A stretch of DNA of 64,000 nucleotides from Dehalococcoidia bacterium (GCA_965206395.1 CBDBJK010000027.1:4388-68387), one strand, 5' to 3'; positions 1 to 64,000 are shown, counted from the stretch's first letter. Notes: generated from the letters alone by a model not told the origin. A program made the numbers and translations.

Positions 1-34
1 TCACAAGCACATCTGAAAACGAGGAGAGTGAATA

Positions 35-1099
35 GTGTCAACGCTTCTGCGTAACCCGAAGGCGCTGACTATTCTAATTATCGCCGGGCTTGTATTAGTA
101 GGCAGCCTTGCGGGTGGGGCGTTGGGAAACGAGTTCGGCGGCGGATTCTTAAGCACGCCGATAGCTCATATTCAGCTTCCCGCCGAACGTATTGCCTCCG
201 GTGAACTGTTCCTAGGCTTTCAGATTACCAATACGATGATCGCCACCTGGATTACTATCCTGGTGCTGGTGTCGATTTCCTACCTCGCTACTCGCCGCAT
301 AAAAGACGTGCCGACAGGATTTCAAAACCTCGTAGAGGTGCTAGTAGAGTTTTTCCTTGACCTGTGTGAGAGCATTGCCGGACCTGAAAAGGCCCGGCGT
401 TTTTTGCCACTCGTTATGACTATCTTCCTGTTTATTATGATCGCTAACTGGACAGGCGTTCTGCCAGGCTTCGGCACTATCGGTAGAATCGAAACGGTGG
501 AAGAGGCCATCCATCACGCCGAAAGCGAAGCGGAAAAAGACGGTGAAGAGGCTAATCTCAGCGAAATCAGGCTACAGGTCTTCGAAGGCGACGGTTCATT
601 TGGCTTTGTGGCCTTCGGGTCGCTCGAAGACGAGATTACGGCAGAGGAGTACGAGGAGCACGGGGTAGGGTCAGGTCAGCAGGCCGGTATCCTTGTCCCG
701 TTCCTTCGCAGCGCCAACACGTCGGTGAACACCACCCTGGCGATAGCCCTGGTCGCAATGGTCACAGTACACTTCTGGGGGCTTAGTGCGCTTGGAATCC
801 TCGGTCACCTTGGCAAGTATATAAACTTCAAGGACGGCCCAATCGGATTCTTCGTGGGTATCCTGGAGGCTATCGGCGAGGTTGCAAGGATCATAAGCTT
901 CACCTTCCGTCTTTTCGGGAACATCTTCGCGGGCGAGGTCTTGCTTGTGGCTATGGCGTTCTTGTTGCCAATGGTGGGCATAATCCCTTTCCTGGGACTG
1001 GAACTGTTTGTTGGCGTAATTCAGGCCTTTATTTTCGCCATGCTGACGCTCGTGTTTGCGACGCTGGCGACTATCAGCCACGGGGCGGAAGGACACTAG
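35..1099 (+). CDS. atpB: F0F1 ATP synthase subunit a (unusually long, 354 aa)
   Basis: Polytopic membrane ORF. The C-terminal half carries the subunit-a signature (FRLFGNIFAGEVLL with the conserved Arg). It is the first gene of an atpBEFHAGDC-ordered operon, with GAGGAG upstream of a GTG start. Confidence 0.9.
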   Translation: MSTLLRNPKALTILIIAGLVLVGSLAGGALGNEFGGGFLSTPIAHIQLPAERIASGELFLGFQITNTMIATWITILVLVSISYLATRRIKDVPTGFQNLVEVLVEFFLDLCESIAGPEKARRFLPLVMTIFLFIMIANWTGVLPGFGTIGRIETVEEAIHHAESEAEKDGEEANLSEIRLQVFEGDGSFGFVAFGSLEDEITAEEYEEHGVGSGQQAGILVPFLRSANTSVNTTLAIALVAMVTVHFWGLSALGILGHLGKYINFKDGPIGFFVGILEAIGEVARIISFTFRLFGNIFAGEVLLVAMAFLLPMVGIIPFLGLELFVGVIQAFIFAMLTLVFATLATISHGAEGH

Positions 1100-1146
1100 A
1101 GGCTGTCCGACTTGGCCGTACGGCTTACTTAACCAATAAATCCTAA

Positions 1147-1389
<243 letters not shown>

Positions 1390-1456
1390 TCGAAACACCA
1401 AAGTGCGTATCCATCTTCACTGCCCTTCGGGGTCGGGAGAATCTTAAGGAGAAGGC

Positions 1457-1960
1457 ATGGAGGCCTTAGGAATTAGCTTACCTGGATTAATCACCCAGTT
1501 AATCAGCTTTGTTATCCTGTTCGCGTTGCTATCAAAGCTCCTTTACAAGCCGATAATAAACGCGCTCGATCAGCGTTCCAACCGGATCAAGGAGAGCCTG
1601 GAAAGCGTCGAACGGGTTCGGGAAGAGGCCGCCCGCTCTCAAGAGGAGATGCAGCAGCAGATAACCGAGGCCCGCTCAGAAGGCCAAAATCTGATAGCCC
1701 AGGCCAGAGAAGTCGCTGACCGTTTCCGAGAGGAAGAGATTGCAAAGGCCAGAGAGGACATACGGGCTGAGAGGGTCAGGGCCGAGGCCACCATCCAGAG
1801 AGAGCGCGACGGAGCCATTGAGGAGCTACGCCGTGAATTCGCTGGACTGGCTATCACGGCAGCGGAGCGTGTAATCTCGCGCTCCCTTGATGAATCAGCC
1901 CATCGGGAATTGATAGATCAGGTCTTGGAAGAAGGATCGCAGGTCAATCGAAGCAACTAA
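1457..1960 (+). CDS. atpF: F0F1 ATP synthase subunit b
   Basis: 167 aa with a single N-terminal TM helix followed by a long charged coiled coil. It lies between atpE and atpH, with an AAGGAGAAGG SD. Confidence 0.85.
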   Translation: MEALGISLPGLITQLISFVILFALLSKLLYKPIINALDQRSNRIKESLESVERVREEAARSQEEMQQQITEARSEGQNLIAQAREVADRFREEEIAKAREDIRAERVRAEATIQRERDGAIEELRREFAGLAITAAERVISRSLDESAHRELIDQVLEEGSQVNRSN

Positions 1961-1996
1961 ACCGTTTATGAAGTTTTGTTAGCTGTTCTAAAATAA

Positions 1997-2233
1997 GAGC
2001 GCCTAACAAAACCACAATGTCATTCTGAACGAAGAGAAGAATCTAAGCGCCCCATATCGTGATGGCAAAGGCTTATCCTTTCACGGAAGGATCGTCGCAG
2101 GCTCCTCTCCGAAGAGTCGGTCCGTGGGGACGGACTACGACCTGGGTTCCTTTGAAGGAATCGGAGAGTCCGACCCAATTCCAATTAAGGAGTCGGACGG
2201 AATGACATAAGTAGGTTCTTTTGTTAGGGCCTC
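1997..2233. mobile_element. MITE-like non-coding element with IS427-like terminal repeats, flanked by TAA/TAA
   Basis: The left end GAGCGCCTAACAAAACC matches 16/17 of the IR of the IS at 39410/42578 (GAGCGTCTAACAAAACC). The right end GGTTCTTTTGTTAGGGCCTC is a diverged copy. TAA occurs at 1994-1996 and 2234-2236. Subterminal inverted repeats are ATGTCATTC and GAATGACAT. There is no ORF. An extra solo IR-like end (AGTTTTGTTAGCTGTTC-TAA) sits at 1972-1991. Confidence 0.5.
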
Positions 2234-2257
2234 TAATTCAAAATGTAGGAAGGGACT

Positions 2258-2797
2258 ATGCCAAGAGCCGCTTCGTCTAGACGGTTCGCTCAGGCAGTAT
2301 TTCAACTGGCCTTGGAAAACGATGAAGTGGACAGGTGGCTTGACGACCTGACGCTTCTAGCCGATGCCCTGGAAAACCAGGAGTTTTCGGAGTTTCTTGA
2401 CGCGCCGCAATTGTCCGTCAATCAGAAGACAGAGGTCATCAAGAGCGCCTTGGGCGATTCCGTAAGCCAACTGGCAATCAATCTGATCTCACTCCTCGCT
2501 TCCCGCAATCTCGCCCTCATTACGCCTGACATTGTGGAGCAGTACCAAAAGCTACTCGACGAACATCGCGGCATAGAGAGGGCAGAGGTCGTCTCTGCCA
2601 TTCCTCTGGACGATTCGCAGCGCCAGCAGGTGTCTGACCTCCTCCAGGGAATAGTTGGGAAAGAGGTGCGGCTGAACACGCGCGTAGAGCCTCAGATTCT
2701 GGGTGGGTTTGTTGCGCGAGTCGGAGACCGTGTTATAGACGGCAGCACCAGGACGAAGCTATATGAGATGCGACGCGGTATCGTCCAGCGACTCTAA
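2258..2797 (+). CDS. atpH: F0F1 ATP synthase subunit delta (OSCP)
   Basis: 179-aa ORF between atpF and atpA with an OSCP-like C-terminus (ILGGFVARVGDRVIDGSTRTKL). Confidence 0.85.
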   Translation: MPRAASSRRFAQAVFQLALENDEVDRWLDDLTLLADALENQEFSEFLDAPQLSVNQKTEVIKSALGDSVSQLAINLISLLASRNLALITPDIVEQYQKLLDEHRGIERAEVVSAIPLDDSQRQQVSDLLQGIVGKEVRLNTRVEPQILGGFVARVGDRVIDGSTRTKLYEMRRGIVQRL

Positions 2798-2870
2798 TTG
2801 ATTTCTATAAGTGCGCAACGTTTGCGCAATGCTTTTTGAACGTAAAACTAATATTTAGGCTGAGGCTTGG

Positions 2871-2932
2871 CCCCCTCTCTAGCTCTCCCCTCCTTCCGCG
2901 GAAGGACGGCAGGGGAAGGTTAGGATGAGGGT
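2871..2932. repeat. REP-like hairpin repeat (copy A)
   Basis: Perfect 16-nt palindrome TCCTTCCGCGGAAGGA at 2891-2906, followed by the tail GGTTAGGATGAGGGT. The same architecture recurs at 6980, 10497, 11661, 14988 and 19006. Confidence 0.5.
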
Positions 2933-2988
2933 ATCCGACACGCCAATACAACGTGAATTAAGAATCCTCAACTGAGGATTGAAACAGC

Positions 2989-4512
2989 ATGGAGGCTGAT
3001 ATGGGATCCAGGGGACAGGACATCGCTTCGGTAATCAAGCGACAGATTGAGGAGTTTGGCACTCAACTCACGATGGTGGACGTGGGAGTGGTCGTCGAAG
3101 TCGGCGACGGCGTCGCGCGAGTCCACGGGCTATCGGGAGTGGCGTACAACGAATTGCTGGAGTTCGAGGGCGGCGTCATCGGCCTGGCCCTGAACCTGGA
3201 AGAGGACAGCGTAGGCGCTGTTATCATGGGCGACCCTATTACCGTGAAAGAGGGCAGCGAGGTAAGAAGCACCGGACGCATCGTCGAAGTCCCGGTTGGC
3301 GATGCCCTTGTCGGGCGCGTTGTGGATGCTCTCGGCAGGCCCATAGATGGCAAAGGCCCCATCGCGACAGACAAGACGCGCCCCGTGGAAGTCGTCGCGC
3401 CCAACGTGGCCTCCCGCAAGTCTGTGGATACCCCTGTGCAGACCGGCATCAAGGCCATCGACGCAATGATTCCCATAGGCCGAGGGCAGCGAGAGCTAAT
3501 TATCGGCGACCGCTCCGTCGGCAAGAGCGCTATCGCAATCGACACCATTATCAATCAGAAGGGTGGCGACCTGATTTGCATCTACGTGGCTATCGGTCAG
3601 AAGATCGGAAAGGTCGCCCAACTCGTTGGACTGCTTGAGCAGCACGGGGCTATGGAACATACCATAGTCGTGGCAGCCACCGCCGCCGACGCTGCGCCGA
3701 TGCAGTACCTCGCCGCCTACTCCGGTTGTGCGATGGGCGAGGAGTTTATGAGTCAGGGCAAAGACGCCCTGATAGTGTATGACGATCTTTCCAAACACGC
3801 CTGGGCCTACCGCCAGATGTCCCTGCTGCTGCGGCGACCTCCCGGACGCGAGGCGTATCCGGGCGACCTTTTCTATCTACACAGCCGCCTGCTGGAACGC
3901 GCCGCCAAGCTCGACGATGAGCACGGCGGTGGCTCGCTGACGGCTCTGCCTGTAATCGAGACTCAGGCGGGCGACGTTTCGGCCTATGTGCCTACAAACG
4001 TTATCTCAATCACCGACGGTCAGATATATCTTGAGCCGGAACTGTTCAATGCAGGAATCCGGCCAGCCGTGAACGCGGGCCTGTCCGTCTCCCGTGTGGG
4101 AGGCTCGGCCCAAACCCGCGCGATGCGTAGCGTAGCCGGTCGATTGCGCCTGGACCTGGCGCAGTATCGCGAGCTGGTAACGTTCGCCCAGTTCGGCACC
4201 TCCGACCTGGACGCCGCCACACGTGCCCAGTTGGAACGAGGTCAGCGCGCCACTGAAGTGCTGAAGCAGAACCAGAACGTGCCTCTGTCTATGGAGCAGC
4301 AGGTGTCCATTCTGTACGCGCTTGTTAACGGCTACCTTGATGATGTCGAAATAGCCAAGGTCGTCAGCTTCGGAGACGGCTTCCGAAGCTACATGGACTC
4401 GAACCATCCCGAAATTCTCAAAAGCATCGTCGATTCCAAAGAGATAACCGGCGAAATCGAGCCGACACTGAAGACGGCTATCGAAGATTTCAAAGCTAAC
4501 GTACCTTACTAG
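2989..4512 (+). CDS. atpA: F0F1 ATP synthase subunit alpha
   Basis: Walker A GDRSVGKS and a strongly conserved alpha-subunit sequence throughout. The start could be ATG 2989 or 3001. Confidence 0.95.
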
Positions 4513-4581
4513 ATAGGGTTTGGGGTTTAGTTCCCCAACCCCTGAAACCCAACCCCTGAACCCCTTTTCCCAGGTGATAAT

Positions 4582-5442
4582 ATGCCAAGTGTAAGGCAAA
4601 TACGTCGTCGAATACGCAGTGTCGAGAACACGGCCAAGATAACCAAGGCCATGTCGATGATTGCTGCATCCAAGATGCGCCGCGCCCAGGAGTCGGCCCT
4701 TAGAGGCCGTCCCTACTCCGAGCGTATACGAGACTTGCTCGCCGACCTCGCGGCGCAGCCCCAGAACGAGGATACGCTACATCCTCTGTTGCAACGCAGG
4801 GAAACCACCAATATCCAGGTCGTAATCATCACGCCAGACCGAGGCCTGACTGGTGGCCTGAACTCGAATATCAACCGTGCGGCGGCGCGTTTCATTCTGG
4901 AGCAGAGTGCGCACGTGAACATCATCGCCGTAGGCAAAAAAGGCAGAGACTTTATGGCGCGCTCAGGCCAGGACATGAAGGCCGTATTCACCGACTTTTC
5001 CGATAGGCCCGCCCTGACAGACGTTACCCCTATCGCGCGCATAATGATAGACGATTACACCGAAGAGAGGGTTGACGCCGTCTACATCGCCTACGCCAAT
5101 TTTATAAACACAACCTCACAGCAGCCTGTCGTAGAGCAATTGCTGCCGGTAGTTCCGGTGACGCTGCGAGCGGGCGAGGCTGTAGGATACATATACGAGC
5201 CGGAAGACCTTACCGTGCTGTCTGCGTTGCTGCCCAGGTTCGTTGAGATGCAGCTATACCATGCCGTCCTTGAAAACATAGCGAGTGAGCAGTCCGCGCG
5301 CATGGTTGCCATGCGCAACGCAACGGACAGCGCAAATGAAATGGCCGAAGACCTCACGCTTGTCATGAACAAGGTGCGTCAAGAGGTAATCACCAGGGAG
5401 CTTCTGGACATAATTGGAGGCGCGGCGGCGGTCGAAGGCTAA
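4582..5442 (+). CDS. atpG: F0F1 ATP synthase subunit gamma
   Basis: The N-terminus IRRRIRSVENTAKITKAMSMIAASKMRRAQ and the C-terminus ELLDIIGGAAA are typical of gamma. Operon position agrees. Confidence 0.9.
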   Translation: MPSVRQIRRRIRSVENTAKITKAMSMIAASKMRRAQESALRGRPYSERIRDLLADLAAQPQNEDTLHPLLQRRETTNIQVVIITPDRGLTGGLNSNINRAAARFILEQSAHVNIIAVGKKGRDFMARSGQDMKAVFTDFSDRPALTDVTPIARIMIDDYTEERVDAVYIAYANFINTTSQQPVVEQLLPVVPVTLRAGEAVGYIYEPEDLTVLSALLPRFVEMQLYHAVLENIASEQSARMVAMRNATDSANEMAEDLTLVMNKVRQEVITRELLDIIGGAAAVEG

Positions 5443-5495
5443 GTTATTATTTCAAAACCGCTGAGAACGCAGAATTCGCAGAGAAATATCCTTAA

Positions 5496-6971
<1,476 letters not shown>

Positions 6972-6979
6972 CGACGCTG

Positions 6980-7068
6980 CCCCCTCCTCAATCCTCCCCC
7001 GCTGCGGCAAGGGAGGAGGTATGTTGTCCTCTCCTCCGTTATAGACGGGGGAGAATTAGAGAGGGGGC
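6980..7068. repeat. REP-like hairpin repeats (two adjacent copies, B)
   Basis: CCCTCCTCAATCCTCCC..GGGAGGAGG is followed by TCCTCTCCTCC..GGGGGAGAATTAGAGAGGGGG in the atpD-atpC spacer. This is the same hairpin-plus-G-rich-tail architecture as the other copies. Confidence 0.45.
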
Positions 7069-7088
7069 CACGCGCTTGAGGTTTTCAT

Positions 7089-7523
7089 ATGACAATACGA
7101 CTGGAAATAGTCACAGCGGAGAGACAAGTCTACTCTGAGGATGTTGACATCGTCATCGCGCCTGGGATAGACGGCGAGCTTGGCATATTGCCGCGCCACG
7201 CTCCGCTTCTCACCGTCTTGAAGCCCGGCGAGCTTCGCGTCAGGAAAGACGGAGAGGAGAGCAGCATCGCGGTAAGTGGCGGGTTCCTCGAGGTGCTTGG
7301 AAACAAGGTGACCATCCTCGCGGACACCGCCGAGCACGCTGAAGAGATTGATCTGGAGCGTGCCGAGGAAGCCTTGAGGCTGGCGCAGGAGCGTATTGAG
7401 GCCAGCCCCGCCGATATGGACCTCGAACGCGCCGTTGCATCGGTGAGAAGATCGCAGGCGCGTGTCAAAGTGGCTCGTCGCGGTAGAAGGCCCAGAGATG
7501 GAGGCGCACCACCACGGAGCTAG
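7089..7523 (+). CDS. atpC: F0F1 ATP synthase subunit epsilon
   Basis: 144 aa with an epsilon-type N-terminal beta-sandwich (VTAERQVYSEDVDIVIAPGIDGELGILPRHAPLLT). It is the last gene of the operon. Confidence 0.85.
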   Translation: MTIRLEIVTAERQVYSEDVDIVIAPGIDGELGILPRHAPLLTVLKPGELRVRKDGEESSIAVSGGFLEVLGNKVTILADTAEHAEEIDLERAEEALRLAQERIEASPADMDLERAVASVRRSQARVKVARRGRRPRDGGAPPRS

Positions 7524-7530
7524 GAAAGAA

Positions 7531-7584
7531 CTAACGCATACGAAAGGGGACGCTTGTCAAGGCGTCCCCTTTCGTATGCGTTAG
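7531..7584. terminator. Bidirectional hairpin terminator between atpC and rex
   Basis: Perfect 23-bp inverted repeat CTAACGCATACGAAAGGGGACGC / GCGTCCCCTTTCGTATGCGTTAG with an 8-nt loop. It lies between convergent genes and overlaps the rex stop codon. Confidence 0.7.
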
Positions 7585-8210
7585 TCGATCTTTCGCAGGT
7601 AGAAGGTCATCGACTGCAGCGAAAGCACGGGGTCGATGTTCCTGATGACGACGTGCATAGGCACTTGTGGAGCTATCGGGGCGTAGTTGAGAATGCCGAT
7701 GATGCCGTTTGCAATCAACTGATCAATCACTGTCTGAGCTTCAGAGGCAGGAACAGCCACAATGCCGATTGTGACGTTCTTGGTCTCGACTACTTCGGCC
7801 AATTCGGACATCGGCTGGACTCTGATTCCGCCAACCATACCTCCCACTTCAACATCGTTGCTATCAAATACGGCGACCATATTGAAGCCTTCAGGAGCGA
7901 AGCCCGGATAGTTAATGATTGCCCTTCCGAGGCGTCCCACTCCCACGAGGCAGGTGTCCCACTCACGGTTAAGCCCCAGAATCTGCCGAAGCTCTTCCAG
8001 CAGGAAATTTACGTTGTACCCTCTGCCCTGCTTGCCAAACCTACCGAAGTAGCTCAGGTCTTTTCTAATCTGGGCGGGGGTCATCTGAAGGCGATGGCCA
8101 AGCTGCTGCGAGCTAACAACATCTGTCTTTTCAGACAAAAGCTGTGTTAAAGCCCTGACATACAAGGGCAACCTGACGACGACTACTTCAGGGACTTCGG
8201 CAGAATCCAT
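7581..8210 (-). CDS. rex: Redox-sensing transcriptional repressor Rex
   Basis: An N-terminal winged helix (SSQQLGHRLQMTPAQIRKDLSYFGRFGKQGRGYNV) plus a Rossmann motif (CLVGVGRLGRAI) match the Rex architecture. Confidence 0.85.
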   Translation of the reverse strand: MDSAEVPEVVVVRLPLYVRALTQLLSEKTDVVSSQQLGHRLQMTPAQIRKDLSYFGRFGKQGRGYNVNFLLEELRQILGLNREWDTCLVGVGRLGRAIINYPGFAPEGFNMVAVFDSNDVEVGGMVGGIRVQPMSELAEVVETKNVTIGIVAVPASEAQTVIDQLIANGIIGILNYAPIAPQVPMHVVIRNIDPVLSLQSMTFYLRKID

Positions 8211-8583
8211 AATACTACTTAATCAGAGGTAACCTACGGGTGCGTATTCTAGTCATCCTATTGAAAATAGCCTGCAAACGCCAGTGTGAATCAAATGTTT
8301 TACAATGCCAAGTGTCGATATTGTACCTAGCGCCCCATAGCGGAGTCAATGGCTTGTGAATAATAGAACTACCGATATTTGGGGCCATTATCTTGTTGCG
8401 GCCCAAATTCTCATTCATAAGAATATGCCTGCCGAAAACAGATTCGTTGAAAGACGGTTGTCATCCTGATAAGATAGATGCGCAGCCAATCCGACTGGAA
8501 AGGTGAGCGTTATGATGCAACTAGATGGAGCCGCCGACAACCTCATGGGCGTGGCAGGCGGCGAGCAATGGAAACTTAGGAGA

Positions 8584-8612
8584 GCCTTCCCGACAAGGTT
8601 GGGAAGGCTTTT
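8584..8612 (+). terminator. Intrinsic-terminator-like hairpin in an orphan leader upstream of the P1 peptidase gene
   Basis: GCCTTCCC-9 nt-GGGAAGGC followed by TTTT on the + strand, 28 nt before ATG 8640. No + strand gene lies upstream (rex diverges), so it looks like an attenuator or expression platform. Confidence 0.4.
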
Positions 8613-8639
8613 GCGTTGAGTGGGAAGATTTATTAGCTT

Positions 8640-9614
8640 ATGAGCAGTATCAACGATGTCGCTGGCATCAAGGTGGGGCATTACACCGACAGGGATGCCG
8701 CCACTGGCTGTACCGTCATCCTGTGCGAGGCGGGGGCCGCTGGCGGGGTGGACGTTAGAGGCTCCGCTCCCGGCACGCGAGAGACCGACCTGCTGCGTCC
8801 CATGAATGCGATAAACGAGGTACATGCCATACTCCTGAGCGGAGGCAGCGCCTTCGGCTTGGACGCCGCTTCAGGCGTCGTTCGATACCTGGAGGAGAAT
8901 GACATCGGACTTCATCGCGGTGAGGCTACCATTCCCATCGTTCCGGCGGCCATTCTCTATGACCTTGGACTCGTCACGCACAAGGTTCGCCCCGGGCCGA
9001 CTGAAGGATATACAGCGTGCGAGAGCGCGTCCGATGGCCCTATCGCGGAGGGCAGCGTGGGCGCAGGCACGGGCGCGACGGTTTGCAAACTCCTTGGAGC
9101 AGACAATGCTTTAAAGGGTGGCATCGGGACGGTCAGCATAGACCTTGGCGATGGGCTTATCGTCGGCGCAATCGTCGCCGTGAATGCCATTGGAGGCGTC
9201 TATGACATTGACAGGGGCGAGATGATAGCAGGCCCGCGCAAGGACGACAGCGTGACGATGCACGATTCGATGGCGTTGATAACCTCGCCGGGGTTTACCA
9301 GACCAGAACGGCCCAGTCCCTCCAACACCACGATAGGCGTAGTCGCAACTAACGCTGTCCTGACCAAGGAGCAGGCGAACAAGTTGGCCTCAGTCGCTCA
9401 CGATGGCCTGGCGATGGCTGTGAGACCCGCGCATACTATGGGCGACGGCGACACGATGTTCGCACTGGCGACAGGAACTCTCGAAGAGGCTGCTGACATG
9501 AATCGTCTCTGCGCGGCGACGGCCCTATGCGTGGGCAGGGCAATCGTAAGAGGCGTTCGCAATGCCGATGGCATAGGAGGCGTACCCGGTATCAAGGAGC
9601 TTGGCAAAAGATGA
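8640..9614 (+). CDS. P1 family peptidase (DmpA/S58 L-aminopeptidase/D-esterase-like)
   Basis: The N-terminus AGIKVGHYTDRDAATGCTVILCEAGAAGGVDVRGSAPGTRETDLL and the later NTTIGVVATNA motif are characteristic of the DmpA/BapA family. Confidence 0.8.
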   Translation: MSSINDVAGIKVGHYTDRDAATGCTVILCEAGAAGGVDVRGSAPGTRETDLLRPMNAINEVHAILLSGGSAFGLDAASGVVRYLEENDIGLHRGEATIPIVPAAILYDLGLVTHKVRPGPTEGYTACESASDGPIAEGSVGAGTGATVCKLLGADNALKGGIGTVSIDLGDGLIVGAIVAVNAIGGVYDIDRGEMIAGPRKDDSVTMHDSMALITSPGFTRPERPSPSNTTIGVVATNAVLTKEQANKLASVAHDGLAMAVRPAHTMGDGDTMFALATGTLEEAADMNRLCAATALCVGRAIVRGVRNADGIGGVPGIKELGKR

Positions 9615-10510
9615 TTCGATTCAGCCGAGACTCAAAGATAGCGTTCGTGGGTTCGGGCGTCGTCGGAGGTTCTCTAGCGGTAGCGCTGTCTCAGGCGGGA
9701 TACGCCGTCGTGGCCTCCGCGAGCCGGACGTTCTCGTCAGCCCAGAAGTTAGCCGAATGGGTACCGGGATGCGTCGCTTACGAGACCATTCAGCAAGCCG
9801 CAGATGAGGTCGACTTCGTGTTCATTACGACATCGGACGATGCGATAGGCCCGGTTGCCGCCTCTATATCGTGGCGTCAGGGTCAGGGAGTGGCCCACTG
9901 TTCGGGCGCGGCGTCGCTCGATGTGCTTCAAGCTGCCGTCGATCAAGGTGCGATTGCGGGCGCGTTCCATCCGCTTCAGGCCATCTCGTCGATAGAGAAC
10001 GGCTCGAAGAGCATTCCAGGCACAACCTTCGGTATAGAGGGAAACGAGGAGATGCGGGCGTTCCTCAAGGAAACTGCGCTGGCTATCGGCGGCAACCCTA
10101 TATTTCTCAACTCTGAGGACAAGGTTCTGTACCACCTCACGGGCGTGATGATGGGAGGTCTGCTGACGACTCTGGGAGCGACTGCCGCACAACTGTGGGG
10201 GCATCTGGGCCTAACACGGGCCGACGGCGTGAAAGCCCTTATGCCGATGATGCGGCAGGTGTCTATCAACTTGGAGACATCTGGAGTGCCCGCCGCCGTA
10301 GCCGGGCCTTACGCGCGGGGCGACATTGGCACTGTGCGAAAGCACCTGGAGACGCTCAAGGCGCGCGCTCCTGAAGTGCTTCCGCTCTATTGCGAGCTTG
10401 CGCTGGTGGGGCTGCCATTCTCGGTGGAAAAGGGCACGCTGAAGTCCGAAACAGCGGACGAAATCCGCGAGCTGGTGGAGCAGTTCCGTATAGGGTCACC
10501 CTCACCTTAA
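9611..10510 (+). CDS. Rossmann-fold plus DUF2520-like protein (candidate PanG-type ketopantoate reductase)
   Basis: N-terminal dinucleotide-binding motif IAFVGSGVVGGSLA. The ATG at 9611 overlaps the upstream stop (ATGA). It lies directly upstream of panB. The ORF-track start at 9527 is an in-frame extension inside the upstream gene. Confidence 0.6.
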   Translation: MIRFSRDSKIAFVGSGVVGGSLAVALSQAGYAVVASASRTFSSAQKLAEWVPGCVAYETIQQAADEVDFVFITTSDDAIGPVAASISWRQGQGVAHCSGAASLDVLQAAVDQGAIAGAFHPLQAISSIENGSKSIPGTTFGIEGNEEMRAFLKETALAIGGNPIFLNSEDKVLYHLTGVMMGGLLTTLGATAAQLWGHLGLTRADGVKALMPMMRQVSINLETSGVPAAVAGPYARGDIGTVRKHLETLKARAPEVLPLYCELALVGLPFSVEKGTLKSETADEIRELVEQFRIGSPSP

Positions 10511-10589
10511 TCCTCTCCTGTCAAGAGAGAGGAGACACCCCTTCTCCCTCGATGGGAGAATCCTTCCGCGGAAGGAGGGATGAGGGTGT
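10497..10589. repeat. REP-like hairpin repeats (copies C1/C2)
   Basis: ACCCTCACCTTAATCC plus hairpin TCTCC..GGAGA (reverse orientation), then TTCTCCC..GGGAGAA and TCCTTCCGCGGAAGGA plus GGGATGAGGGTG (forward). The repeat supplies the last codons and the stop of the upstream gene. Confidence 0.5.
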
Positions 10590-10703
10590 CGTTCTGCGGA
10601 AAGACCATTATGACCATATTGACACCGTGCTAAAAACGTCAAGTAAGTGCGAAAACAAAGCGTAGGCCCTCACTCTTAAAGTAGACTGCGAGGAGGTACC
10701 ACA

Positions 10704-11552
10704 ATGCGTGTGACGATTCGAGACCTGAAGGACATGAAATGTCGAGGCGAGAAGATAGCGATGATTACCGCCTACGACTACACGTCAGCCATGATTGTCG
10801 AGGATGCGGGAATTCCTGTGGTTCTGGTTGGCGATACTCTGGGAATGGTTATCCTGGGCTACGATTCGACTGTGCCGGTCACTATGGACGAGATGGTGCA
10901 TCACATCAAGGCGGTCGTGCGTGGAACCCAGAAGGCCCATATAGTCGGAGACATGCCGTTCCTTAGCTATCACGCCGATGCAGCCGAAGCCGTCCGCAAC
11001 GCAGGACGACTCCTGAAGGAAGGCGGCGCGCAGTCGATCAAGCTAGAAGGGGGCCGACACATGGCCGAGACCGTGCGACGCATCGTGCAGTCCGGCATCC
11101 CGGTCATGGGGCACATCGGCCTGACTCCACAGGCCGTAAACCAGCTAGGGGGTTATCGCGTTCAGGGCAAGTCTTCCAGGGAAGCCATCGAGATTTTGGA
11201 GGACGCAAGGGCGTTGGAAGAGGCCGGAGCTTATGCAATTGTTTTGGAGTGCGTTCCCGCTCCTCTGGCTGCTCTAATCACCGAACGGCTGTCGATCCCC
11301 ACTATCGGAATCGGCGCGGGGGTGCATTGCGACGGTCAGGTGCAGGTATTTCATGACCTTCTGGGGCTGTTCTCAGACTTCGTTCCAAAGCACGCGCGTC
11401 GCTATGCCAACATTGGCGACGAAATCAAGGCAGCGGTCGCCGAGTATGCAGGGGACGTGCAAACTCAGGCATTCCCGACTGACAAGGAAAGCTTCACGAT
11501 GAAGCAGAGTGTCCTTGAGGAGCTTGCCGAAAAGACGGCGCAACCGGCGTAG
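10704..11552 (+). CDS. panB: 3-methyl-2-oxobutanoate hydroxymethyltransferase
   Basis: Typical PanB sequence (KIAMITAYDYTSAMIVEDAGIPVVLVGDTLGMV..., SIKLEGG, GHIGLTPQ). Confidence 0.9.
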   Translation: MRVTIRDLKDMKCRGEKIAMITAYDYTSAMIVEDAGIPVVLVGDTLGMVILGYDSTVPVTMDEMVHHIKAVVRGTQKAHIVGDMPFLSYHADAAEAVRNAGRLLKEGGAQSIKLEGGRHMAETVRRIVQSGIPVMGHIGLTPQAVNQLGGYRVQGKSSREAIEILEDARALEEAGAYAIVLECVPAPLAALITERLSIPTIGIGAGVHCDGQVQVFHDLLGLFSDFVPKHARRYANIGDEIKAAVAEYAGDVQTQAFPTDKESFTMKQSVLEELAEKTAQPA

Positions 11553-11660
11553 CCTTCCGTGGGAGAAGGCAGGCGAAAGAAGAAAGGTATGTGGCTTGGG
11601 AGACTCATGTTGGAGGAAGGTCAGTTTAATACCAAATTTGCTTGAAAGCAGTATATAGTT

Positions 11661-11698
11661 TCCTCTCCCCATTGTGGGAGAGGATTAAGGTGAGGGGG
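11661..11698. repeat. REP-like hairpin repeat (copy D)
   Basis: Hairpin CCTCTCCCC-ATTGT-GGGAGAGG plus tail ATTAAGGTGAGGGGG. This is the reverse complement of the 10497 copy motif, so the two flank panB in inverted orientation. Confidence 0.5.
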
Positions 11699-11746
11699 AT
11701 GCCTGCTAAATCATTAGCGATAAGCGCAGAGGTCGGCATATCAAGT

Positions 11747-13384
11747 TTACGGGTATCGAGAGAAGTCGAAGCCCTCTTTCACGATGCACTCGATTAGCGC
11801 AGGCTGTCCCGTCTTGGTAACCTCGATTGCGTCTTTCAAGGCGGGTATGAAATGGTCCGGCTTTTCCACACGCACGCCCCAACCGCCGAGCGCCTTGGCT
11901 ACGTCCCGGTAGTTGCCGCCCTGGGAGTGGGAGCTATATTTCTCGATGGCAAAGGGCATTGTCCCGCGCTCGATAGCCATCGCGCCGTTGTTCCAAACTA
12001 TGGTGAGGATACCGAGCTTGTTCCGCGCCGCCGTCTCGATGTCCATGCCCACCATGCCGATGGCGGCGTCGCCCATGATGTTGATGCAAAGCTTGTCAGG
12101 CTCGGCTATCTTCGCGCCCATCGTGATTCCAAGGCCGTAACCAAGCTGGGTTGACTTGCCCCATCCCATGTAGGTGCGTGGCGCGATACTCTCCCAGAAG
12201 GGCGTTAGCTGATCTCTTGGGCTGCCCGCGTCGTGGGTGATGATGGTATTGGCACGGTCGACGGTGTGCATCAGGTCCCAGATGATGCGGTACTGGTTAA
12301 TAGGCTCTTCGTTCGAGGTTAGCTGTGGCATCCACTCGTCGAGCCATTCCTTCTTGACCGCCTGCACCTCTGTTGACACGCTGCCGTCGTTGCGATTGCC
12401 GACGCCGTTGGTCTGGCTCTTGATCTCATCGATCAGCGCCTGAAGCACAAGTTTCGAGTCGCCGATGAGGGCGTAGTCGGCCTTGTAGTCCTTGTTCACG
12501 TCGCTGGGATCGTTGGTGGAGTGGATTATCACTTTGCCTTGTGGGATGGTCTTACCGTAGCTGGTGCGTGTAAAGCTGCATCCTATGCCGAATACGACAT
12601 CGGCCTTCCGCAAAAAGTGGGATATAGCCTTTGTCGTGGAAACCGCCGATGCGCCCAGAGCCAGAGGATGGCTTTCAGGGAAGCCGCTCTTGCCCGGCAT
12701 GGTTGTCATCACGGGGGCCTGAAGAAGCTCGGCAAGCTCTTCAAGCTCTGCGGTTCCCTCGGAGTACATGACGCCCTGACCAGCGTGGATGACCAGGTTC
12801 TTGGCGTTGAGAAGCACCTGTGCGACCTCTTTTGTCTCCTGCGGATCGGCAGCCGACCTGTTGCCCTTGACCGGCGTATAGTCAAACTCGCCATCAAGTT
12901 CGGCAGTCCAAACATCGCGGGCCACTTCCAAAAGAACGGGGCCGGATTTGCCCGTGCGTAGCTGGTAGAAGGCACGACGCATAAGCTCCGGGATGCGCTC
13001 GACGTGATTGATCTGCGCCAGCCACTTGGTGACGTTCTTAAAGTTGTCAGCCGCGCTAAAGTTAGGCTCGACGAAAGACCGGTTGGAAGGCTCACCGCCG
13101 GGCAGAAGCAGTACAGGCACGTTGTCGGAAAACGCCTGTGCTGCGCCGGGGAAGGCGTTTTCAGTGCCGGGGCCTTGCTGCATGGCAAACACGCCAAGGC
13201 GCTTGCCGCTGGTCGTCCGGCTGAACCCGTCGGCGATTGCCATGCCTATTCGCTCCTGACGGCATAGCACGGGCCATATCCCAGCAACCGAGCTAGCCTC
13301 TATGAGGGGCTGTGCGGGAAAACATGCCAGGAACTCGGTGCCTTCTCTTTTCAGAATCTCCGCAATTACATCTACGCCCTTCAT
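11747..13384 (-). CDS. Thiamine-pyrophosphate-binding enzyme (acetolactate synthase-like family)
   Basis: N-terminal TPP-Pyr domain (GVDVIAEILKREGTEFLACFP) and a C-terminal GDAAIGM...NNG TPP motif. The start is set at ATG 13384, preceded by AGGAGG. The track start at 13441 is an upstream extension. Confidence 0.8.
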   Translation of the reverse strand: MKGVDVIAEILKREGTEFLACFPAQPLIEASSVAGIWPVLCRQERIGMAIADGFSRTTSGKRLGVFAMQQGPGTENAFPGAAQAFSDNVPVLLLPGGEPSNRSFVEPNFSAADNFKNVTKWLAQINHVERIPELMRRAFYQLRTGKSGPVLLEVARDVWTAELDGEFDYTPVKGNRSAADPQETKEVAQVLLNAKNLVIHAGQGVMYSEGTAELEELAELLQAPVMTTMPGKSGFPESHPLALGASAVSTTKAISHFLRKADVVFGIGCSFTRTSYGKTIPQGKVIIHSTNDPSDVNKDYKADYALIGDSKLVLQALIDEIKSQTNGVGNRNDGSVSTEVQAVKKEWLDEWMPQLTSNEEPINQYRIIWDLMHTVDRANTIITHDAGSPRDQLTPFWESIAPRTYMGWGKSTQLGYGLGITMGAKIAEPDKLCINIMGDAAIGMVGMDIETAARNKLGILTIVWNNGAMAIERGTMPFAIEKYSSHSQGGNYRDVAKALGGWGVRVEKPDHFIPALKDAIEVTKTGQPALIECIVKEGFDFSRYP

Positions 13385-13530
13385 TCGTAATCCTCCTACA
13401 ATCGTTTTGACTTCGGCAACTGCGCCAGACTGGACGAACACTAGGTAATTCTGACCGGACGTATGGTATCATGCTGCCTAAATTCTTGATATTGGTTTGT
13501 TCGAGAAAACTCGATTCTTGCGAGGGCAAT

Positions 13531-14907
13531 ATGACCACCGTCATCAGAAACACGACAATCGTCACTGGAGACTCAGGCCGAACTATTCTTTACGATGCCG
13601 CCATCGCCGTGCAAGACGACAGCATAACCGCGCTCGGCTCTAGCGACGACGTTGCGGCAAAATATCCAGATGCCGAAGTCATAGACGGGCGCGGCAAGGT
13701 CGTATTCCCGGGCCTTGTCAACTGCCATACGCATCTGCTGGCAACGGCGGACAGGGGCATCCTTGAGGACTTCGGATTTCCTACCACGCTGCGATTTCCC
13801 ATCAGCGCACGTTCGCTGCTGACGATAGAGGAGAGGAACGTCATCGGACTCCTGGGCGCGTTAGAGGCCATTCGCAGCGGCACGACGTCCTTGTTGGAAA
13901 TCTCCAACGACATCCCACAGTACGCGGGCAGCCTCGACAAGTCAGGCTTGCGGCTCGTCCTCGCCGAAAACATCAACGATGTGGACGATGCTAGAGCCAG
14001 GGATAACGTATTCGAGTTTACGGAGCAGAAGCTCGACGCAGGCCTTCAGAGAAGCGTTGACCTGATCGAGAAGTGGCATGGCAAATCTGATGGCAGGGTG
14101 ACCTGCTTCATGGCCCCGCACGCTCCTGAAAACTGTTCGCCCGACCTGCTGCGCCGCAGCCTTCAGATGGCGGAGCAGTACGATGTCGGCTATACCATCC
14201 ACCTGTCGCAGAGCAACATAGAGATTGAGGCGGTTATGCGCACTCGCGGCGTCCGGCCAACCCAATACCTGTTCGCCAACGACTTCCTCGGCCCTCGGCT
14301 TGTCGCGGCTCACTGTCGCTACGTGGATTCGTCCGAGATTGCGCTTCTGGGCCAGACGGGTTCTGGCATCTCCAACAACGCTGCCATCGCCGCACGACGC
14401 GGAGCCGCTGCGCCTGCGAAGGAGCTTCTGGCGGCGGGCTGTGCTATGGGCATGGGGACGGACAACATGGCGGAGGATATGGTCGAAGTCATGCGTGCGG
14501 GCCTTTTCCTTGAGCGTGTGCGCCGCAACGACGAGATGGACCCTCAGCCAGAGGATGTGCTTGAGTGGGCAACCAGAGGGGGAGCGCGAATTCTAGGCAT
14601 GGACAAGCAGACTGGCACGCTTGAAGCAGGCAAGAAGGCTGACTTCTTTATCATCGACGCCATGCGGCCCCATCTGGTTCCGACATTGCGCATAGTGTCC
14701 GCGTTCGTTCATCAGGGACAGCCCGCTGACGTTACCGACGTGATGGTGGATGGAAACTGGGTAATGCGTGACAGCAAGGTTCTGACGATAGACGAGGCTG
14801 ACATCGTGCGTCGAGCGGAGCAGATAGGTCATTCGGTGTGGCAGCGTCTGTTGGAGCGATACCCCAACGTGCCGTTTCCTGTCTCGCTTCCTCCACACGC
14901 CCTGTGA
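13531..14907 (+). CDS. Amidohydrolase family protein (MtaD/chlorohydrolase/deaminase-like)
   Basis: Metal-binding motif GLVNCHTHL, with later HL..S and GTDN motifs. The start is set at ATG 13531 (MTTVIRNTTIVTGD). Confidence 0.8.
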   Translation: MTTVIRNTTIVTGDSGRTILYDAAIAVQDDSITALGSSDDVAAKYPDAEVIDGRGKVVFPGLVNCHTHLLATADRGILEDFGFPTTLRFPISARSLLTIEERNVIGLLGALEAIRSGTTSLLEISNDIPQYAGSLDKSGLRLVLAENINDVDDARARDNVFEFTEQKLDAGLQRSVDLIEKWHGKSDGRVTCFMAPHAPENCSPDLLRRSLQMAEQYDVGYTIHLSQSNIEIEAVMRTRGVRPTQYLFANDFLGPRLVAAHCRYVDSSEIALLGQTGSGISNNAAIAARRGAAAPAKELLAAGCAMGMGTDNMAEDMVEVMRAGLFLERVRRNDEMDPQPEDVLEWATRGGARILGMDKQTGTLEAGKKADFFIIDAMRPHLVPTLRIVSAFVHQGQPADVTDVMVDGNWVMRDSKVLTIDEADIVRRAEQIGHSVWQRLLERYPNVPFPVSLPPHAL

Positions 14908-14987
14908 GTGCAATAGTGATGCCGCATGTCATCCAGGTTCTTCCACGGTCAGAGGATTTGAGGCGTATACCGTATAGATAATTCTTC

Positions 14988-15048
14988 AACCCTAACCCCC
15001 TCTTGTACCCCATTCCCTCTCCCTCCTTCCGCGGAAGGAGGGAGAGGG
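14988..15048. repeat. REP-like hairpin repeat (copy E)
   Basis: AACCCTAACCCCC tail (reverse orientation), then a perfect 34-nt palindrome CCCTCTCCCTCCTTCCGCGGAAGGAGGGAGAGGG at 15015-15048. Confidence 0.55.
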
Positions 15049-15285
15049 GGCGCTGTAGACCTACATCAAGCCATATATGGCGCGCGGGGGAGATTGGGTT
15101 GAGGGTGGGACTTGAGCCACATTGTTCGGTTGGAATGTTAGTAATCAGGGCAAGGATCGATAAGCCGTTTAAAGGAATGTCCGTTGACCGGCCCCCGCCA
15201 GAGCCATACAATACCAAATGTGCCGCCAGATCAATCTGGTGGCACTTCTGCACAGCGAGTAAAATTGACGCGACTGGAGGAGTCT

Positions 15286-16059
15286 ATGAATTACGAATTT
15301 ATCCTGGTTGAAAAAGTGGATGGTGTCGGAATCCTAACTCTGAACCGACCAGAAGTCCTTAACGCCCTGAATAGAGGGCTAACCTCCGAGTTGTACGATG
15401 CTGTAAACACTATGAATTCCGACGACGAGATCGGATGCATCGTAATTACTGGAACAGGAAAACGTGCCTTCTCTGCCGGGGGTGACATTCACGAACAGAG
15501 AGTCCATTCTCGTGAGCTTACCGAGGAGGAACGCGAACGGAATGGCGAAGTGCGATCACATGAGTCCTACGAAATTTCCGCCTCTCCCAAGCCAATCATT
15601 GGCATGATGAACGGGCTGGCCCATGGAGGCGGCGCTGTGCTAGCTTCTTCGCTGGATTTCCGCCTTGGCTGTGAGCATACAAATTTTCGCTTCCTGGCGG
15701 CCGCTTACGGGCGTATCAACTCAACCTGGACACTGCCCAATCAGGTTGGCTGGCCTATGGCTAAAGAGTTGCTGTTTTCGGGGCGGATAATCGAAGCGGA
15801 GGAAGCCTATCGCGTAGGTCTGCTCAATCACCTGGTTCCCTGCGATCAGCTTCGCGCGAAGACATTGGAGATAGCGACAGCCATCGCCGGCAACCGGCGC
15901 GAGTCTGTAATGGGTATCAAGGAACTGCTGCTTCAGGACAAGGCGGCGGACATGCGCCAGATGTGGGCCAATGAGAAAGAGTTTACCTCCAAGAAAGTAA
16001 AAGATTATGGCGTGGAGGAAGCCTTCCCGAATTTCCTTGCACGAAAAGGCAGGAACTAG
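15286..16059 (+). CDS. Enoyl-CoA hydratase/isomerase family protein
   Basis: Crotonase-fold N-terminus (VGILTLNRPEVLNALN, ITGTGKRAFSAGGDI). GGAGG lies 5 nt upstream of ATG 15286. The track start at 15184 is an extension. Confidence 0.85.
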   Translation: MNYEFILVEKVDGVGILTLNRPEVLNALNRGLTSELYDAVNTMNSDDEIGCIVITGTGKRAFSAGGDIHEQRVHSRELTEEERERNGEVRSHESYEISASPKPIIGMMNGLAHGGGAVLASSLDFRLGCEHTNFRFLAAAYGRINSTWTLPNQVGWPMAKELLFSGRIIEAEEAYRVGLLNHLVPCDQLRAKTLEIATAIAGNRRESVMGIKELLLQDKAADMRQMWANEKEFTSKKVKDYGVEEAFPNFLARKGRN

Positions 16060-16127
16060 GACTGACAAGTCGGCTTTCCTGAAATCGCATTATAAGATTT
16101 CCTAAAAAACAAGTTGAGGTAAACAAT

Positions 16128-17345
16128 ATGAAAAATGGAAAAGGCCCCATGGCTGGCATTCGCGTTATCGACCTGGGTCGACATCAGGCTGGCCCCAGAT
16201 GCGCGCAGGTACTGGCGCGTATGGGCGCGGAGGTCATTAAAGTAGAGCGTCTTGGTGGCGAAGAGACCCGTTACCACGCGCCACACGTGCGCAAGCAAAG
16301 CGCTTACTGGGTGCAGTACAACACTGGCAAGAAAAGCTTGAGCATCGATCTGCGCAGGGAGGAAGGCGCGGAAGCGTTGCGAAAGCTGGTCAAAGTATCA
16401 GATGTTCTTTTGCAGAATTTCCGTCTAGGCACTATCGAGACCATGGGGTTTGGTTACGACGTATTGAAGGAACTCAACCCTCGAATCGTCATGGTTAACG
16501 TGTCAGCCTACGGACAATTCGGCCCGTATCGGGAAAAGATCGGCTACGATCCCATCGGACAGACCATGTCGGGTATCGCCATGGTCACAGGGCAGGATGG
16601 GATGCCGCCCATTACGGCCGGTGTGCCGATAATCGACCGTACCACGGCATTACACGCTGCCCTGGGCACTATGGCCGCTCTCTACGAGCGAGTGGAGTCT
16701 GGCGAAGGTCAGAGCATTGACGTATGCCTGGCAGACACAGGCTACAGCTTCACCGAGATTCCGATTTCAGCGTACCACGGCACAGGGGTTTCTAAGTCGC
16801 GAGGCACTGGGACGGAAGGCGCGCCCGGAGGTATCTATCCATGCAAGGGTGGCTGGGTCTTGATTACTGCCGGAGACCAGCACCAGTGGCACAGGGTTTG
16901 CAACGCTCTGAACAAGCCAGACTGGCTGGAAGACCCTCGATTCTCCACTCGGCCTGAGCGTATGAAACACAAGGATGTTGTTAACGCCGCAATGGACGAG
17001 CTATTGTCAACGATGACCATGAACGAAGCCATTGACCATTTCACGAGGCACGACATCACGGCAGCGCCAGTAAACACAATTCCCGAAGCAGCCGAGGATC
17101 CTCACCCTTGGGAACGCCGGGCCATGGTGGACGTACCGGACTTCATGGCAGGTACCATCGCGGTATCGGGTGATTTCTGGCACTTTAGCCGAACGCCTGT
17201 AGTAATTGGCTCGGCTCCCAGAGTAGGCGAGCATAACGAAGAGGTATTGGGCGATCTGCTGGAATACTCCGCAGAGCAAATAGCCGAACTTTACGACAAG
17301 AAGGTGATCGCCACCTTTGACCACTATGACGAAGTCCCCGACTAA
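16128..17345 (+). CDS. CoA-transferase family III (CaiB/BaiF-like)
   Basis: MAGIRVIDLGRHQAGPRCAQVLARMGAEVIKVE is the typical family III N-terminus. Confidence 0.85.
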   Translation: MKNGKGPMAGIRVIDLGRHQAGPRCAQVLARMGAEVIKVERLGGEETRYHAPHVRKQSAYWVQYNTGKKSLSIDLRREEGAEALRKLVKVSDVLLQNFRLGTIETMGFGYDVLKELNPRIVMVNVSAYGQFGPYREKIGYDPIGQTMSGIAMVTGQDGMPPITAGVPIIDRTTALHAALGTMAALYERVESGEGQSIDVCLADTGYSFTEIPISAYHGTGVSKSRGTGTEGAPGGIYPCKGGWVLITAGDQHQWHRVCNALNKPDWLEDPRFSTRPERMKHKDVVNAAMDELLSTMTMNEAIDHFTRHDITAAPVNTIPEAAEDPHPWERRAMVDVPDFMAGTIAVSGDFWHFSRTPVVIGSAPRVGEHNEEVLGDLLEYSAEQIAELYDKKVIATFDHYDEVPD

Positions 17346-17438
17346 CCCCTGAAGACATCCATTGACGCTGCGAAACCACGATTGATAGCATGAGCTATAT
17401 TTTCGCGAATTTCTTATCTACCTGTGGAGGGGGAAGCC

Positions 17439-18581
17439 ATGAAACGAAGCACGTCGAACATCCTGACCACCCACACGGGCAGCCTGCCGAGATCACCTAA
17501 ACAGCAAGACAATCTTGTAGCCAGGGAAGAGCGCCGACAATTTGACCAGAGCACTTTCGACGCCAGTGTGCGTGAGGCAGTTGCATATGTCGTGAAGATG
17601 CAGATAGACACCGGCATAGCCGTGATAAACGATGGAGAGCAAGGCAGATCACAATACGCCACCTATGTCAAAGAGCGATTGACTGGATTTGAAGGTGAGC
17701 AAGCGAGGCGTGCCAAGCCTCGCCTCGACGACAAAGACTTTCCTGAATTCGCCGAGATACGTGCGAGTACGACCTCATCCAACATGCCTCAACCAGTGTG
17801 TTCCGGTCCCATCGCCTGGAAAGACTTTGGTGCGGTGCAGAAGGACATCGACAATCTGAAGGCTTCAGTTGGTGGCGGCGCACAGGAAGTGTTCATGACG
17901 TCCGCCTCGCCGGGGGTGGTCGCTAACTTCCTGCCCAACGACTATTACCCCAATCATGAAGCCTACCTGCGTGCTCTTGCCGCTGTGATGAAAGACGAAT
18001 ACACTGCCATTGTCAACGCGGGGTTCGTGCTTCAAATAGACTGCCCTGATCTAGCTATGACAAGGCCCTCCCAGTGGGCAGAGCTTACTTTAGATGAGTT
18101 CAAGAATATTGTAGCGTTGCACATAGCGGTTTTGAATGAAACGCTCGCAGACCTCCCACCGGACAGGATGCGGATGCACATGTGTTGGGGAAACTTCGAA
18201 GGCCCGCACACTTATGACGTTCCTATTATTGAACTGCTGGGCATAGTACTCCAGGCGCGTCCTCAAGGTCTCTCTTTCGAGGGAGCCAACCCTCGTCACG
18301 CTCATGAATGGAAGGTTTGGAAAGACGTTGAACTGCCAGAAGGAAAGCTGATAATCCCTGGCGTCCTTGACACCACCTCCAATTTCGTCGAGCATCCTGA
18401 ATTGGTAGCGGAACGCATAGTCAGATACGCGGAAATCGTCGGGCGTGAGAATGTAATAGCCGGCAGCGATTGTGGGTTTGGCACGTCGGCATGGAACAGA
18501 AAGGTAGATACCAGAATCGCGTGGGCCAAACTTCGGTCCATGGTCGAAGGCGCACGTCTGGCATCCGAGGTGCTGTGGTAA
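17439..18581 (+). CDS. Cobalamin-independent methionine synthase (MetE C-terminal)-like Zn methyltransferase family protein
   Basis: TTHTGSLPR N-terminus and Zn-ligand motifs H-x-C (MHMCWGN) and SDCGFG. The start is set at ATG 17439, preceded by GGAGGGGG. Confidence 0.7.
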   Translation: MKRSTSNILTTHTGSLPRSPKQQDNLVAREERRQFDQSTFDASVREAVAYVVKMQIDTGIAVINDGEQGRSQYATYVKERLTGFEGEQARRAKPRLDDKDFPEFAEIRASTTSSNMPQPVCSGPIAWKDFGAVQKDIDNLKASVGGGAQEVFMTSASPGVVANFLPNDYYPNHEAYLRALAAVMKDEYTAIVNAGFVLQIDCPDLAMTRPSQWAELTLDEFKNIVALHIAVLNETLADLPPDRMRMHMCWGNFEGPHTYDVPIIELLGIVLQARPQGLSFEGANPRHAHEWKVWKDVELPEGKLIIPGVLDTTSNFVEHPELVAERIVRYAEIVGRENVIAGSDCGFGTSAWNRKVDTRIAWAKLRSMVEGARLASEVLW

Positions 18582-18599
18582 GCTAGCCTTCTTCGCGGT

Positions 18600-18938
18600 C
18601 TATTCTGGCAGGACGATGAAGACCGAGGTGCGCGTTCCCTTGCTCACTACTCTGGTCGTGTGTCCTCTGCCGGTGACATCGTCTGCGAGTAACACGTCCC
18701 CTGGTCCGAAACGTCTAAGCGTCCCATCGGCAATACCGATCTCCGCTTCGCCTGTCAGGGTTATGACGTATTGACGCGCTGGCGCATTGTGCCAATCGCT
18801 AAAGTAGTCCGGGTCTTGAGTCCGAAACTGAACGCCTGTCGCCGAGTTCATTAACGTCAGATCAGGATGGGTTGCCTGGTCTAGCTCTTCAAAGTGCGAT
18901 TCACCGTCATCGCCCGTGTATATTCTAACGATTGCCAT
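18600..18938 (-). CDS. Cupin domain protein
   Basis: 112 aa with a small beta-barrel pattern (HNAPARQYVITLTGEAEIGIADGTLRRFGPGDVLLADD). Confidence 0.6.
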   Translation of the reverse strand: MAIVRIYTGDDGESHFEELDQATHPDLTLMNSATGVQFRTQDPDYFSDWHNAPARQYVITLTGEAEIGIADGTLRRFGPGDVLLADDVTGRGHTTRVVSKGTRTSVFIVLPE

Positions 18939-19005
18939 CAGTCAACTCCTATCAAGAATAATGGACACTGACAATTTACGCTCGCGGCAGTTTTCAGGTG
19001 CGTGT

Positions 19006-19062
19006 ATGGAATGTCCCCTCTCTTTGGCGAGAGAGGGCATTTCATCGATGTGCCTGGGTTAG
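19006..19062. repeat. REP-like hairpin repeat (copy F)
   Basis: Hairpin CCCTCTCT-TTGGCG-AGAGAGGG, then the tail GGGTTAGGATGGGGGT, between convergent genes. Confidence 0.45.
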
Positions 19063-19083
19063 GATGGGGGTAGACGCACACGT

Positions 19084-20238
19084 TTATTTGTTGAACAGAT
19101 CGGCGATTCGCTCGCCAACGATTTTCTCTTCTCCCTCACGCATACCAAATATGTGAATGACTATCTCTTCCTCGCCCTCTCGGACACGTGTCCATACGGG
19201 CGGATCGCCTTCCTTCAGCTTCACAACCACATCGTTGGCAGTCATACCTGACAGGCTCTCGTCAATACTCAGGCTCACGCCGAAGGGCTGATGCCCTATG
19301 ATATTGGTAAGCATCTCGCTTTTGAGACCCTTTGATTCCAACCCTTTGAGAGAGGATAAGATGGTCTCGCATCGGGTTTCGACTGAGGCCAGACGCTCCT
19401 CGTGATTCATGGTCATCCAGTGCTTGACCGCCACTACAGCGCCAACCATTTCCTGCCGATCAACCTTTTGTGGTCGTCCGACTCCACGTATACGACGGCT
19501 TTCATAGCCGACGAACGAGTGCAGCGAGAGCTTGTGGATCATGTCCCTGGTGCCAAGCGCAAGGCCAACCGACTGAGTCGCGCCCAGGTATTTGGCAGCG
19601 ACACACTGAAAGTCTGCTCCCATCCTGACGTACTTTCCGAACAGTTCGAGAGGATATATCTGACCAGCGGCGTCTACTGTGACTGGCAGGCCATGCGCGT
19701 GAGCTATTTCGATGGTGTCCTCAAGCGAAAGGGCGTTCGGGTCGGTAGTCTGTTCGACGGCGTAGTAGTGGACTGCGGCCGTGTTGTCGCCGATGGCCTT
19801 TTCAAGGTCTTCTCTCGTTGTCTCATCCTCAGACCCGAACTCCACCAGCCTGGCGCCCGCAAGCTCCAGGCAGCGGTCGTACCAGTAGCGCTGCCTGGTC
19901 TGAATAAGGATTTCATTCTTCATGCCTGTGGTGTCTGGTAGCTGCTGTATCTTGTCATCGTCGTCGCCAGCCATGATCGCTGCGGTGGCAAGAGTCAGCG
20001 CGGAACCTGCTCCGGCTGTGATGTAAGCCGCAGGAACATCCAGCATGTCGGCTATGGCTCGGCCTGCCTTTTCCTCAAGCTCAATGAGGGGCAAATAGGC
20101 AGAATCGGCCTTCTCCATAGCCTCTTTGACTTCAGGAATCGGCGTTGAGCCTCCAAGCATCGTCACGCTGCCGATTGCGTTGATGATAGGCTTCGCGCCC
20201 AACTCTTTGTAAATGTCTCCCCAGTCTGAATCTGCCAT
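19084..20238 (-). CDS. PLP-dependent enzyme, SelA-like / aminotransferase class V fold
   Basis: The N-terminus KPIINAIGSVTMLGGS and overall length resemble SelA/DgaE-like fold-type I PLP enzymes. Assignment is by motif recollection only. Confidence 0.55.
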   Translation of the reverse strand: MADSDWGDIYKELGAKPIINAIGSVTMLGGSTPIPEVKEAMEKADSAYLPLIELEEKAGRAIADMLDVPAAYITAGAGSALTLATAAIMAGDDDDKIQQLPDTTGMKNEILIQTRQRYWYDRCLELAGARLVEFGSEDETTREDLEKAIGDNTAAVHYYAVEQTTDPNALSLEDTIEIAHAHGLPVTVDAAGQIYPLELFGKYVRMGADFQCVAAKYLGATQSVGLALGTRDMIHKLSLHSFVGYESRRIRGVGRPQKVDRQEMVGAVVAVKHWMTMNHEERLASVETRCETILSSLKGLESKGLKSEMLTNIIGHQPFGVSLSIDESLSGMTANDVVVKLKEGDPPVWTRVREGEEEIVIHIFGMREGEEKIVGERIADLFNK

Positions 20239-20450
20239 AGTACTCCCTTCTTTTCTTTCGACAAAGTGTCAATTTTGATGCTCTGAAAACACGAACGCAG
20301 CTAACTAACGCTTACGTTCTGAAGATACTTCGCTCTACCTGAATGGTGTAAAACCTCAGGCATCCCACGTGATATACTACCTCAATCGTGTTCCTTGCCA
20401 CAAGACAGGTAAGAGCCGCAGCGCGAAATGAACAATGCTGACGTTACGAG

Positions 20451-21077
20451 GTGCCAATAATGATCGATCTCACTCAGTTTCAAGAACTTGTCGTGCAACA
20501 AGAAATTGAGCATCTGGAAGTCTTCACCGGCTTTGAGACGAGCAATCGCTATAGCGTCTTGACGGTTGATGGGGAGCAGTTGTTGTACGCCTATGAGGAG
20601 TCAGGCGCGCTGAGCCGCCAGTTCTTGAGCACACACCGACCCTTGACGCTGCATGTGATTGACGAGGATTCGCGGCCCGTCCTTACCGCTAGCCGAGGCT
20701 TTTTCTGGATTCGATCACATCTGCACGTCCGCGATGCCTCGGATAATCCTATAGGCTCGCTGCATCGCAAGCTTGCCTTTCTCGGGCGGAAGCTTGATCT
20801 GGAAGACCCCACTGGCCTACCAATCGCTGAGGTTCGAGGCCGCATGATGCGCCCCAACACCTTCATGATATATGGCCCACAAGGTGCCGAGATAGCGCGC
20901 ATAACCAAGGAGTGGAGCGGCATCATGCGGGAAGCCATGACCGATGCCGACACGTTCCGAGTCCAGTTTCACGAGCAGGAGAGCGACCAGGAATTCCGCC
21001 TCCTCGTCCTCGCCACAGCCTTCGCCATCGACCTGGATTTCTTCGAGAACAAAGGCAGCCGCGCAGGTTTCAGGTAG
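20451..21077 (+). CDS. Phospholipid scramblase-family (LURP-one related) protein
   Basis: The pattern QQEIEHLEVFTGFETSNRYSV...ESGALSRQFL..HRPLTLHVID...TDADTFRVQF...LLVLATAFAIDLDFFE matches the scramblase family. The start could be GTG 20451 or ATG 20460. Confidence 0.6.
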   Translation: MPIMIDLTQFQELVVQQEIEHLEVFTGFETSNRYSVLTVDGEQLLYAYEESGALSRQFLSTHRPLTLHVIDEDSRPVLTASRGFFWIRSHLHVRDASDNPIGSLHRKLAFLGRKLDLEDPTGLPIAEVRGRMMRPNTFMIYGPQGAEIARITKEWSGIMREAMTDADTFRVQFHEQESDQEFRLLVLATAFAIDLDFFENKGSRAGFR

Positions 21078-21189
21078 AGTTACAATTGATGCGGTGCTTG
21101 CCGTAGCCGCCGGTCAGCCGTGAATTCTGCGTTTTTCGAACGTGTCCTCGTTCGGTTCTATGCATTCAAGGGAGGAGAATTAGATATTG

Positions 21190-22116
21190 ATGAATCCGCA
21201 TGTGTTCGCAGGCAATCCGCTGAACCGAGGGGAAAGTGAGCGCCGTGACGAAGAGGGAATAAGTAACAGGGCGAAGGACTCAACGAGCAAGTTCCTGCCT
21301 ATGAAGGACCTGAATGTTCTCGTTACTGTAAGCGCCCAACCCGAACTCGGCTGGCTTAGCTTCGACGAATTGACGCAGATCGGAGCCAGTTCAACCCCGA
21401 TATTCCTGGGTCTATTGGAGGAAACAGCCTACTTCGCCATAGACGTTTCCAATCTTGACGACGCGGTGAGCCAGCTCCAGAGCAGTACGAACTGGAGGTT
21501 CGAGGATGCCAGGGCTGCCGCAGAAATGATCACTGGGCCGGAGGGAGGAATACTCGCTCAAGCCAGATCACAACTCGACTGGCACAACCGCAACAGCTTC
21601 TGTTCGGTGTGCGGACATCGGACAACTATGCAGCGAGCCGGACAGGCGCGGCAGTGTGACAAGTGTGAAGCCCATATTTATCCGCGCACCGATCCTGTAA
21701 TCATCGCTGTAGTATCAGATAGGAACCGCTGCCTGCTTGGTCAATCTCGCGGACGTATGGCAAGCTCGAACAGGTACTCCGCTCTCGCAGGATTCGTCGA
21801 TCAGGGTGAATCGATTGAGGAGGCTGTAGCCAGAGAAGTCATGGAGGAGGCGGGAATCAGGATAAAGAACGTTAGATACCATTCCTCCCAGCCGTGGCCG
21901 TTCCCATCGTCATTGATGATAGGCTGTCATGGCGAGGCGTTGACCACTGACATTTCGATGGATGCCGAAGAGATGGCAGACGTAAGGTGGTTTGAACGCG
22001 AAGAGGTGCTGCTTGCCCTGGAAGGTAACAGTGAGAAGCTGGCGGTTCCCGGACCGATTGCCATAGCCCATCACCTGATTAAGGCCTGGGCCACGAACAA
22101 AAGCCTCACTAACTGA
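21190..22116 (+). CDS. nudC: NAD(+) diphosphatase (NADH pyrophosphatase, Nudix)
   Basis: Zn ribbon CSVCGHRTT...CDKCEAHIYPRTDP followed by the Nudix box GFVDQGESIEEAVAREVMEEAGI and the SQPWPFPSSLM motif. Confidence 0.8.
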   Translation: MNPHVFAGNPLNRGESERRDEEGISNRAKDSTSKFLPMKDLNVLVTVSAQPELGWLSFDELTQIGASSTPIFLGLLEETAYFAIDVSNLDDAVSQLQSSTNWRFEDARAAAEMITGPEGGILAQARSQLDWHNRNSFCSVCGHRTTMQRAGQARQCDKCEAHIYPRTDPVIIAVVSDRNRCLLGQSRGRMASSNRYSALAGFVDQGESIEEAVAREVMEEAGIRIKNVRYHSSQPWPFPSSLMIGCHGEALTTDISMDAEEMADVRWFEREEVLLALEGNSEKLAVPGPIAIAHHLIKAWATNKSLTN

Positions 22117-22148
22117 TTCCGAAGGCTCGGCCCATCGAAGAAATGCCC

Positions 22149-22976
22149 CTAAATTTTCGCTAACTTGGTGACTCCCGCCTGGTTGCCCGCGAGGTAGATG
22201 TTACCCTGGGTGTCGACCCACATGCCATGACCGTTATAGGGCGTACGGCCCCGGGTAACCATCTCACCATTAGCGTTCAGCATAGTAATCCTTGGAATCT
22301 GATCTGTGACATAAAAGGTGCCCTCTCGATCCATGAAAATGTCCATGGGGTGGAAAAAGTCTTGCCACTCTTCGATGTAGTCCCCTTCAACTGTGAAGAT
22401 TTGAACCCGGTTATTCTCGCGGTCGCAAACGTACACCCGTTCCTGGTCATCAACCCAGATCCCATGAGGCGTGGCGAACTGACCGGGGCCGTCACCACGA
22501 GAACCCCAAGATTTGATCAACGTGCCATCACTGGCGAACCTGTGTACGCGGGAATTGCCGTACCCATCGGCTATGAATATCTCACGACTAGGAGCTATCG
22601 CGATGTCCGCCGGATGGTTGAACGGATCGTGCAGGGACGGCTTCTCCCGGTTGCCGATTCGCATTAGAACATTGCCATCGATGTCGAACTTGATAACCTC
22701 GTGGGCGTCTCTATCCACAAGGTATATCTCGTCATCTGGTGTAATGAAAATTCCGTGTGCGTCGAGAATCTGCCCATCGCCCCAGGTTTTGAGCAGGTTG
22801 CCATCGCCGTCAAAGACTATCACCGGCGGGTCGCCCCTGCGAAACGCATACACGCGATCAGCGGAATCTGTGGCAATATGTGACACGTTGTCGAAGGCCA
22901 TTCCAGTGGGCAGCTTCCCGAAGGGATGAATGGCCTCGTAGGTATGGTCCCCTGTTCCCAAGATGTATCGGGTCAT
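22149..22976 (-). CDS. NHL-repeat beta-propeller protein (peptidylglycine amidating lyase-like)
   Basis: Repeated ...P.GI.VD..G.IYV.D..N.R..V.. units. The start is set at ATG 22976 with GGAGA upstream. The track start is GTG 23021. Confidence 0.65.
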   Translation of the reverse strand: MTRYILGTGDHTYEAIHPFGKLPTGMAFDNVSHIATDSADRVYAFRRGDPPVIVFDGDGNLLKTWGDGQILDAHGIFITPDDEIYLVDRDAHEVIKFDIDGNVLMRIGNREKPSLHDPFNHPADIAIAPSREIFIADGYGNSRVHRFASDGTLIKSWGSRGDGPGQFATPHGIWVDDQERVYVCDRENNRVQIFTVEGDYIEEWQDFFHPMDIFMDREGTFYVTDQIPRITMLNANGEMVTRGRTPYNGHGMWVDTQGNIYLAGNQAGVTKLAKI

Positions 22977-23228
22977 CCTGTCTCCAGTCGCGAATTCAGA
23001 TATTGAATCGTCTATAGCCACATAAAGATGTCATTTTCATCATGCCTGAAAAACTGGCACGGCCTCACAAAACGCCCTATGAACTCGAAAAGACTAGCAA
23101 ATGCCCTAGATGCTGTCAAACGGTGTGAGTTCTGGTACGTTGTCAGCGATGGCGAAGTTATTATAGTATGTTGCTTGAGCAAGACTGTGAGTGAGCTTAG
23201 GCTATCATCCAGGTTAGGAGACTAAAAG

Positions 23229-23864
23229 ATGACTACCACCAGTTTCACCGACGTTATTACGACAGAATCGGAGCTTCGGGAGGTTTTCGGATGGCCTTCG
23301 GAGCGAGCAGCAAACAAGCAAATCGACCGGCTTGACGAACACTGCCGCGCCATCATAAACAAAAGCCCGTTCCTGCTGCTCGGCACCTCTGCTCCGTCCG
23401 GTCGCTGTGACGTGTCCCCCAAGGGAGACTATCCCGGTTTCGTGCGGGTACTCGATGATAGGACTCTTGCGATTCCCGATCTGCCGGGCAACAACCGTCT
23501 CGACACGCTCACCAACATTCTGACCAATCCCCAGGTTGGCTTGATTTTCATGATACCAGGAATGAACGAAACCCTTCGCGTCAATGGTAAGGTGCGGCTG
23601 GTCCGAGACGCCGATCTACTCGAAAGCATGGCATACAAGGGAAAGCTGCCCAGGCTGGCAATTGTCGTAGACGTAGAGGAAGTGTTCACTCACTGCCCCA
23701 AGGCGTTCCTGCGCTCCAAGTTGTGGTCGGAAGAGTCCCGAATTGATCGAAACGAACTCCCCTCCTTCGCGGAGATTTTGCGTGATCATGTAGGAATAGC
23801 CGAGTGTGACGTAGAGGAGTTGCAGCGAGAACTTGACCACAAAACAGCCACGACGCTCCATTAA
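23229..23864 (+). CDS. PPOX-class FMN-binding flavoprotein (pyridoxamine 5'-phosphate oxidase family)
   Basis: SPFLLLGTSAPSGRCDVSPKGDYPGFVRVLDDRTLAIPDLPGNNRLDTLTNI matches the MSMEG_1061-type PPOX family. Confidence 0.7.
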   Translation: MTTTSFTDVITTESELREVFGWPSERAANKQIDRLDEHCRAIINKSPFLLLGTSAPSGRCDVSPKGDYPGFVRVLDDRTLAIPDLPGNNRLDTLTNILTNPQVGLIFMIPGMNETLRVNGKVRLVRDADLLESMAYKGKLPRLAIVVDVEEVFTHCPKAFLRSKLWSEESRIDRNELPSFAEILRDHVGIAECDVEELQRELDHKTATTLH

Positions 23865-23919
23865 ATCATTGCAGTCTAATCCGTCGTTGAACAAGTCCTA
23901 CAGGAAGGGGCAGAAACTA

Positions 23920-25701
23920 ATGAGTAAGCAGGCAACGAATCACACTCCTGGAATTCATGGAGACTACGCCCACCGGCCTATGGTCTGGGGCACTAGAGGC
24001 ATGGTCGGTGGCGGAACGCAGCTGACGGCTCAAACGGGTATGCGCATACTCTGGCAGGGCGGGAACGCGATAGATGCCGCTGTCGCATCGGCCCTGGCTG
24101 CCGGAGTGCTGGAGCCAACGGCCCATTACACGCTAGGCGGTGAGGTGGCAATGCTCTTCTACGATTCCGCCAGCAAGAAGGTTCGGTCTGTCGTAGGTCA
24201 AGGCTGGGCACCCAAAGCGGCTACTATAGACCTGTATATGGAGCGTTGGGGAGAGATACCGCCTGGGATACTCAGCACGACTGTCCCCGGAGTAATATCG
24301 GCGCTGCTCGCCATGCTGTCCGAGTACGGCACGATGAGCTTCAGGCAGGTCTCGGAAAGCGCCCTCGCCCTCGCCGGCGACGGCTTTCCTGCTTATCAAC
24401 TCTTCACTCGCACGATAGCTACGCCCAACCGTATGGAGAATCTGCAAAAGTACCCAGATTCCGCGCGTGTCTTTCTGCCCGACGGCAGGCCACCAGCATT
24501 GGGAACTATTTTCAAGCAAACTGACCTGGCACGTACCTTGTTATTGATGACGCAAGCTGAAGACAGCTCCCTGAACGGCGGCAAGTCGCGGGAGACAGCC
24601 ATTCAATCCGCGCGCGATGTTTTCTACAAAGGGGATGTCGCAAAAAGAATGGTTTCTGCTCTCGAAGACCTGGGCGGGTTGTATACGTTTGATGACTTCG
24701 CCGAGTACGAGTCTCCGTTCGAGGAGCCTATCTCGACGACCTACAGGGGCTATGAGATTTTCACCAACCGCACATGGACGCAGGGCATCACGCTTCTCCA
24801 GACACTGAATATCCTTGAAAGCTCCGACCTGTCATCCCTGGGACATAACAGCCCTGAAGCCATCCATCTGCAAGTGGAGGCGCTGAAGCTGGCCCTTGCC
24901 GATAGGGAGAAGTACGCCGGAGACCCAGCATTCGTTGACGTTCCTTTTGACGGGCTGCTGTCCAAGGATTACGCGGGGCTACGTCGCCATCTGCTGAATA
25001 CCGATAAAGCCCAGGCAGAGTATCCGGCGGGTGATCCCAGAAACATGCTTGCGGCTCTCAACGGACATCGGCAGGTAGAGTCAAGCCGTACAGCAGATGT
25101 TGCTTTTGACCAGGACGGTACGACACATCTCGCCGTCGTCGATTCTCAAGGGAACATGGTTTCCGCTACCCCTAGCAGCTTCGCCGCGCTGGCTCAGGGT
25201 ATGGTGCTGGGCGACACTGGCATCACCATAAACACCAGAGGCTGCTACTTCTGGCTAGACCATGACAATCCCAATGCTCTTGCGCCAAGAAAGAGACCTC
25301 GTACCACGCCCTGCACATTCATCGTGCTCAAAGACGGCAAGCCCTTCCTGACTTTGGGCACACCCGGAGGTGATAGTCAGACTCAGGCCTGCTTGCAGGT
25401 ATTCACAAACATTGTTGACTTTGGTTTGAACGTTCAGGAGGCCGTGTCCGCGCCTCGGTTCTGCGGTTACAGCTTCCCTCAATCGCCCTGGCCTCACGGG
25501 GTCGCGCCTAATCGGCTTGTCCTGGAAGGACGCATTTCACAGGAAGTCGGCGACAAACTGAGAGACAAAGGCCATAAAGTGGAGGTCGTTGGACCTTGGG
25601 CCATCGTAAATGGCTTTACGCCAATCATTGTTGATTCTGTCAATGGCGCTTATCGCGGCGGAGCAGACCCTAGACGAGAGTCCTTCATACTGGGCTGGTG
25701 A
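23920..25701 (+). CDS. Gamma-glutamyltransferase family protein (no signal peptide)
   Basis: GGT-type sequence with the autoprocessing-site context DQDGTTHLAVVD and a GTPGG motif. The start is set at ATG 23920 after AGGAAGGGG. No N-terminal hydrophobic segment is present. Confidence 0.85.
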   Translation: MSKQATNHTPGIHGDYAHRPMVWGTRGMVGGGTQLTAQTGMRILWQGGNAIDAAVASALAAGVLEPTAHYTLGGEVAMLFYDSASKKVRSVVGQGWAPKAATIDLYMERWGEIPPGILSTTVPGVISALLAMLSEYGTMSFRQVSESALALAGDGFPAYQLFTRTIATPNRMENLQKYPDSARVFLPDGRPPALGTIFKQTDLARTLLLMTQAEDSSLNGGKSRETAIQSARDVFYKGDVAKRMVSALEDLGGLYTFDDFAEYESPFEEPISTTYRGYEIFTNRTWTQGITLLQTLNILESSDLSSLGHNSPEAIHLQVEALKLALADREKYAGDPAFVDVPFDGLLSKDYAGLRRHLLNTDKAQAEYPAGDPRNMLAALNGHRQVESSRTADVAFDQDGTTHLAVVDSQGNMVSATPSSFAALAQGMVLGDTGITINTRGCYFWLDHDNPNALAPRKRPRTTPCTFIVLKDGKPFLTLGTPGGDSQTQACLQVFTNIVDFGLNVQEAVSAPRFCGYSFPQSPWPHGVAPNRLVLEGRISQEVGDKLRDKGHKVEVVGPWAIVNGFTPIIVDSVNGAYRGGADPRRESFILGW

Positions 25702-25750
25702 TTATCGAGCAAGCGCTTTGATGGCAAATTCTGGTCAGGAGGATATCAGT

Positions 25751-26746
25751 ATGGCCGAGTTACCGAATCGCTTTGGCATTGGACTGCCTGGGATGAACGT
25801 GCGGCAGAACATGGAGTTGGCTCGCTATGCCGACCAGAAGGGAGTTGACTCCATCTGGGTTATCGAGACTCGCCTGGCTGCCGATGCTATCACTCCCCTT
25901 GCGGTATATGCGTCCGCGACAGACCGCATTCGACTTGGCACAGGAATAATCCCATTGTGGACACGGAATCCCGCGCTCATAGCCCAGACATTCGCGACCC
26001 TGGATTTGCTTGCACCGGGTCGAGTAATTCTAGGCCTCGGAGCCTGGTGGGAGCCTCTGGCTGCGCGTACTGGCGTCAAGCGAGAGAAGTCTATACGGGC
26101 TATGCGAGAGGTCATCGAGTCGGTGCGGCTGCTTCTGTCCCTGAAGGAGCCTGTAACGTATCACGGCCAGTATGTACATATGGAAGACCTTTACCTGGAT
26201 CACGGCGAAACAAAGCCTCACGACGTGAAAATTTACATTGCGGCGGTGGGGCCGCAGATGTTGCGACTTGCGGGCCGAATCGCCGACGGCGTGGTGCTAA
26301 ATGCCAATCACACCGTGGATTCCATTCGCAGGGAGGTAGAGGAAATCAAAAGGGGTGCAGAGGCGGTTGGTCGGTCTCTTGACGAGATTGACCGGGTAGC
26401 GCCAATGCGCGTAGAAGTAACCCGTGACAAGAAGCAGGCCTTTCTGGAAGCCAAGCCTAGAATCGCCCAATATCTGGCGCAGCAGCCTCATATCGAAGGC
26501 CCGATGGAAGTAGACCCGGAACTGACCGAGCGATTGAGGGCCATGATTCCCTGGCCTGCGAGTGAACAGCAGGTTATGGACGGGGCAAAATTGATCCCAG
26601 ACGATGTGGTGGAAAGCCTGGGATGCTATGGCGACGAGGATGAAGTGAGGGCAAAGCTTCGAGAGTACATCGACGCAGGGATGAACTCGCCGACGATAGC
26701 TAGCGCCTCGAAAGAGACCATCGACTTCCTCGCACGAGGATTCTAA
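25751..26746 (+). CDS. LLM-class flavin/F420-dependent oxidoreductase
   Basis: Luciferase-like N-terminus (FGIGLPG...ARYADQKGVDSIWVIETR). The start is set at ATG 25751 after CAGGAGG. Confidence 0.8.
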   Translation: MAELPNRFGIGLPGMNVRQNMELARYADQKGVDSIWVIETRLAADAITPLAVYASATDRIRLGTGIIPLWTRNPALIAQTFATLDLLAPGRVILGLGAWWEPLAARTGVKREKSIRAMREVIESVRLLLSLKEPVTYHGQYVHMEDLYLDHGETKPHDVKIYIAAVGPQMLRLAGRIADGVVLNANHTVDSIRREVEEIKRGAEAVGRSLDEIDRVAPMRVEVTRDKKQAFLEAKPRIAQYLAQQPHIEGPMEVDPELTERLRAMIPWPASEQQVMDGAKLIPDDVVESLGCYGDEDEVRAKLREYIDAGMNSPTIASASKETIDFLARGF

Positions 26747-26788
26747 GACTACTGTTTTGAGATTTCCGACGATACATGGGGGCGAACT

Positions 26789-28366
26789 ATGCTCGATCTG
26801 CTGATTCGCAATGGGATGATTATAGACGGCACAGGCAATCCAGGTTTCTATGGAGCAATAGGCGTGGAGGGAGAGGAAATCCAGGTCTTGCGTGGAGACG
26901 TCAGCGACATAGAGGCAGTGCGAGTCATCGACGCCAGCGAGCACGTAGTTTGTCCCGGCTTCATAGACCTGCACTCACATGGAGGCCTGGTAATCCTCGG
27001 AGACCCCAAACACGAACCGAAGGTCCGTCAGGGAGTCACCACGGAGCTTATTGGAATCGACGGCAACTCTGTCGCTCCATTCAAAGACCAGGATGAGTTG
27101 CATCGCTTTATCGAGCTGGACTCCGGTCTGAATGGCAAGCCTCCTATGCCTGCCGAGTGGTCAACAGTGGCGGAATATCTGTCTATGTACGACAACAAGG
27201 TGGCAGTAAATATCTGTTACATCCTGGGCAACTCTCCGGTGCGCATCTGGTCGGTTGGCTGGAACGACAGGCCCGCCACAAAGGCCGAGATCGAGGACAT
27301 GAAAGCCGTCGTGCGAGAGGCCATGGAGGAAGGTGCTTGCGGGCTGTCCTCAGGCCTTGATTATCCGCCAGGGGCCTACGCCGACACCGACGAGCTTGTA
27401 GCGTTGTCCAGTGTGGTCGCTGCGCGGGGCGGCATGTACCATACCCACACTCGCGGCAGCCTTCGTCAGCATGGCCCTCTGGCCCCGTTCGAAGAAGCCC
27501 TTGAGATAGGCCGACGCAGCGAGGCTCCCGTTCATCTCACCCATTATTATCAGCGTGCGGTGCCTGGCGCTGGAAGCCACCTGGACTACATCGAGCTTAT
27601 CGAGAACGCCAGAAACGAAGGGATGGACGTAACCTTCGACTGCTACCCGTACACCTATTCCAGCACCAGGGTAATCATCTCTCTTCCTAACTGGACAAAA
27701 GACGGCGGCCCGGAACGAATCATTGAGGTGCTGAACTCTCCCGATGAGCGCGCCCGCCTGCGCGAAGAGATGAACGCCAACCCTCGCGGGCACCACGGCG
27801 AAGGCTGGCTGACCAATTTTCAGAAGCCCCACAACAAGCAGTACGAAGGCCATTCCCTCGCAGAGATCGGCAGAATACGCGGTCAGGAACCTCTAGATGC
27901 GTTATTCGACCTCCTGCTCGACGACGGCCTTGGTGTTTGCTCCATAGGAATGGGCGCCAATCCGCTCACGCTGCCCGCTTTCGTTTCCCATCCCTATGGC
28001 ATGGTCGGCAGCGACTCTATCCTTCTTGGAGATTTTCCCAGCCCTCGCACGTACGGATGCTTCCCGATGATCCTGGCGCAGTTCGTTCGCACCGAGAAAC
28101 ATCTCCGTTTGCCCGAAGCTATCCGCAAGATGACCTCCTTCGCCGCACAGCGTCTGGGTCTGAAAGACAGAGGCATTCTGCATGACGGCATGAAGGCGGA
28201 CATTGTGGTGTTCAACCCCAACACGGTCGAAGCGCCCGCGACGCGATGGCAACCCAAGCAGTTCCCTCTGGGAATACCATACGTAATCGTGAACGGGCAG
28301 GTGGTAATCGACAACGGCGAGCATACCGGCGCTGTTCCGGGTCGTGCTCTGCGCCACAGACGTTGA
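26789..28366 (+). CDS. N-acyl-D-amino-acid deacylase (D-aminoacylase) family amidohydrolase
   Basis: MLDLLIRNGMIIDGTGNPGF...VCPGFIDLHSHG is typical of the D-aminoacylase family. Confidence 0.8.
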   Translation: MLDLLIRNGMIIDGTGNPGFYGAIGVEGEEIQVLRGDVSDIEAVRVIDASEHVVCPGFIDLHSHGGLVILGDPKHEPKVRQGVTTELIGIDGNSVAPFKDQDELHRFIELDSGLNGKPPMPAEWSTVAEYLSMYDNKVAVNICYILGNSPVRIWSVGWNDRPATKAEIEDMKAVVREAMEEGACGLSSGLDYPPGAYADTDELVALSSVVAARGGMYHTHTRGSLRQHGPLAPFEEALEIGRRSEAPVHLTHYYQRAVPGAGSHLDYIELIENARNEGMDVTFDCYPYTYSSTRVIISLPNWTKDGGPERIIEVLNSPDERARLREEMNANPRGHHGEGWLTNFQKPHNKQYEGHSLAEIGRIRGQEPLDALFDLLLDDGLGVCSIGMGANPLTLPAFVSHPYGMVGSDSILLGDFPSPRTYGCFPMILAQFVRTEKHLRLPEAIRKMTSFAAQRLGLKDRGILHDGMKADIVVFNPNTVEAPATRWQPKQFPLGIPYVIVNGQVVIDNGEHTGAVPGRALRHRR

Positions 28367-28439
28367 TGGCATTAGTCAGTGATCTGAAATATAATGCTGC
28401 TTAAAAACCGACTCTGAATACAACATGGAGGGCCGAACT

Positions 28440-29228
28440 ATGCGACCAAATACGCTTCGGGAAAAGCTGAACGCTGGCAAACCAACCCTGAGTACGCACA
28501 TTCACACAGTCTGGCCGTCTGTCGTCGAGGTGCTAGGACACACCGGGCTGTATGACTACGTCGAGTTCGTGGCCGAGTACGGGCCATCCGACCTGCACGA
28601 CCTCGATAATCTCGCCCGCGCCGCGGAAATCTACAACATGGGCACCATGATGAAGGTCGATCAGAGCGCGCAAGCCTACCTTGCCCAGCGCGCAATCGGG
28701 TCTGGATTCAGCAGTGTGCTGTTCACCGACGCTCGAAGCGCGGACGACGTTCGCGAATGCATTCGAACGATCAAGCCCGACACGCCTGAAGACAACGGGC
28801 TGTACGGCGTTGCGACCCGCCGCCAGTCTTACATGGGTTACGGAGGCTCCAAGGAGTACGTCAAGGCGCTTCAGGACACCGTAGTCGCCATGATGATCGA
28901 AAAGAAGGGCGCGGTTGAAGACCTCGATGAGATACTCGAAATCCCTGGCATCGACATGGTGCAGTGGGGTGGCGCCGACTACTCCGTGAGCATTGGTCTC
29001 GCAGGTGAGCGCAATCACCCGGATGTCGTTGCGGCTCGCGACAGAGTGTTCAAATCTGCCATCGCGAAAGGAATCCCCGCACGAGCGGAGATCAACTCGG
29101 CTGACGATGCCAAGATGTACCTAGACATGGGAGTGCGCCACTTGTCCGTTGGCACCGACATCAACATCCTGTTCAACTTCTGGAAGAAGGAAGGTGAGGC
29201 CCTCCAGAAAGCGCTCGATGGAGCTTAA
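28440..29228 (+). CDS. HpcH/HpaI family aldolase
   Basis: N-terminus LREKLNAGKPTLSTHI plus later MIEKKGAVEDLDEILEIPGID. The start is set at ATG 28440 after GGAGGG. Confidence 0.8.
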   Translation: MRPNTLREKLNAGKPTLSTHIHTVWPSVVEVLGHTGLYDYVEFVAEYGPSDLHDLDNLARAAEIYNMGTMMKVDQSAQAYLAQRAIGSGFSSVLFTDARSADDVRECIRTIKPDTPEDNGLYGVATRRQSYMGYGGSKEYVKALQDTVVAMMIEKKGAVEDLDEILEIPGIDMVQWGGADYSVSIGLAGERNHPDVVAARDRVFKSAIAKGIPARAEINSADDAKMYLDMGVRHLSVGTDINILFNFWKKEGEALQKALDGA

Positions 29229-29310
29229 ATTGTAGGTTCAAGCGAAGTGCTGCCTAAGTCGAATTTATGGGAGCGGGATGATTGAATAGTTCCTATGTCT
29301 GGAGGAAGCA

Positions 29311-30201
29311 TTGAATTTCGGCATTACCATACCCAACAACTGGGGCATTGAAGACCCGCAGGACGTTTTCAACGTTGCCGTTCTCGCTGAGGAGATGGGA
29401 TACGACTCTATCTGGGTGAACCACCACGTATTCAACGCCGGGTACGTTAAGGAACGCCTTGGACAATTGCCGTACTACGACGCGCTCACGACGCTTACTT
29501 ACGCTGCGGCTCTCACGAAACGGGTGCGTCTAGGTACGACGGTGCTGGTGCTGCCGTACCTCAATCCGATGGTGCTGGCGAAGACGCTTGCGACTCTGGA
29601 TGTGTTTTCTGGCGGACGACTGATAGCAGGAGTTGGCGTCGGTGCGCTGCGACACGAATCAGATTCCCTAGGCAGCGACTATCACACGCGGGGCGCTTAC
29701 GCCAACGAAAGCATCGCTATCATGAAAGAACTCTGGACGAACGATGAGCCGAACTTCGAGGGACGTTTTTTTAGCTTTTCGGGCGTCCTCTTCTCGCCAA
29801 AACCTCTGCAAAAGCCTCATCCGCCGATTTGGGTGGGCGGAACGAGCAACGGTGCGCTGCGCCGCGTCGCGCGATATGGCGACGGTTGGCATCCCAATCG
29901 CATGTCCCCGGAAACGTTGCAAACGAGCATCGAAACCCTGAAGTCGTATCTTGACGACGCAGGGCGAAGCCTGGACGACATTACGCTGTCCGTACGCGCC
30001 GAACTGAACGTTTCGACATCGCCATCGTCTAACCCGGAGGAACCAATGGCCGGAACACCCGACCAGATAATACAGTCCATCGAGGCGTTTCGAAGTATCA
30101 GCGTGGAGGAGTTCGTGTTTCAGGTAAGCTCGACCAACATCGACGACATTAACCGAAACATGGAAGCATTCGCCGAGAAGGTCTTGCCAAGGTTGGGTTA
30201 A
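29311..30201 (+). CDS. LLM-class F420-dependent oxidoreductase
   Basis: Luciferase-like pattern (FGITIPN...AEEMGYDSIWVNHH...PHPPIWVGG). TTG start. Confidence 0.75.
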   Translation: MNFGITIPNNWGIEDPQDVFNVAVLAEEMGYDSIWVNHHVFNAGYVKERLGQLPYYDALTTLTYAAALTKRVRLGTTVLVLPYLNPMVLAKTLATLDVFSGGRLIAGVGVGALRHESDSLGSDYHTRGAYANESIAIMKELWTNDEPNFEGRFFSFSGVLFSPKPLQKPHPPIWVGGTSNGALRRVARYGDGWHPNRMSPETLQTSIETLKSYLDDAGRSLDDITLSVRAELNVSTSPSSNPEEPMAGTPDQIIQSIEAFRSISVEEFVFQVSSTNIDDINRNMEAFAEKVLPRLG

Positions 30202-30261
30202 TCTAACCGACTATAGCCTACTGAACCTGAGCATCCGCACACTGGAGAGTGACCGTATCTA

Positions 30262-31510
30262 GTGGTCCAACATCATTGAAATGAATACCATGATAGTCAT
30301 TGTTCCTCTTGGGGGTTCAATCGTAACGTTGAACCGAGGAGGAACCATGATGTCTACCAAGAAGTACCGTATCAGACTGACTACCGACGAACAACAGGAA
30401 CTCAACGCCTTGGTCTCACGCGGTCGGGCTGCGGCGTACAAACAGACCCATGCGCGCATTCTGCTGATGAGCGATGAGTCACGCTCGGACGGGGGAATGA
30501 AGGACGCGGACATCACCAGCGCGCTCGGTGTGGGACAGTCAACGGTCGAGCGAATACGCAAGCGCTGTGTGGAGGAGGGGGTTGAGTCTGCGCTGAATCG
30601 CAAAAAGCAACTGCGTCGGCGTCAAAAGAGACTGGACGGCGAAGGTGAAGCACGGTTGATAGCGATGGCCTGCGGGGAACCGCCGGAGGGGCGTGCCAGT
30701 TGGACCCTGAAGCTGTTGGCTGACCAGTTGGTCGAGTGTGAGATAGTCGGGACCATTAGCACCGAGACGGTTCGCCAGGCGCTTAAAAAAAAACGAACTG
30801 AAGCCGTGGCTGAAGCAGAGTTGGTGCATCCCGCCCGGTCAGAGCGCGGAGTTTGTGTGCGCGATGGAAGACGTGATGGAAGACGTACTGGAGGTCTACC
30901 AACGGCCGTACGATGGGAATGAGGTTCTGGTGTGCATGGATGAGACGAGCAAACAGCAAGTCAAGGAGACGCGAGTGCCGCGTCCCGCAGCGCCCGGCTT
31001 ATCGGCGGCATACGACTACGAATACGAGCGCAATGGAGTGAGCAGCCTGTTCATGCTGTTTGCACCGTTGGACGGATGGCGCCGAGTCGAGGTCAGAGAG
31101 CGTCGCACGAAGGTGGACTGGGCGCATGTGATAAAGAAACTGGTCGACGAGGACTACCCTGACAGAGACCGGATCGTGCTGGTAATGGACAATCTCAACA
31201 CTCACAAGCTGTCCTCGCTATACGAGGCATTCGAGCCTGCTGAGGCGAGGCGTATAGCTGAGCGACTGGAGATACACTACACTCCCAAACACGGGAGTTG
31301 GTTGAATATGGCGGAGATAGAGATCGGTGTGCTGGCTCGACAGTGCCTGGACCGACGGATTGCCAATCAAGACATCCTGCGCGGCGAGGTCAATGCTTGG
31401 CAGAATCAACGCAACCGGGATGTGATACGAGTGGATTGGCGCTTCACTACCGAGGATGCGCGCATCAAGCTAAAGTCACTCTACCCATCAATACAAAAAC
31501 GTTGAACCAC
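30262..31510 (+). mobile_element. IS630 family insertion sequence, copy 1 (1249 bp)
   Basis: Ends GTGGTCCAAC...GTTGAACCAC (9/10 inverted) flanked by TA within CTAG on both sides. It is identical to the copy at 59526-60762 except for one SNP and a 12-bp tandem duplication. Confidence 0.9.
30347..31505 (+). CDS. IS630 family transposase, encoded in two frames joined at an A9 run
   Basis: The HTH part (30347-~30793) and the DDE part (...KNELKPWLKQSWCIPP...MDNLNTHK...) are in different frames. The join lies in AAAAAAAAA at 30785-30793. Confidence 0.8.
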
Positions 31511-31547
31511 TAGTTCGGTTGGCGACATTATTCCTGCCTCTTGCGGA

Positions 31548-31925
31548 CTACCGGTCTTGTAGCTGCTTCAACCAGCTTTCGACGTCATCGACCGTCTGCA
31601 CCCGCTCACCAGGCGAAGCTATCTGGATCATCGACTTGGCCTGTAATCCCAGATTCGCTGTAGGTTCATAGTTTTTGATAGCTTTGCGGATTTCTTGCAA
31701 TGTCCAGTAGGGTGAGTCGGTCTCTCCCTCTACAAAAAAACACCAGAGGTCGCAGTCTGGGTCTCTTCCCAGGTCTTCCAGATCAATCCGGGTTGCCATT
31801 TCTCGGCCTGTTACTTGCAAGTCCATGCCAGCAAGAGGCGCGTGAAGGTCAATGGCGTTTTGCAACTCCACCTCTGCCTCTATGGGAGCGTTCGTCCAAG
31901 CCTGAACTAGGAATTGATAGCTCAT
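31548..31925 (-). CDS. Hypothetical protein
   Basis: 125-aa ORF with no recognisable motif, between IS630 and a gene remnant. Confidence 0.4.
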   Translation of the reverse strand: MSYQFLVQAWTNAPIEAEVELQNAIDLHAPLAGMDLQVTGREMATRIDLEDLGRDPDCDLWCFFVEGETDSPYWTLQEIRKAIKNYEPTANLGLQAKSMIQIASPGERVQTVDDVESWLKQLQDR

Positions 31926-32227
31926 CTTGCCATACCGCCCTTGTGAGCCTGATTACGTCCTCAGCTTGAGATAATTATAGCTCATTTGTCCTGTTGCTGT
32001 CACGCAACAAGATTCTAGTTGACCAGGGAGACGCTCCTTGCTACACTCGCCCCATCAGCCAGAGGAGAGGGTTCAGATGGAAGGCGAAAGAGTCCAGGGC
32101 CGTATCTCTGCTGGACGAATCACTGTCCATATCCATCGAACTTGGCATGAGGCCGCTCATCGAGCGCGTGCTGTCGCGGCGGGAGATATTGAAGGCTTAA
32201 TCTGAAACTTTGAAAGGAACCTGTGCA

Positions 32228-32614
32228 ATGAGTCAGAAAAATGATGTCGACCAACAAATCATTCAGCTAGAAAAACAGCGCTTGGAGGCTATGACGAGTG
32301 CTGACACCGATGCCTTGGCGCTCATCTTGGCAGACGAACTTACATATACTCACACTTCCGCGGCACAAGACACGAAGCAGAGTTTGATACAGGCCATCCA
32401 GTCTGGCACATTAAAGTATGAATCTATCGCCACCGACGACGTTAGTGTAAGAGTCTATGGCGATACCGCAGTGGTTACGGGGAGCGCAAAGCTGACGGTA
32501 GTGGCGAGAGGTCAGCAAAATAGCTTTGGCCTCCGGTTCACAGATGTGTATGCGAAACAGGAAGAACGCTGGCAGATGGTGGCATGGCAGTCTACTCGTC
32601 TACCGGAAGCCTAG
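32228..32614 (+). CDS. SnoaL-like / DUF4440 (NTF2-fold) protein
   Basis: LEKQRLEAMTSADTDALALILADELTYTHTSAAQDTK...RWQMVAWQSTRL is typical of DUF4440 proteins. Confidence 0.65.
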   Translation: MSQKNDVDQQIIQLEKQRLEAMTSADTDALALILADELTYTHTSAAQDTKQSLIQAIQSGTLKYESIATDDVSVRVYGDTAVVTGSAKLTVVARGQQNSFGLRFTDVYAKQEERWQMVAWQSTRLPEA

Positions 32615-32622
32615 CAATTTAG

Positions 32623-32671
32623 TTCGCAAGCGTTCGGCCTGTGATGTCAGCAGGGGCTGAACGCTTGCGAA
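32623..32671. terminator. Hairpin between convergent genes
   Basis: Perfect 13-bp inverted repeat TTCGCAAGCGTTC / GAACGCTTGCGAA with a 23-nt loop. Confidence 0.45.
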
Positions 32672-32792
32672 TTCTCGATCAACAAGGTGGGCATCAAGCA
32701 TCCTGGCATTATAGTCAATAGTCTAACACTCGCCGAATATTCTGTAGGCCATCCGGACGCTAGCCACAATTCTGTTTTCTTTGGGAATCCTA

Positions 32793-33893
32793 CTAGAAGG
32801 CACTGTCGAACTTGATTATTCCTCGCCCATCTTCTCCCCTGTCCAGAGCGTCGAACCCCTCGTTGATCTGTTCCAGGGAATAGGTTCGAGCGATCAAGCC
32901 TTCTACGTCTAGCTTACCCTTCAGATAAAAGTCCATCATCTTGTCGAAAGATTCGTAAGGGCTAGCAGAGCCATAGTAGCTGCCAACCAGCGATTTCTGG
33001 TTGCGAACAAGGTCTACCATATCGATAGGAGCATGGTCTCCGACCGGGGCCAAGCCCACTATCACGGCTGTGCCGCCTTTGCGCAGCGAGTTGATAGCGC
33101 TAGTTGTTGTCTCAGCGCTTCCAAAAGTATCGAATGCCAGGTCTACACCGCCGCCAGTCAACTCTCTAATGGCCTCTACCGGGTCTACCTCGCGGGAGTT
33201 TACCACATCGGTCGCCCCGAATTTGTATGTTACTTCCAGCTTGTGGTTGTAGATATCGACTGCGATAATTCGGCTGGCATTCATGAGGCGCGCGCCTTGA
33301 ACGGAGTTGAGTCCAACGCCGCCACATCCAAACACGGCTACCGTAGCTCCAGCATGCACGGCAGGATTGTTGATTACTGCGCCAACACCAGTTGTAACGC
33401 AGCAGCCGATAAGTGCAGCCACATGCATGGGTACCTCGTCTGGCATCGGATGGCACGCCTGTTGTGGGATAATTACCGTTTCGGAGAAAACACCAAGTTT
33501 GCCCATCTGGTGCATGTCGAATCCGCCCTTGTGGAGTCGGAAGGTGCCGTCGAACTGCTTTGTTCCTGACTCCGCGTTCGTGTCGCACATTTGAGGATTG
33601 CCCGTGCGACAAGGCCGACAGTGGCCACAGTTGGACACGAACGACAGGACGCATCTGTCGCCGGGTTTGACGCTGGTGACACCTTCGCCAACCTCAATAA
33701 CAGTCCCTGCACCCTCATGGCCGAGCACTATAGGCATCAACGATGTGGTAGCGCCCTTCATGACGTGGATGTCGCTTGCACAGAGACCAGCAACAGCAGT
33801 CTTAACGCGCACCTCACCTGCTTTTGGCGGATCCTGCTCTAGCTCTTCTATTTGAAGTGGCTGATTGGGTTCGTACAGTACGGCTGCTCTCAT
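32793..33893 (-). CDS. Zn-dependent alcohol dehydrogenase (class III-like MDR)
   Basis: GLCASDIHV, GHEGAG and the CGHCRPC structural Zn site, with Rossmann motif VFGCGGVGL. Confidence 0.85.
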   Translation of the reverse strand: MRAAVLYEPNQPLQIEELEQDPPKAGEVRVKTAVAGLCASDIHVMKGATTSLMPIVLGHEGAGTVIEVGEGVTSVKPGDRCVLSFVSNCGHCRPCRTGNPQMCDTNAESGTKQFDGTFRLHKGGFDMHQMGKLGVFSETVIIPQQACHPMPDEVPMHVAALIGCCVTTGVGAVINNPAVHAGATVAVFGCGGVGLNSVQGARLMNASRIIAVDIYNHKLEVTYKFGATDVVNSREVDPVEAIRELTGGGVDLAFDTFGSAETTTSAINSLRKGGTAVIVGLAPVGDHAPIDMVDLVRNQKSLVGSYYGSASPYESFDKMMDFYLKGKLDVEGLIARTYSLEQINEGFDALDRGEDGRGIIKFDSAF

Positions 33894-34056
33894 TGTGCTA
33901 CCTCAGAACTTTTCATAGCTTGGGTCATGCTGGACTCAAACTGTCGTCTGCGCCCAGCATGACGATGCGTAGATTTTTGTGCCGAACAGTGGCACTGCTT
34001 TACCAGGGTCATTTCGACCCTTTGCATAAAATGACGCTGGCAAGCGCGTAGCAGGC

Positions 34057-34836
34057 TTAATCGGCTACGCTGACCTGCCCCACAATAGCTCTCAGGAATT
34101 CCGTCACGTGAGGAAGGACAACATCGCTCCCCTGGGACACCTGCCCGTGGTTCAGGCCGGGGAAGGATACGAAAGCCGCCCCAGGAATATGCTTCGCGCA
34201 CTCCTTGGCCCCTTCATAGAACGCGTCGGCCTCGCCCACATACACCAGGCAGGGCATCGTCATCGTAGGCAGCACGTTGCCAGAAGTTCCTCGCGGTGAG
34301 GTAATAGCGGCGATCAAGGCTTCAGGGTCGTTATCTATCAACCGCGCCTTGCGTTCGGGATCCATTGGATCGCCCTGCGACTCCATGCTGGCTACGTATG
34401 ATTCCATACCCTGGCTGAGAAACTTCACTCGGTCATCGGTTGTGATATTGCCCACAGTATCATAGGGGTGCATCCCTCCGAGGAGTAGAGAGTGGACTCT
34501 CTCAGGGGCGTGTGCGGCGATGCCGAAGCCTATTCGCGCACCCATCGAGTAACCCAGGTAGTGGGCTTTATCGATATTGAGATCGTCTAGCACGGCGGTC
34601 ACGTCGCCTACCCTCAGGCTTATTTCGTATGCTTCCGGGTCGTGAGGCTTGTCACTTTGGCCATGGCCTCTTGCGTCGACCAAGATAGGCTGGTAATCCT
34701 TCTTTAGTGGCTCGACGAACCCATATGCGTACCAGTTCTTCAAGCTGCTGGTGTAGCCGTGCTGGAGGACCAGAGGAGGGCCATTTCCCTCGATGTGATA
34801 GTGGATGCGGACTCCATTATTGTCAACGTATGGCAT
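34057..34836 (-). CDS. Alpha/beta hydrolase
   Basis: The HG oxyanion motif (LVLQHGYT) and nucleophile elbow GYSMG. The start is set at ATG 34836 after GAGGAGG. Confidence 0.8.
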   Translation of the reverse strand: MPYVDNNGVRIHYHIEGNGPPLVLQHGYTSSLKNWYAYGFVEPLKKDYQPILVDARGHGQSDKPHDPEAYEISLRVGDVTAVLDDLNIDKAHYLGYSMGARIGFGIAAHAPERVHSLLLGGMHPYDTVGNITTDDRVKFLSQGMESYVASMESQGDPMDPERKARLIDNDPEALIAAITSPRGTSGNVLPTMTMPCLVYVGEADAFYEGAKECAKHIPGAAFVSFPGLNHGQVSQGSDVVLPHVTEFLRAIVGQVSVAD

Positions 34837-34931
34837 GCTAATCCTCCTCAACCTTATTATTGATTGAACAAGTTGTGCTGTAATGTGCCTGCTGGAATCC
34901 TGCGCCTCAACTGCGTTTCCAGCGATACTCT

Positions 34932-35849
34932 CTAAGACTGAGCCTTATACCAGTCGATTATCTCCTGACCGGTGGCTTTCCAGACTCCGCCGAACTTGGT
35001 CATATGCGCGAGCATTTCGTCCAAGTATTTGATACGGAATGGCTGACCGATGAGCCAGGGATGAATGTTCAGCACGAGCATCCGGCCATTTTCTACGCCA
35101 CTGCGGTACAGTTCGTCGAAGGTCTCACGAGCGATCTCGCTGTATTCCATTATCGGCACGTTGCGGCTTCTGTGAGTGAATATATCGTCCAGGTCCAGAT
35201 GCACGGACAAAGAGAACATTTCCCCTTGCTGCACGTTCATTTTGTAAGGCTGCTCATCGTTAGCCCAGTCACAGACGTACCGAATGCCCTCGGAAGCCAG
35301 GATATTAGGAGTCCGCATGGTCTCATTGAATTCGGGACTTAGCCAGCCGACTGGTTGTTGACCTGTAGCTTTCGACAAGGCCTCAATCGACTCGTGGATG
35401 TATGCGCGCTCCTCGTCTTCCGACATTCCAGCGTGAATCAAATGCCTGACCGTGCTCCCGTGCGCTATGAATTCAGCGCCATATTTCTGGCATTCACGTA
35501 TGACGAAGGGATAGTTTTTTGCCGCTGTGGAATCCATTGCGATTGTGGGCTTGATTCCGTACTTGTCAAGCACCTTCAATACGCGGAAGATGCCCACGCG
35601 GTTACCGTACTCGTGATGAGAGAAACTCATGATGTCGGGGAACCTGCCAAAACCAAATCCCCTGCCACCGCCTGGCGGACCTAAAGGCACTGGGGCATCT
35701 GGGGGCATGTACCAATCGTAATGCTCAAGGTCTACGACGACACACAGGGCGACCCTGGCGTTGTTGGGCCATTCAAGTTTGGGTCGCGTGACAATCGGGG
35801 ACCACTGGTAATATTCGTTGTCTTGTCCGTATTTGCGTTCTGCTGGCAT
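34932..35849 (-). CDS. Polysaccharide deacetylase (NodB-homology) family protein
   Basis: Paralogue of the next gene, with a shared pattern (WPNNARVA...EHY..., HGS/HGI, IHPWLIGQPFRIKYLDE). Confidence 0.7.
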   Translation of the reverse strand: MPAERKYGQDNEYYQWSPIVTRPKLEWPNNARVALCVVVDLEHYDWYMPPDAPVPLGPPGGGRGFGFGRFPDIMSFSHHEYGNRVGIFRVLKVLDKYGIKPTIAMDSTAAKNYPFVIRECQKYGAEFIAHGSTVRHLIHAGMSEDEERAYIHESIEALSKATGQQPVGWLSPEFNETMRTPNILASEGIRYVCDWANDEQPYKMNVQQGEMFSLSVHLDLDDIFTHRSRNVPIMEYSEIARETFDELYRSGVENGRMLVLNIHPWLIGQPFRIKYLDEMLAHMTKFGGVWKATGQEIIDWYKAQS

Positions 35850-35904
35850 ACTATGTCTCCTCGGTGTTGTTCAAAATCAGGTCTTACGTTTCTCGTATTT
35901 CTAC

Positions 35905-36795
35905 CTAGGCAAGACCCTTTTGTTTCTGCTCCTCTACATAGGCCAACACCTTGTCGTAGTAGTTTTCGATGTAGTATTCGGCTATGTCGTCCGCTGTAGT
36001 CTTCCATACGCCGTCATGGGACAATATGTAATCCAGCGCCTCATCCAGATACTTCACACGATGGGGCTGTCCAATCCAATAGGGATGCAACGCTATGCAC
36101 ATCACCCGACCACTTTCCGCGCCTTCTTCGTATAGCGTATCGAACTGGTCTTTGATGATCTGGCAGAAATACTTGGCGTCATTTCCCTGTCCGTTGACAA
36201 TTACGTCGTTCAACTCGATTGTGTATGGCAGGGAGATTAGCTTGCCCGTCTTGACTTTGATTGGAAAGGGCTGGTCGTCGTGGAACCAGTCGGTGTGATA
36301 GATAAGCCCAGCCTCGGCCATCAGGTCGGGGGTGGCTTCGGTGTTTGACAGGGCAGGCCCTAGCATGCCTTTGAGTTGCTTTCCGGTGTGTTTCTTCAGG
36401 GTGTCTATGATGTCTCTGTAGAACTCTCGCTCTTCTTCTTCAGATATGCCGGTAATGAATCGGGTGTTGTAGATGCCATGTGACATGTAGTCATAATTTC
36501 GCTCTACCATAGCATCTCTGATTTCGGGAAAGTGCTCAAGTACGGCCTCGTTCAGTGAGACGCAGCATCGCATGTCGTGCTTATCGAGCACTTCGAGCAT
36601 TCGCCAGAAGCCTATTCGGTTTCCGTAATCGCGGTAGGAATAGCCAGGGATGTCGGGAGTAGTTGGTCTGCTCGGTGGCGTGTACTCATAGTGCTCTACG
36701 TTCGGAGACACCCAAAACGCCACTCTTGCGTCGTTGGGCCACTTGATAATGGGTCGATCAATTATTGGAGAATAATCGAAACGGTCTGGATTCAT
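35905..36795 (-). CDS. Polysaccharide deacetylase (NodB-homology) family protein
   Basis: Tandem paralogue of 34932-35849 (WPNDARVAFWVSPNVEHYEY..., LHPYWIGQPHRVKYLDE). Confidence 0.7.
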   Translation of the reverse strand: MNPDRFDYSPIIDRPIIKWPNDARVAFWVSPNVEHYEYTPPSRPTTPDIPGYSYRDYGNRIGFWRMLEVLDKHDMRCCVSLNEAVLEHFPEIRDAMVERNYDYMSHGIYNTRFITGISEEEEREFYRDIIDTLKKHTGKQLKGMLGPALSNTEATPDLMAEAGLIYHTDWFHDDQPFPIKVKTGKLISLPYTIELNDVIVNGQGNDAKYFCQIIKDQFDTLYEEGAESGRVMCIALHPYWIGQPHRVKYLDEALDYILSHDGVWKTTADDIAEYYIENYYDKVLAYVEEQKQKGLA

Positions 36796-36861
36796 ATGTC
36801 GCCTCCTCGCGAAACTCTGCTGCGCGTTATCGTTGTTCTGTCATTGCGTTTTGAGGCCGGC

Positions 36862-37851
36862 CTAGGTGCCAACGTCTCCGGCACGCCGACCAAGGGTGGA
36901 ATCGTAATCTCGTTGAAGCTCCTTTGGCAGATACTTCTCCTCTATCTCACGGACGCGAGATATGGAAAGCATATCGCTCGGAAGCCGTCTTTCCACTGGC
37001 TTCGCGGCGGTGCCTGTCTTGAATTCGTGGAGAGACTGCACGCCTCTTTCCTTGAAGTCTATCAGCGCCTCCCAACCCGCCTGGCTTGCAGGGCCGGACG
37101 ATAGGCCGACGTAAAGGCCGATCTTTTGTCCATCTGCTTCCTGCTGTTCCAGGCTCGGCCCAGGAATCAGGTTGCCTTCGCTGTCGTGATATATTACGTC
37201 GTGCAAAAGACTGAAAGCAGGGATACTCACAGAGGCAAAGGCTATCTTGCACTCTTCCCAAGATTGAAGCGACTCGAAGAAGATCACGTCGACTCCCGCC
37301 GCCTCGAACGCTTTGCCGCGCTTGATGACCTCATCGAAGCATCCGCCTTCCGCGCCACGAGCGTCGCTGCGGGCGACTATTACGAAGTTGGGGTCTATCT
37401 CGTTGCGTGCGTCTATGGCAGCCTTGTACTTGCCAACTGCCTCATCAATGGTGATGAGCCTTCGCCCAGCCATGCTGCCTGACTTCTTCGGGGACTCCTG
37501 GTCCTCAAGATGGACTCCGGCGACTCCGGCCCATACGTACTCTTTAATCGAACGATAGACGTTGATGGCGGTGCCGTAGCCCGTGTCGATATCGGCGAAC
37601 ACAGGAATGTTGACGGCCTTGACGATGCGTGCGGCGTTGTCGGCCATCTCCCTCAAGGATATGACGCCCACGTCAGGCCATCCGATTGTCCATGCAGATG
37701 TCATCGCCCCAGACATATAAAAGGCTTCGTAACCAGCTCGCTCGGTCATCATCGCGTGGTATGGCGTAGACCCTCCTGGCACGATAGTCAGTCCTGGACG
37801 GTAGAATATCTCTCTGAGTTTCTTTGTCATCTCAGGATTGGATAGTGGCAT
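36862..37851 (-). CDS. Isocitrate lyase / PEP mutase superfamily enzyme with atypical active-site loop
   Basis: FADIDTGYG and GVHLEDQESPKKSGSMAGR. The canonical K(R/K)CGH loop reads KKSGS here. Confidence 0.8.
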   Translation of the reverse strand: MPLSNPEMTKKLREIFYRPGLTIVPGGSTPYHAMMTERAGYEAFYMSGAMTSAWTIGWPDVGVISLREMADNAARIVKAVNIPVFADIDTGYGTAINVYRSIKEYVWAGVAGVHLEDQESPKKSGSMAGRRLITIDEAVGKYKAAIDARNEIDPNFVIVARSDARGAEGGCFDEVIKRGKAFEAAGVDVIFFESLQSWEECKIAFASVSIPAFSLLHDVIYHDSEGNLIPGPSLEQQEADGQKIGLYVGLSSGPASQAGWEALIDFKERGVQSLHEFKTGTAAKPVERRLPSDMLSISRVREIEEKYLPKELQRDYDSTLGRRAGDVGT

Positions 37852-38226
37852 ATTTTCAGCCTCCTTCTAGTTTGCTCATGGTAGTGTAGTTTTCCCGCCT
37901 TTCAGGACTTCTATCACGAGAGCGAGTGTAGCAACGAGCGATGTGGTCGTCAAGCCGAAGTAAGTTATCGCCAACGTATGCCGGACGGCTCTACCTTCCC
38001 GGGCCATCACCGCAGAGGAAGAACACCTCATACAGGGAGAAAACCCCCTGCTTGCAGATATTCTGCGGAAAACCAGGATAGGCTGCCATATCGTCGTATC
38101 TTGCGGCAAGGCTTCAGTCTGATGATTACAGACAATGTGATGGAGAGCAACCTCTACTTGACAAACACGTGGTGTGTGATGAACCTTATAGGGGCAAATT
38201 CAAAGGCAAGAAGAAGGAGGTAACCC

Positions 38227-38991
38227 ATGTGGAATCAGTTACGCACGGACGTAAACGAGGGCATGACCGCCGAGTTAATCACCATAAAGGGACACAATGG
38301 CGACGACATACACGCCTACTTTACCAAGCCCAGCGGGGCGGGGCCGTACCCCGGAATCGTGTTGGTACACCATCTTCCTGGTTGGGATGAGTTCTATCGG
38401 GAGACGGCGCGGCGGTTCACAGATCATGGATACGTGGTGATCTGCCCAGACCTATTCGAACGATTTGGACATGGCACGCCTGAGGACGTGGCAGCCAACG
38501 TACGGGGTAATGGCGGAGTCCCGGACGACAGCGTTGTCGGCGACTGCGAGGACGCGCTGAATTATCTGAAAGCTTTGCCGTACTCCAATGGCAAGGTGGG
38601 GACAATCGGAACATGCTCAGGAGGAAGACACGCCTACCTTGTGGCCTGTCGTGTGAACGGATTCGACGCAATCATAGACTGCTGGGGCGGGAACGTCATA
38701 ATGCCAGAAGATAGGCTAACGCCGCAGCAACCTGTATCGCCTATTGAGTACACGAAAGATCTATCGTGCCCGTTGCTCGGCCTGTTCGGGAACGAAGACC
38801 AAAGCCCATCACCGGAGCAGGTGAACCAGCATGAGGAAGAGTTGAAGCGGCTCTCGAAGACATACGAGTTCCACAGGTACGACGACGCCGGACACGGATT
38901 CTACTACTACGACCGGCCACCTTATAGGCAGCAGCAAGCTATGGATGCCTGGAACAAGATGTTCGATTTCTTTGGGAAGCACCTCGCCTAG
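38227..38991 (+). CDS. Dienelactone hydrolase family protein
   Basis: GIVLVHHLPGWDEFYRETARRFTDHGYVVICPDLF, nucleophile context GTCSGG, and a C-terminal DDAGHGF. Confidence 0.8.
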   Translation: MWNQLRTDVNEGMTAELITIKGHNGDDIHAYFTKPSGAGPYPGIVLVHHLPGWDEFYRETARRFTDHGYVVICPDLFERFGHGTPEDVAANVRGNGGVPDDSVVGDCEDALNYLKALPYSNGKVGTIGTCSGGRHAYLVACRVNGFDAIIDCWGGNVIMPEDRLTPQQPVSPIEYTKDLSCPLLGLFGNEDQSPSPEQVNQHEEELKRLSKTYEFHRYDDAGHGFYYYDRPPYRQQQAMDAWNKMFDFFGKHLA

Positions 38992-39021
38992 AGACCGCGA
39001 CAATATTGGAGGAGAGCAAAG

Positions 39022-39288
39022 ATGTGTACGATGATCGTTGAGAATGCCCAGGTTTCCGGAAGCGGAAGAGGGGCGAATGGATGGTTCGAGGTTCGGCAGG
39101 CAAATGTGTCGTTTGACCATCCCTTCAACGCCCAGCTTGAACATGCGTTGAACATAGACTTTGTGAACGAGGAATTGGGTCTGGATGCGAGGGTGGCTGT
39201 GGAGCTATCCCCAGAGTCAGCGCGACGGCTGATGGAGGCGATAGGCACAGCATTGAAACGCGGCGAAGCAGAGGTGGGAATCTCGTAA
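39022..39288 (+). CDS. Hypothetical small protein
   Basis: 88-aa ORF closely following the DLH gene. No motif recognised. Confidence 0.4.
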   Translation: MCTMIVENAQVSGSGRGANGWFEVRQANVSFDHPFNAQLEHALNIDFVNEELGLDARVAVELSPESARRLMEAIGTALKRGEAEVGIS

Positions 39289-39409
39289 TTCCTGCACGTG
39301 GCTGCAGGTGATGGATTTGGGGGGAATTACTTCAAGCCATTCAATCACCTCTATGCCAGAAGCTCGAAGACCCACATACAGACGTGTTGTAAAAGGAAAA
39401 TATAACTAA

Positions 39410-40289
39410 GAGCGTCTAACAAAACCATTATTGGAACAGAAAGCGAGAGCAGATGATGGCACAACCTATGGCCAAGAAAGCCTCATGTATGTCTGCCCTG
39501 CGCTCATATCGAACCCGTAAGCGTCGGAACTGATGAAGCCAACTCAGGCTTCTCTCAACCACCCATCTATGCACACCCAACCCGCTGCCATGCGGCTCAC
39601 CTCGCTTGGCCAGCAGCGGCCAGATATGTCGCTTCTTCAACTCCTTGCGAACAGGCTCAGAGTCATACCCTCTGTCTCCCTGCGCCTGAAGAGGACGCTT
39701 GCGAGGCCTGCCTCGCTTGCCCTTGACAGCAGATATGGCATCCACCAACTCAAGGGCTTGGGTGACATCGTGAGCGTTCGCGCCAGTCAACCTGACCGCC
39801 AGTGGAATGCCCTGGGCATCGGTTATGATATGATGCTTGCTACCCGCCTTCGCCCTGTCCGTGGGGTTGGGGCCTGTTTTCTGCCCCCAAAAACTGCTCG
39901 CACTGAAGCACTGTCCAGCACTGCGCGAGTCCAGTCTATGCGCTCAGCTGCTTGCAGGCGCTCAAGGCATACCAAGTGGATGCGCTCCCAGACTCCCGAC
40001 TGGTGCCAATCTCTGAGGCGCCTCCAGCAGGTCATCCCACTGCCACAGTCCATCTCCTTGGGTAGGTCTTCCCAGCCAATGCCTGTCTTTAGCACGAACA
40101 GTATCCCACTTAGGACCTGTCTGTCAGGTATCCTGGGCCTTCCTCCTTTCGGCTTCGGTGGTTGTGGCGGCAGTAAAGGTTGCACCAGTTCCCAGAATTC
40201 ATCGCTTACAAGGGGCTTAGACATTAGGTCATCCTCCTCCAGAGAATGTCCAGATTCTAACCCCTTTTATTAGGTTTTGTTAGACGCTC
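39410..40289 (-). mobile_element. IS5-family (IS427-like) insertion sequence, copy A (880 bp)
   Basis: 17-bp perfect terminal IRs GAGCGTCTAACAAAACC / GGTTTTGTTAGACGCTC flanked by TAA/TAA. It differs from copy B (42578-43457) by only 2 SNPs that I could find. Confidence 0.9.
39428..40224 (-). CDS. IS5-family transposase OrfAB (-1 frameshift at AGAAAAC)
   Basis: OrfA is MSKPLVSDEFWELVQPLLPP...GRPRIPDRQVLSGILFVLKTGIGWEDLP. OrfB is ...GPNPTDRAKAGSKHHIITDAQGIPLAVRLTGANAHD... in the -1 frame. The slippery A-AAA-C lies at plus-strand 39876-39882. Confidence 0.8.
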
Positions 40290-40324
40290 TAAGTGTTACC
40301 AAACGCTCTGATGCCTGCTAGGTA

Positions 40325-41344
40325 TCAGAGCGTTTGGCGAACGACCTCGGCTGTCTCAACCAGGAGCCTTGCCTTGGCGTGTGCCAGTTTTCGATCGATG
40401 GTTCTGAGGCCACAGTCCGGAGCTATGAGTAGACGCTCAGGAGCCACAGTCCTCAGCGCAGAATTCACCTGATTTACAAGGTCTTGCACCGGCGGTGCGG
40501 GGGTGTCGCCCGGGTCAAGACATCCGAGCATCACTAACCGGTCCTGGCACAGACTGAGGACAGCAGGATCGTAGCCACTCCTGGCGAACTCCACTGAAAA
40601 TCCCTCGATTCTGGTCTGCATAAGGAGTTCCAGAAGTTCAGGATACGTGTATTCGTACTGACGAACACCGACGCCAGGATAGCCATAGCACAGATGGACT
40701 ATCGTGGGGACTGTCACGCCCTCTAGACAGCGGTCGAGAGCCTGCGCGCCATATCCCGCGACCTTTTCATGGTATCGAGTCATGGCAGGCTCGTCGATCT
40801 GCAACACATCGGCCCCAGCAGCTTGCAGGTCGAGCAGCTCCATGTTGAGAGCTGTGGCGACGTCCATTGCCAGAGCTTCCTCATCTCCGTAAGCCTCGTC
40901 ATAGGTAGAATCGATGATTGTCATGGGGCCTGGAACCGTCATCTTGACCGGTTTGGCAGTGCGGGCTTTCACGAAAAGGAAATCATCGACAGCCGCAGGA
41001 GAACGACGCTGTACACGGCCTACCACGCAGGGGACAGGTCGCTCGGTAGTTCGTCGCCGGATAGCCTTCGGCTGCCTCTTATCGAGGTCAATGCCGTCCC
41101 ATGCAGCTAGGATGTGATGGATGAAGCTTAATCGCCTCTGCTCCCCGTCCGTGAGCAGATCAAGGCCCACTTCCTCCTGCTCACGAAGGCAGAGCACCGT
41201 CGCATCGTCCTGAGCTTCCAGGAGAGGATCGCCGTCAAGAGCGAACTCTGTGCGTAGGCGATCGCCCTGTTCGGTCGAACGGACAAGCCAACCCGGTTGC
41301 GGAAAGCTTCCGACGGTGGTTGCCGCGACTGGCGGAAGTTGCAT
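40325..41344 (-). CDS. MetE C-terminal-like (cobalamin-independent methionine synthase family) Zn methyltransferase
   Basis: TTVGSFPQPGWL N-terminus and Zn ligands VHLCYG and PDCGL. Confidence 0.7.
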   Translation of the reverse strand: MQLPPVAATTVGSFPQPGWLVRSTEQGDRLRTEFALDGDPLLEAQDDATVLCLREQEEVGLDLLTDGEQRRLSFIHHILAAWDGIDLDKRQPKAIRRRTTERPVPCVVGRVQRRSPAAVDDFLFVKARTAKPVKMTVPGPMTIIDSTYDEAYGDEEALAMDVATALNMELLDLQAAGADVLQIDEPAMTRYHEKVAGYGAQALDRCLEGVTVPTIVHLCYGYPGVGVRQYEYTYPELLELLMQTRIEGFSVEFARSGYDPAVLSLCQDRLVMLGCLDPGDTPAPPVQDLVNQVNSALRTVAPERLLIAPDCGLRTIDRKLAHAKARLLVETAEVVRQTL

Positions 41345-41880
41345 AGTAATTCCCTCCTCTGAGCAATCGGCAAATTTAGCCGTTGTCTCGGTCTAGTCTA
41401 TCAAGATTTCCCCATGCATAGTAACTGGCGTGGCGATTCCTATGGGGATTCCTGTCACGTCACCGATGAGCGAGATAATTGGCGAGATATTCAGCGCCAA
41501 GCCATTGAGTGCTGTAAGACTTTGGACCCTCGGCAATCGTCCGTAACAGGCAATTTTCCGTTGGCAACGCAAAGATAGTCGCCGTCACCTCTTCTGCAAC
41601 CCCCAGTTTCGCCTCAGACGCTTGACAATCATGCAAGAATGCTTTAGTCTTGTTCTACAAGAGCCATTCTTCACAAGATTATAAGTTTCAGTGTTGAAAG
41701 AGGGCTCGTTCGTAAGGATACAGAAATTCGCCTCAATCGATTCCTAGGAAGGTGTCGAAATGTGATAGTTGTCTAGTTTTCAGACTAGCCTTAACACGAA
41801 TGCCGAACCGTGCTACATCGACACATGAACAGTCAATGAGCACCTGATCAATCCATCTAGTCAATCAAGGAGAATAACTC

Positions 41881-42081
41881 ATGTCAACAAGCAAAAAAGC
41901 AGTAAGCGTCCTTTTCGATGATGAGGAGTACGCAGATTTGGTCCGAAAATCCGCCGAGTTGACTCTGGCGGAGGGGCGTCGCGTCTCGGTCGCTGAGTTA
42001 GTCCGTAGGGCGACGCTCGCAGAATACACGCAAAAAAGAAAGGCTGCTGAACAGTTAAAGGTATCGTCCACTGAGAGTTAA
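41881..42081 (+). CDS. Ribbon-helix-helix (CopG/Arc-like) small protein
   Basis: 66 aa. KAVSVLFDDEEYADLVRKSAELTLAEGRRVSVAELVRRA fits a beta-strand plus two helices RHH pattern. AGGAGA SD. Confidence 0.55.
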   Translation: MSTSKKAVSVLFDDEEYADLVRKSAELTLAEGRRVSVAELVRRATLAEYTQKRKAAEQLKVSSTES

Positions 42082-42119
42082 CGCCTTGTAATCAATGCGT
42101 AGCAAATTCTTCGGCTTTT

Positions 42120-42152
42120 GCCAGTATTATTGCTGCGCTCAATAATACTGGC
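42120..42152. promoter_or_regulatory. Perfect 13-bp inverted repeat between the RHH gene and the kinase gene (operator or terminator candidate)
   Basis: GCCAGTATTATTG-CTGCGCT-CAATAATACTGGC. No T-run follows it. Confidence 0.3.
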
Positions 42153-42577
42153 GCTTACTCCTCGCCGTAACCAATCGTCCGTCGCGAAAATGTGCGGCAT
42201 TATTGAGGAATTGTCAAACACTACCATAGGCCAGTGAGAGTCATGGAAAAACGGTCGTTAGGTAAGGGTCGATACACACTCATTGAGAGGCTCGGAGAAG
42301 GGGCCGCCAAAGAGGTATTCCTTGCAAGGGACGAGGCTCTTCATCGAGACGTGGCGCTGTGCATGTTCAAGCCATCCATGCTCAAAAGCTTTATCAACCG
42401 GGTTGAGACTGAATCAAGGACTCTTGCCAGCCTCAACCACCCCAACATCATAGCCATATATGATGTTCTCGACGACGATGGCAGGTACATGATTACCGAG
42501 TATGTGTCCGGTGGTAGCCTGAAGTCGAAGATGGACAGGGACTGGAAAGGTGGCTCTGACCTGGGCGAGGTTACTAA

Positions 42578-43457
42578 GAGCGTCTAACAAAACCATTATT
42601 GGAACAGAAAGCGAGAGCAGATGATGGCACAACCTATGGCCAAGAAAGCCTCATGTATGTCTGCCCTGCGCTCATATCGAACCCGTAAGCGTCGGAACTG
42701 ATGAAGCCAACTCAGGCTTCTCTCAACCACCCATCTATGCACACCCAACCCGCTGCCATGCGGCTCACCTCGCTTGGCCAGCAGCGGCCAGATATGTCGC
42801 TTCTTCAACTCCTTGCGAACAGGCTCAGAGTCATACCCTCTGTCTCCCTGCGCCTGAAGAGGACGCTTGCGAGGCCTGCCTCGCTTGCCCTTGGCAGCAG
42901 GTATGGCATCCACCAACTCAAGGGCTTGGGTGACATCGTGAGCGTTCGCGCCAGTCAACCTGACCGCCAGTGGAATGCCCTGGGCATCGGTTATGATATG
43001 ATGCTTGCTACCCGCCTTCGCCCTGTCCGTGGGGTTGGGGCCTGTTTTCTGCCCCCAAAAACTGCTCGCACTGAAGCACTGTCCAGCACTGCGCGAGTCC
43101 AGTCTATGCGCTCAGCTGCTTGCAGGCGCTCAAGGCATACCAAGTGGATGCGCTCCCAGACTCCCGACTGGTGCCAATCTCTGAGGCGCCTCCAGCAGGT
43201 CATCCCACTGCCACAGTCCATCTCCTTGGGTAGGTCTTCCCAGCCAATGCCTGTCTTTAGCACGAACAGTATCCCACTTAGGACCTGTCTGTCAGGTATC
43301 CTGGGCCTTCCTCCTTTCGGCTTCGGTGGTTGTGGCGGCAGTAAAGGTTGCACCAGTTCCCAGAATTCATCGCTTACAAGGGGCTTAGACATTAGGTCAT
43401 CCTCCTCCAGAGAATGTCCAGATTCTAACCCCTTTTATTAGGTTTTGTTAGACGCTC
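42578..43457 (-). mobile_element. IS5-family (IS427-like) insertion sequence, copy B (880 bp), inside the kinase gene
   Basis: Same IRs as copy A, with TAA at 42575-42577 and 43458-43460. Confidence 0.9.
42596..43392 (-). CDS. IS5-family transposase OrfAB (-1 frameshift)
   Basis: Same as 39428-40224 except for 2 amino-acid differences in OrfB (DAIPAAKGK versus DAISAVKGK). Confidence 0.8.
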
Positions 43458-44950
43458 TAAGATTGCTTTCGAGGTTGCCGGCGCCCTCAGCTTCACCCAC
43501 GCTAAAGGCATATTTCACAGGGACGTGAAGCCGAGCAACGTGATGCTGACGCCGGAAGGCACGGCCAAGCTGGGAGATTTCGGCATGGCCAAACCCTTCA
43601 GCGACGAGTCCATCAGTGGAACTGGCGCAATCGAGGGCACTATCCCTTACATGTCACCAGAGCAGGCTAAGGGGTTGCCCCCAGATAGTCCCAGCGACAT
43701 GTATTCTTTTGGGGTAACGCTCTACGAAATGGTGACTGGCCGCAGGCCCTTCCATGGGGAGGATGTTTCGGTGCTGCTCCATCACCTGAACTCTATTCCT
43801 CCCCCTCCAACAAGATTCATGCTGGCCTGTCCTCCTCGGCTTGAGACGTTGATTCTGAACCTGCTGGAAAAAGACCCTGAATTGCGTCCTTCGGCATCCA
43901 GTGCGGAGGAGGAGTTGCGAAGCATCCGGGCAGAGTTTCTGGGCGAGAGATCAAAACCTATTGTTCCCATCTCTGCAATTCCCGGCGCGAATGACGAGGA
44001 CGATGGGGAAATCGAAATCCCTTCGCTGGAATCTCTGCAAGTTGGGCGGCTTTCAGATGCCCTTCAATTCCCTTCGACAGTCGTCCCGCTGTTCGCCGCC
44101 GCCCTGGCGTTAATGTTTCTAATCCTGCCGTTGCCTGGATTTTCGGCGATTGCATCAATCATCGTGATAGTCGGAGCAGGAAGTATCGCCGCCGCTTCCT
44201 TCGTCTGGCGCTATTTCGTCCGATACGGTCAGGACTACGCCATACGAATGCAGGAGTTGTTTGAACGTCAAGAGCACGCAAGAAGGGCGCAGGAACGGCG
44301 AGCGTTGAGAGAATTACGGGATACGCTGCGAACCGGATTCACGAGCATAAAGTCTTCCGAAGGCGTCCGATCGTTAAATCGTCTGGTGAATGAGTATGAG
44401 CAGCTTCAGGCGGTTGTAAGGGGTTGGCCAGAGCCGAACCTCGTGCCCATCGGCCAAATACCAATACTTATAGGCCAGACCTCCAGGGAGGGGCTCGACA
44501 TGCTTTATGGCGTGCTATATCGGCTGCAAATCGTCGACACATCAGACAAAAAGGGGCTGGAGGCGGAAGTTGAGACTCTGGAGAGAGACATACTGTTGCT
44601 GAAAGAGGACGAGACTCAAGCGGAGTTACTTAAGATACGCGAGGCTATGCTCTCGGCGCGAAATGAACATCTGAGATTGCTGAGCAGCCAAGAGTTACGG
44701 GCCGCGGAGTTCTTGCTCAGATCAAGTCTTATCGAAAGCTCCCTGAATCGGACTCGAATCGAACTGGCTTCTCTGAGGATTGACGGCTCTAAAGGAAGCG
44801 TCAGTGCCGTTGTCGAAGCGCTGCAGAGGACTATTGATCAGGCCAGAAAGGTCATGGAGGAGATGCGCGATCTTGGATTTTAAATAAACTCAAAGAGAGT
44901 CAGCAGAGCATCTATCGTCTAAGCAGCAAGCCATTTTCTGGAGTTAAGTT

Positions 44951-46153
44951 ATGGTTTCGGAACAACGCCCTGATGAACTAGAGGAAGAGCAAGAATTAAT
45001 CCCGTCAAGCACTAAAAGCATGACGCCCGTAGATGCGGTTGAGCCGACAGCCCCTCAAGGCATGTCAGAGGATGAGCGTAACGAACTGCGCGAGCGTGCC
45101 AAGGCATTGGTAGGAGAGCTTTCCAGCGTTGAGGGCGCAAAGGAGATGGAGCTGATAGACAGCGTGACGAGCGTTGGAATTCAGGCACAAAGGAGCAGCA
45201 GACCTGAGCTAGACCTTTTAAGGGTGCGCGTTGGCGAAATGCTCTCACAAGAGGGGACCGGGAGCGATATTGCTGGAAGCCTTGTCGATCTACGCATGAC
45301 GCTCAAAGAGATAAACCCCAATGAATTAAACAACCCCAGCCGTCTGAGGAGCTTGACCTCGATTGTACCCTTCGTCGACCGCCTCCCCTCTCCAATAAAG
45401 GTGCTGCAGAAGATTGCGATCAAGTACGAGCCTGTCTCCAGGCAGATTGACGTGATTGAAACGAAGCTTCGAGAAGGCCGAATGATGCTGACGAGGGACA
45501 ACGTCGAACTGAGGCAGGTCTATGAGCGGGTTGAGGAGCAGCGACTTCCGGTACAAAAGAATGCATATCTGGGAGAACTGCTGATGGCGGAGTTGCAGGC
45601 CCTGATTGATCAGACCGACAACCCTGTCAAAGCCGATAGGATTCGAGATGCTTTGTACAACGTCTCCATCAGGGTGCAGAACCTGCGGGTGATGGACCGG
45701 GTGTACGACCAATTCTTCGTCAGCATCGAGATGACCCGTCAGAACAACACACGGCTGGGCCAAGCGGTGGAGCAAACCTTGAGTGTCGCCACAAACGTTG
45801 TAACGGTTGGCCTTGCCATCCAATCTGCCCTTATCCGCGAACGACAGGTGATGGAAGCCAACGCACGCGCGCAGCAGTTCATCGGCGATTTGATAGTCGC
45901 CAACGCCGAGGCGATCAAAAGGCATACAGAGGAGATTGGTGAGGTTTATAACAACCCCGTGATAGCGATAGATAAGATTGCTCAGGCTCACCAGGAGCTG
46001 ATCGAGGCGATGGATCTCGCGGAACGCTTGAAGCAAGAAGGTATTGAAAAGGCACGAGTGAACATCACCGAACTCAGCCGACTATCCGAAGAGTTTCAGC
46101 AGAGGGCCGGGGCGCTTCGTGGTGCAGACAAAGTAGAGTCCGTTGAGGCATGA
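44951..46153 (+). CDS. TelA/KlaA-family (toxic anion resistance-like) protein
   Basis: 400-aa all-helical protein. The length, an acidic N-terminus and the central pattern (IKYEPVSRQIDVIETKLREGRMMLTRDNVELRQVYERVEEQRL...) resemble TelA/YaaN. Called by recollection, not by search. Confidence 0.7.
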   Translation: MVSEQRPDELEEEQELIPSSTKSMTPVDAVEPTAPQGMSEDERNELRERAKALVGELSSVEGAKEMELIDSVTSVGIQAQRSSRPELDLLRVRVGEMLSQEGTGSDIAGSLVDLRMTLKEINPNELNNPSRLRSLTSIVPFVDRLPSPIKVLQKIAIKYEPVSRQIDVIETKLREGRMMLTRDNVELRQVYERVEEQRLPVQKNAYLGELLMAELQALIDQTDNPVKADRIRDALYNVSIRVQNLRVMDRVYDQFFVSIEMTRQNNTRLGQAVEQTLSVATNVVTVGLAIQSALIRERQVMEANARAQQFIGDLIVANAEAIKRHTEEIGEVYNNPVIAIDKIAQAHQELIEAMDLAERLKQEGIEKARVNITELSRLSEEFQQRAGALRGADKVESVEA

Positions 46154-46192
46154 AGACGGCAAATTATTTAACTACCAGATTCCTTTCGATTA

Positions 46193-47010
46193 GGTTGTGT
46201 TGACATTTCATCTGAGCCATATGAGAGCACCGACGAAGTTCAAGAATCCCAGGAAACGCGATGACAGCTTGTCAAAGCGAGAGAAGATATGCCGGTAGTG
46301 CTTGATCTTGTTGATGAAACACTCCACAAGGTGGCGCTTCGGTAAAGGTACTCATCATACTCTCGTGGCGTCTTTCGATTTGACCGAGGTGGAATCACAG
46401 GTAACGCGCCCCTGCCCAGGATGCATTGGAGAAAATCCATCGAATCGTATCCCTTATCAGCAATCACATGCTCGGTTTCGAAATCAGCAATCAATGCCTG
46501 TGCCTGGGTGATGTCGTGACGTTGACCTGCTGTGAGCTCAAAGCGCAACGGGTTGCCCAATCCATCCACGCTCACGTGGATCTTGGTACTGAACCCGCCT
46601 CGGCTCCGGCCAAGAGCTTGGGCCGATTGGCCACCGTTTTTTTGGAGGCTCCAGCAGCACAGGGATGAGCGCGAACCACAGTGCTATCACAGTGCTATCA
46701 ATGATGACATGCTCCATATCGGGGTCTTGCACAAAATGCTGATGCATTCGTTCCCATACACCCTTTTCACACCAGCGTGCGAAGCGCTTATATACGCTGT
46801 TCCAGTGACCGTAGTGCTCAGGCAGCAGTCTCCAAGGAGCACCACTTCGTGCCATCCACAGGATGGCCTCGACGTAGCGCCTGCAATCGTCCTCCTCTCC
46901 AACGTAGAGGTCTGGGCATGAGCGCAGAAATTCAAGGATTTTCGACCATTGTTCATTGCGTAATTCAGTCGTTGACATGTATCCATTATGCACCAAATGT
47001 CAACACAACC
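46193..47010 (-). mobile_element. Decayed IS5-family (IS427/IS1031-like) element
   Basis: 16-bp perfect IRs GGTTGTGTTGACATTT / AAATGTCAACACAACC flanked by TA/TA. The transposase frames are broken (see the pseudogene entry). Confidence 0.75.
46240..46996 (-). pseudogene. IS5-family transposase, inactivated
   Basis: An 11-bp tandem duplication ACAGTGCTATC x2 (46678-46699) breaks orfA just upstream of the T7/A7 slippery run (46637-46643). A 1-nt indel near 46340 separates ...EYDEYLY from KRHLVECFINKIKHYRHIFSRFDKL...IWLR. Confidence 0.7.
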
Positions 47011-47231
47011 TAGTGTGCGAGCCTTAGGCTTTTACATATTGGCGTTTGCCAGTATAGGAATTGCGTACGGAACCGCGGAGGTAGCCACCGGATACGTCAA
47101 CCCTAGGATCGAGTTGGAGGCAGCCTATCCAAGCGATTATCCGGGGTGTCCGGACATATTTAACGTGCTTATGTTCAGCATTCCGTATGCGATCTGGTGG
47201 GTCGCGGTTGCGGCGTACGACCTGTGGCGTA

Positions 47232-47399
47232 GATATCGGCGAAGTGGGCAGCAGCCCAGTGATAACGATAGACAAGATCGCGCAGGCTCACAAGGAGCTA
47301 ATCAAGGCGATGGGTCTAGTAGAAAACTTGAAGCAGAAACGGGCCGATAGGACGCGAGAGAACCTCACCTGTTTGGCCCCATGCATAGGCAATCATTGA
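47232..47399 (+). pseudogene. C-terminal relic of a second TelA-like gene
   Basis: DIGEVGSSPVITIDKIAQAHKELIKAMGLVENLKQ aligns with TelA residues EIGEVYNNPVIAIDKIAQAHQELIEAMDLAERLKQ (45938-46045). Nucleotide similarity is clear over about 110 nt. No upstream part is present. Confidence 0.55.
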
Positions 47400-47435
47400 G
47401 GGTTTGAGGAGGAACCATCGGATGAAACGCTTACT

Positions 47436-49154
47436 TTGCTGCTCACAGGTCTGCTTATCGTTGTAGTGGTCGCGGCCATAGTCGTGCGTTTATTGCCCGA
47501 TGGCGACAACTCTGGTGAAGAAGTATCGGTCGCCGATGAACCGCCTGTTCCGTCTGGCTCCATCCTGGTGACATTAGTCTCTTCCAGTACCAAAGCAGAT
47601 TGGCTGGATCAAGTCATAGAGCGGTTCAATGCCGAGGATAGGAAGACGGCTTCGGGCAAGAGCATCGTGGTGCAAGTCAGCCACACGCGGTCAGGTAGTT
47701 CGATGGATGCCATCCTCGATGGTAAGTCGAAGCCCATAACCTGGAGTCCTGGCGACCAGTCCTGGGCTGCTCTAATTAACGAGAAATGGCGGCAACGAGA
47801 GAACCGCCCGCTCATTAGTCAGCCGTGCCAGCCCACGGTCTATGCCCCTATCGGTTTTGCCATGTGGCGGCCAATGGCCGAAGTGTTGGGTTGGCCCGAT
47901 ACGCCGATTGGTTGGGACACCATTGTCGAACTGGCCGCCGACCCGAATGCCTGGAAGGCTTACGGCCATCCTGAATGGGACCCATTTCGCTTTGGTCACA
48001 GTCATCCCGTTTACTCCAACACCGGGATGCTTTCCCTGACAGCCTTTGTCTATGGCATTCTCGGCGCTGGCAGCTCGATTTCGGCTGAGCAGGTTTACCA
48101 AGTAGAAGAATCGATGCGTTCCCTCGAGCAAAATACCTCCAAGTACGGTCGCGGATCAACTGCCCTATTCGACCTGATGGTCGAGCAAGGCACCGGCTAC
48201 GTGCATGCCATCGCTGCCTCTGAAGAGACCACACTCCGCTTTAACATTAACAAAGCCGACGAATTACGCTTCCCTCTGGCCTTCATTTTCCCGGATGAGG
48301 GCACCATCTGGGCCGATCACCCTTACTGCATCCTCGATAACGCTGATTGGGTAGATGACGCGCACGCGGAAGCCGCCGCTATCTTCCGTGACTATCTTCT
48401 ATCGCCAGAACAGCAGGCGTTGACTATTGACTACCGCCTGCGTCCAACTGACAGCAGCATTCCCCTTCACGCGCCCCTCAACCTGGAAAACGGCACCGAC
48501 CCACGTGTTGGCGTCGACAACGCGATCCTCCTTCCCAGCCCGGATGCAGAGGTGAGTGCATCTGTGATCGACCTCTTTATGATTACCAAACGCAAAGCTA
48601 CCGTCATAATCGTTTTGGACGTTTCCGGCAGTATGCGGGGGGAAAACATCAAGACCGCGACAGCCGCTACGGCTGAATTCCTAAGCAGGCTTGACCCCGA
48701 CGATGAGGTGGCCGTCTTAACCTTTAGCGATAATGTTGTCACCTTGTCTGATCCAGCCACCGTCCGCAACGTCGTCGAAGGGCTGTCATCGCGGGTTCGT
48801 ACCCTTACGGCCCTTGGCAGCACTGCCCTTCACGCAGCCGTCTGCAGGGCGACCGCGCTGGCCGACGAACTGCGAGTTGAGGACGAGGCGCAAGGTGAGT
48901 CGCGGTTGTACGGTATCGTTCTCCTTTCTGATGGCGACGATACGACAGGAGAGCCAACGGAACAACAGATGTTCACTATGTGCATCCCGAACAACGCTGA
49001 GGTGGATGGCTTCAAAATCTTCCCTATCGCCTTTGGCGGTGACGCCAATGAGACGCTCCTGCGGCGATTAGCTTTGAAAACTGGCGGGAAGCTGTTCACG
49101 GCAGACCCCGATTCCATCAGTGATGTTTACCTCGCTATTTCGGCGGAGCAGTAA
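47436..49154 (+). CDS. Membrane-anchored solute-binding-like plus vWA domain protein (vWA1); 5' end probably frameshifted
   Basis: N-terminal TM, a large domain paralogous to vWA3, and a C-terminal vWA with MIDAS DVSGSM...T...DGDD. The only in-frame start is TTG 47436. The SD-served ATG 47422 is out of frame. Confidence 0.7.
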   Translation: MLLTGLLIVVVVAAIVVRLLPDGDNSGEEVSVADEPPVPSGSILVTLVSSSTKADWLDQVIERFNAEDRKTASGKSIVVQVSHTRSGSSMDAILDGKSKPITWSPGDQSWAALINEKWRQRENRPLISQPCQPTVYAPIGFAMWRPMAEVLGWPDTPIGWDTIVELAADPNAWKAYGHPEWDPFRFGHSHPVYSNTGMLSLTAFVYGILGAGSSISAEQVYQVEESMRSLEQNTSKYGRGSTALFDLMVEQGTGYVHAIAASEETTLRFNINKADELRFPLAFIFPDEGTIWADHPYCILDNADWVDDAHAEAAAIFRDYLLSPEQQALTIDYRLRPTDSSIPLHAPLNLENGTDPRVGVDNAILLPSPDAEVSASVIDLFMITKRKATVIIVLDVSGSMRGENIKTATAATAEFLSRLDPDDEVAVLTFSDNVVTLSDPATVRNVVEGLSSRVRTLTALGSTALHAAVCRATALADELRVEDEAQGESRLYGIVLLSDGDDTTGEPTEQQMFTMCIPNNAEVDGFKIFPIAFGGDANETLLRRLALKTGGKLFTADPDSISDVYLAISAEQ

Positions 49155-49173
49155 ATCCTGTGAGTTCTCTGCA

Positions 49174-50094
49174 ATGAGACAACCTGTAGGAGGCGAAGTG
49201 AATTGTCCTAAGTGTAGCTTTGACTACGGCATGAGGGTGGAAGAGTTCAACTTCTGCCCCAAGTGCGGCGAACGCCTTCCCGATCTTCCTCAACTGAGCC
49301 AGACGGCGTGGAGGCGAGTCCAGTTGACAGACCTGGTTTTTTCATTCGTCCGCTTGATCGCGCCAGGAATGTTGGGCGGAGGAATAGCTCTCTGGTTCAT
49401 GGGGCCGGCCTGGTTCGCATATACCGAGACACTGACGGTACGCGTTATCAGCATAGTCTTGATGATTGGAGGCCCGCTGCTCTTTGCCCTGGCTCTGGCT
49501 GCCAGGAAGCTGGCCGAGGACATGGCCCTGCGCGGCGCGGCCAAGAACCCAGAAGATAGGAGGCCCGCGAACATCTACCTGCTGCTTGACGTGAGCAGGA
49601 GCATGGAAGGAAGCAAGCTTTCCAGCGCCAAGAAAGCGTTAGGGTCTTTCCTTGCCCAGGTTAATGGCGAACGGGATCACGTGGGTCTAATAACCTTCTC
49701 GCACAAAATCAAGGAGGTTCGCCCCTTGGAGCCAGCAGATGGGGCATCCTTTATTCAGAGCATACAGATGTTGGGAGCCGCCGGGAACACTGCTCTATAC
49801 GACGCCGTGATCCATGCCATCGGGCACTTTCAACAGATCGAAGGTTCAGAGCGGAGTAACATCATAATCGCCATGACAGACGGCGAGGACACGGCAAGTA
49901 ATCATTCGTTAAAGGACATCGACTCCACGATGGCTACGGCAGATACGCCTGTTTCCATATTCACCGTCGCCTATGGCTTTGGCGCTGACATGAAAGTGCT
50001 GCGGCAGATCGCCCAATGGGGTCATGGTCAGGCATATAAGGCCAATCGCCGAACAATTAGAAAGCTCTACGAACTGCTCTCGGCGTTCTTTTAG
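49174..50094 (+). CDS. Zinc-ribbon, 2-TM, vWA domain protein (vWA2)
   Basis: CPKCSF...CPKCG ribbon, two hydrophobic helices, and vWA MIDAS DVSRSM...GNTALYDAV...MTDGEDT. An alternative start is GTG 49198, preceded by AGGAGG. Confidence 0.7.
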   Translation: MRQPVGGEVNCPKCSFDYGMRVEEFNFCPKCGERLPDLPQLSQTAWRRVQLTDLVFSFVRLIAPGMLGGGIALWFMGPAWFAYTETLTVRVISIVLMIGGPLLFALALAARKLAEDMALRGAAKNPEDRRPANIYLLLDVSRSMEGSKLSSAKKALGSFLAQVNGERDHVGLITFSHKIKEVRPLEPADGASFIQSIQMLGAAGNTALYDAVIHAIGHFQQIEGSERSNIIIAMTDGEDTASNHSLKDIDSTMATADTPVSIFTVAYGFGADMKVLRQIAQWGHGQAYKANRRTIRKLYELLSAFF

Positions 50095-50147
50095 GTCAAG
50101 GCAATGCGTAATGCTATCGCAGTGGGAATAACGAGGAGATGAGTCAG

Positions 50148-52043
50148 ATGAAACCACTTACGTTGGCGCTCGGAGGTCTATTTATAGTTGCTGTGATCGC
50201 GGCCTTGGGTGTACGTTTCACATCAGTCGGAGATATATTCGACAGGACTGAGCCGGTTGTGGTAGTCCACTGGACTACGGGCCATCTGACGCGGGACGGG
50301 CTGCTGAAAGACATGGCCATACAATTCAACAAGGCCAAACACAAGACGAAATCCGGTGCGAAGGTCGTTGTTGAGGTCTACGATGCCCCTTCGGAGTTGC
50401 AGGGCGAATACTTGAGCGAGCTGCTGAGATTCGGAACGCGAAGGAATCTCCATGAGGAAACCAACGGGTACGTCGTCGAAAACATCCCGGACCCCACTAT
50501 CGTTACTCCCTCAAGCGCTCACTGGCTGGTAACCCTCAATCACGAAGTTGGGCGCTCCGTGGCCGACATAGACGCCGCCGATAGCATCGTCCGCCCGGTT
50601 ATCGGCATCGTCACCTACGAGGAGATGGCGAAATGTCTCGGCTGGCCCGAAAAGCAAATAGGCTTCGAGGACATAATAGCGTTGAGAGACGACGACCTTG
50701 GCTGGGCCAGATACCCCTGTGCCAGGGCCGAATGGGGGCAGAGGCCTCTGTTGGCCTTCACCGACCCAACTACCTCCAGCACCAGACGTAGTTTACATCT
50801 CGCACTCTACTCCTTTGCAGCGAACAAATTGCCGGAGGATCTCACTGTCGAGGATGTGAATGATCTGGATGTCGTTAACTACGTCAAGAAGTTCCAGGGC
50901 CTTATAGACCACTATCTGATTGGCACAACCGTTTTGAACACAAAGATCTATCAGGGGCCACGCTACGGCCACTTCTTCATTATGCCTGAGGACAACCTCA
51001 TCCATCTCTACGAGGGAACCGAAAAGTCCTACATGAACGGAATAAAGACCACGGCTCCTCCCATCGAGGCCCGCATGGTCATGATCTATCCGAAGGAAGG
51101 CTCCATGCCTCGCAACAACTGCGCCTGCATTGTTCGGGCAGACTGGGTGAGCGAAGAGCATGTTGAGGCGTCACAGCAGTGGATTGACTACATTCGGGAA
51201 GATGAGCAGCAGCGGACGTTCATGACGGCGGGTTTTCGGCCAGGGACAGACCTCGATCTCAACTTCCAGGGGAGCAAAATTACTAAAGAGTTTGGATTGA
51301 ACCCGGATGAACCAAAAGTAGTGCTCAATCCTTCGCTGACCAGGCCGGAGGTTGCCGCAGCCATCGACGAAAACTGGGAGCAAGTCAAGAGGCCTGGCAT
51401 TGTGACCTTCGTGGCGGATACTTCCGGCTCTATGGCTGGTGGCAAGCTTCAGCAGGCCAAGGATGGATTGATAGGCGCTCTCGACGCTATGGCCAGGAAC
51501 AACAAGGTCGGCTTTCTGTCCTTCGACGACACGGTCAATACTCGCATCCCTGTTGCGCCACTCGAAGTGAATCGCTTTGTCATCGCTGGTGCTGTGCAAA
51601 AGCTGAGAGCAGGAGGCCAGACCGCGCTTTACGACGCCATCAAAGCTGGAGTCGAGATGACTGATTCCGTTGAGGGAGATGCCGATGCCATTCGCGCAGT
51701 GGTTGTCCTGACAGACGGTCAGGCGAACCAGGGCAAAACGAAGGTGGATGAACTAATACACATGATATCCATTCCTGACGAGTTCCCTATCCGTGATTTT
51801 CAGGGTTTCGTGAGTGATTCATGGGCGACAGACGAAAATGGAAGGAGAATAACTAAACAAGACATAATTGGCACCGGGCTGGCTCTGGATACACGTCATC
51901 CAATTCAGATCTTCTTCATAGGTATAGGTGATGCCGATCTGGATATTGGCAGGTTGCTTGCTGGAGCGACCGGCGCAGAATTTCAGGGTGTCACCGAGGA
52001 TGATTTGGCCGAAGTGCTAGAGGAGTTCAGCAAGTACTTTTAA
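50148..52043 (+). CDS. Membrane-anchored solute-binding-like plus vWA domain protein (vWA3)
   Basis: MKPLTLALGGLFIVAVIAALGV anchor, a large N-terminal domain, and vWA MIDAS DTSGSM...GQTALYDAI...LTDGQAN. The start is set at ATG 50148, 9 nt after GAGGAG. Confidence 0.75.
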   Translation: MKPLTLALGGLFIVAVIAALGVRFTSVGDIFDRTEPVVVVHWTTGHLTRDGLLKDMAIQFNKAKHKTKSGAKVVVEVYDAPSELQGEYLSELLRFGTRRNLHEETNGYVVENIPDPTIVTPSSAHWLVTLNHEVGRSVADIDAADSIVRPVIGIVTYEEMAKCLGWPEKQIGFEDIIALRDDDLGWARYPCARAEWGQRPLLAFTDPTTSSTRRSLHLALYSFAANKLPEDLTVEDVNDLDVVNYVKKFQGLIDHYLIGTTVLNTKIYQGPRYGHFFIMPEDNLIHLYEGTEKSYMNGIKTTAPPIEARMVMIYPKEGSMPRNNCACIVRADWVSEEHVEASQQWIDYIREDEQQRTFMTAGFRPGTDLDLNFQGSKITKEFGLNPDEPKVVLNPSLTRPEVAAAIDENWEQVKRPGIVTFVADTSGSMAGGKLQQAKDGLIGALDAMARNNKVGFLSFDDTVNTRIPVAPLEVNRFVIAGAVQKLRAGGQTALYDAIKAGVEMTDSVEGDADAIRAVVVLTDGQANQGKTKVDELIHMISIPDEFPIRDFQGFVSDSWATDENGRRITKQDIIGTGLALDTRHPIQIFFIGIGDADLDIGRLLAGATGAEFQGVTEDDLAEVLEEFSKYF

Positions 52044-52243
52044 GCAGAGGCAGAATAGATACTTCGTCAACGGGATTTTATCAGGTTGAAATGGAATGAA
52101 GGAGGAGAAAATATGAGACTGCACGGACTGGCAGCCCTGGCTTTGATGGCGGTGAGCCTGCTCTTGATTGCCTGCGGAGGAGAACCTGCTCCTGCTACTG
52201 CGACAACGCAACCTGCTGCTACGGCACAGCCTGAGACCCCTAG

Positions 52244-53440
52244 GGATGCTCTGAACAATCGGCTTCAGGCTGGGCCGAGTTGACCGGAGTGGTTTTGGGG
52301 GCGTTAAATTGCCTCATGGCACCGTGGTGAGGGTTATTGTCGGCCTACAACCGGCCCTGACAGGGCCTTTCGCCGCCCTTAGCCCTGATTTTGGGCGCAC
52401 TTATACAAGGTCTCACGCCGCCAGGTACTGTTCGGCCCTCATCAAGTTGGCAAACCCCAGCAGCGTCATCAGCCGCTGCGTGTTCTTGGACAGCCCCCTG
52501 TAGCGGACCTTGGCGTAGCCGAAGTGCCGCTTGATGTACAGGAACGGATGCTCCACCTTAGCTCTGACCGACGCTTTGCGCTTCTCCGACACCGCCTCAG
52601 GGCTCCCAGGCTCCAGCTTCCGACGCTGGCCGGGCCTCATCGCCACCTGCCACTCCACGTCCAAGCCCCGGTTCCCCGGCCTCTTGTCAACTCCCTGATA
52701 CCCAGCATCTCCCCACACCTGAGACTCCCCACCGTGCAGCAACCGGGGCAACTCAGTCAGGTCATGCACGTTCGCAGATGTCGTGGTCATGCTGTGCACC
52801 ACTCCCGTCTGCGAGTCCACACCGATGTGCACCTTCATCCCGAAGTGCCACTCGTTACCCTTCTTCGTCTGGTGCATCTCGGGGTCGCGCTCTTTAGCCC
52901 GATTCTTCGTCGATGAGGGCGCCGCTATGATGCTCGCGTCCACTATCGTCCCCTCCTGAAGACGGAGACCCTTGGACTCCAGATAGCGGTTGATCTCCTC
53001 GAACAGACCCGCGCCCAACTCATGCTCTTCCAGCAGGTGGCGGAAGTTCAGAATCGTCGTCTCGTCCGGCAGCGGCCCAGGCAGTCTCAGCCCTACGAAC
53101 CGCCTCACCGATTCGACCTCATAGAGCATGTCCTCCATCCCAGGGTCGCTCAGGTTGTAAAACAACTGCACGCAGTGTATCCGTAGCATCACCGATAACT
53201 CGTAGGGCCGCCGACCACGACCGGCCTTGGGATAGAACGGTCGAATGCGCTCTTCCAACTCTTCCCAAGGGATCAGTCCATCCATGCGCTCAAGGAACTT
53301 CTCCCGGCGAGTCTTTCGCTTCTTGCTCTCGTAGTCCAAGTCCGCAAACGTCGGCTGGTTCATTGCCTCTCCTCCCCCGTCTTCAGCCCTTGGCCCTATT
53401 TTACTATCCCACAAGCCATCGGGACTTATTCAGAGCATCC
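52244..53440 (-). mobile_element. IS5-group insertion sequence (1197 bp)
   Basis: Terminal IRs GGATGCTCTGAA... (12/12, then partial) flanked by the 4-bp duplication CTAG (52240-52243 and 53441-53444). Confidence 0.9.
52413..53363 (-). CDS. IS5 family transposase (DDE)
   Basis: MNQPTFADLDYESKKRKTRREKFLERMDGLIPW...GDAGYQG...VEHPFLYIKRHFGYAKVRYRGL is a classical IS5 transposase. The start is set at ATG 53363 after GGAGGAG. Confidence 0.9.
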   Translation of the reverse strand: MNQPTFADLDYESKKRKTRREKFLERMDGLIPWEELEERIRPFYPKAGRGRRPYELSVMLRIHCVQLFYNLSDPGMEDMLYEVESVRRFVGLRLPGPLPDETTILNFRHLLEEHELGAGLFEEINRYLESKGLRLQEGTIVDASIIAAPSSTKNRAKERDPEMHQTKKGNEWHFGMKVHIGVDSQTGVVHSMTTTSANVHDLTELPRLLHGGESQVWGDAGYQGVDKRPGNRGLDVEWQVAMRPGQRRKLEPGSPEAVSEKRKASVRAKVEHPFLYIKRHFGYAKVRYRGLSKNTQRLMTLLGFANLMRAEQYLAA

Positions 53441-55379
53441 CTAGAGTACCTGCTGCCCCAGCATCGGGCCTCTTTCGGCTGACTATTCTTCACAACAACG
53501 ACGGCGAGTCCCAGCTTGTGGACCTTGGCCCGGGTCTGGAGGACTTCGGAGGCGTGGCCGGTTTCGCCGCAGTAGTGGATCGGGAGAAGCAGGCGGTTGC
53601 TTCCAGTAATGTTGGCGCTGGGAAGAATGGGGTGATCATGGTGTCCTCAGGTGACAACTTCCTGGCTGGGGCCGAGTTTACCGCTGGTCGTCGGGCTGGC
53701 ATATTTTACGATGCCGTGGCCCTCGACCTGATCGGCTACGACGCCATTGCCCTGGGCAACCACGACTTCGACCTTGGTCCCGAGGTGCTGGCCGAGTTCA
53801 TCAAGCAGGTGTCGACAAGCAGGGCGCCTTTCCTCAGCTCAAATTTAGACTTCTCTGGTGAGCCTATGCTCCGTGATCTGTTTGACATAGGACGTATCGC
53901 GGCAAGTGTTGTTGTAGAGGAAAATGGAGAGAGGATAGGAATTATCGGCGCTATCACCCACAACCTTGACACCATCTCCAGCCCTCGAAAAGTAAAGATC
54001 ATCAGCAACGTGGCGGGTGAGGTTCAGTCCGAGGTGGACCTGCTGGAGGCCTCTGGGGTCAATAAGATAATCCTCATCAGCCACTTACAAGACCTGGACA
54101 CCGACATTGCGCTGCTACGTCAGATTCAAGGCGTAGACGTGGTGGTGGCAGGCGGCGGTGATGAGCTTCTGGCTAATGAATGTGATCTGCTCATCCCCGA
54201 CGAAGATACTCCCACTGGTCCTTACCCCATCATGGCCACCGATCGAGGTGGCAATAGTGTACCGGTAGTCACCACGTCTGGGCAGTACGGCTACCTGGGC
54301 AAGCTGGTGGTCACATTCGATACAAACGGCCGCCTGATAGAAATAGACCAAAATGTCAGCGGCCCCATCCGTATCGCCCGTGGGGACAACCCCATCTCGG
54401 TACGTGCCAACTTTGATGACTGTAGGTTCCTCCTTCAAATCAGAGACTCGATTCTGAATGGTGAAATGCAAAATAAAGTAATGGCCCGTCTGCTGAATGC
54501 CCTCAACGACTTGGCACAGCCCTTCGCCGACAGTCAGGTGGCCCTGGACAGCCGCCGCAGCGAGGTACGATCCCGGGAGACAAATCTGGGCAACTTGATG
54601 GCTGACGCCCTCCTCAGGCAGGCGGCCCGGCTGGCCCCTGATTATGGCGCGGCTGTACCCGATGTGGCCATTCAAAACGGCGGTGGCATCCGTGGCGACT
54701 CGGTACTGCCCGCAGGGCAGATTCGGGAGTTGGACACCTTTGACGTGGCTCCTTTCAACAACCTGGTGACGGTGGTGGAAGAAATCTCCAGAAGTCAGTT
54801 CAAGGATATTCTGGAAAATGTAGTGTCTCGTGTCGTGGACGGCGACACTGCAGGCGGCACTGGACGCTTTGCCCAGGTATCCGGGTTCCGTTTCGAGTGG
54901 TCGGAGTCTGGCACTGCCCAGGTTCTTAATCCCGATAGCTCTGTGAGAGTTCCCGGCACCCGTGTCCAGAAGGTCGTGCTGGATAGTGGCGCCGTCATCA
55001 TTGGCGGGGGAAGGATAATTTCCGGTGACTCTTTGACCGTAGCCACTGTCGATTTCCTGGCCCGTGGCGGTGACGAGTATCCCTTCCGGAGCGCGCCCTT
55101 CACCGTACTGGGAGTGAGCTATCAGCAAGCCCTGGCGAACTACATCCAGTTGCCTGATGGCCTCAATGGAACGATCACCACTGCCGACTATCCAGAGGGT
55201 GGTGAGGGACGCATAAAGCGGCTGCAGTAGGCATCCCTCGGTGTCCTTGCAGTATCAGGATATGTGCTGTGAGGGCACCGAAAGTAACCCAATAGGGCTG
55301 ACTATTCTGCGCCAAGAAGCGAGTTTAACCTTGTCTAGTGGTCTCAAATGTATTGTTGGGAATTAGAAATGGAGGAGTC

Positions 55380-55454
55380 TGGTAGGGATGGTTGGATTCG
55401 AACCAACGATCTATCGCTTATCAGACGATTGCTCTACCACTGAGCTACATCCCT
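55380..55454 (-). tRNA. tRNA-Ile (anticodon GAT), CCA encoded
   Basis: Manual cloverleaf: AGGGATG-TA-GCTC-AGTGGTA-GAGC-A-ATCGT-CTGATAA-GCGAT-AGATC-GTTGG-TTCGAAT-CCAAC-CATCCCT-A-CCA. Confidence 0.9.
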
Positions 55455-55457
55455 GTG

Positions 55458-55533
55458 TGGTAGGGGCGGAGAGGATCGAACTCCCGACAACTTGTTTGTA
55501 AGACAAATGCTCTTACCGCTGAGCTACGCCCCT
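55458..55533 (-). tRNA. tRNA-Val (anticodon TAC), CCA encoded
   Basis: Manual cloverleaf: AGGGGCG-TA-GCTC-AGCGGTAA-GAGC-A-TTTGT-CTTACAA-ACAAG-TTGTC-GGGAG-TTCGATC-CTCTC-CGCCCCT-A-CCA. Confidence 0.9.
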
Positions 55534-55537
55534 ATGA

Positions 55538-55611
55538 TACGCCTGCCTGGACTCGAACCAGGGACCAATGCCTTATGAGAGCATCGCTCTAACCAACTGA
55601 GCTACAGGCGT
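55538..55611 (-). tRNA. tRNA with anticodon CAT (elongator Met, or Ile2 if lysidinylated); CCA not encoded
   Basis: Manual cloverleaf: ACGCCTG-TA-GCTC-AGTTGGTTA-GAGC-G-ATGCT-CTCATAA-GGCAT-TGGTC-CCTGG-TTCGAGT-CCAGG-CAGGCGT-A. The 1:72 position is paired and there are no 3 G:C pairs in the anticodon stem, so it is not an initiator. Confidence 0.85.
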
Positions 55612-55778
55612 TTGGTACCCCGGCCAGGTACATTCGTAGGGTTTCATATCTGCCCGTAACGCCCCATAAAGTGGCAACATTGGCCTGATTTAGCTACGAC
55701 TTACCCCGATTCTTGGCCCTTGACGTTTTAAGGCGTTCCATGTAACATCTCTCCAAACGTGGTAACAGAGAGGGGAAT

Positions 55779-56942
55779 ATGGAACGCCCTAAGAAGCTAT
55801 CAGCAACCTTTGTCAAGACGATCTCTGCCCCAGGGCGATATGGAGACGGGCGCGGCGGGCATGGCCTGTCATTGCTGGTGAAGCCTTCGTCAACTGGACG
55901 GGTCCGGCGTATCTGGTGCCAACGTCTGAGGATCGATGGCAAGGCGGTTGACCTGGGGCTAGGTTCGTTCCCGGTGACGACGTTAGCCGAAGCACGGGCA
56001 AAGGCGTTGGCCAACCGCCGATCCATCGAACACGGCCAGGACCCGCGCACCAAGGCTCGCACAGTCCCGACGTTCTCTCAAGCTCTTGAGACAGTGATAG
56101 ACCTCCATCAAGCCAATTGGAAGAATCCCCGCGTTGCCGGTCAGTGGCGGGCCAGCATGAAAGTGTACGCCTTGCCGAAGCTGGGGCGCAAGACCGTTGC
56201 CGCTATCACCACGTCGGACATTATGGCCGTGCTGTCTCCGATATGGTTGGAGAAACGGGAGACGTCCCGGAAGCTACGCCAGCGGTTGGGGATGGTAATG
56301 AAGTGGGCGGTTGCAGAAGGCTATCGGGATGATAACCCGGCTGGTGATGCAATCGGCGCGGCCCTACCCAAGCCAACCCAACAAGTGGTCCACCAAAAGG
56401 CGTTGCCATTCGCGGAAGTGGGCGCGGCCTTGGCTGCCATCCGAGAGACCGGCGCTTGGCCAGCAACGAAACTTGCCTTTGAGTTTTTGACACTCACAGC
56501 AACCCGGTCTGGTGAGGTCCGTCAAGCAACCTGGTCTGAGATAGACCTTGAGAATCGGGTATGGGAGATTCCAGCGGCGAGAACGAAAACCGGCAAGGTG
56601 CATCGTGTCCCTTTGTCTAATCAGGCGATGGATCTGCTAGAGCAAGCGCGGGAATCGACCGGCGGCGAGGGCTTGGTGTTCCCGGCGCAGCGTGGAAAAC
56701 CGTTGACGGATAGCACCATTAGCAAGCTCGTGCGGGAAAATGGCATCGGTTGTGTACCCCACGGTATGCGCTCCAGCTTCCGAGATTGGGGGGCTGAATG
56801 TTCGGATGCGCCAAGAGAGATAGCCGAGTTTGCCTTGGGCCACGTCGAAGGTTCGGCTGCGGAACTGGCCTACCGGCGAACAGATTACTTTGAACGCCGT
56901 AGGGAATTGATGCAAGCCTGGGCCGACTACCTGGCCAGCTAA
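55779..56942 (+). CDS. Tyrosine-type site-specific integrase (P4-like, DUF4102-type N-terminus)
   Basis: N-terminus KLSATFVKTISAPGRYGDGRGGHGLSLLVKPS. Catalytic motifs are ATRSGEVR, HGMRSSFRDW and LAYRRTDYFERRRELM. Confidence 0.85.
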   Translation: MERPKKLSATFVKTISAPGRYGDGRGGHGLSLLVKPSSTGRVRRIWCQRLRIDGKAVDLGLGSFPVTTLAEARAKALANRRSIEHGQDPRTKARTVPTFSQALETVIDLHQANWKNPRVAGQWRASMKVYALPKLGRKTVAAITTSDIMAVLSPIWLEKRETSRKLRQRLGMVMKWAVAEGYRDDNPAGDAIGAALPKPTQQVVHQKALPFAEVGAALAAIRETGAWPATKLAFEFLTLTATRSGEVRQATWSEIDLENRVWEIPAARTKTGKVHRVPLSNQAMDLLEQARESTGGEGLVFPAQRGKPLTDSTISKLVRENGIGCVPHGMRSSFRDWGAECSDAPREIAEFALGHVEGSAAELAYRRTDYFERRRELMQAWADYLAS

Positions 56943-57119
56943 CCGCAACAGCACCGATACTGACCCTGGACCGCCTCGAATTTCTGCTGTACCTCTCGAA
57001 ACCGATCCTGCTGTACCCTTCTTATTTAGAAGGCTGATTTGACCTGACTCCTCACAATTCAACCGGAAGTCGAATGGCGTCGGTACTGTGGATGTGCAAC
57101 GATTATGTCAGTAGGTAGG

Positions 57120-58541
57120 TGTTCAGTGAAAATGTCAGTCCATGAGGACATTGACATTGACGGCAACGGAACAGAAGCGGTTACAGGTATTGGCAGGTGT
57201 GTTGGAAGGTCGGTTAAAGGTGACCGAAGCCTCTGGTTTGATGGGAGTGAGCGAGCGCCACGCATGGCGACTACTGGCAGCATTCAGAAAGGAAGGAGTT
57301 GCTGCCTTAGCTCACGGGAACAGGGGCAGGACGCCAACGATCTCCACGGACCCAGCAATTCGGGATCGTGTCAGGGGCCTGGCCAAGGGGACTTATGCAG
57401 GACTCAACCACACACATCTGACTGAGCTGCTGGAGGAGCGGGAGGGCATCGACTTGTCACGATCCACGGTCAGACGGATCCTGCTGTCGGGCGGGATCAA
57501 GAGCCCACGCAAACGCAGGGCTCCGAAGCATCACAGCAGGCGTGTGAGGTATCCCCAAGAAGGCATGCTGCTGCAGATTGATGGCAGCAAGCATGACTGG
57601 CTCCAAGGCCGTGGCCCCTACCTCACGCTCATCGCAGCCATAGACGATGCCACAGGCACCGTCCCCTTCGCCCTCTTCCGCGACCAAGAGGACGCTCACG
57701 GATACCTGTTAATGCTCAGGTCTATCATCCAGGACAAGGGCGTCCCTATGGCCCTCTACAGTGACAGACACGGCATATTCCAACGCTCACCCAAAGAGCC
57801 TGAATCGTTGGAAGAGCAACTTCGAGGCAGACGTGACCCCACCCAGTTTGGAAGAGCGCTTCAGGAATTGGGAATAGAACTCATCCTGGCCTACACTCCA
57901 CAGGCTAAAGGCCGAGTCGAGCGCCTCTTCGGCACTCTCCAGGACCGGTTGGTCTCCGAGATGCGGTTGGCTGGCGCCACTACCGCACAACAGGCCAACA
58001 ACATTCTGTGGCGACTTCTACCCGACTTCAACCGGCGCTTCGGTGTCTGCGCTGCACAGCAAGGTTCGGCCTATCGTCAACTATCGGCAGACCTGTCGCT
58101 GGATAGTGTGCTTTGCTTCAAGTACCTGCGTACTGTGGCCAACGACAATACCGTGCGGTTCAACTCCACTACACTCCAACTCCTACCCGACGCACACCGT
58201 GCTAGCTATGCAAGGGCCACAGTGGAGGTCCAGGAACGTCTTGACGGCAGCCTGGTCGTTGTCCACGCAGGTAAGACAATCGGCAGTCAGCCAGCTCCCT
58301 CCTCGCCTGTCACGCTCAGAGCGCGCAATGGCCGAAGGGCCACAGGTACAATCAACACCGAGGGTCCAATCGATGCTGCTCTTGACCCTGTTGGGAACCC
58401 AACAGGGTCAAGAAAACAGGCTTCGGTGCCGCCAGCAACCCCGAAGACCAAACGGTCCAACAAACCTGGCCCCGACCACCCGTGGCGGAGAAAGCTACTG
58501 ACATAATCATTGAACAATTAGACTGACATATTCACTGGACA
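57120..58541 (+). mobile_element. IS481/ISNCY-like insertion sequence (boundaries approximate)
   Basis: TGT...ACA ends with inverted repeats TGTTCAGTGAAAATGTCAGTC / GACTGACATATTCACTGGACA (1-2 mismatches). A second nested pair is GATTATGTCAG (57101) / CTGACATAATC (58497). No clear target duplication was found. Confidence 0.6.
57142..58506 (+). CDS. DDE (rve/integrase-core) transposase with N-terminal HTH
   Basis: N-terminus TEQKRLQVLAGVLEGRLKVTEASGLMGVSERHAWRLLAAFRKEGVAALAHGNRGR, then a core LLQIDGSKHDW...AAIDDATG...LYSDRHGIF...PQAKGRVERLFGTLQDRL. Confidence 0.8.
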   Translation: MRTLTLTATEQKRLQVLAGVLEGRLKVTEASGLMGVSERHAWRLLAAFRKEGVAALAHGNRGRTPTISTDPAIRDRVRGLAKGTYAGLNHTHLTELLEEREGIDLSRSTVRRILLSGGIKSPRKRRAPKHHSRRVRYPQEGMLLQIDGSKHDWLQGRGPYLTLIAAIDDATGTVPFALFRDQEDAHGYLLMLRSIIQDKGVPMALYSDRHGIFQRSPKEPESLEEQLRGRRDPTQFGRALQELGIELILAYTPQAKGRVERLFGTLQDRLVSEMRLAGATTAQQANNILWRLLPDFNRRFGVCAAQQGSAYRQLSADLSLDSVLCFKYLRTVANDNTVRFNSTTLQLLPDAHRASYARATVEVQERLDGSLVVVHAGKTIGSQPAPSSPVTLRARNGRRATGTINTEGPIDAALDPVGNPTGSRKQASVPPATPKTKRSNKPGPDHPWRRKLLT

Positions 58542-58563
58542 ACAACAAGGTGAATCGCACGAC

Positions 58564-58592
58564 TTGACTGTTAGCTAATACGGCGGTAAAAT
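58564..58592 (+). promoter_or_regulatory. Sigma70-like promoter candidate for the 51-aa ORF
   Basis: TTGACT-17 nt-TAAAAT, about 43 nt upstream of ATG 58635. Confidence 0.35.
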
Positions 58593-58634
58593 TAAACGTG
58601 TTATACTCGTTTAGCCCATAAAGGAAGCGACATC

Positions 58635-58790
58635 ATGGGGCAGACAATCGAAGGAAAAGGGATAGTTACAGGCAAGGCCGCGATCACCCTTCAACACGCA
58701 TTGGAACACCCCAAGTCAGACCCGGAAAAGGTCAAGAGGCTCAAAGAGGCATTACAGTTTCACCGTGGGGTGAAGGTTATAAAGAAGTAG
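58635..58790 (+). CDS. Hypothetical 51-aa protein (below the ORF-track cutoff)
   Basis: ATG preceded by AAGGAAG at 7 nt, giving MGQTIEGKGIVTGKAAITLQHALEHPKSDPEKVKRLKEALQFHRGVKVIKK. It is convergent with the GNAT gene and followed by a hairpin. Confidence 0.3.
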   Translation: MGQTIEGKGIVTGKAAITLQHALEHPKSDPEKVKRLKEALQFHRGVKVIKK

Positions 58791-58824
58791 ATAACTATTT
58801 CTACATCCCAAAAGGCTAGAGTGC

Positions 58825-58857
58825 AAAAGGAGAGGATGATAAACATCCTCTCCTTTT
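58825..58857. terminator. Bidirectional terminator hairpin
   Basis: AAAAGGAGAGGATG-ATAAA-CATCCTCTCCTTTT between convergent genes, with A/T runs on both sides. Confidence 0.55.
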
Positions 58858-58873
58858 TCTTTATCTTCCTAGG

Positions 58874-59407
58874 CTAGCTGTTGTCCGCATATGTGTATAA
58901 GTCGAGCCACATTAGGATATTCTTCCCACCTGAGCCATTTCTAAAGCCACATGCTTTCCAAAACGCTTGTCCGCCTTTGTTATCCTTGTCCACATGCAAT
59001 ATCAACAGCCGCGCACCAATGCTACTCTGACTGACCTCGGCTAAGACCCAATCAAATACTTTTCGACCATATCCTTTGCGATGATGGTCAATATGTACGC
59101 CAAACCGTGCAATCAGTACACTGGGAATCACATCACGGCCCATTTCTGTGATACCAGGACGGCGTACTACTCGTTGTGCATGCTGAACCTCCAGCAATGC
59201 CGCAGCTAAGGTAACATAGCCGACTAGGTTTTGATCGTAGTAGAATAATGTGGTTTTGTTAATGAGCCATTCTTGCTGTTCAAGGGCGTCGTTCACTAGG
59301 AATTCGGTTACAGATTGACCCCACGGTTCGTCACCGCAGTTCATGTCGGAGACATTAGCATCACGGTCTAACTGGCGTACATTCCATAATTTGGGGTCAT
59401 CAATCAT
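58874..59407 (-). CDS. GNAT family N-acetyltransferase, TacT/AtaT-like architecture
   Basis: N-terminal xxCGDE...EFL motif (MNCGDEPWGQSVTEFLVNDALEQQ) and an acetyl-CoA site HHRKGYGRKVF. The layout parallels GNAT toxins of type II TA systems. Confidence 0.7.
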   Translation of the reverse strand: MIDDPKLWNVRQLDRDANVSDMNCGDEPWGQSVTEFLVNDALEQQEWLINKTTLFYYDQNLVGYVTLAAALLEVQHAQRVVRRPGITEMGRDVIPSVLIARFGVHIDHHRKGYGRKVFDWVLAEVSQSSIGARLLILHVDKDNKGGQAFWKACGFRNGSGGKNILMWLDLYTYADNS

Positions 59408-59525
59408 CTTAGTCGCCTCACTATGGCACTGTAGTATTAGCCCTTACGCTCAGATAACATGCAGAGGAAATTACACCACACGGCAGTTATCGTACATGAG
59501 CATGTCGCTTTAATCCATTGGGCTA

Positions 59526-60762
59526 GTGGTCCAACATCATTGAAATGAATACCATGATAGTCATTGTTCCTCTTGGGGGTTCAATCGTAACGTTGAACCG
59601 AGGAGGAACCATGATGTCTACCAAGAAGTACCGTATCAGACTGACTACCGACGAACAACAGGAACTCAACGCCTTGGTCTCACGCGGTCGGGCTGCGGCG
59701 TACAAACAGACCCATGCGCGCATTCTGCTGATGAGCGATGAGTCACGCTCGGACGGGGGAATGAAGGACGCGGACATCACCAGCGCGCTCGGTGTGGGAC
59801 AGTCAACGGTCGAGCGAATACGCAAGCGCTGTGTGGAGGAGGGGGTTGAGTCTGCGCTGAATCGCAAAAAGCAACTGCGTCGGCGTCAAAAGAGACTGGA
59901 CGGCGAAGGTGAAGCACGGTTGATAGCGATGGCCTGCGGGGAACCGCCGGAGGGGCGTGCCAGTTGGACCCTGAAGCTGTTGGCTGACCAGTTGGTCGAG
60001 TGTGAGATAGTCGGGACCATTAGCACCGAGACGGTTCGCCAGGCGCTTAAAAAAAAACGAACTGAAGCCGTGGCTGAAGCAGAGTTGGTGCATCCCGCCC
60101 GGTCAGAGCGCGGAGTTTGTGTGCGCGATGGAAGACGTACTGGAGGTCTACCAACGGCCGTACGATGGGAATGAGGTTCTGGTGTGCATGGATGAGACGA
60201 GCAAACAGCAAGTCAAGGAGACGCGAGTGCCGCGTCCCGCAGCGCCCGGCTTATCGGCGGCATACGACTACGAATACGAGCGCAATGGAGTGAGCAGCCT
60301 GTTCATGCTGTTTGCACCGTTGGACGGATGGCGCCGAGTCGAGGTCAGAGAGCGTCGCACGAAGGTGGACTGGGCGCATGTGATAAAGAAACTGGTCGAC
60401 GAGGACTACCCTGACAGAGACCGGATCGTGCTGGTAATGGACAATCTCAACACTCACAAGCTGTCCTCGCTATACGAGGCATTCGAGCCTGCTGAGGCGA
60501 GGCGTATAGCTGAGCGACTGGAGATACACTACACTCCCAAACACGGGAGTTGGTTGAATATGGCGGAGATAGAGATCGGTGTGCTGGCTCGACAGTGCCT
60601 GGACCGACGGATTGCCAATCAAGACATCCTGCGCGGCGAGGTCAATGCTTGGCAGAATCAACGCAACCGGGATGTGATACGAGTGGATTGGCGCTTCACT
60701 ACTGAGGATGCGCGCATCAAGCTAAAGTCACTCTACCCATCAATACAAAAACGTTGAACCAC
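59526..60762 (+). mobile_element. IS630 family insertion sequence, copy 2 (1237 bp)
   Basis: Same ends and TA-in-CTAG flanks as copy 1. It lacks the 12-bp duplication. Confidence 0.9.
59611..60757 (+). CDS. IS630 family transposase, two frames joined at the A9 run (60049-60057)
   Basis: Same as copy 1 apart from the MEDV duplication and one synonymous SNP. Confidence 0.8.
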
Positions 60763-60943
60763 TAGGGGGCGATTAACAAATAAATAACTTCTACCCAAGC
60801 CAGACGCCGCAGTATGCTAGTTCGCGGCCTAATGCTATGAGTATTACGGGTTCAGCTTTCATTCTGGACATGGCCTCACTCCTCACGTATCCTAGTGGTC
60901 ATTGGCTGTGGCAACATAAATAACAGAAAAGGAGGACAGAGAA

Positions 60944-61996
60944 TTGGCAAATTCCAAGGTGGTGACTCAGAAGCCTGCCGGTGTCACCTTCGACATGGCG
61001 GGCGGCTCCTACGAGCTTGAGATGGAGTCTCTCGCTCCTATTGACGCAGAGATCATTGAAATCCCCGCGAACACCGAGGACGAGTTTATAGAGGCGGCGC
61101 GAGACGCGGATGCTATCATCGCAAGAGGACGCCCAATTACCGAAAAAATCATTAATGGCCTGGAAAACTGCAAGATCATAGCTCTCGGTAGCGTTGGCGC
61201 GGACGCGGTAGACGTGGCCGCCGCGACCCAACGCAACATTCCGGTGACCAACGTGCCGGACGTGTTTATCGAAGAGGTCGCCGACCACACGATGATGCTG
61301 ATGCTGGCATCATTCCGTCGCCTCACCATTATGAATAGCATGGTAAAAGAGAATCGCTGGAGCGAGGGACGGCCTCTGCTGGCCCAACTTCCAAGGCTCA
61401 TGGGCCAGACGCTAGGTTTTGTCTCCTTCGGACACGTTGCCAGAGCTACGGCAATACGGGCGCGGGCTTTCGGCGTTCGTATGCTTGCTTACGATCCCTA
61501 CATCGAGGAGCTAATGATGACCGATTACGGCGTAGAGCCTGTCGGACTCACCGAGCTTCTCGAACGCTCCGATATAGTCTCGATGCACGCGCCATCGACG
61601 CAGGAAGTCCATCACATGCTTACCGATGAGCACTTCAGGCTAATGAAGCCGACCGCCATCTTCATCAACAATGGTCGGGGGCCGACTGTGGACGAGGAGG
61701 CGCTAATCAGAGCTTTGCAAGATGGGTTGATAGCGGGCGCGGGCCTTGATGTGCTTGAGCAGGAGCCGCCCGACCCAGAAAATCCACTGTTGCATATGGA
61801 GAACGTGATACTGACGCCGCACGTCGCATCGGCATCGGCAAGAATGGGGCCTGAGACACGCAGACGGGTAGGGCAAGAGATCGCGTTGGCCCTCAGCGGA
61901 CGCTGGCCCAGAACGTGCGTCAATCCCTCAGTGCTGGAAAAGACCGATCTCAAACGCTGGCAGCCTTACTCCATGGGCAGAGGCCCCGGTTCGTAG
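60944..61996 (+). CDS. D-isomer-specific 2-hydroxyacid dehydrogenase (CtBP/PGDH-like)
   Basis: NAD motif GFVSFGHVARA, with catalytic R...E...H context (NNGRGPTVDE, TPHVASAS). TTG start after AAGGAGGA. Confidence 0.85.
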   Translation: MANSKVVTQKPAGVTFDMAGGSYELEMESLAPIDAEIIEIPANTEDEFIEAARDADAIIARGRPITEKIINGLENCKIIALGSVGADAVDVAAATQRNIPVTNVPDVFIEEVADHTMMLMLASFRRLTIMNSMVKENRWSEGRPLLAQLPRLMGQTLGFVSFGHVARATAIRARAFGVRMLAYDPYIEELMMTDYGVEPVGLTELLERSDIVSMHAPSTQEVHHMLTDEHFRLMKPTAIFINNGRGPTVDEEALIRALQDGLIAGAGLDVLEQEPPDPENPLLHMENVILTPHVASASARMGPETRRRVGQEIALALSGRWPRTCVNPSVLEKTDLKRWQPYSMGRGPGS

Positions 61997-62039
61997 CATC
62001 TCTGAATGGCTCGTTCAGGGGAAACTCAGGACATGGTTC

Positions 62040-63395
62040 TCACGGCACACCGGCAGCAGCGGGAGCATGACGCGGCGGCTTCGCCAACAGCATGATGACG
62101 ACAGTCGCCGCGCCGAATGTTGCGAAGGTGAGAAGGGCTATCTGATAGCTTCCCGTAGCATCGAAAACCACGCCGGATAGCAACACTCCGAATGCTTGAC
62201 CGAGCGAGGCGAAAGGCTCGGTAACGCCGCGAATAGCGCCGAGAGAGCGGCGACCAAAGTAGTCGGCGAAGGCCACCGGCGGGACGACCAGTATTCCTCC
62301 AATCGCCGCGCCGAATAGGGAGGAGTACAATAGCGCTTCTATGGCGGTGTCGGCGGTGAGAAACAGCAGCGATGAAAGAGACATGAATAGCGCGACGGTT
62401 GCGAAAACGTACCGCACCGGAAACCTTTCGATAATCCGGCCCCACATGAGGCTGCCTATGCCTGTGAACACTGCGATGAGACTTAGAGCAGACGCCGCGA
62501 CTGTCGCGCTGAGGCCTTGATCCCTGAAGTATGCCGCGATGTGGACGTTTGTTCCGGCTTGAATCATAAACACAAAGCCTGCCGCAAGCGCAAGAAGCCA
62601 GAGTGAAGGCGTGCGCATGGCCTCGCTTAACGTCCATACCGGCTCTAAATTAGTTGTCCTTGCAGAAGGCGTGCCCACATCGTCAGCCGTGTCTCCGTCT
62701 GGCCTCAGACCTATGTCTTCAGGACGCCGCACGATGAGAAGGGATGCCGGAGCCAGAGCAGCTACCCAAACGAAAAGACCAAGGAATATCCAGGCGTCTT
62801 GCCACCCGCGCGCCTGTATGACGATGCCTGCCATTAATGGAAACAGCACCATTCCAGCCGAGTGAGAAAGGAACAGGAAACCTGTGGCTCTGCCTCGTTT
62901 CTTTATGAACCATTGCGAAACCGCTACCGATGAGCCTATCTTGACAGGGCTGGAGAACATGAGACGGCCCGTGCCGAAAGCAAGATAGAACGCTATTGGG
63001 ACAGTCGCCCAGGAAACCGATATGATGGATAGGCCAAGTACGAAGATACTTACGCTGAGCACAATTCGGACGCCGTAACGGTCTATCAACCAGCCAACGA
63101 GGGGAGAAGCGAGCGAGGCCATCAGACCGCCCATACTGGCCGCGCCCGCGATCAGCGTGCGGCTCCATCCCAGTTCTTGGGACATGGGATACATGAAGGC
63201 TGATATGGTAAGGCTGGCAGCCGCATTCGACGAGAACTGGGATGAACTGGCCGCGAATAGAACGACCCAACCATAGAAAAACGGCGTCCTTCTTGCCAGT
63301 CGGGAAGCGATATGCAAAGCTGGTGTCTCCCTGCCTTTGGTTGGATTCCCTGATGGGCTTGAACAAGCCGCCAAAGTCGATGGCGATGCTATCAC
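62040..63395 (-). CDS. MFS transporter
   Basis: About 12 predicted TM helices, with an MFS loop 2-3 motif (GWLIDRYGVR). The start is uncertain. Confidence 0.8.
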   Translation of the reverse strand: MIASPSTLAACSSPSGNPTKGRETPALHIASRLARRTPFFYGWVVLFAASSSQFSSNAAASLTISAFMYPMSQELGWSRTLIAGAASMGGLMASLASPLVGWLIDRYGVRIVLSVSIFVLGLSIISVSWATVPIAFYLAFGTGRLMFSSPVKIGSSVAVSQWFIKKRGRATGFLFLSHSAGMVLFPLMAGIVIQARGWQDAWIFLGLFVWVAALAPASLLIVRRPEDIGLRPDGDTADDVGTPSARTTNLEPVWTLSEAMRTPSLWLLALAAGFVFMIQAGTNVHIAAYFRDQGLSATVAASALSLIAVFTGIGSLMWGRIIERFPVRYVFATVALFMSLSSLLFLTADTAIEALLYSSLFGAAIGGILVVPPVAFADYFGRRSLGAIRGVTEPFASLGQAFGVLLSGVVFDATGSYQIALLTFATFGAATVVIMLLAKPPRHAPAAAGVP

Positions 63396-63459
63396 CGACG
63401 ACGACAGCAGTCAACAATATCGTGTCGCTGACCTTAGTCGAAAACACAGGAGAATTGCG

Positions 63460-63879
63460 GTGGACTCAAGAATACTTGAACAACTCATCGGCGAACTGGT
63501 TGTGACCAACGACATGCTGGTAGTAATCGACTCTGGAGGAGCGGTTGCCGAGATGCACGCCAGAGGACTAGCGAAGCCGGATTTCGAGGACGGCTGGGCG
63601 ATTGTGGAGGCCGAGGGCTGGCACGTTCATCTGAATATGAAGACGGTAGATGAGGCACAGTTCGTGGAGGCTGAGGACAGCTACCACGACTTTCCCAAAC
63701 TTTACTATGTTCGGTTATCGGACGCGCAGGGTAACACCCTCATCAGGTTCTATTTCCCCAATCCCTGGCTTGACGAGAACGAGAAGCGCACTGAATTTCA
63801 GCCCGAACGTCTTAAATTCTTCGAGGATTTCCGAGACCGCTACGTGGGCGAGGGCCGAATCGTGTTCGTGCAGCGTTAA
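63460..63879 (+). CDS. Hypothetical protein
   Basis: GTG 63460 is preceded by AGGAGA. The track start at 63337 overlaps the divergent MFS gene. No motif recognised. Confidence 0.45.
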   Translation: MDSRILEQLIGELVVTNDMLVVIDSGGAVAEMHARGLAKPDFEDGWAIVEAEGWHVHLNMKTVDEAQFVEAEDSYHDFPKLYYVRLSDAQGNTLIRFYFPNPWLDENEKRTEFQPERLKFFEDFRDRYVGEGRIVFVQR

Positions 63880-64000
63880 GCCAGCTTCATTACCCTGCGG
63901 GATATCCAGGATGCCAACTGCCGCGAGAGGCCCACGAGTCGCGCATACGAGACTTGTATCGCAGTGCGGCAGGTGTTAAAATCGGGCCTGTTGTTATTGG

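Follow-up and report, generated by a model that had tools for sequence, protein, structure and literature searches.

The gene cluster at positions 41881-52043 of the window (the whole 64,000-nucleotide stretch of Dehalococcoidia DNA that was analysed) is, taken as a whole, best explained as one copy, in partial decay, of a membrane module that is centred on TelA and conserved in Dehalococcoidia-type Chloroflexota, a reading to which we assign a probability of roughly 55%; judged from its context, this module probably senses stress on the envelope or protects it. The recurrence of the cluster in Dehalococcoidia-type Chloroflexota is real. Its core consists of three co-directional genes: TAIL (the tail module of the cluster kinase, a hairpin followed by ~230 helical residues, usually encoded as a separate gene of ~300 aa), TelA (helical and soluble) and one or more membrane-anchored proteins that join a solute-binding-like (SBP-like) domain to a MIDAS-bearing vWA domain (SBP::VWA). 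In the window and in at least three other contigs, TAIL carries a Hanks-type Ser/Thr kinase as an N-terminal fusion; a zinc-ribbon protein with two TM helices and a cytoplasmic vWA domain recurs as an accessory, as does a small putative regulator. The original prediction of a shared vWA, kinase and TelA logic thus captured a genuine conserved neighbourhood of TelA, Ser/Thr kinase and membrane vWA genes but misplaced its centre, since the conserved core is TAIL-TelA-SBP::VWA and the kinase is an optional fusion.

All genes previously proposed for the cluster were located (Table 1), and the + strand ORFs (41881-42081, 42234-42587 plus 43525-44883, 44951-46153, 47436-49154, 49120-50094 and 50139-52043) bear out their co-orientation; Pfam HMM searches likewise confirmed the TelA and VWA assignments.

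Table 1 Features of the cluster and its boundary, in window coordinates
Feature	Position	Strand	Evidence
Small ORF, 66 aa, earlier called RHH, fold unverified	41881..42081	+	conserved cluster neighbour
kinase::TAIL, 5' part (kinase N-lobe, residues 1-115)	42234..42577	+	Pkinase profile 1-90, E 5e-12
IS4/5-family IS, 880 bp, interrupting the kinase	42578..43457	-	DUF4096 E 6e-29, DDE_Tnp_1 E 3e-13
Kinase domain, 3' part (HRDVKPSN, DFG, SPE), and linker	43461..44058	+	Pkinase profile 124-257, E 5e-21
TAIL two-helix transmembrane hairpin, restored-protein residues 315-366	44059..44214	+	52-residue hydrophobic stretch, central PLPG
TAIL cytoplasmic all-helical domain, C-terminal ...TIDQA..V.EE...LGF motif	44215..44883	+	conserved motif; AF2 model
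TelA (toxic anion resistance family), 400 aa	44951..46153	+	PF05816 E 3.7e-40, 138 bits, cut-off 30
Second IS4/5-family transposase, two ORFs, between TelA and vWA genes	46240..46996	-	DUF4096 E 1e-22, DDE_Tnp_1 E 2e-10
Second, diverged TelA, 3' relic just upstream of vWA1	47232..47399	+	tblastn and Pfam TelA
vWA1: N-terminal signal-anchor, SBP_bac_11-like domain, VWA with MIDAS	47436..49154	+	Pfam
vWA2: CxxC...CxxC zinc ribbon, two TM helices, cytoplasmic VWA with MIDAS	49198..50094	+	VWA E 5e-18
vWA3: signal-anchor, vWA1-paralogous SBP-like domain, VWA with MIDAS	50139..52043	+	VWA_2 E 2e-12
IS transposase (DDE_Tnp_1 and DUF772), right boundary of the cluster	52413..53414	-	Pfam

Homologues of these genes are adjacent in many unrelated contigs, which speaks against an arrangement produced by IS accident. 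An exhaustive HMMER search recovered 621 TAIL representatives, mostly about 300 aa long; no Pfam model matches TAIL, and its all-helical AF2 model (pLDDT 68) found no PDB match at E<0.001 in a fold search. Five of six long TAIL matches tested are Pkinase::TAIL fusions. Among 26 metagenome loci found via TAIL, 24 had enough downstream DNA to be informative, and TelA is the next same-strand gene after TAIL in 21-22 of them, while 11 loci have an SBP::VWA gene beside TAIL-TelA, on the downstream side of TelA in 8 and upstream of TAIL in the other 3; about a dozen TAIL-found loci had enough DNA for this comparison. The order kinase::TAIL-TelA-(SBP)VWA was found again in L123, L124 and the P0244 contig, and these neighbourhoods are independent because their flanking genes differ. 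The window TelA is 53-65% identical to the TelA genes downstream of TAIL in relatives. One locus (L125) reads TAIL-TelA-SBP::VWA-IS-vWA2, another (L001) has TAIL as a separate gene upstream of TelA and relics of vWA2 and vWA3 downstream of its vWA1 orthologue, and vWA3 orthologues lie directly downstream of TelA in L096 and L124. The small ORF exists as predicted, although its RHH identity found no match in Pfam, NCBIfam or PDB; its homologues occur just downstream of TelA in L086/L087 (60% identity over 47 aa) and upstream of kinase::TAIL in L123 (62% over 53 aa).

The kinase gene of the window is broken at present. Both pieces of the proposed 42234-44883 gene match Pkinase, but the gene is not continuous as had been assumed: the 880-bp IS, flanked by TAA target duplications (42575-42577 and 43458-43460), splits its reading frame, and in-silico excision yields an uninterrupted kinase::TAIL ORF of 588 aa, with the frame resuming at 43461. 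A second copy of this element, with 2 mismatches, lies at 39410-40289 within a shared stretch of 889 nt (39405-40293); the other IS4/5-family element, for which Table 1 gives the transposase ORFs rather than the element ends, is single-copy within the window. The single hydrophobic segment formerly ascribed to the kinase is instead a two-helix hairpin, given its length of 52 residues and central P-L-P-G, and standalone TAIL proteins carry the same hairpin. The TelA relic is real, with TelA residues 328-376 encoded at 47232-47378 (59% amino-acid identity, E 1e-12 by tblastn; E 0.02 against Pfam TelA), and two relatives (L088 and L090) have an intact TelA before the vWA1 orthologue at this place.

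By tblastn, PP2C and FHA are absent from the whole 64-kb window, so the label "phosphatase-less" fits the window copy, but it does not extend to relatives, whose clusters carry PP2C, FHA and a second kinase; the lack is thus probably a local loss in a decayed copy and not a property of the system. PP2C, FHA and kinase are clustered in L001, L085, L088 and L090, L001 having PP2C-FHA-kinase where the window has an IS to the right of vWA3, and in L001 and L090 the neighbouring kinase is a receptor kinase bearing the SBP-like ectodomain. With kinase::TAIL split by an IS, only a 3' stub left of the second TelA and neither PP2C nor FHA present, the module of this genome is probably impaired. IS insertions or frameshifts affect several module copies, the window copy among them, and the module could therefore be dispensable.

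A separate observation concerns the kinase N-lobe, in which the catalytic lysine is relocated in a WNK-like manner: the glycine loop reads G-E-G-A-A-K and a Cys stands where the beta3 lysine is usual. Across the window kinase and its four closest relatives the beta3 lysine is absent (Cys or Gly) and a Lys is invariant in the glycine loop (G-x-G-x-x-K), the arrangement that defines WNK kinases (PMC7606576). Unlike these, the window kinase is a bacterial enzyme of the Hanks type that is joined to a membrane module, and the likeness may have arisen by convergence.

Among described systems, the nearest parallels are found in the xpaC-telA pairs of Firmicutes and in vWA/STK/PP2C(/FHA) switches, TerY-P being one example. 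Pairs of the former kind (B. subtilis xpaC-yaaN, L. monocytogenes lmo1966-1967, E. faecium xpaC-telA), which we observed as operons in B. subtilis, S. aureus and Cytobacillus records, also encode a small protein, made up of an N-terminal two-helix membrane hairpin and a helical cytoplasmic domain, immediately upstream of a co-directional TelA-family gene, and have been associated with envelope stress and with nisin, daptomycin and tellurite tolerance (PMC12791056; PMC6811118). We rejected membership in this group, TAIL having no detectable homology to XpaC: hhalign aligned the TM hairpin only, at a probability of 5%, and PF10112 matched none of 41 TAIL members. TAIL is moreover about 100 residues longer than XpaC, and the Chloroflexota module adds SBP::VWA proteins predicted to face outward, kinase fusions, FHA and PP2C.

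The TerY-P triad comprises a TerY-like vWA protein, PP2C and a Ser/Thr kinase with a C-terminal zinc ribbon (Anantharaman et al. 2012, summarised in PMC11090510). The module resembles it in its MIDAS vWA proteins, Hanks-type kinase, PP2C (in relatives only) and TelA-linked neighbourhood, yet membership was again rejected, and the original prediction that the locus does not match the described triad holds: the window lacks PP2C, the module kinase ends in a TM hairpin and a helical TelA-partner domain instead of a zinc ribbon or OB fold, and, of the three vWA proteins, the two large ones carry an SBP fusion and are predicted to be extracellular. Nor is this a Ter locus, as tblastn found neither TerC nor TerD in the whole 64-kb window (the search covered TerC and TerD among the Ter proteins). 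The vWA/Ser-Thr kinase/FHA/PP2C operons (D. radiodurans DRA0331-0334, bioRxiv 10.64898/2026.01.23.701218; archaeal ArnA/ArnB) have the same four domain types as the clusters of relatives. Those systems differ, as far as the abstract and the PDB entry title indicate, in having no TelA, TAIL or solute-binding-like ectodomain. Their vWA proteins are cytoplasmic.

It is unlikely that the locus serves anti-phage or anti-invader defence of the TerY-P kind, with a vWA/STK/PP2C switch triggering the response and TelA blocking entry at the membrane. Relatives do bring together vWA, STK and PP2C (with FHA), TerY-P-like modules have been reported as stand-alone defence systems (PMC11090510), a link of TelA and Ter to phage resistance has been described (PMC11090510; PMC7824862), and the setting is, as first described, IS-rich and close to a tRNA cluster and an integrase, but the GC content of the cluster equals that of the rest of the window. 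The kinase domain matches PADLOC models such as mad6, PD-T4-6 and PglW, yet these are generic kinase-domain matches, and neither TelA nor vWA1, vWA2 or vWA3 matches any PADLOC model, in line with the earlier view that the locus corresponds to no catalogued defence system. Against this reading also stand the absence of a TerY-P-type zinc ribbon or OB fold from the kinase, the predicted location of the large vWA proteins outside the cell and the absence of a nuclease, NTPase or other effector from all loci examined.

A complete MIDAS (D-x-S-x-S, T and D) is present in all three vWA proteins, as predicted, and in vWA1, which has more than 1800 homologues, its residues do not vary among 22 orthologues. 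Paralogy of the vWA1 and vWA3 N-domains was confirmed (24% identity over 397 aa, E 5e-19); in addition, vWA1 scores 47 bits with SBP_bac_11 (cut-off 25), and vWA3 matches SBP_bac_8 weakly. The proposed zinc ribbon and TM segments of vWA2, a member of a conserved 297-aa family in Dehalococcoidia, were found, and its start is most likely the GTG at 49198 rather than 49120, from which the ORF is open, because the resulting product of 298 aa agrees with its 297-aa homologues.

Topology was called from hydropathy and charge counts under the positive-inside rule. Among the 22 vWA1 orthologues the N-flank averages 1.6 K/R and 0.1 D/E and the C-flank 0.2 K/R and 2.8 D/E, and the nearest solved relatives of the vWA1-type VWA domain include extracellular ITIH, CLCA and alpha2delta as well as archaeal ArnB. 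The VWA part of vWA1 was modelled well, the model matching ITIH, ArnB and CLCA, and its sequence shares 29% identity with the VWA chain in the structure of the ArnAB complex (8s05). On the charge rule and these extracellular relatives, vWA1 and vWA3 are predicted to be extracytoplasmic and, if so, cannot be TerY-like cytoplasmic phospho-targets, a role that among the three vWA proteins could fall to vWA2 only. The SBP-like domain was modelled poorly and no solved sequence relative of it was found, so that its ligand class is a guess.

One such guess, which we consider improbable as an account of the whole locus, is oxyanion or metalloid sensing and resistance, in which the ligand of the SBP-like ectodomains is an oxyanion of the sulfate, thiosulfate, molybdate or tellurite type, TelA gives tolerance and the WNK-like kinase might switch in response to anions. 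It draws on the SBP_bac_11 match, on further matches of vWA1 to sulfate/thiosulfate-binding models (TIGR00971 E 7e-5, CysP E 0.004) that fall far under their cut-offs, and on the "toxic anion resistance" name of the TelA family, for which the phenotypes best documented in Firmicutes relate to cell-envelope antibiotics no less than to tellurite (PMC12791056). The glycine-loop lysine recalls chloride-sensing WNK kinases (PMC7606576), but the resemblance is limited to two residues, and the cluster has no oxyanion transporter, reductase or methyltransferase.

TelA lies within 10 kb of the vWA1 orthologue in only 2 of 80 species-level genomes, among which no other conserved neighbour was found; SBP::VWA can thus do without TelA, and its coupling to TelA may be confined to certain lineages. 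That SBP::VWA proteins act on their own at the surface, in adhesion or in association with matrix or cell wall, and came to lie beside TelA and the kinase in a few Dehalococcoidia through lineage-specific or IS-driven events without functional coupling, is nevertheless very unlikely, for despite the absence of TelA, TAIL and cluster kinase in 78/80 species-level loci and the abundance of IS elements in the window and several relatives, TAIL-found loci almost always show TelA next with SBP::VWA adjoining as above, vWA1-type and vWA3-type proteins each stand directly downstream of TelA on different contigs, relatives fuse the same SBP-like domain to a neighbouring kinase, and order and strand are kept although flanking genes differ.

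For the preferred reading, a TelA-centred envelope module, we propose that the outward SBP::VWA proteins would sense or bind a ligand at the cell surface, a small anionic molecule being the candidate by resemblance to sulfate/thiosulfate binders, with a protein ligand of the MIDAS as an alternative or in addition. Through the TAIL hairpin this signal would pass to TelA on the inner face of the membrane, in keeping with a published view of TelA as a sub-membrane component (PMC7824862). The kinase would switch the assembly or a transcriptional output by phosphorylating Ser/Thr residues, a mark that FHA would read and PP2C remove. If the xpaC-telA pairs of Firmicutes are a guide, the module of these Chloroflexota would protect or monitor the cytoplasmic membrane and the envelope.

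The cluster on the plus strand at 41881-52043 is a real conserved module, as the original prediction had largely recognised from its reading of the DNA alone, and the interpretation offered then, a phosphatase-less TerY-kinase-like system, needs re-centring on three components: TAIL, TelA and SBP::VWA. TAIL denotes a two-helix membrane hairpin followed by ~230 helical residues, which here forms the C-terminal part of the kinase (kinase::TAIL), and SBP::VWA denotes membrane-anchored proteins in which a solute-binding-protein-like N-terminal domain is fused to a VWA domain, as in vWA1 and vWA3. The features of the locus, together with those of related loci from other genomes and metagenome contigs (L-numbers) and homologous proteins (P-numbers), are collected in the table.

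Features of the window and of related loci
Locus	Coordinates	Strand	Feature
Window	41881-52043	+	Cluster, in order: 66-aa ORF, two kinase ORFs, 400-aa ORF, short ORF over gene relic, three large ORFs
Window	39410-40289		Second copy of the kinase-splitting IS, near-identical (2 mismatches)
Window	41881-42081	+	66-aa "RHH" ORF
Window	42578-43457		IS in kinase gene, 880 bp, TAA duplicated at both flanks; ORFs DUF4096 and DDE_Tnp_1
Window	44883	+	End of TAIL
Window	44951-46153	+	TelA
Window	46240-46996	-	Second IS4/5-family transposase, between TelA and TelA relic
Window	47232-47378		TelA relic
Window	47436-49154	+	vWA1
Window	49198-50094	+	vWA2
Window	50139-52043	+	vWA3
Window	52413-53414		Third IS, directly after vWA3
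Window	55380-55611 and 55779-56942		tRNA-Ile(GAT), tRNA-Val(TAC), tRNA-Met(CAT), minus strand, adjoining tyrosine integrase
L001	9199-9915		238-aa membrane protein adjoining vWA1 orthologue
L086	12042-12668		Same protein
L006	4314-4940		Same protein
L001	12639-13663		PP2C, with C-terminal repeat
L001	14469-16523		Receptor kinase
L090	6782-8953		Receptor kinase
L002/L016	7813-9941		Patatin-like phospholipase before vWA1 orthologue
L088	8699-9909		Frameshifted TelA (210 aa + 192 aa)
L090	11037-12247		Frameshifted TelA, identical position
L091	5615-6825		Frameshifted TelA, identical position
L120 (S. aureus)	5026-5876		VWA gene convergent to xpaC-telA
L121 (Cytobacillus spongiae)	4040-5864		VWA gene convergent to xpaC-telA
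L123			RHH homologue, IS, kinase::TAIL, TelA, vWA3 relic, vWA1 orthologue
L124			kinase::TAIL, TelA, vWA3 orthologue
P0244 contig			FHA, kinase::TAIL, TelA, 613-aa VWA protein
L125			TAIL, TelA, SBP::VWA, IS, vWA2 homologue

Pfam profiles upheld the TelA and VWA assignments. TelA scored 138.5 bits with PF05816 (cut-off 30; E 3.7e-40) and spanned positions 15-329 of the 332 in that profile, VWA or VWA_2 scored above their cut-offs in all three vWA proteins, and the two kinase pieces matched Pkinase at profile positions 1-90 (E 5e-12) and 124-257 (E 5e-21). The MIDAS residues are complete across the three vWA proteins, as had been claimed (DVSGSM/T/D, DVSRSM/T/D and DTSGSM/T/D), and those of vWA1 are invariant in 22 aligned orthologues. 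Likewise, vWA1 and vWA3 do have paralogous N-terminal domains (24% identity over ~400 aa, E 5e-19); that of vWA1 matches SBP_bac_11 (47.2 bits against a cut-off of 25) and that of vWA3 gives a sub-threshold match to SBP_bac_8 (E 0.005). The supposed remnant of a second TelA gene is a diverged copy of TelA residues 328-376 (59% identity; Pfam TelA E 0.02). The most probable start of vWA2 is the GTG at 49198, since its homologues all have 297 aa and the window's own protein is recorded in the database with 298 aa. The 66-aa "RHH" ORF had no match in Pfam, NCBIfam or PDB, promoter and terminator scans stayed at chance level, and Rfam returned three tRNAs and nothing else.

Two details of the kinase were revised. 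It had been listed as one kinase, and its gene is split by an IS, which belongs to the IS4/5 family as judged by its two ORFs; excising the element with one TAA joins the pieces in frame into a 588-aa protein that matches PknB-type and Pkinase models and contains HRDVKPSN, DFG and SPE. Furthermore, what had been taken for a single hydrophobic segment spans 52 residues with a central P-L-P-G and is thus a two-helix hairpin. By simple topology rules, the kinase has to lie in the cytoplasm, to which the hairpin would return TAIL.

The active site of the restored kinase departs from the usual pattern. Within residues 20-46 (42234-42577; alignment A5), a Cys occupies the beta3 VAIK position (DVALCMFK) and the glycine loop holds a Lys (GEGAAK). 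In the four kinase::TAIL proteins nearest to it (P0140, P0144, P0154 and P0265; 44-52% identity) the beta3 Lys has likewise been replaced, the substitute among these five proteins being Cys, or Gly in one, and all five carry the glycine-loop Lys in the third position (G-E-G-A-x-K). VA[IVL]K is retained, and the loop Lys absent, in more distant kinase::TAIL fusions and in the neighbouring kinases. A catalytic Lys in the glycine loop (subdomain I rather than II) defines the WNK kinases, where, as has been proposed, it lets chloride bind in the active site (PMC7606576). The likeness of the window's kinase to WNK kinases is limited to these two residues and may be convergent. A shallow literature search found no bacterial precedent, and the WNK-like position of the lysine in these bacterial kinases is a minor curiosity in its own right, open to mutagenesis.

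TAIL also exists apart from kinases. In L001, the closest relative with a long contig, its homologue stands alone as a gene of 309 aa immediately before TelA. Searching 1.84 billion representative proteins with a profile (E<=0.001) recovered a family of 621 members, most of ~300 aa, which ends in a conserved ...TIDQA..V.EE...LG[FY] and is without a Pfam model. Among six long members scanned, five are Pkinase::TAIL like the window's protein. The sixth, P0134 (593 aa), is DUF2167::TAIL, so that TAIL also fuses to non-kinase N-terminal domains. About a dozen matches of 390-470 aa hold only the second half of TAIL, at the C-terminus; the N-terminal regions of the three scanned (P0164, P0181 and P0195) had no Pfam match. 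Foldseek with a TAIL model gave weak long-helix matches (BAR/eisosome, AhlC and designed bundles), none at E<0.001.

Conservation of gene order was evaluated on 26 metagenome contigs retrieved through TAIL alone, onto which the window's proteins were mapped; search patterns were taken from the closer TAIL alignment A2, the diverse alignment A3 being too divergent. TelA was the next same-strand gene after TAIL, as in the window, in 21-22 of the 24 contigs with room for it (convergent in one, absent in one), and the same order recurs in L001, L088, L090, L123, L124 and L125. An SBP::VWA gene follows TelA in eight TAIL contigs where the DNA continues, and in three more the SBP::VWA or VWA gene stands immediately before TAIL. 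Neither of the outcomes that would have counted against the original prediction was seen: HMMs confirmed TelA and VWA, and their homologues adjoin one another in many contigs. Because the flanking genes differ between loci, this recurrence is not simply shared synteny, and on its strength an IS-driven accident was rejected as the origin of the arrangement. Short vWA2 and vWA3 relics after the vWA1 orthologue of L001 show, moreover, that the vWA1-vWA2-vWA3 order is older than the window's lineage. Three Dehalococcoidia loci (L001, L086 and L006) have a 238-aa membrane protein, without a Pfam match and absent from the window, next to the vWA1 orthologue.

The SBP::VWA family itself reaches well beyond this association. 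vWA1 has >1800 homologues, of which the one at rank 120 is still 60% identical, and a scan of genome contigs with the vWA1 alignment defined 80 species-level loci, mostly from Anaerolineae, Ardenticatenaceae and Promineifilaceae with some Trueperaceae, the nearest relatives of the window being Dehalococcoidia and SAR202 MAGs. A corresponding scan with a single TelA protein found no relatives. TelA lies within 10 kb of the vWA1 orthologue in 2/80 of these genomes, both Dehalococcoidia, and the coupling is therefore specific to the Dehalococcoidia/SAR202-like lineage to which the window evidently belongs. Clustering all neighbouring ORFs of the 80 loci revealed no universal partner of the vWA1 orthologue; the commonest neighbour, and the sole recurrent one outside Dehalococcoidia, is a patatin-like gene (13/80 loci). 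In Ardenticatenaceae/Promineifilaceae-type genomes, one or two such phospholipase genes precede the vWA1 orthologue (L002/L016 and 12 further loci).

Charges flanking the single TM segment of vWA1 are strongly asymmetric in 22 orthologues, with means of 1.6 K/R and 0.1 D/E before it and of 0.2 K/R and 2.8 D/E in the 15 residues after it, which under the positive-inside rule predicts an outward orientation for both its SBP-like domain and its VWA domain. The nearest solved relatives of the vWA1 VWA domain, by sequence and structure, include the extracellular ITIH, CLCA, alpha2delta and anthrax-toxin receptors, as well as archaeal ArnB and BatB. An AF2 model of vWA1 had low confidence in the SBP-like part, and the fold search consequently confirmed the VWA domain only; no PDB sequence matched the SBP-like domain in phmmer. 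TelA has no strong TM segment. vWA2 combines a zinc ribbon with two TM helices, and the basic residues that follow these predict, by the same simple rules, a cytoplasmic VWA domain.

Neither PP2C (tblastn with a relative's protein) nor FHA was found in the 64-kb window, so the original description as phosphatase-less stands for this locus; it does not extend to the relatives. PP2C, FHA and a kinase lie downstream of the vWA genes in L001, FHA-wHTH, PP2C, a kinase and three vWA proteins adjoin TelA in L085, and FHA and a kinase lie upstream of TAIL-TelA-SBP::VWA in L088, L090 and L091. PP2C is also present in L102/L103, and a 61-aa C-terminal fragment of it remains in L088, L090 and L091. In the kinases tabulated for L001 and L090, a TM segment is followed by an ectodomain ~30% identical to the vWA1 N-domain; judged by this similarity they are receptor kinases with the sensor domain of the vWA proteins, and signalling and vWA proteins would thus share one sensor domain. 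The last 55 PP2C codons of L001 are repeated verbatim as a small ORF ~120 nt downstream; a tandem duplication at this site or, alternatively, an error in assembling a low-coverage long-read contig would account for this.

Since the window has an IS where L001 has PP2C-FHA-kinase, loss is the simplest reading, and the missing phosphatase and odd layout of the locus would then be products of IS-driven decay. With a split kinase::TAIL gene, a second TelA reduced to a stub, and neither PP2C nor FHA, the module of this genome is probably impaired. The window holds four IS copies within 14 kb, two of them near-identical, and IS elements and frameshifts also abound in the clusters of L086/L087, L123, L125 and L001, suggesting that decay of the module is frequent in these genomes. 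In L088, L090 and L091, three independent assemblies (ENA long contig, NCBI MAG and Logan), the TelA beside the vWA1 orthologue is frameshifted at an identical position, either as a shared pseudogene or as a programmed frameshift. To the right of the window's locus, the tyrosine integrase has an Arm-DNA-binding domain and is followed by an HTH transposase-like gene; this tRNA/integrase site is a possible integration hotspot.

Known systems were compared with the module in turn. The closest functional analogy is with the xpaC-telA pair of Bacillota, in which the same-strand gene just before telA likewise encodes a protein with two TM segments and a helical part, an order that we confirmed in records from B. 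subtilis, S. aureus and Cytobacillus. Tolerance of nisin, other cell-wall antibiotics, daptomycin and tellurite has been connected with this pair (PMC12791056; PMC6811118), and the Aravind group regards TelA as a component forming sub-membrane structures (PMC7824862). In S. aureus and Cytobacillus spongiae, a VWA gene (NorD / VWA domain-containing) lies downstream of xpaC-telA, at 1.6 kb and ~0.7 kb respectively; TelA-vWA linkage may extend to Bacillota. Homology of TAIL to XpaC itself was unsupported in three tests, among them a search of 41 TAIL members for PF10112 (no match at E<=1) and an hhalign comparison of the TAIL profile with an XpaC alignment (5% probability, the TM hairpin alone being aligned).

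TerY-P systems unite a TerY-like vWA protein with PP2C and with a kinase whose C-terminus is a zinc ribbon (PMC11090510), and two of these three defining features fail here: the window has no PP2C, and its kinase ends in a TM hairpin and the TAIL helical domain rather than in a zinc ribbon (or OB fold), which bears out the mismatch with the TerY triad predicted originally. On the third, a small cytoplasmic TerY-like vWA protein, the signals are mixed: the VWA domain of vWA2 is predicted to be cytoplasmic, yet it is joined to the zinc ribbon and the pair of TM helices. The vWA-TerF-like Pfam match of vWA1 stayed below threshold. In contrast to the Ter (terZABCDEF) cluster, the window lacks TerC and TerD: tblastn with Curtobacterium TerC and three TerD queries gave nothing better than E 0.1, and the cluster ORFs had no Pfam match to either, so that the anticipated absence of TerB/C/D/Z holds for the two families used as queries. 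The vWA-MoxR (VMAP) and BatA-E systems have a MoxR AAA+ ATPase, whereas this domain is absent from every cluster ORF (Pfam) and from the conserved neighbours at the 80 vWA1-orthologue loci. Screening against a defence catalogue, as had been suggested, recovered only the generic kinase domain in PADLOC; vWA1-3 matched none of its models. On the TerY-P, Ter, XpaC, PADLOC and MoxR comparisons together, the cluster is not assigned to any named system; it is classed as a probable TelA-centred membrane complex combined with a vWA/kinase/phosphatase switch. The abstract of Anantharaman, Iyer and Aravind from 2012 reportedly foresees membrane sensory complexes built with TelA, in which periplasmic-binding-protein-II domains may take part, and the novelty of the module is lower for that reason.

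TelA proteins are widespread and tied to tolerance of tellurite, nisin, daptomycin, phage or colicin. Beyond the observed composition, order and conservation of the module, we infer a mechanism in which the outward SBP::VWA proteins would bind a surface signal, the TAIL hairpin would pass it to TelA beneath the membrane, and Ser/Thr phosphorylation, by the TAIL-fused kinase or by a receptor kinase with the same ectodomain, together with FHA and PP2C, would switch the assembled proteins or their output; the small conserved ORF at 41881-42081 may act as a regulator. The full proposal, that TAIL-TelA-SBP::VWA is an unnamed trans-envelope sensor/effector whose anion-type and MIDAS vWA domains report to TelA via TAIL, with a WNK-like and possibly anion-sensitive kinase in one sub-lineage, is a long shot to which we give a probability of about 15%. 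TelA gains a strongly conserved Chloroflexota partner in TAIL, with >600 representative sequences and no Pfam model, and the repeated fusion of TAIL to kinases, followed by genes for surface-exposed SBP::VWA proteins, yields concrete hypotheses on protein interactions and a phospho-switch. If the proposal is true, the long-enigmatic TelA family would obtain a defined set of partners and a testable signalling logic.
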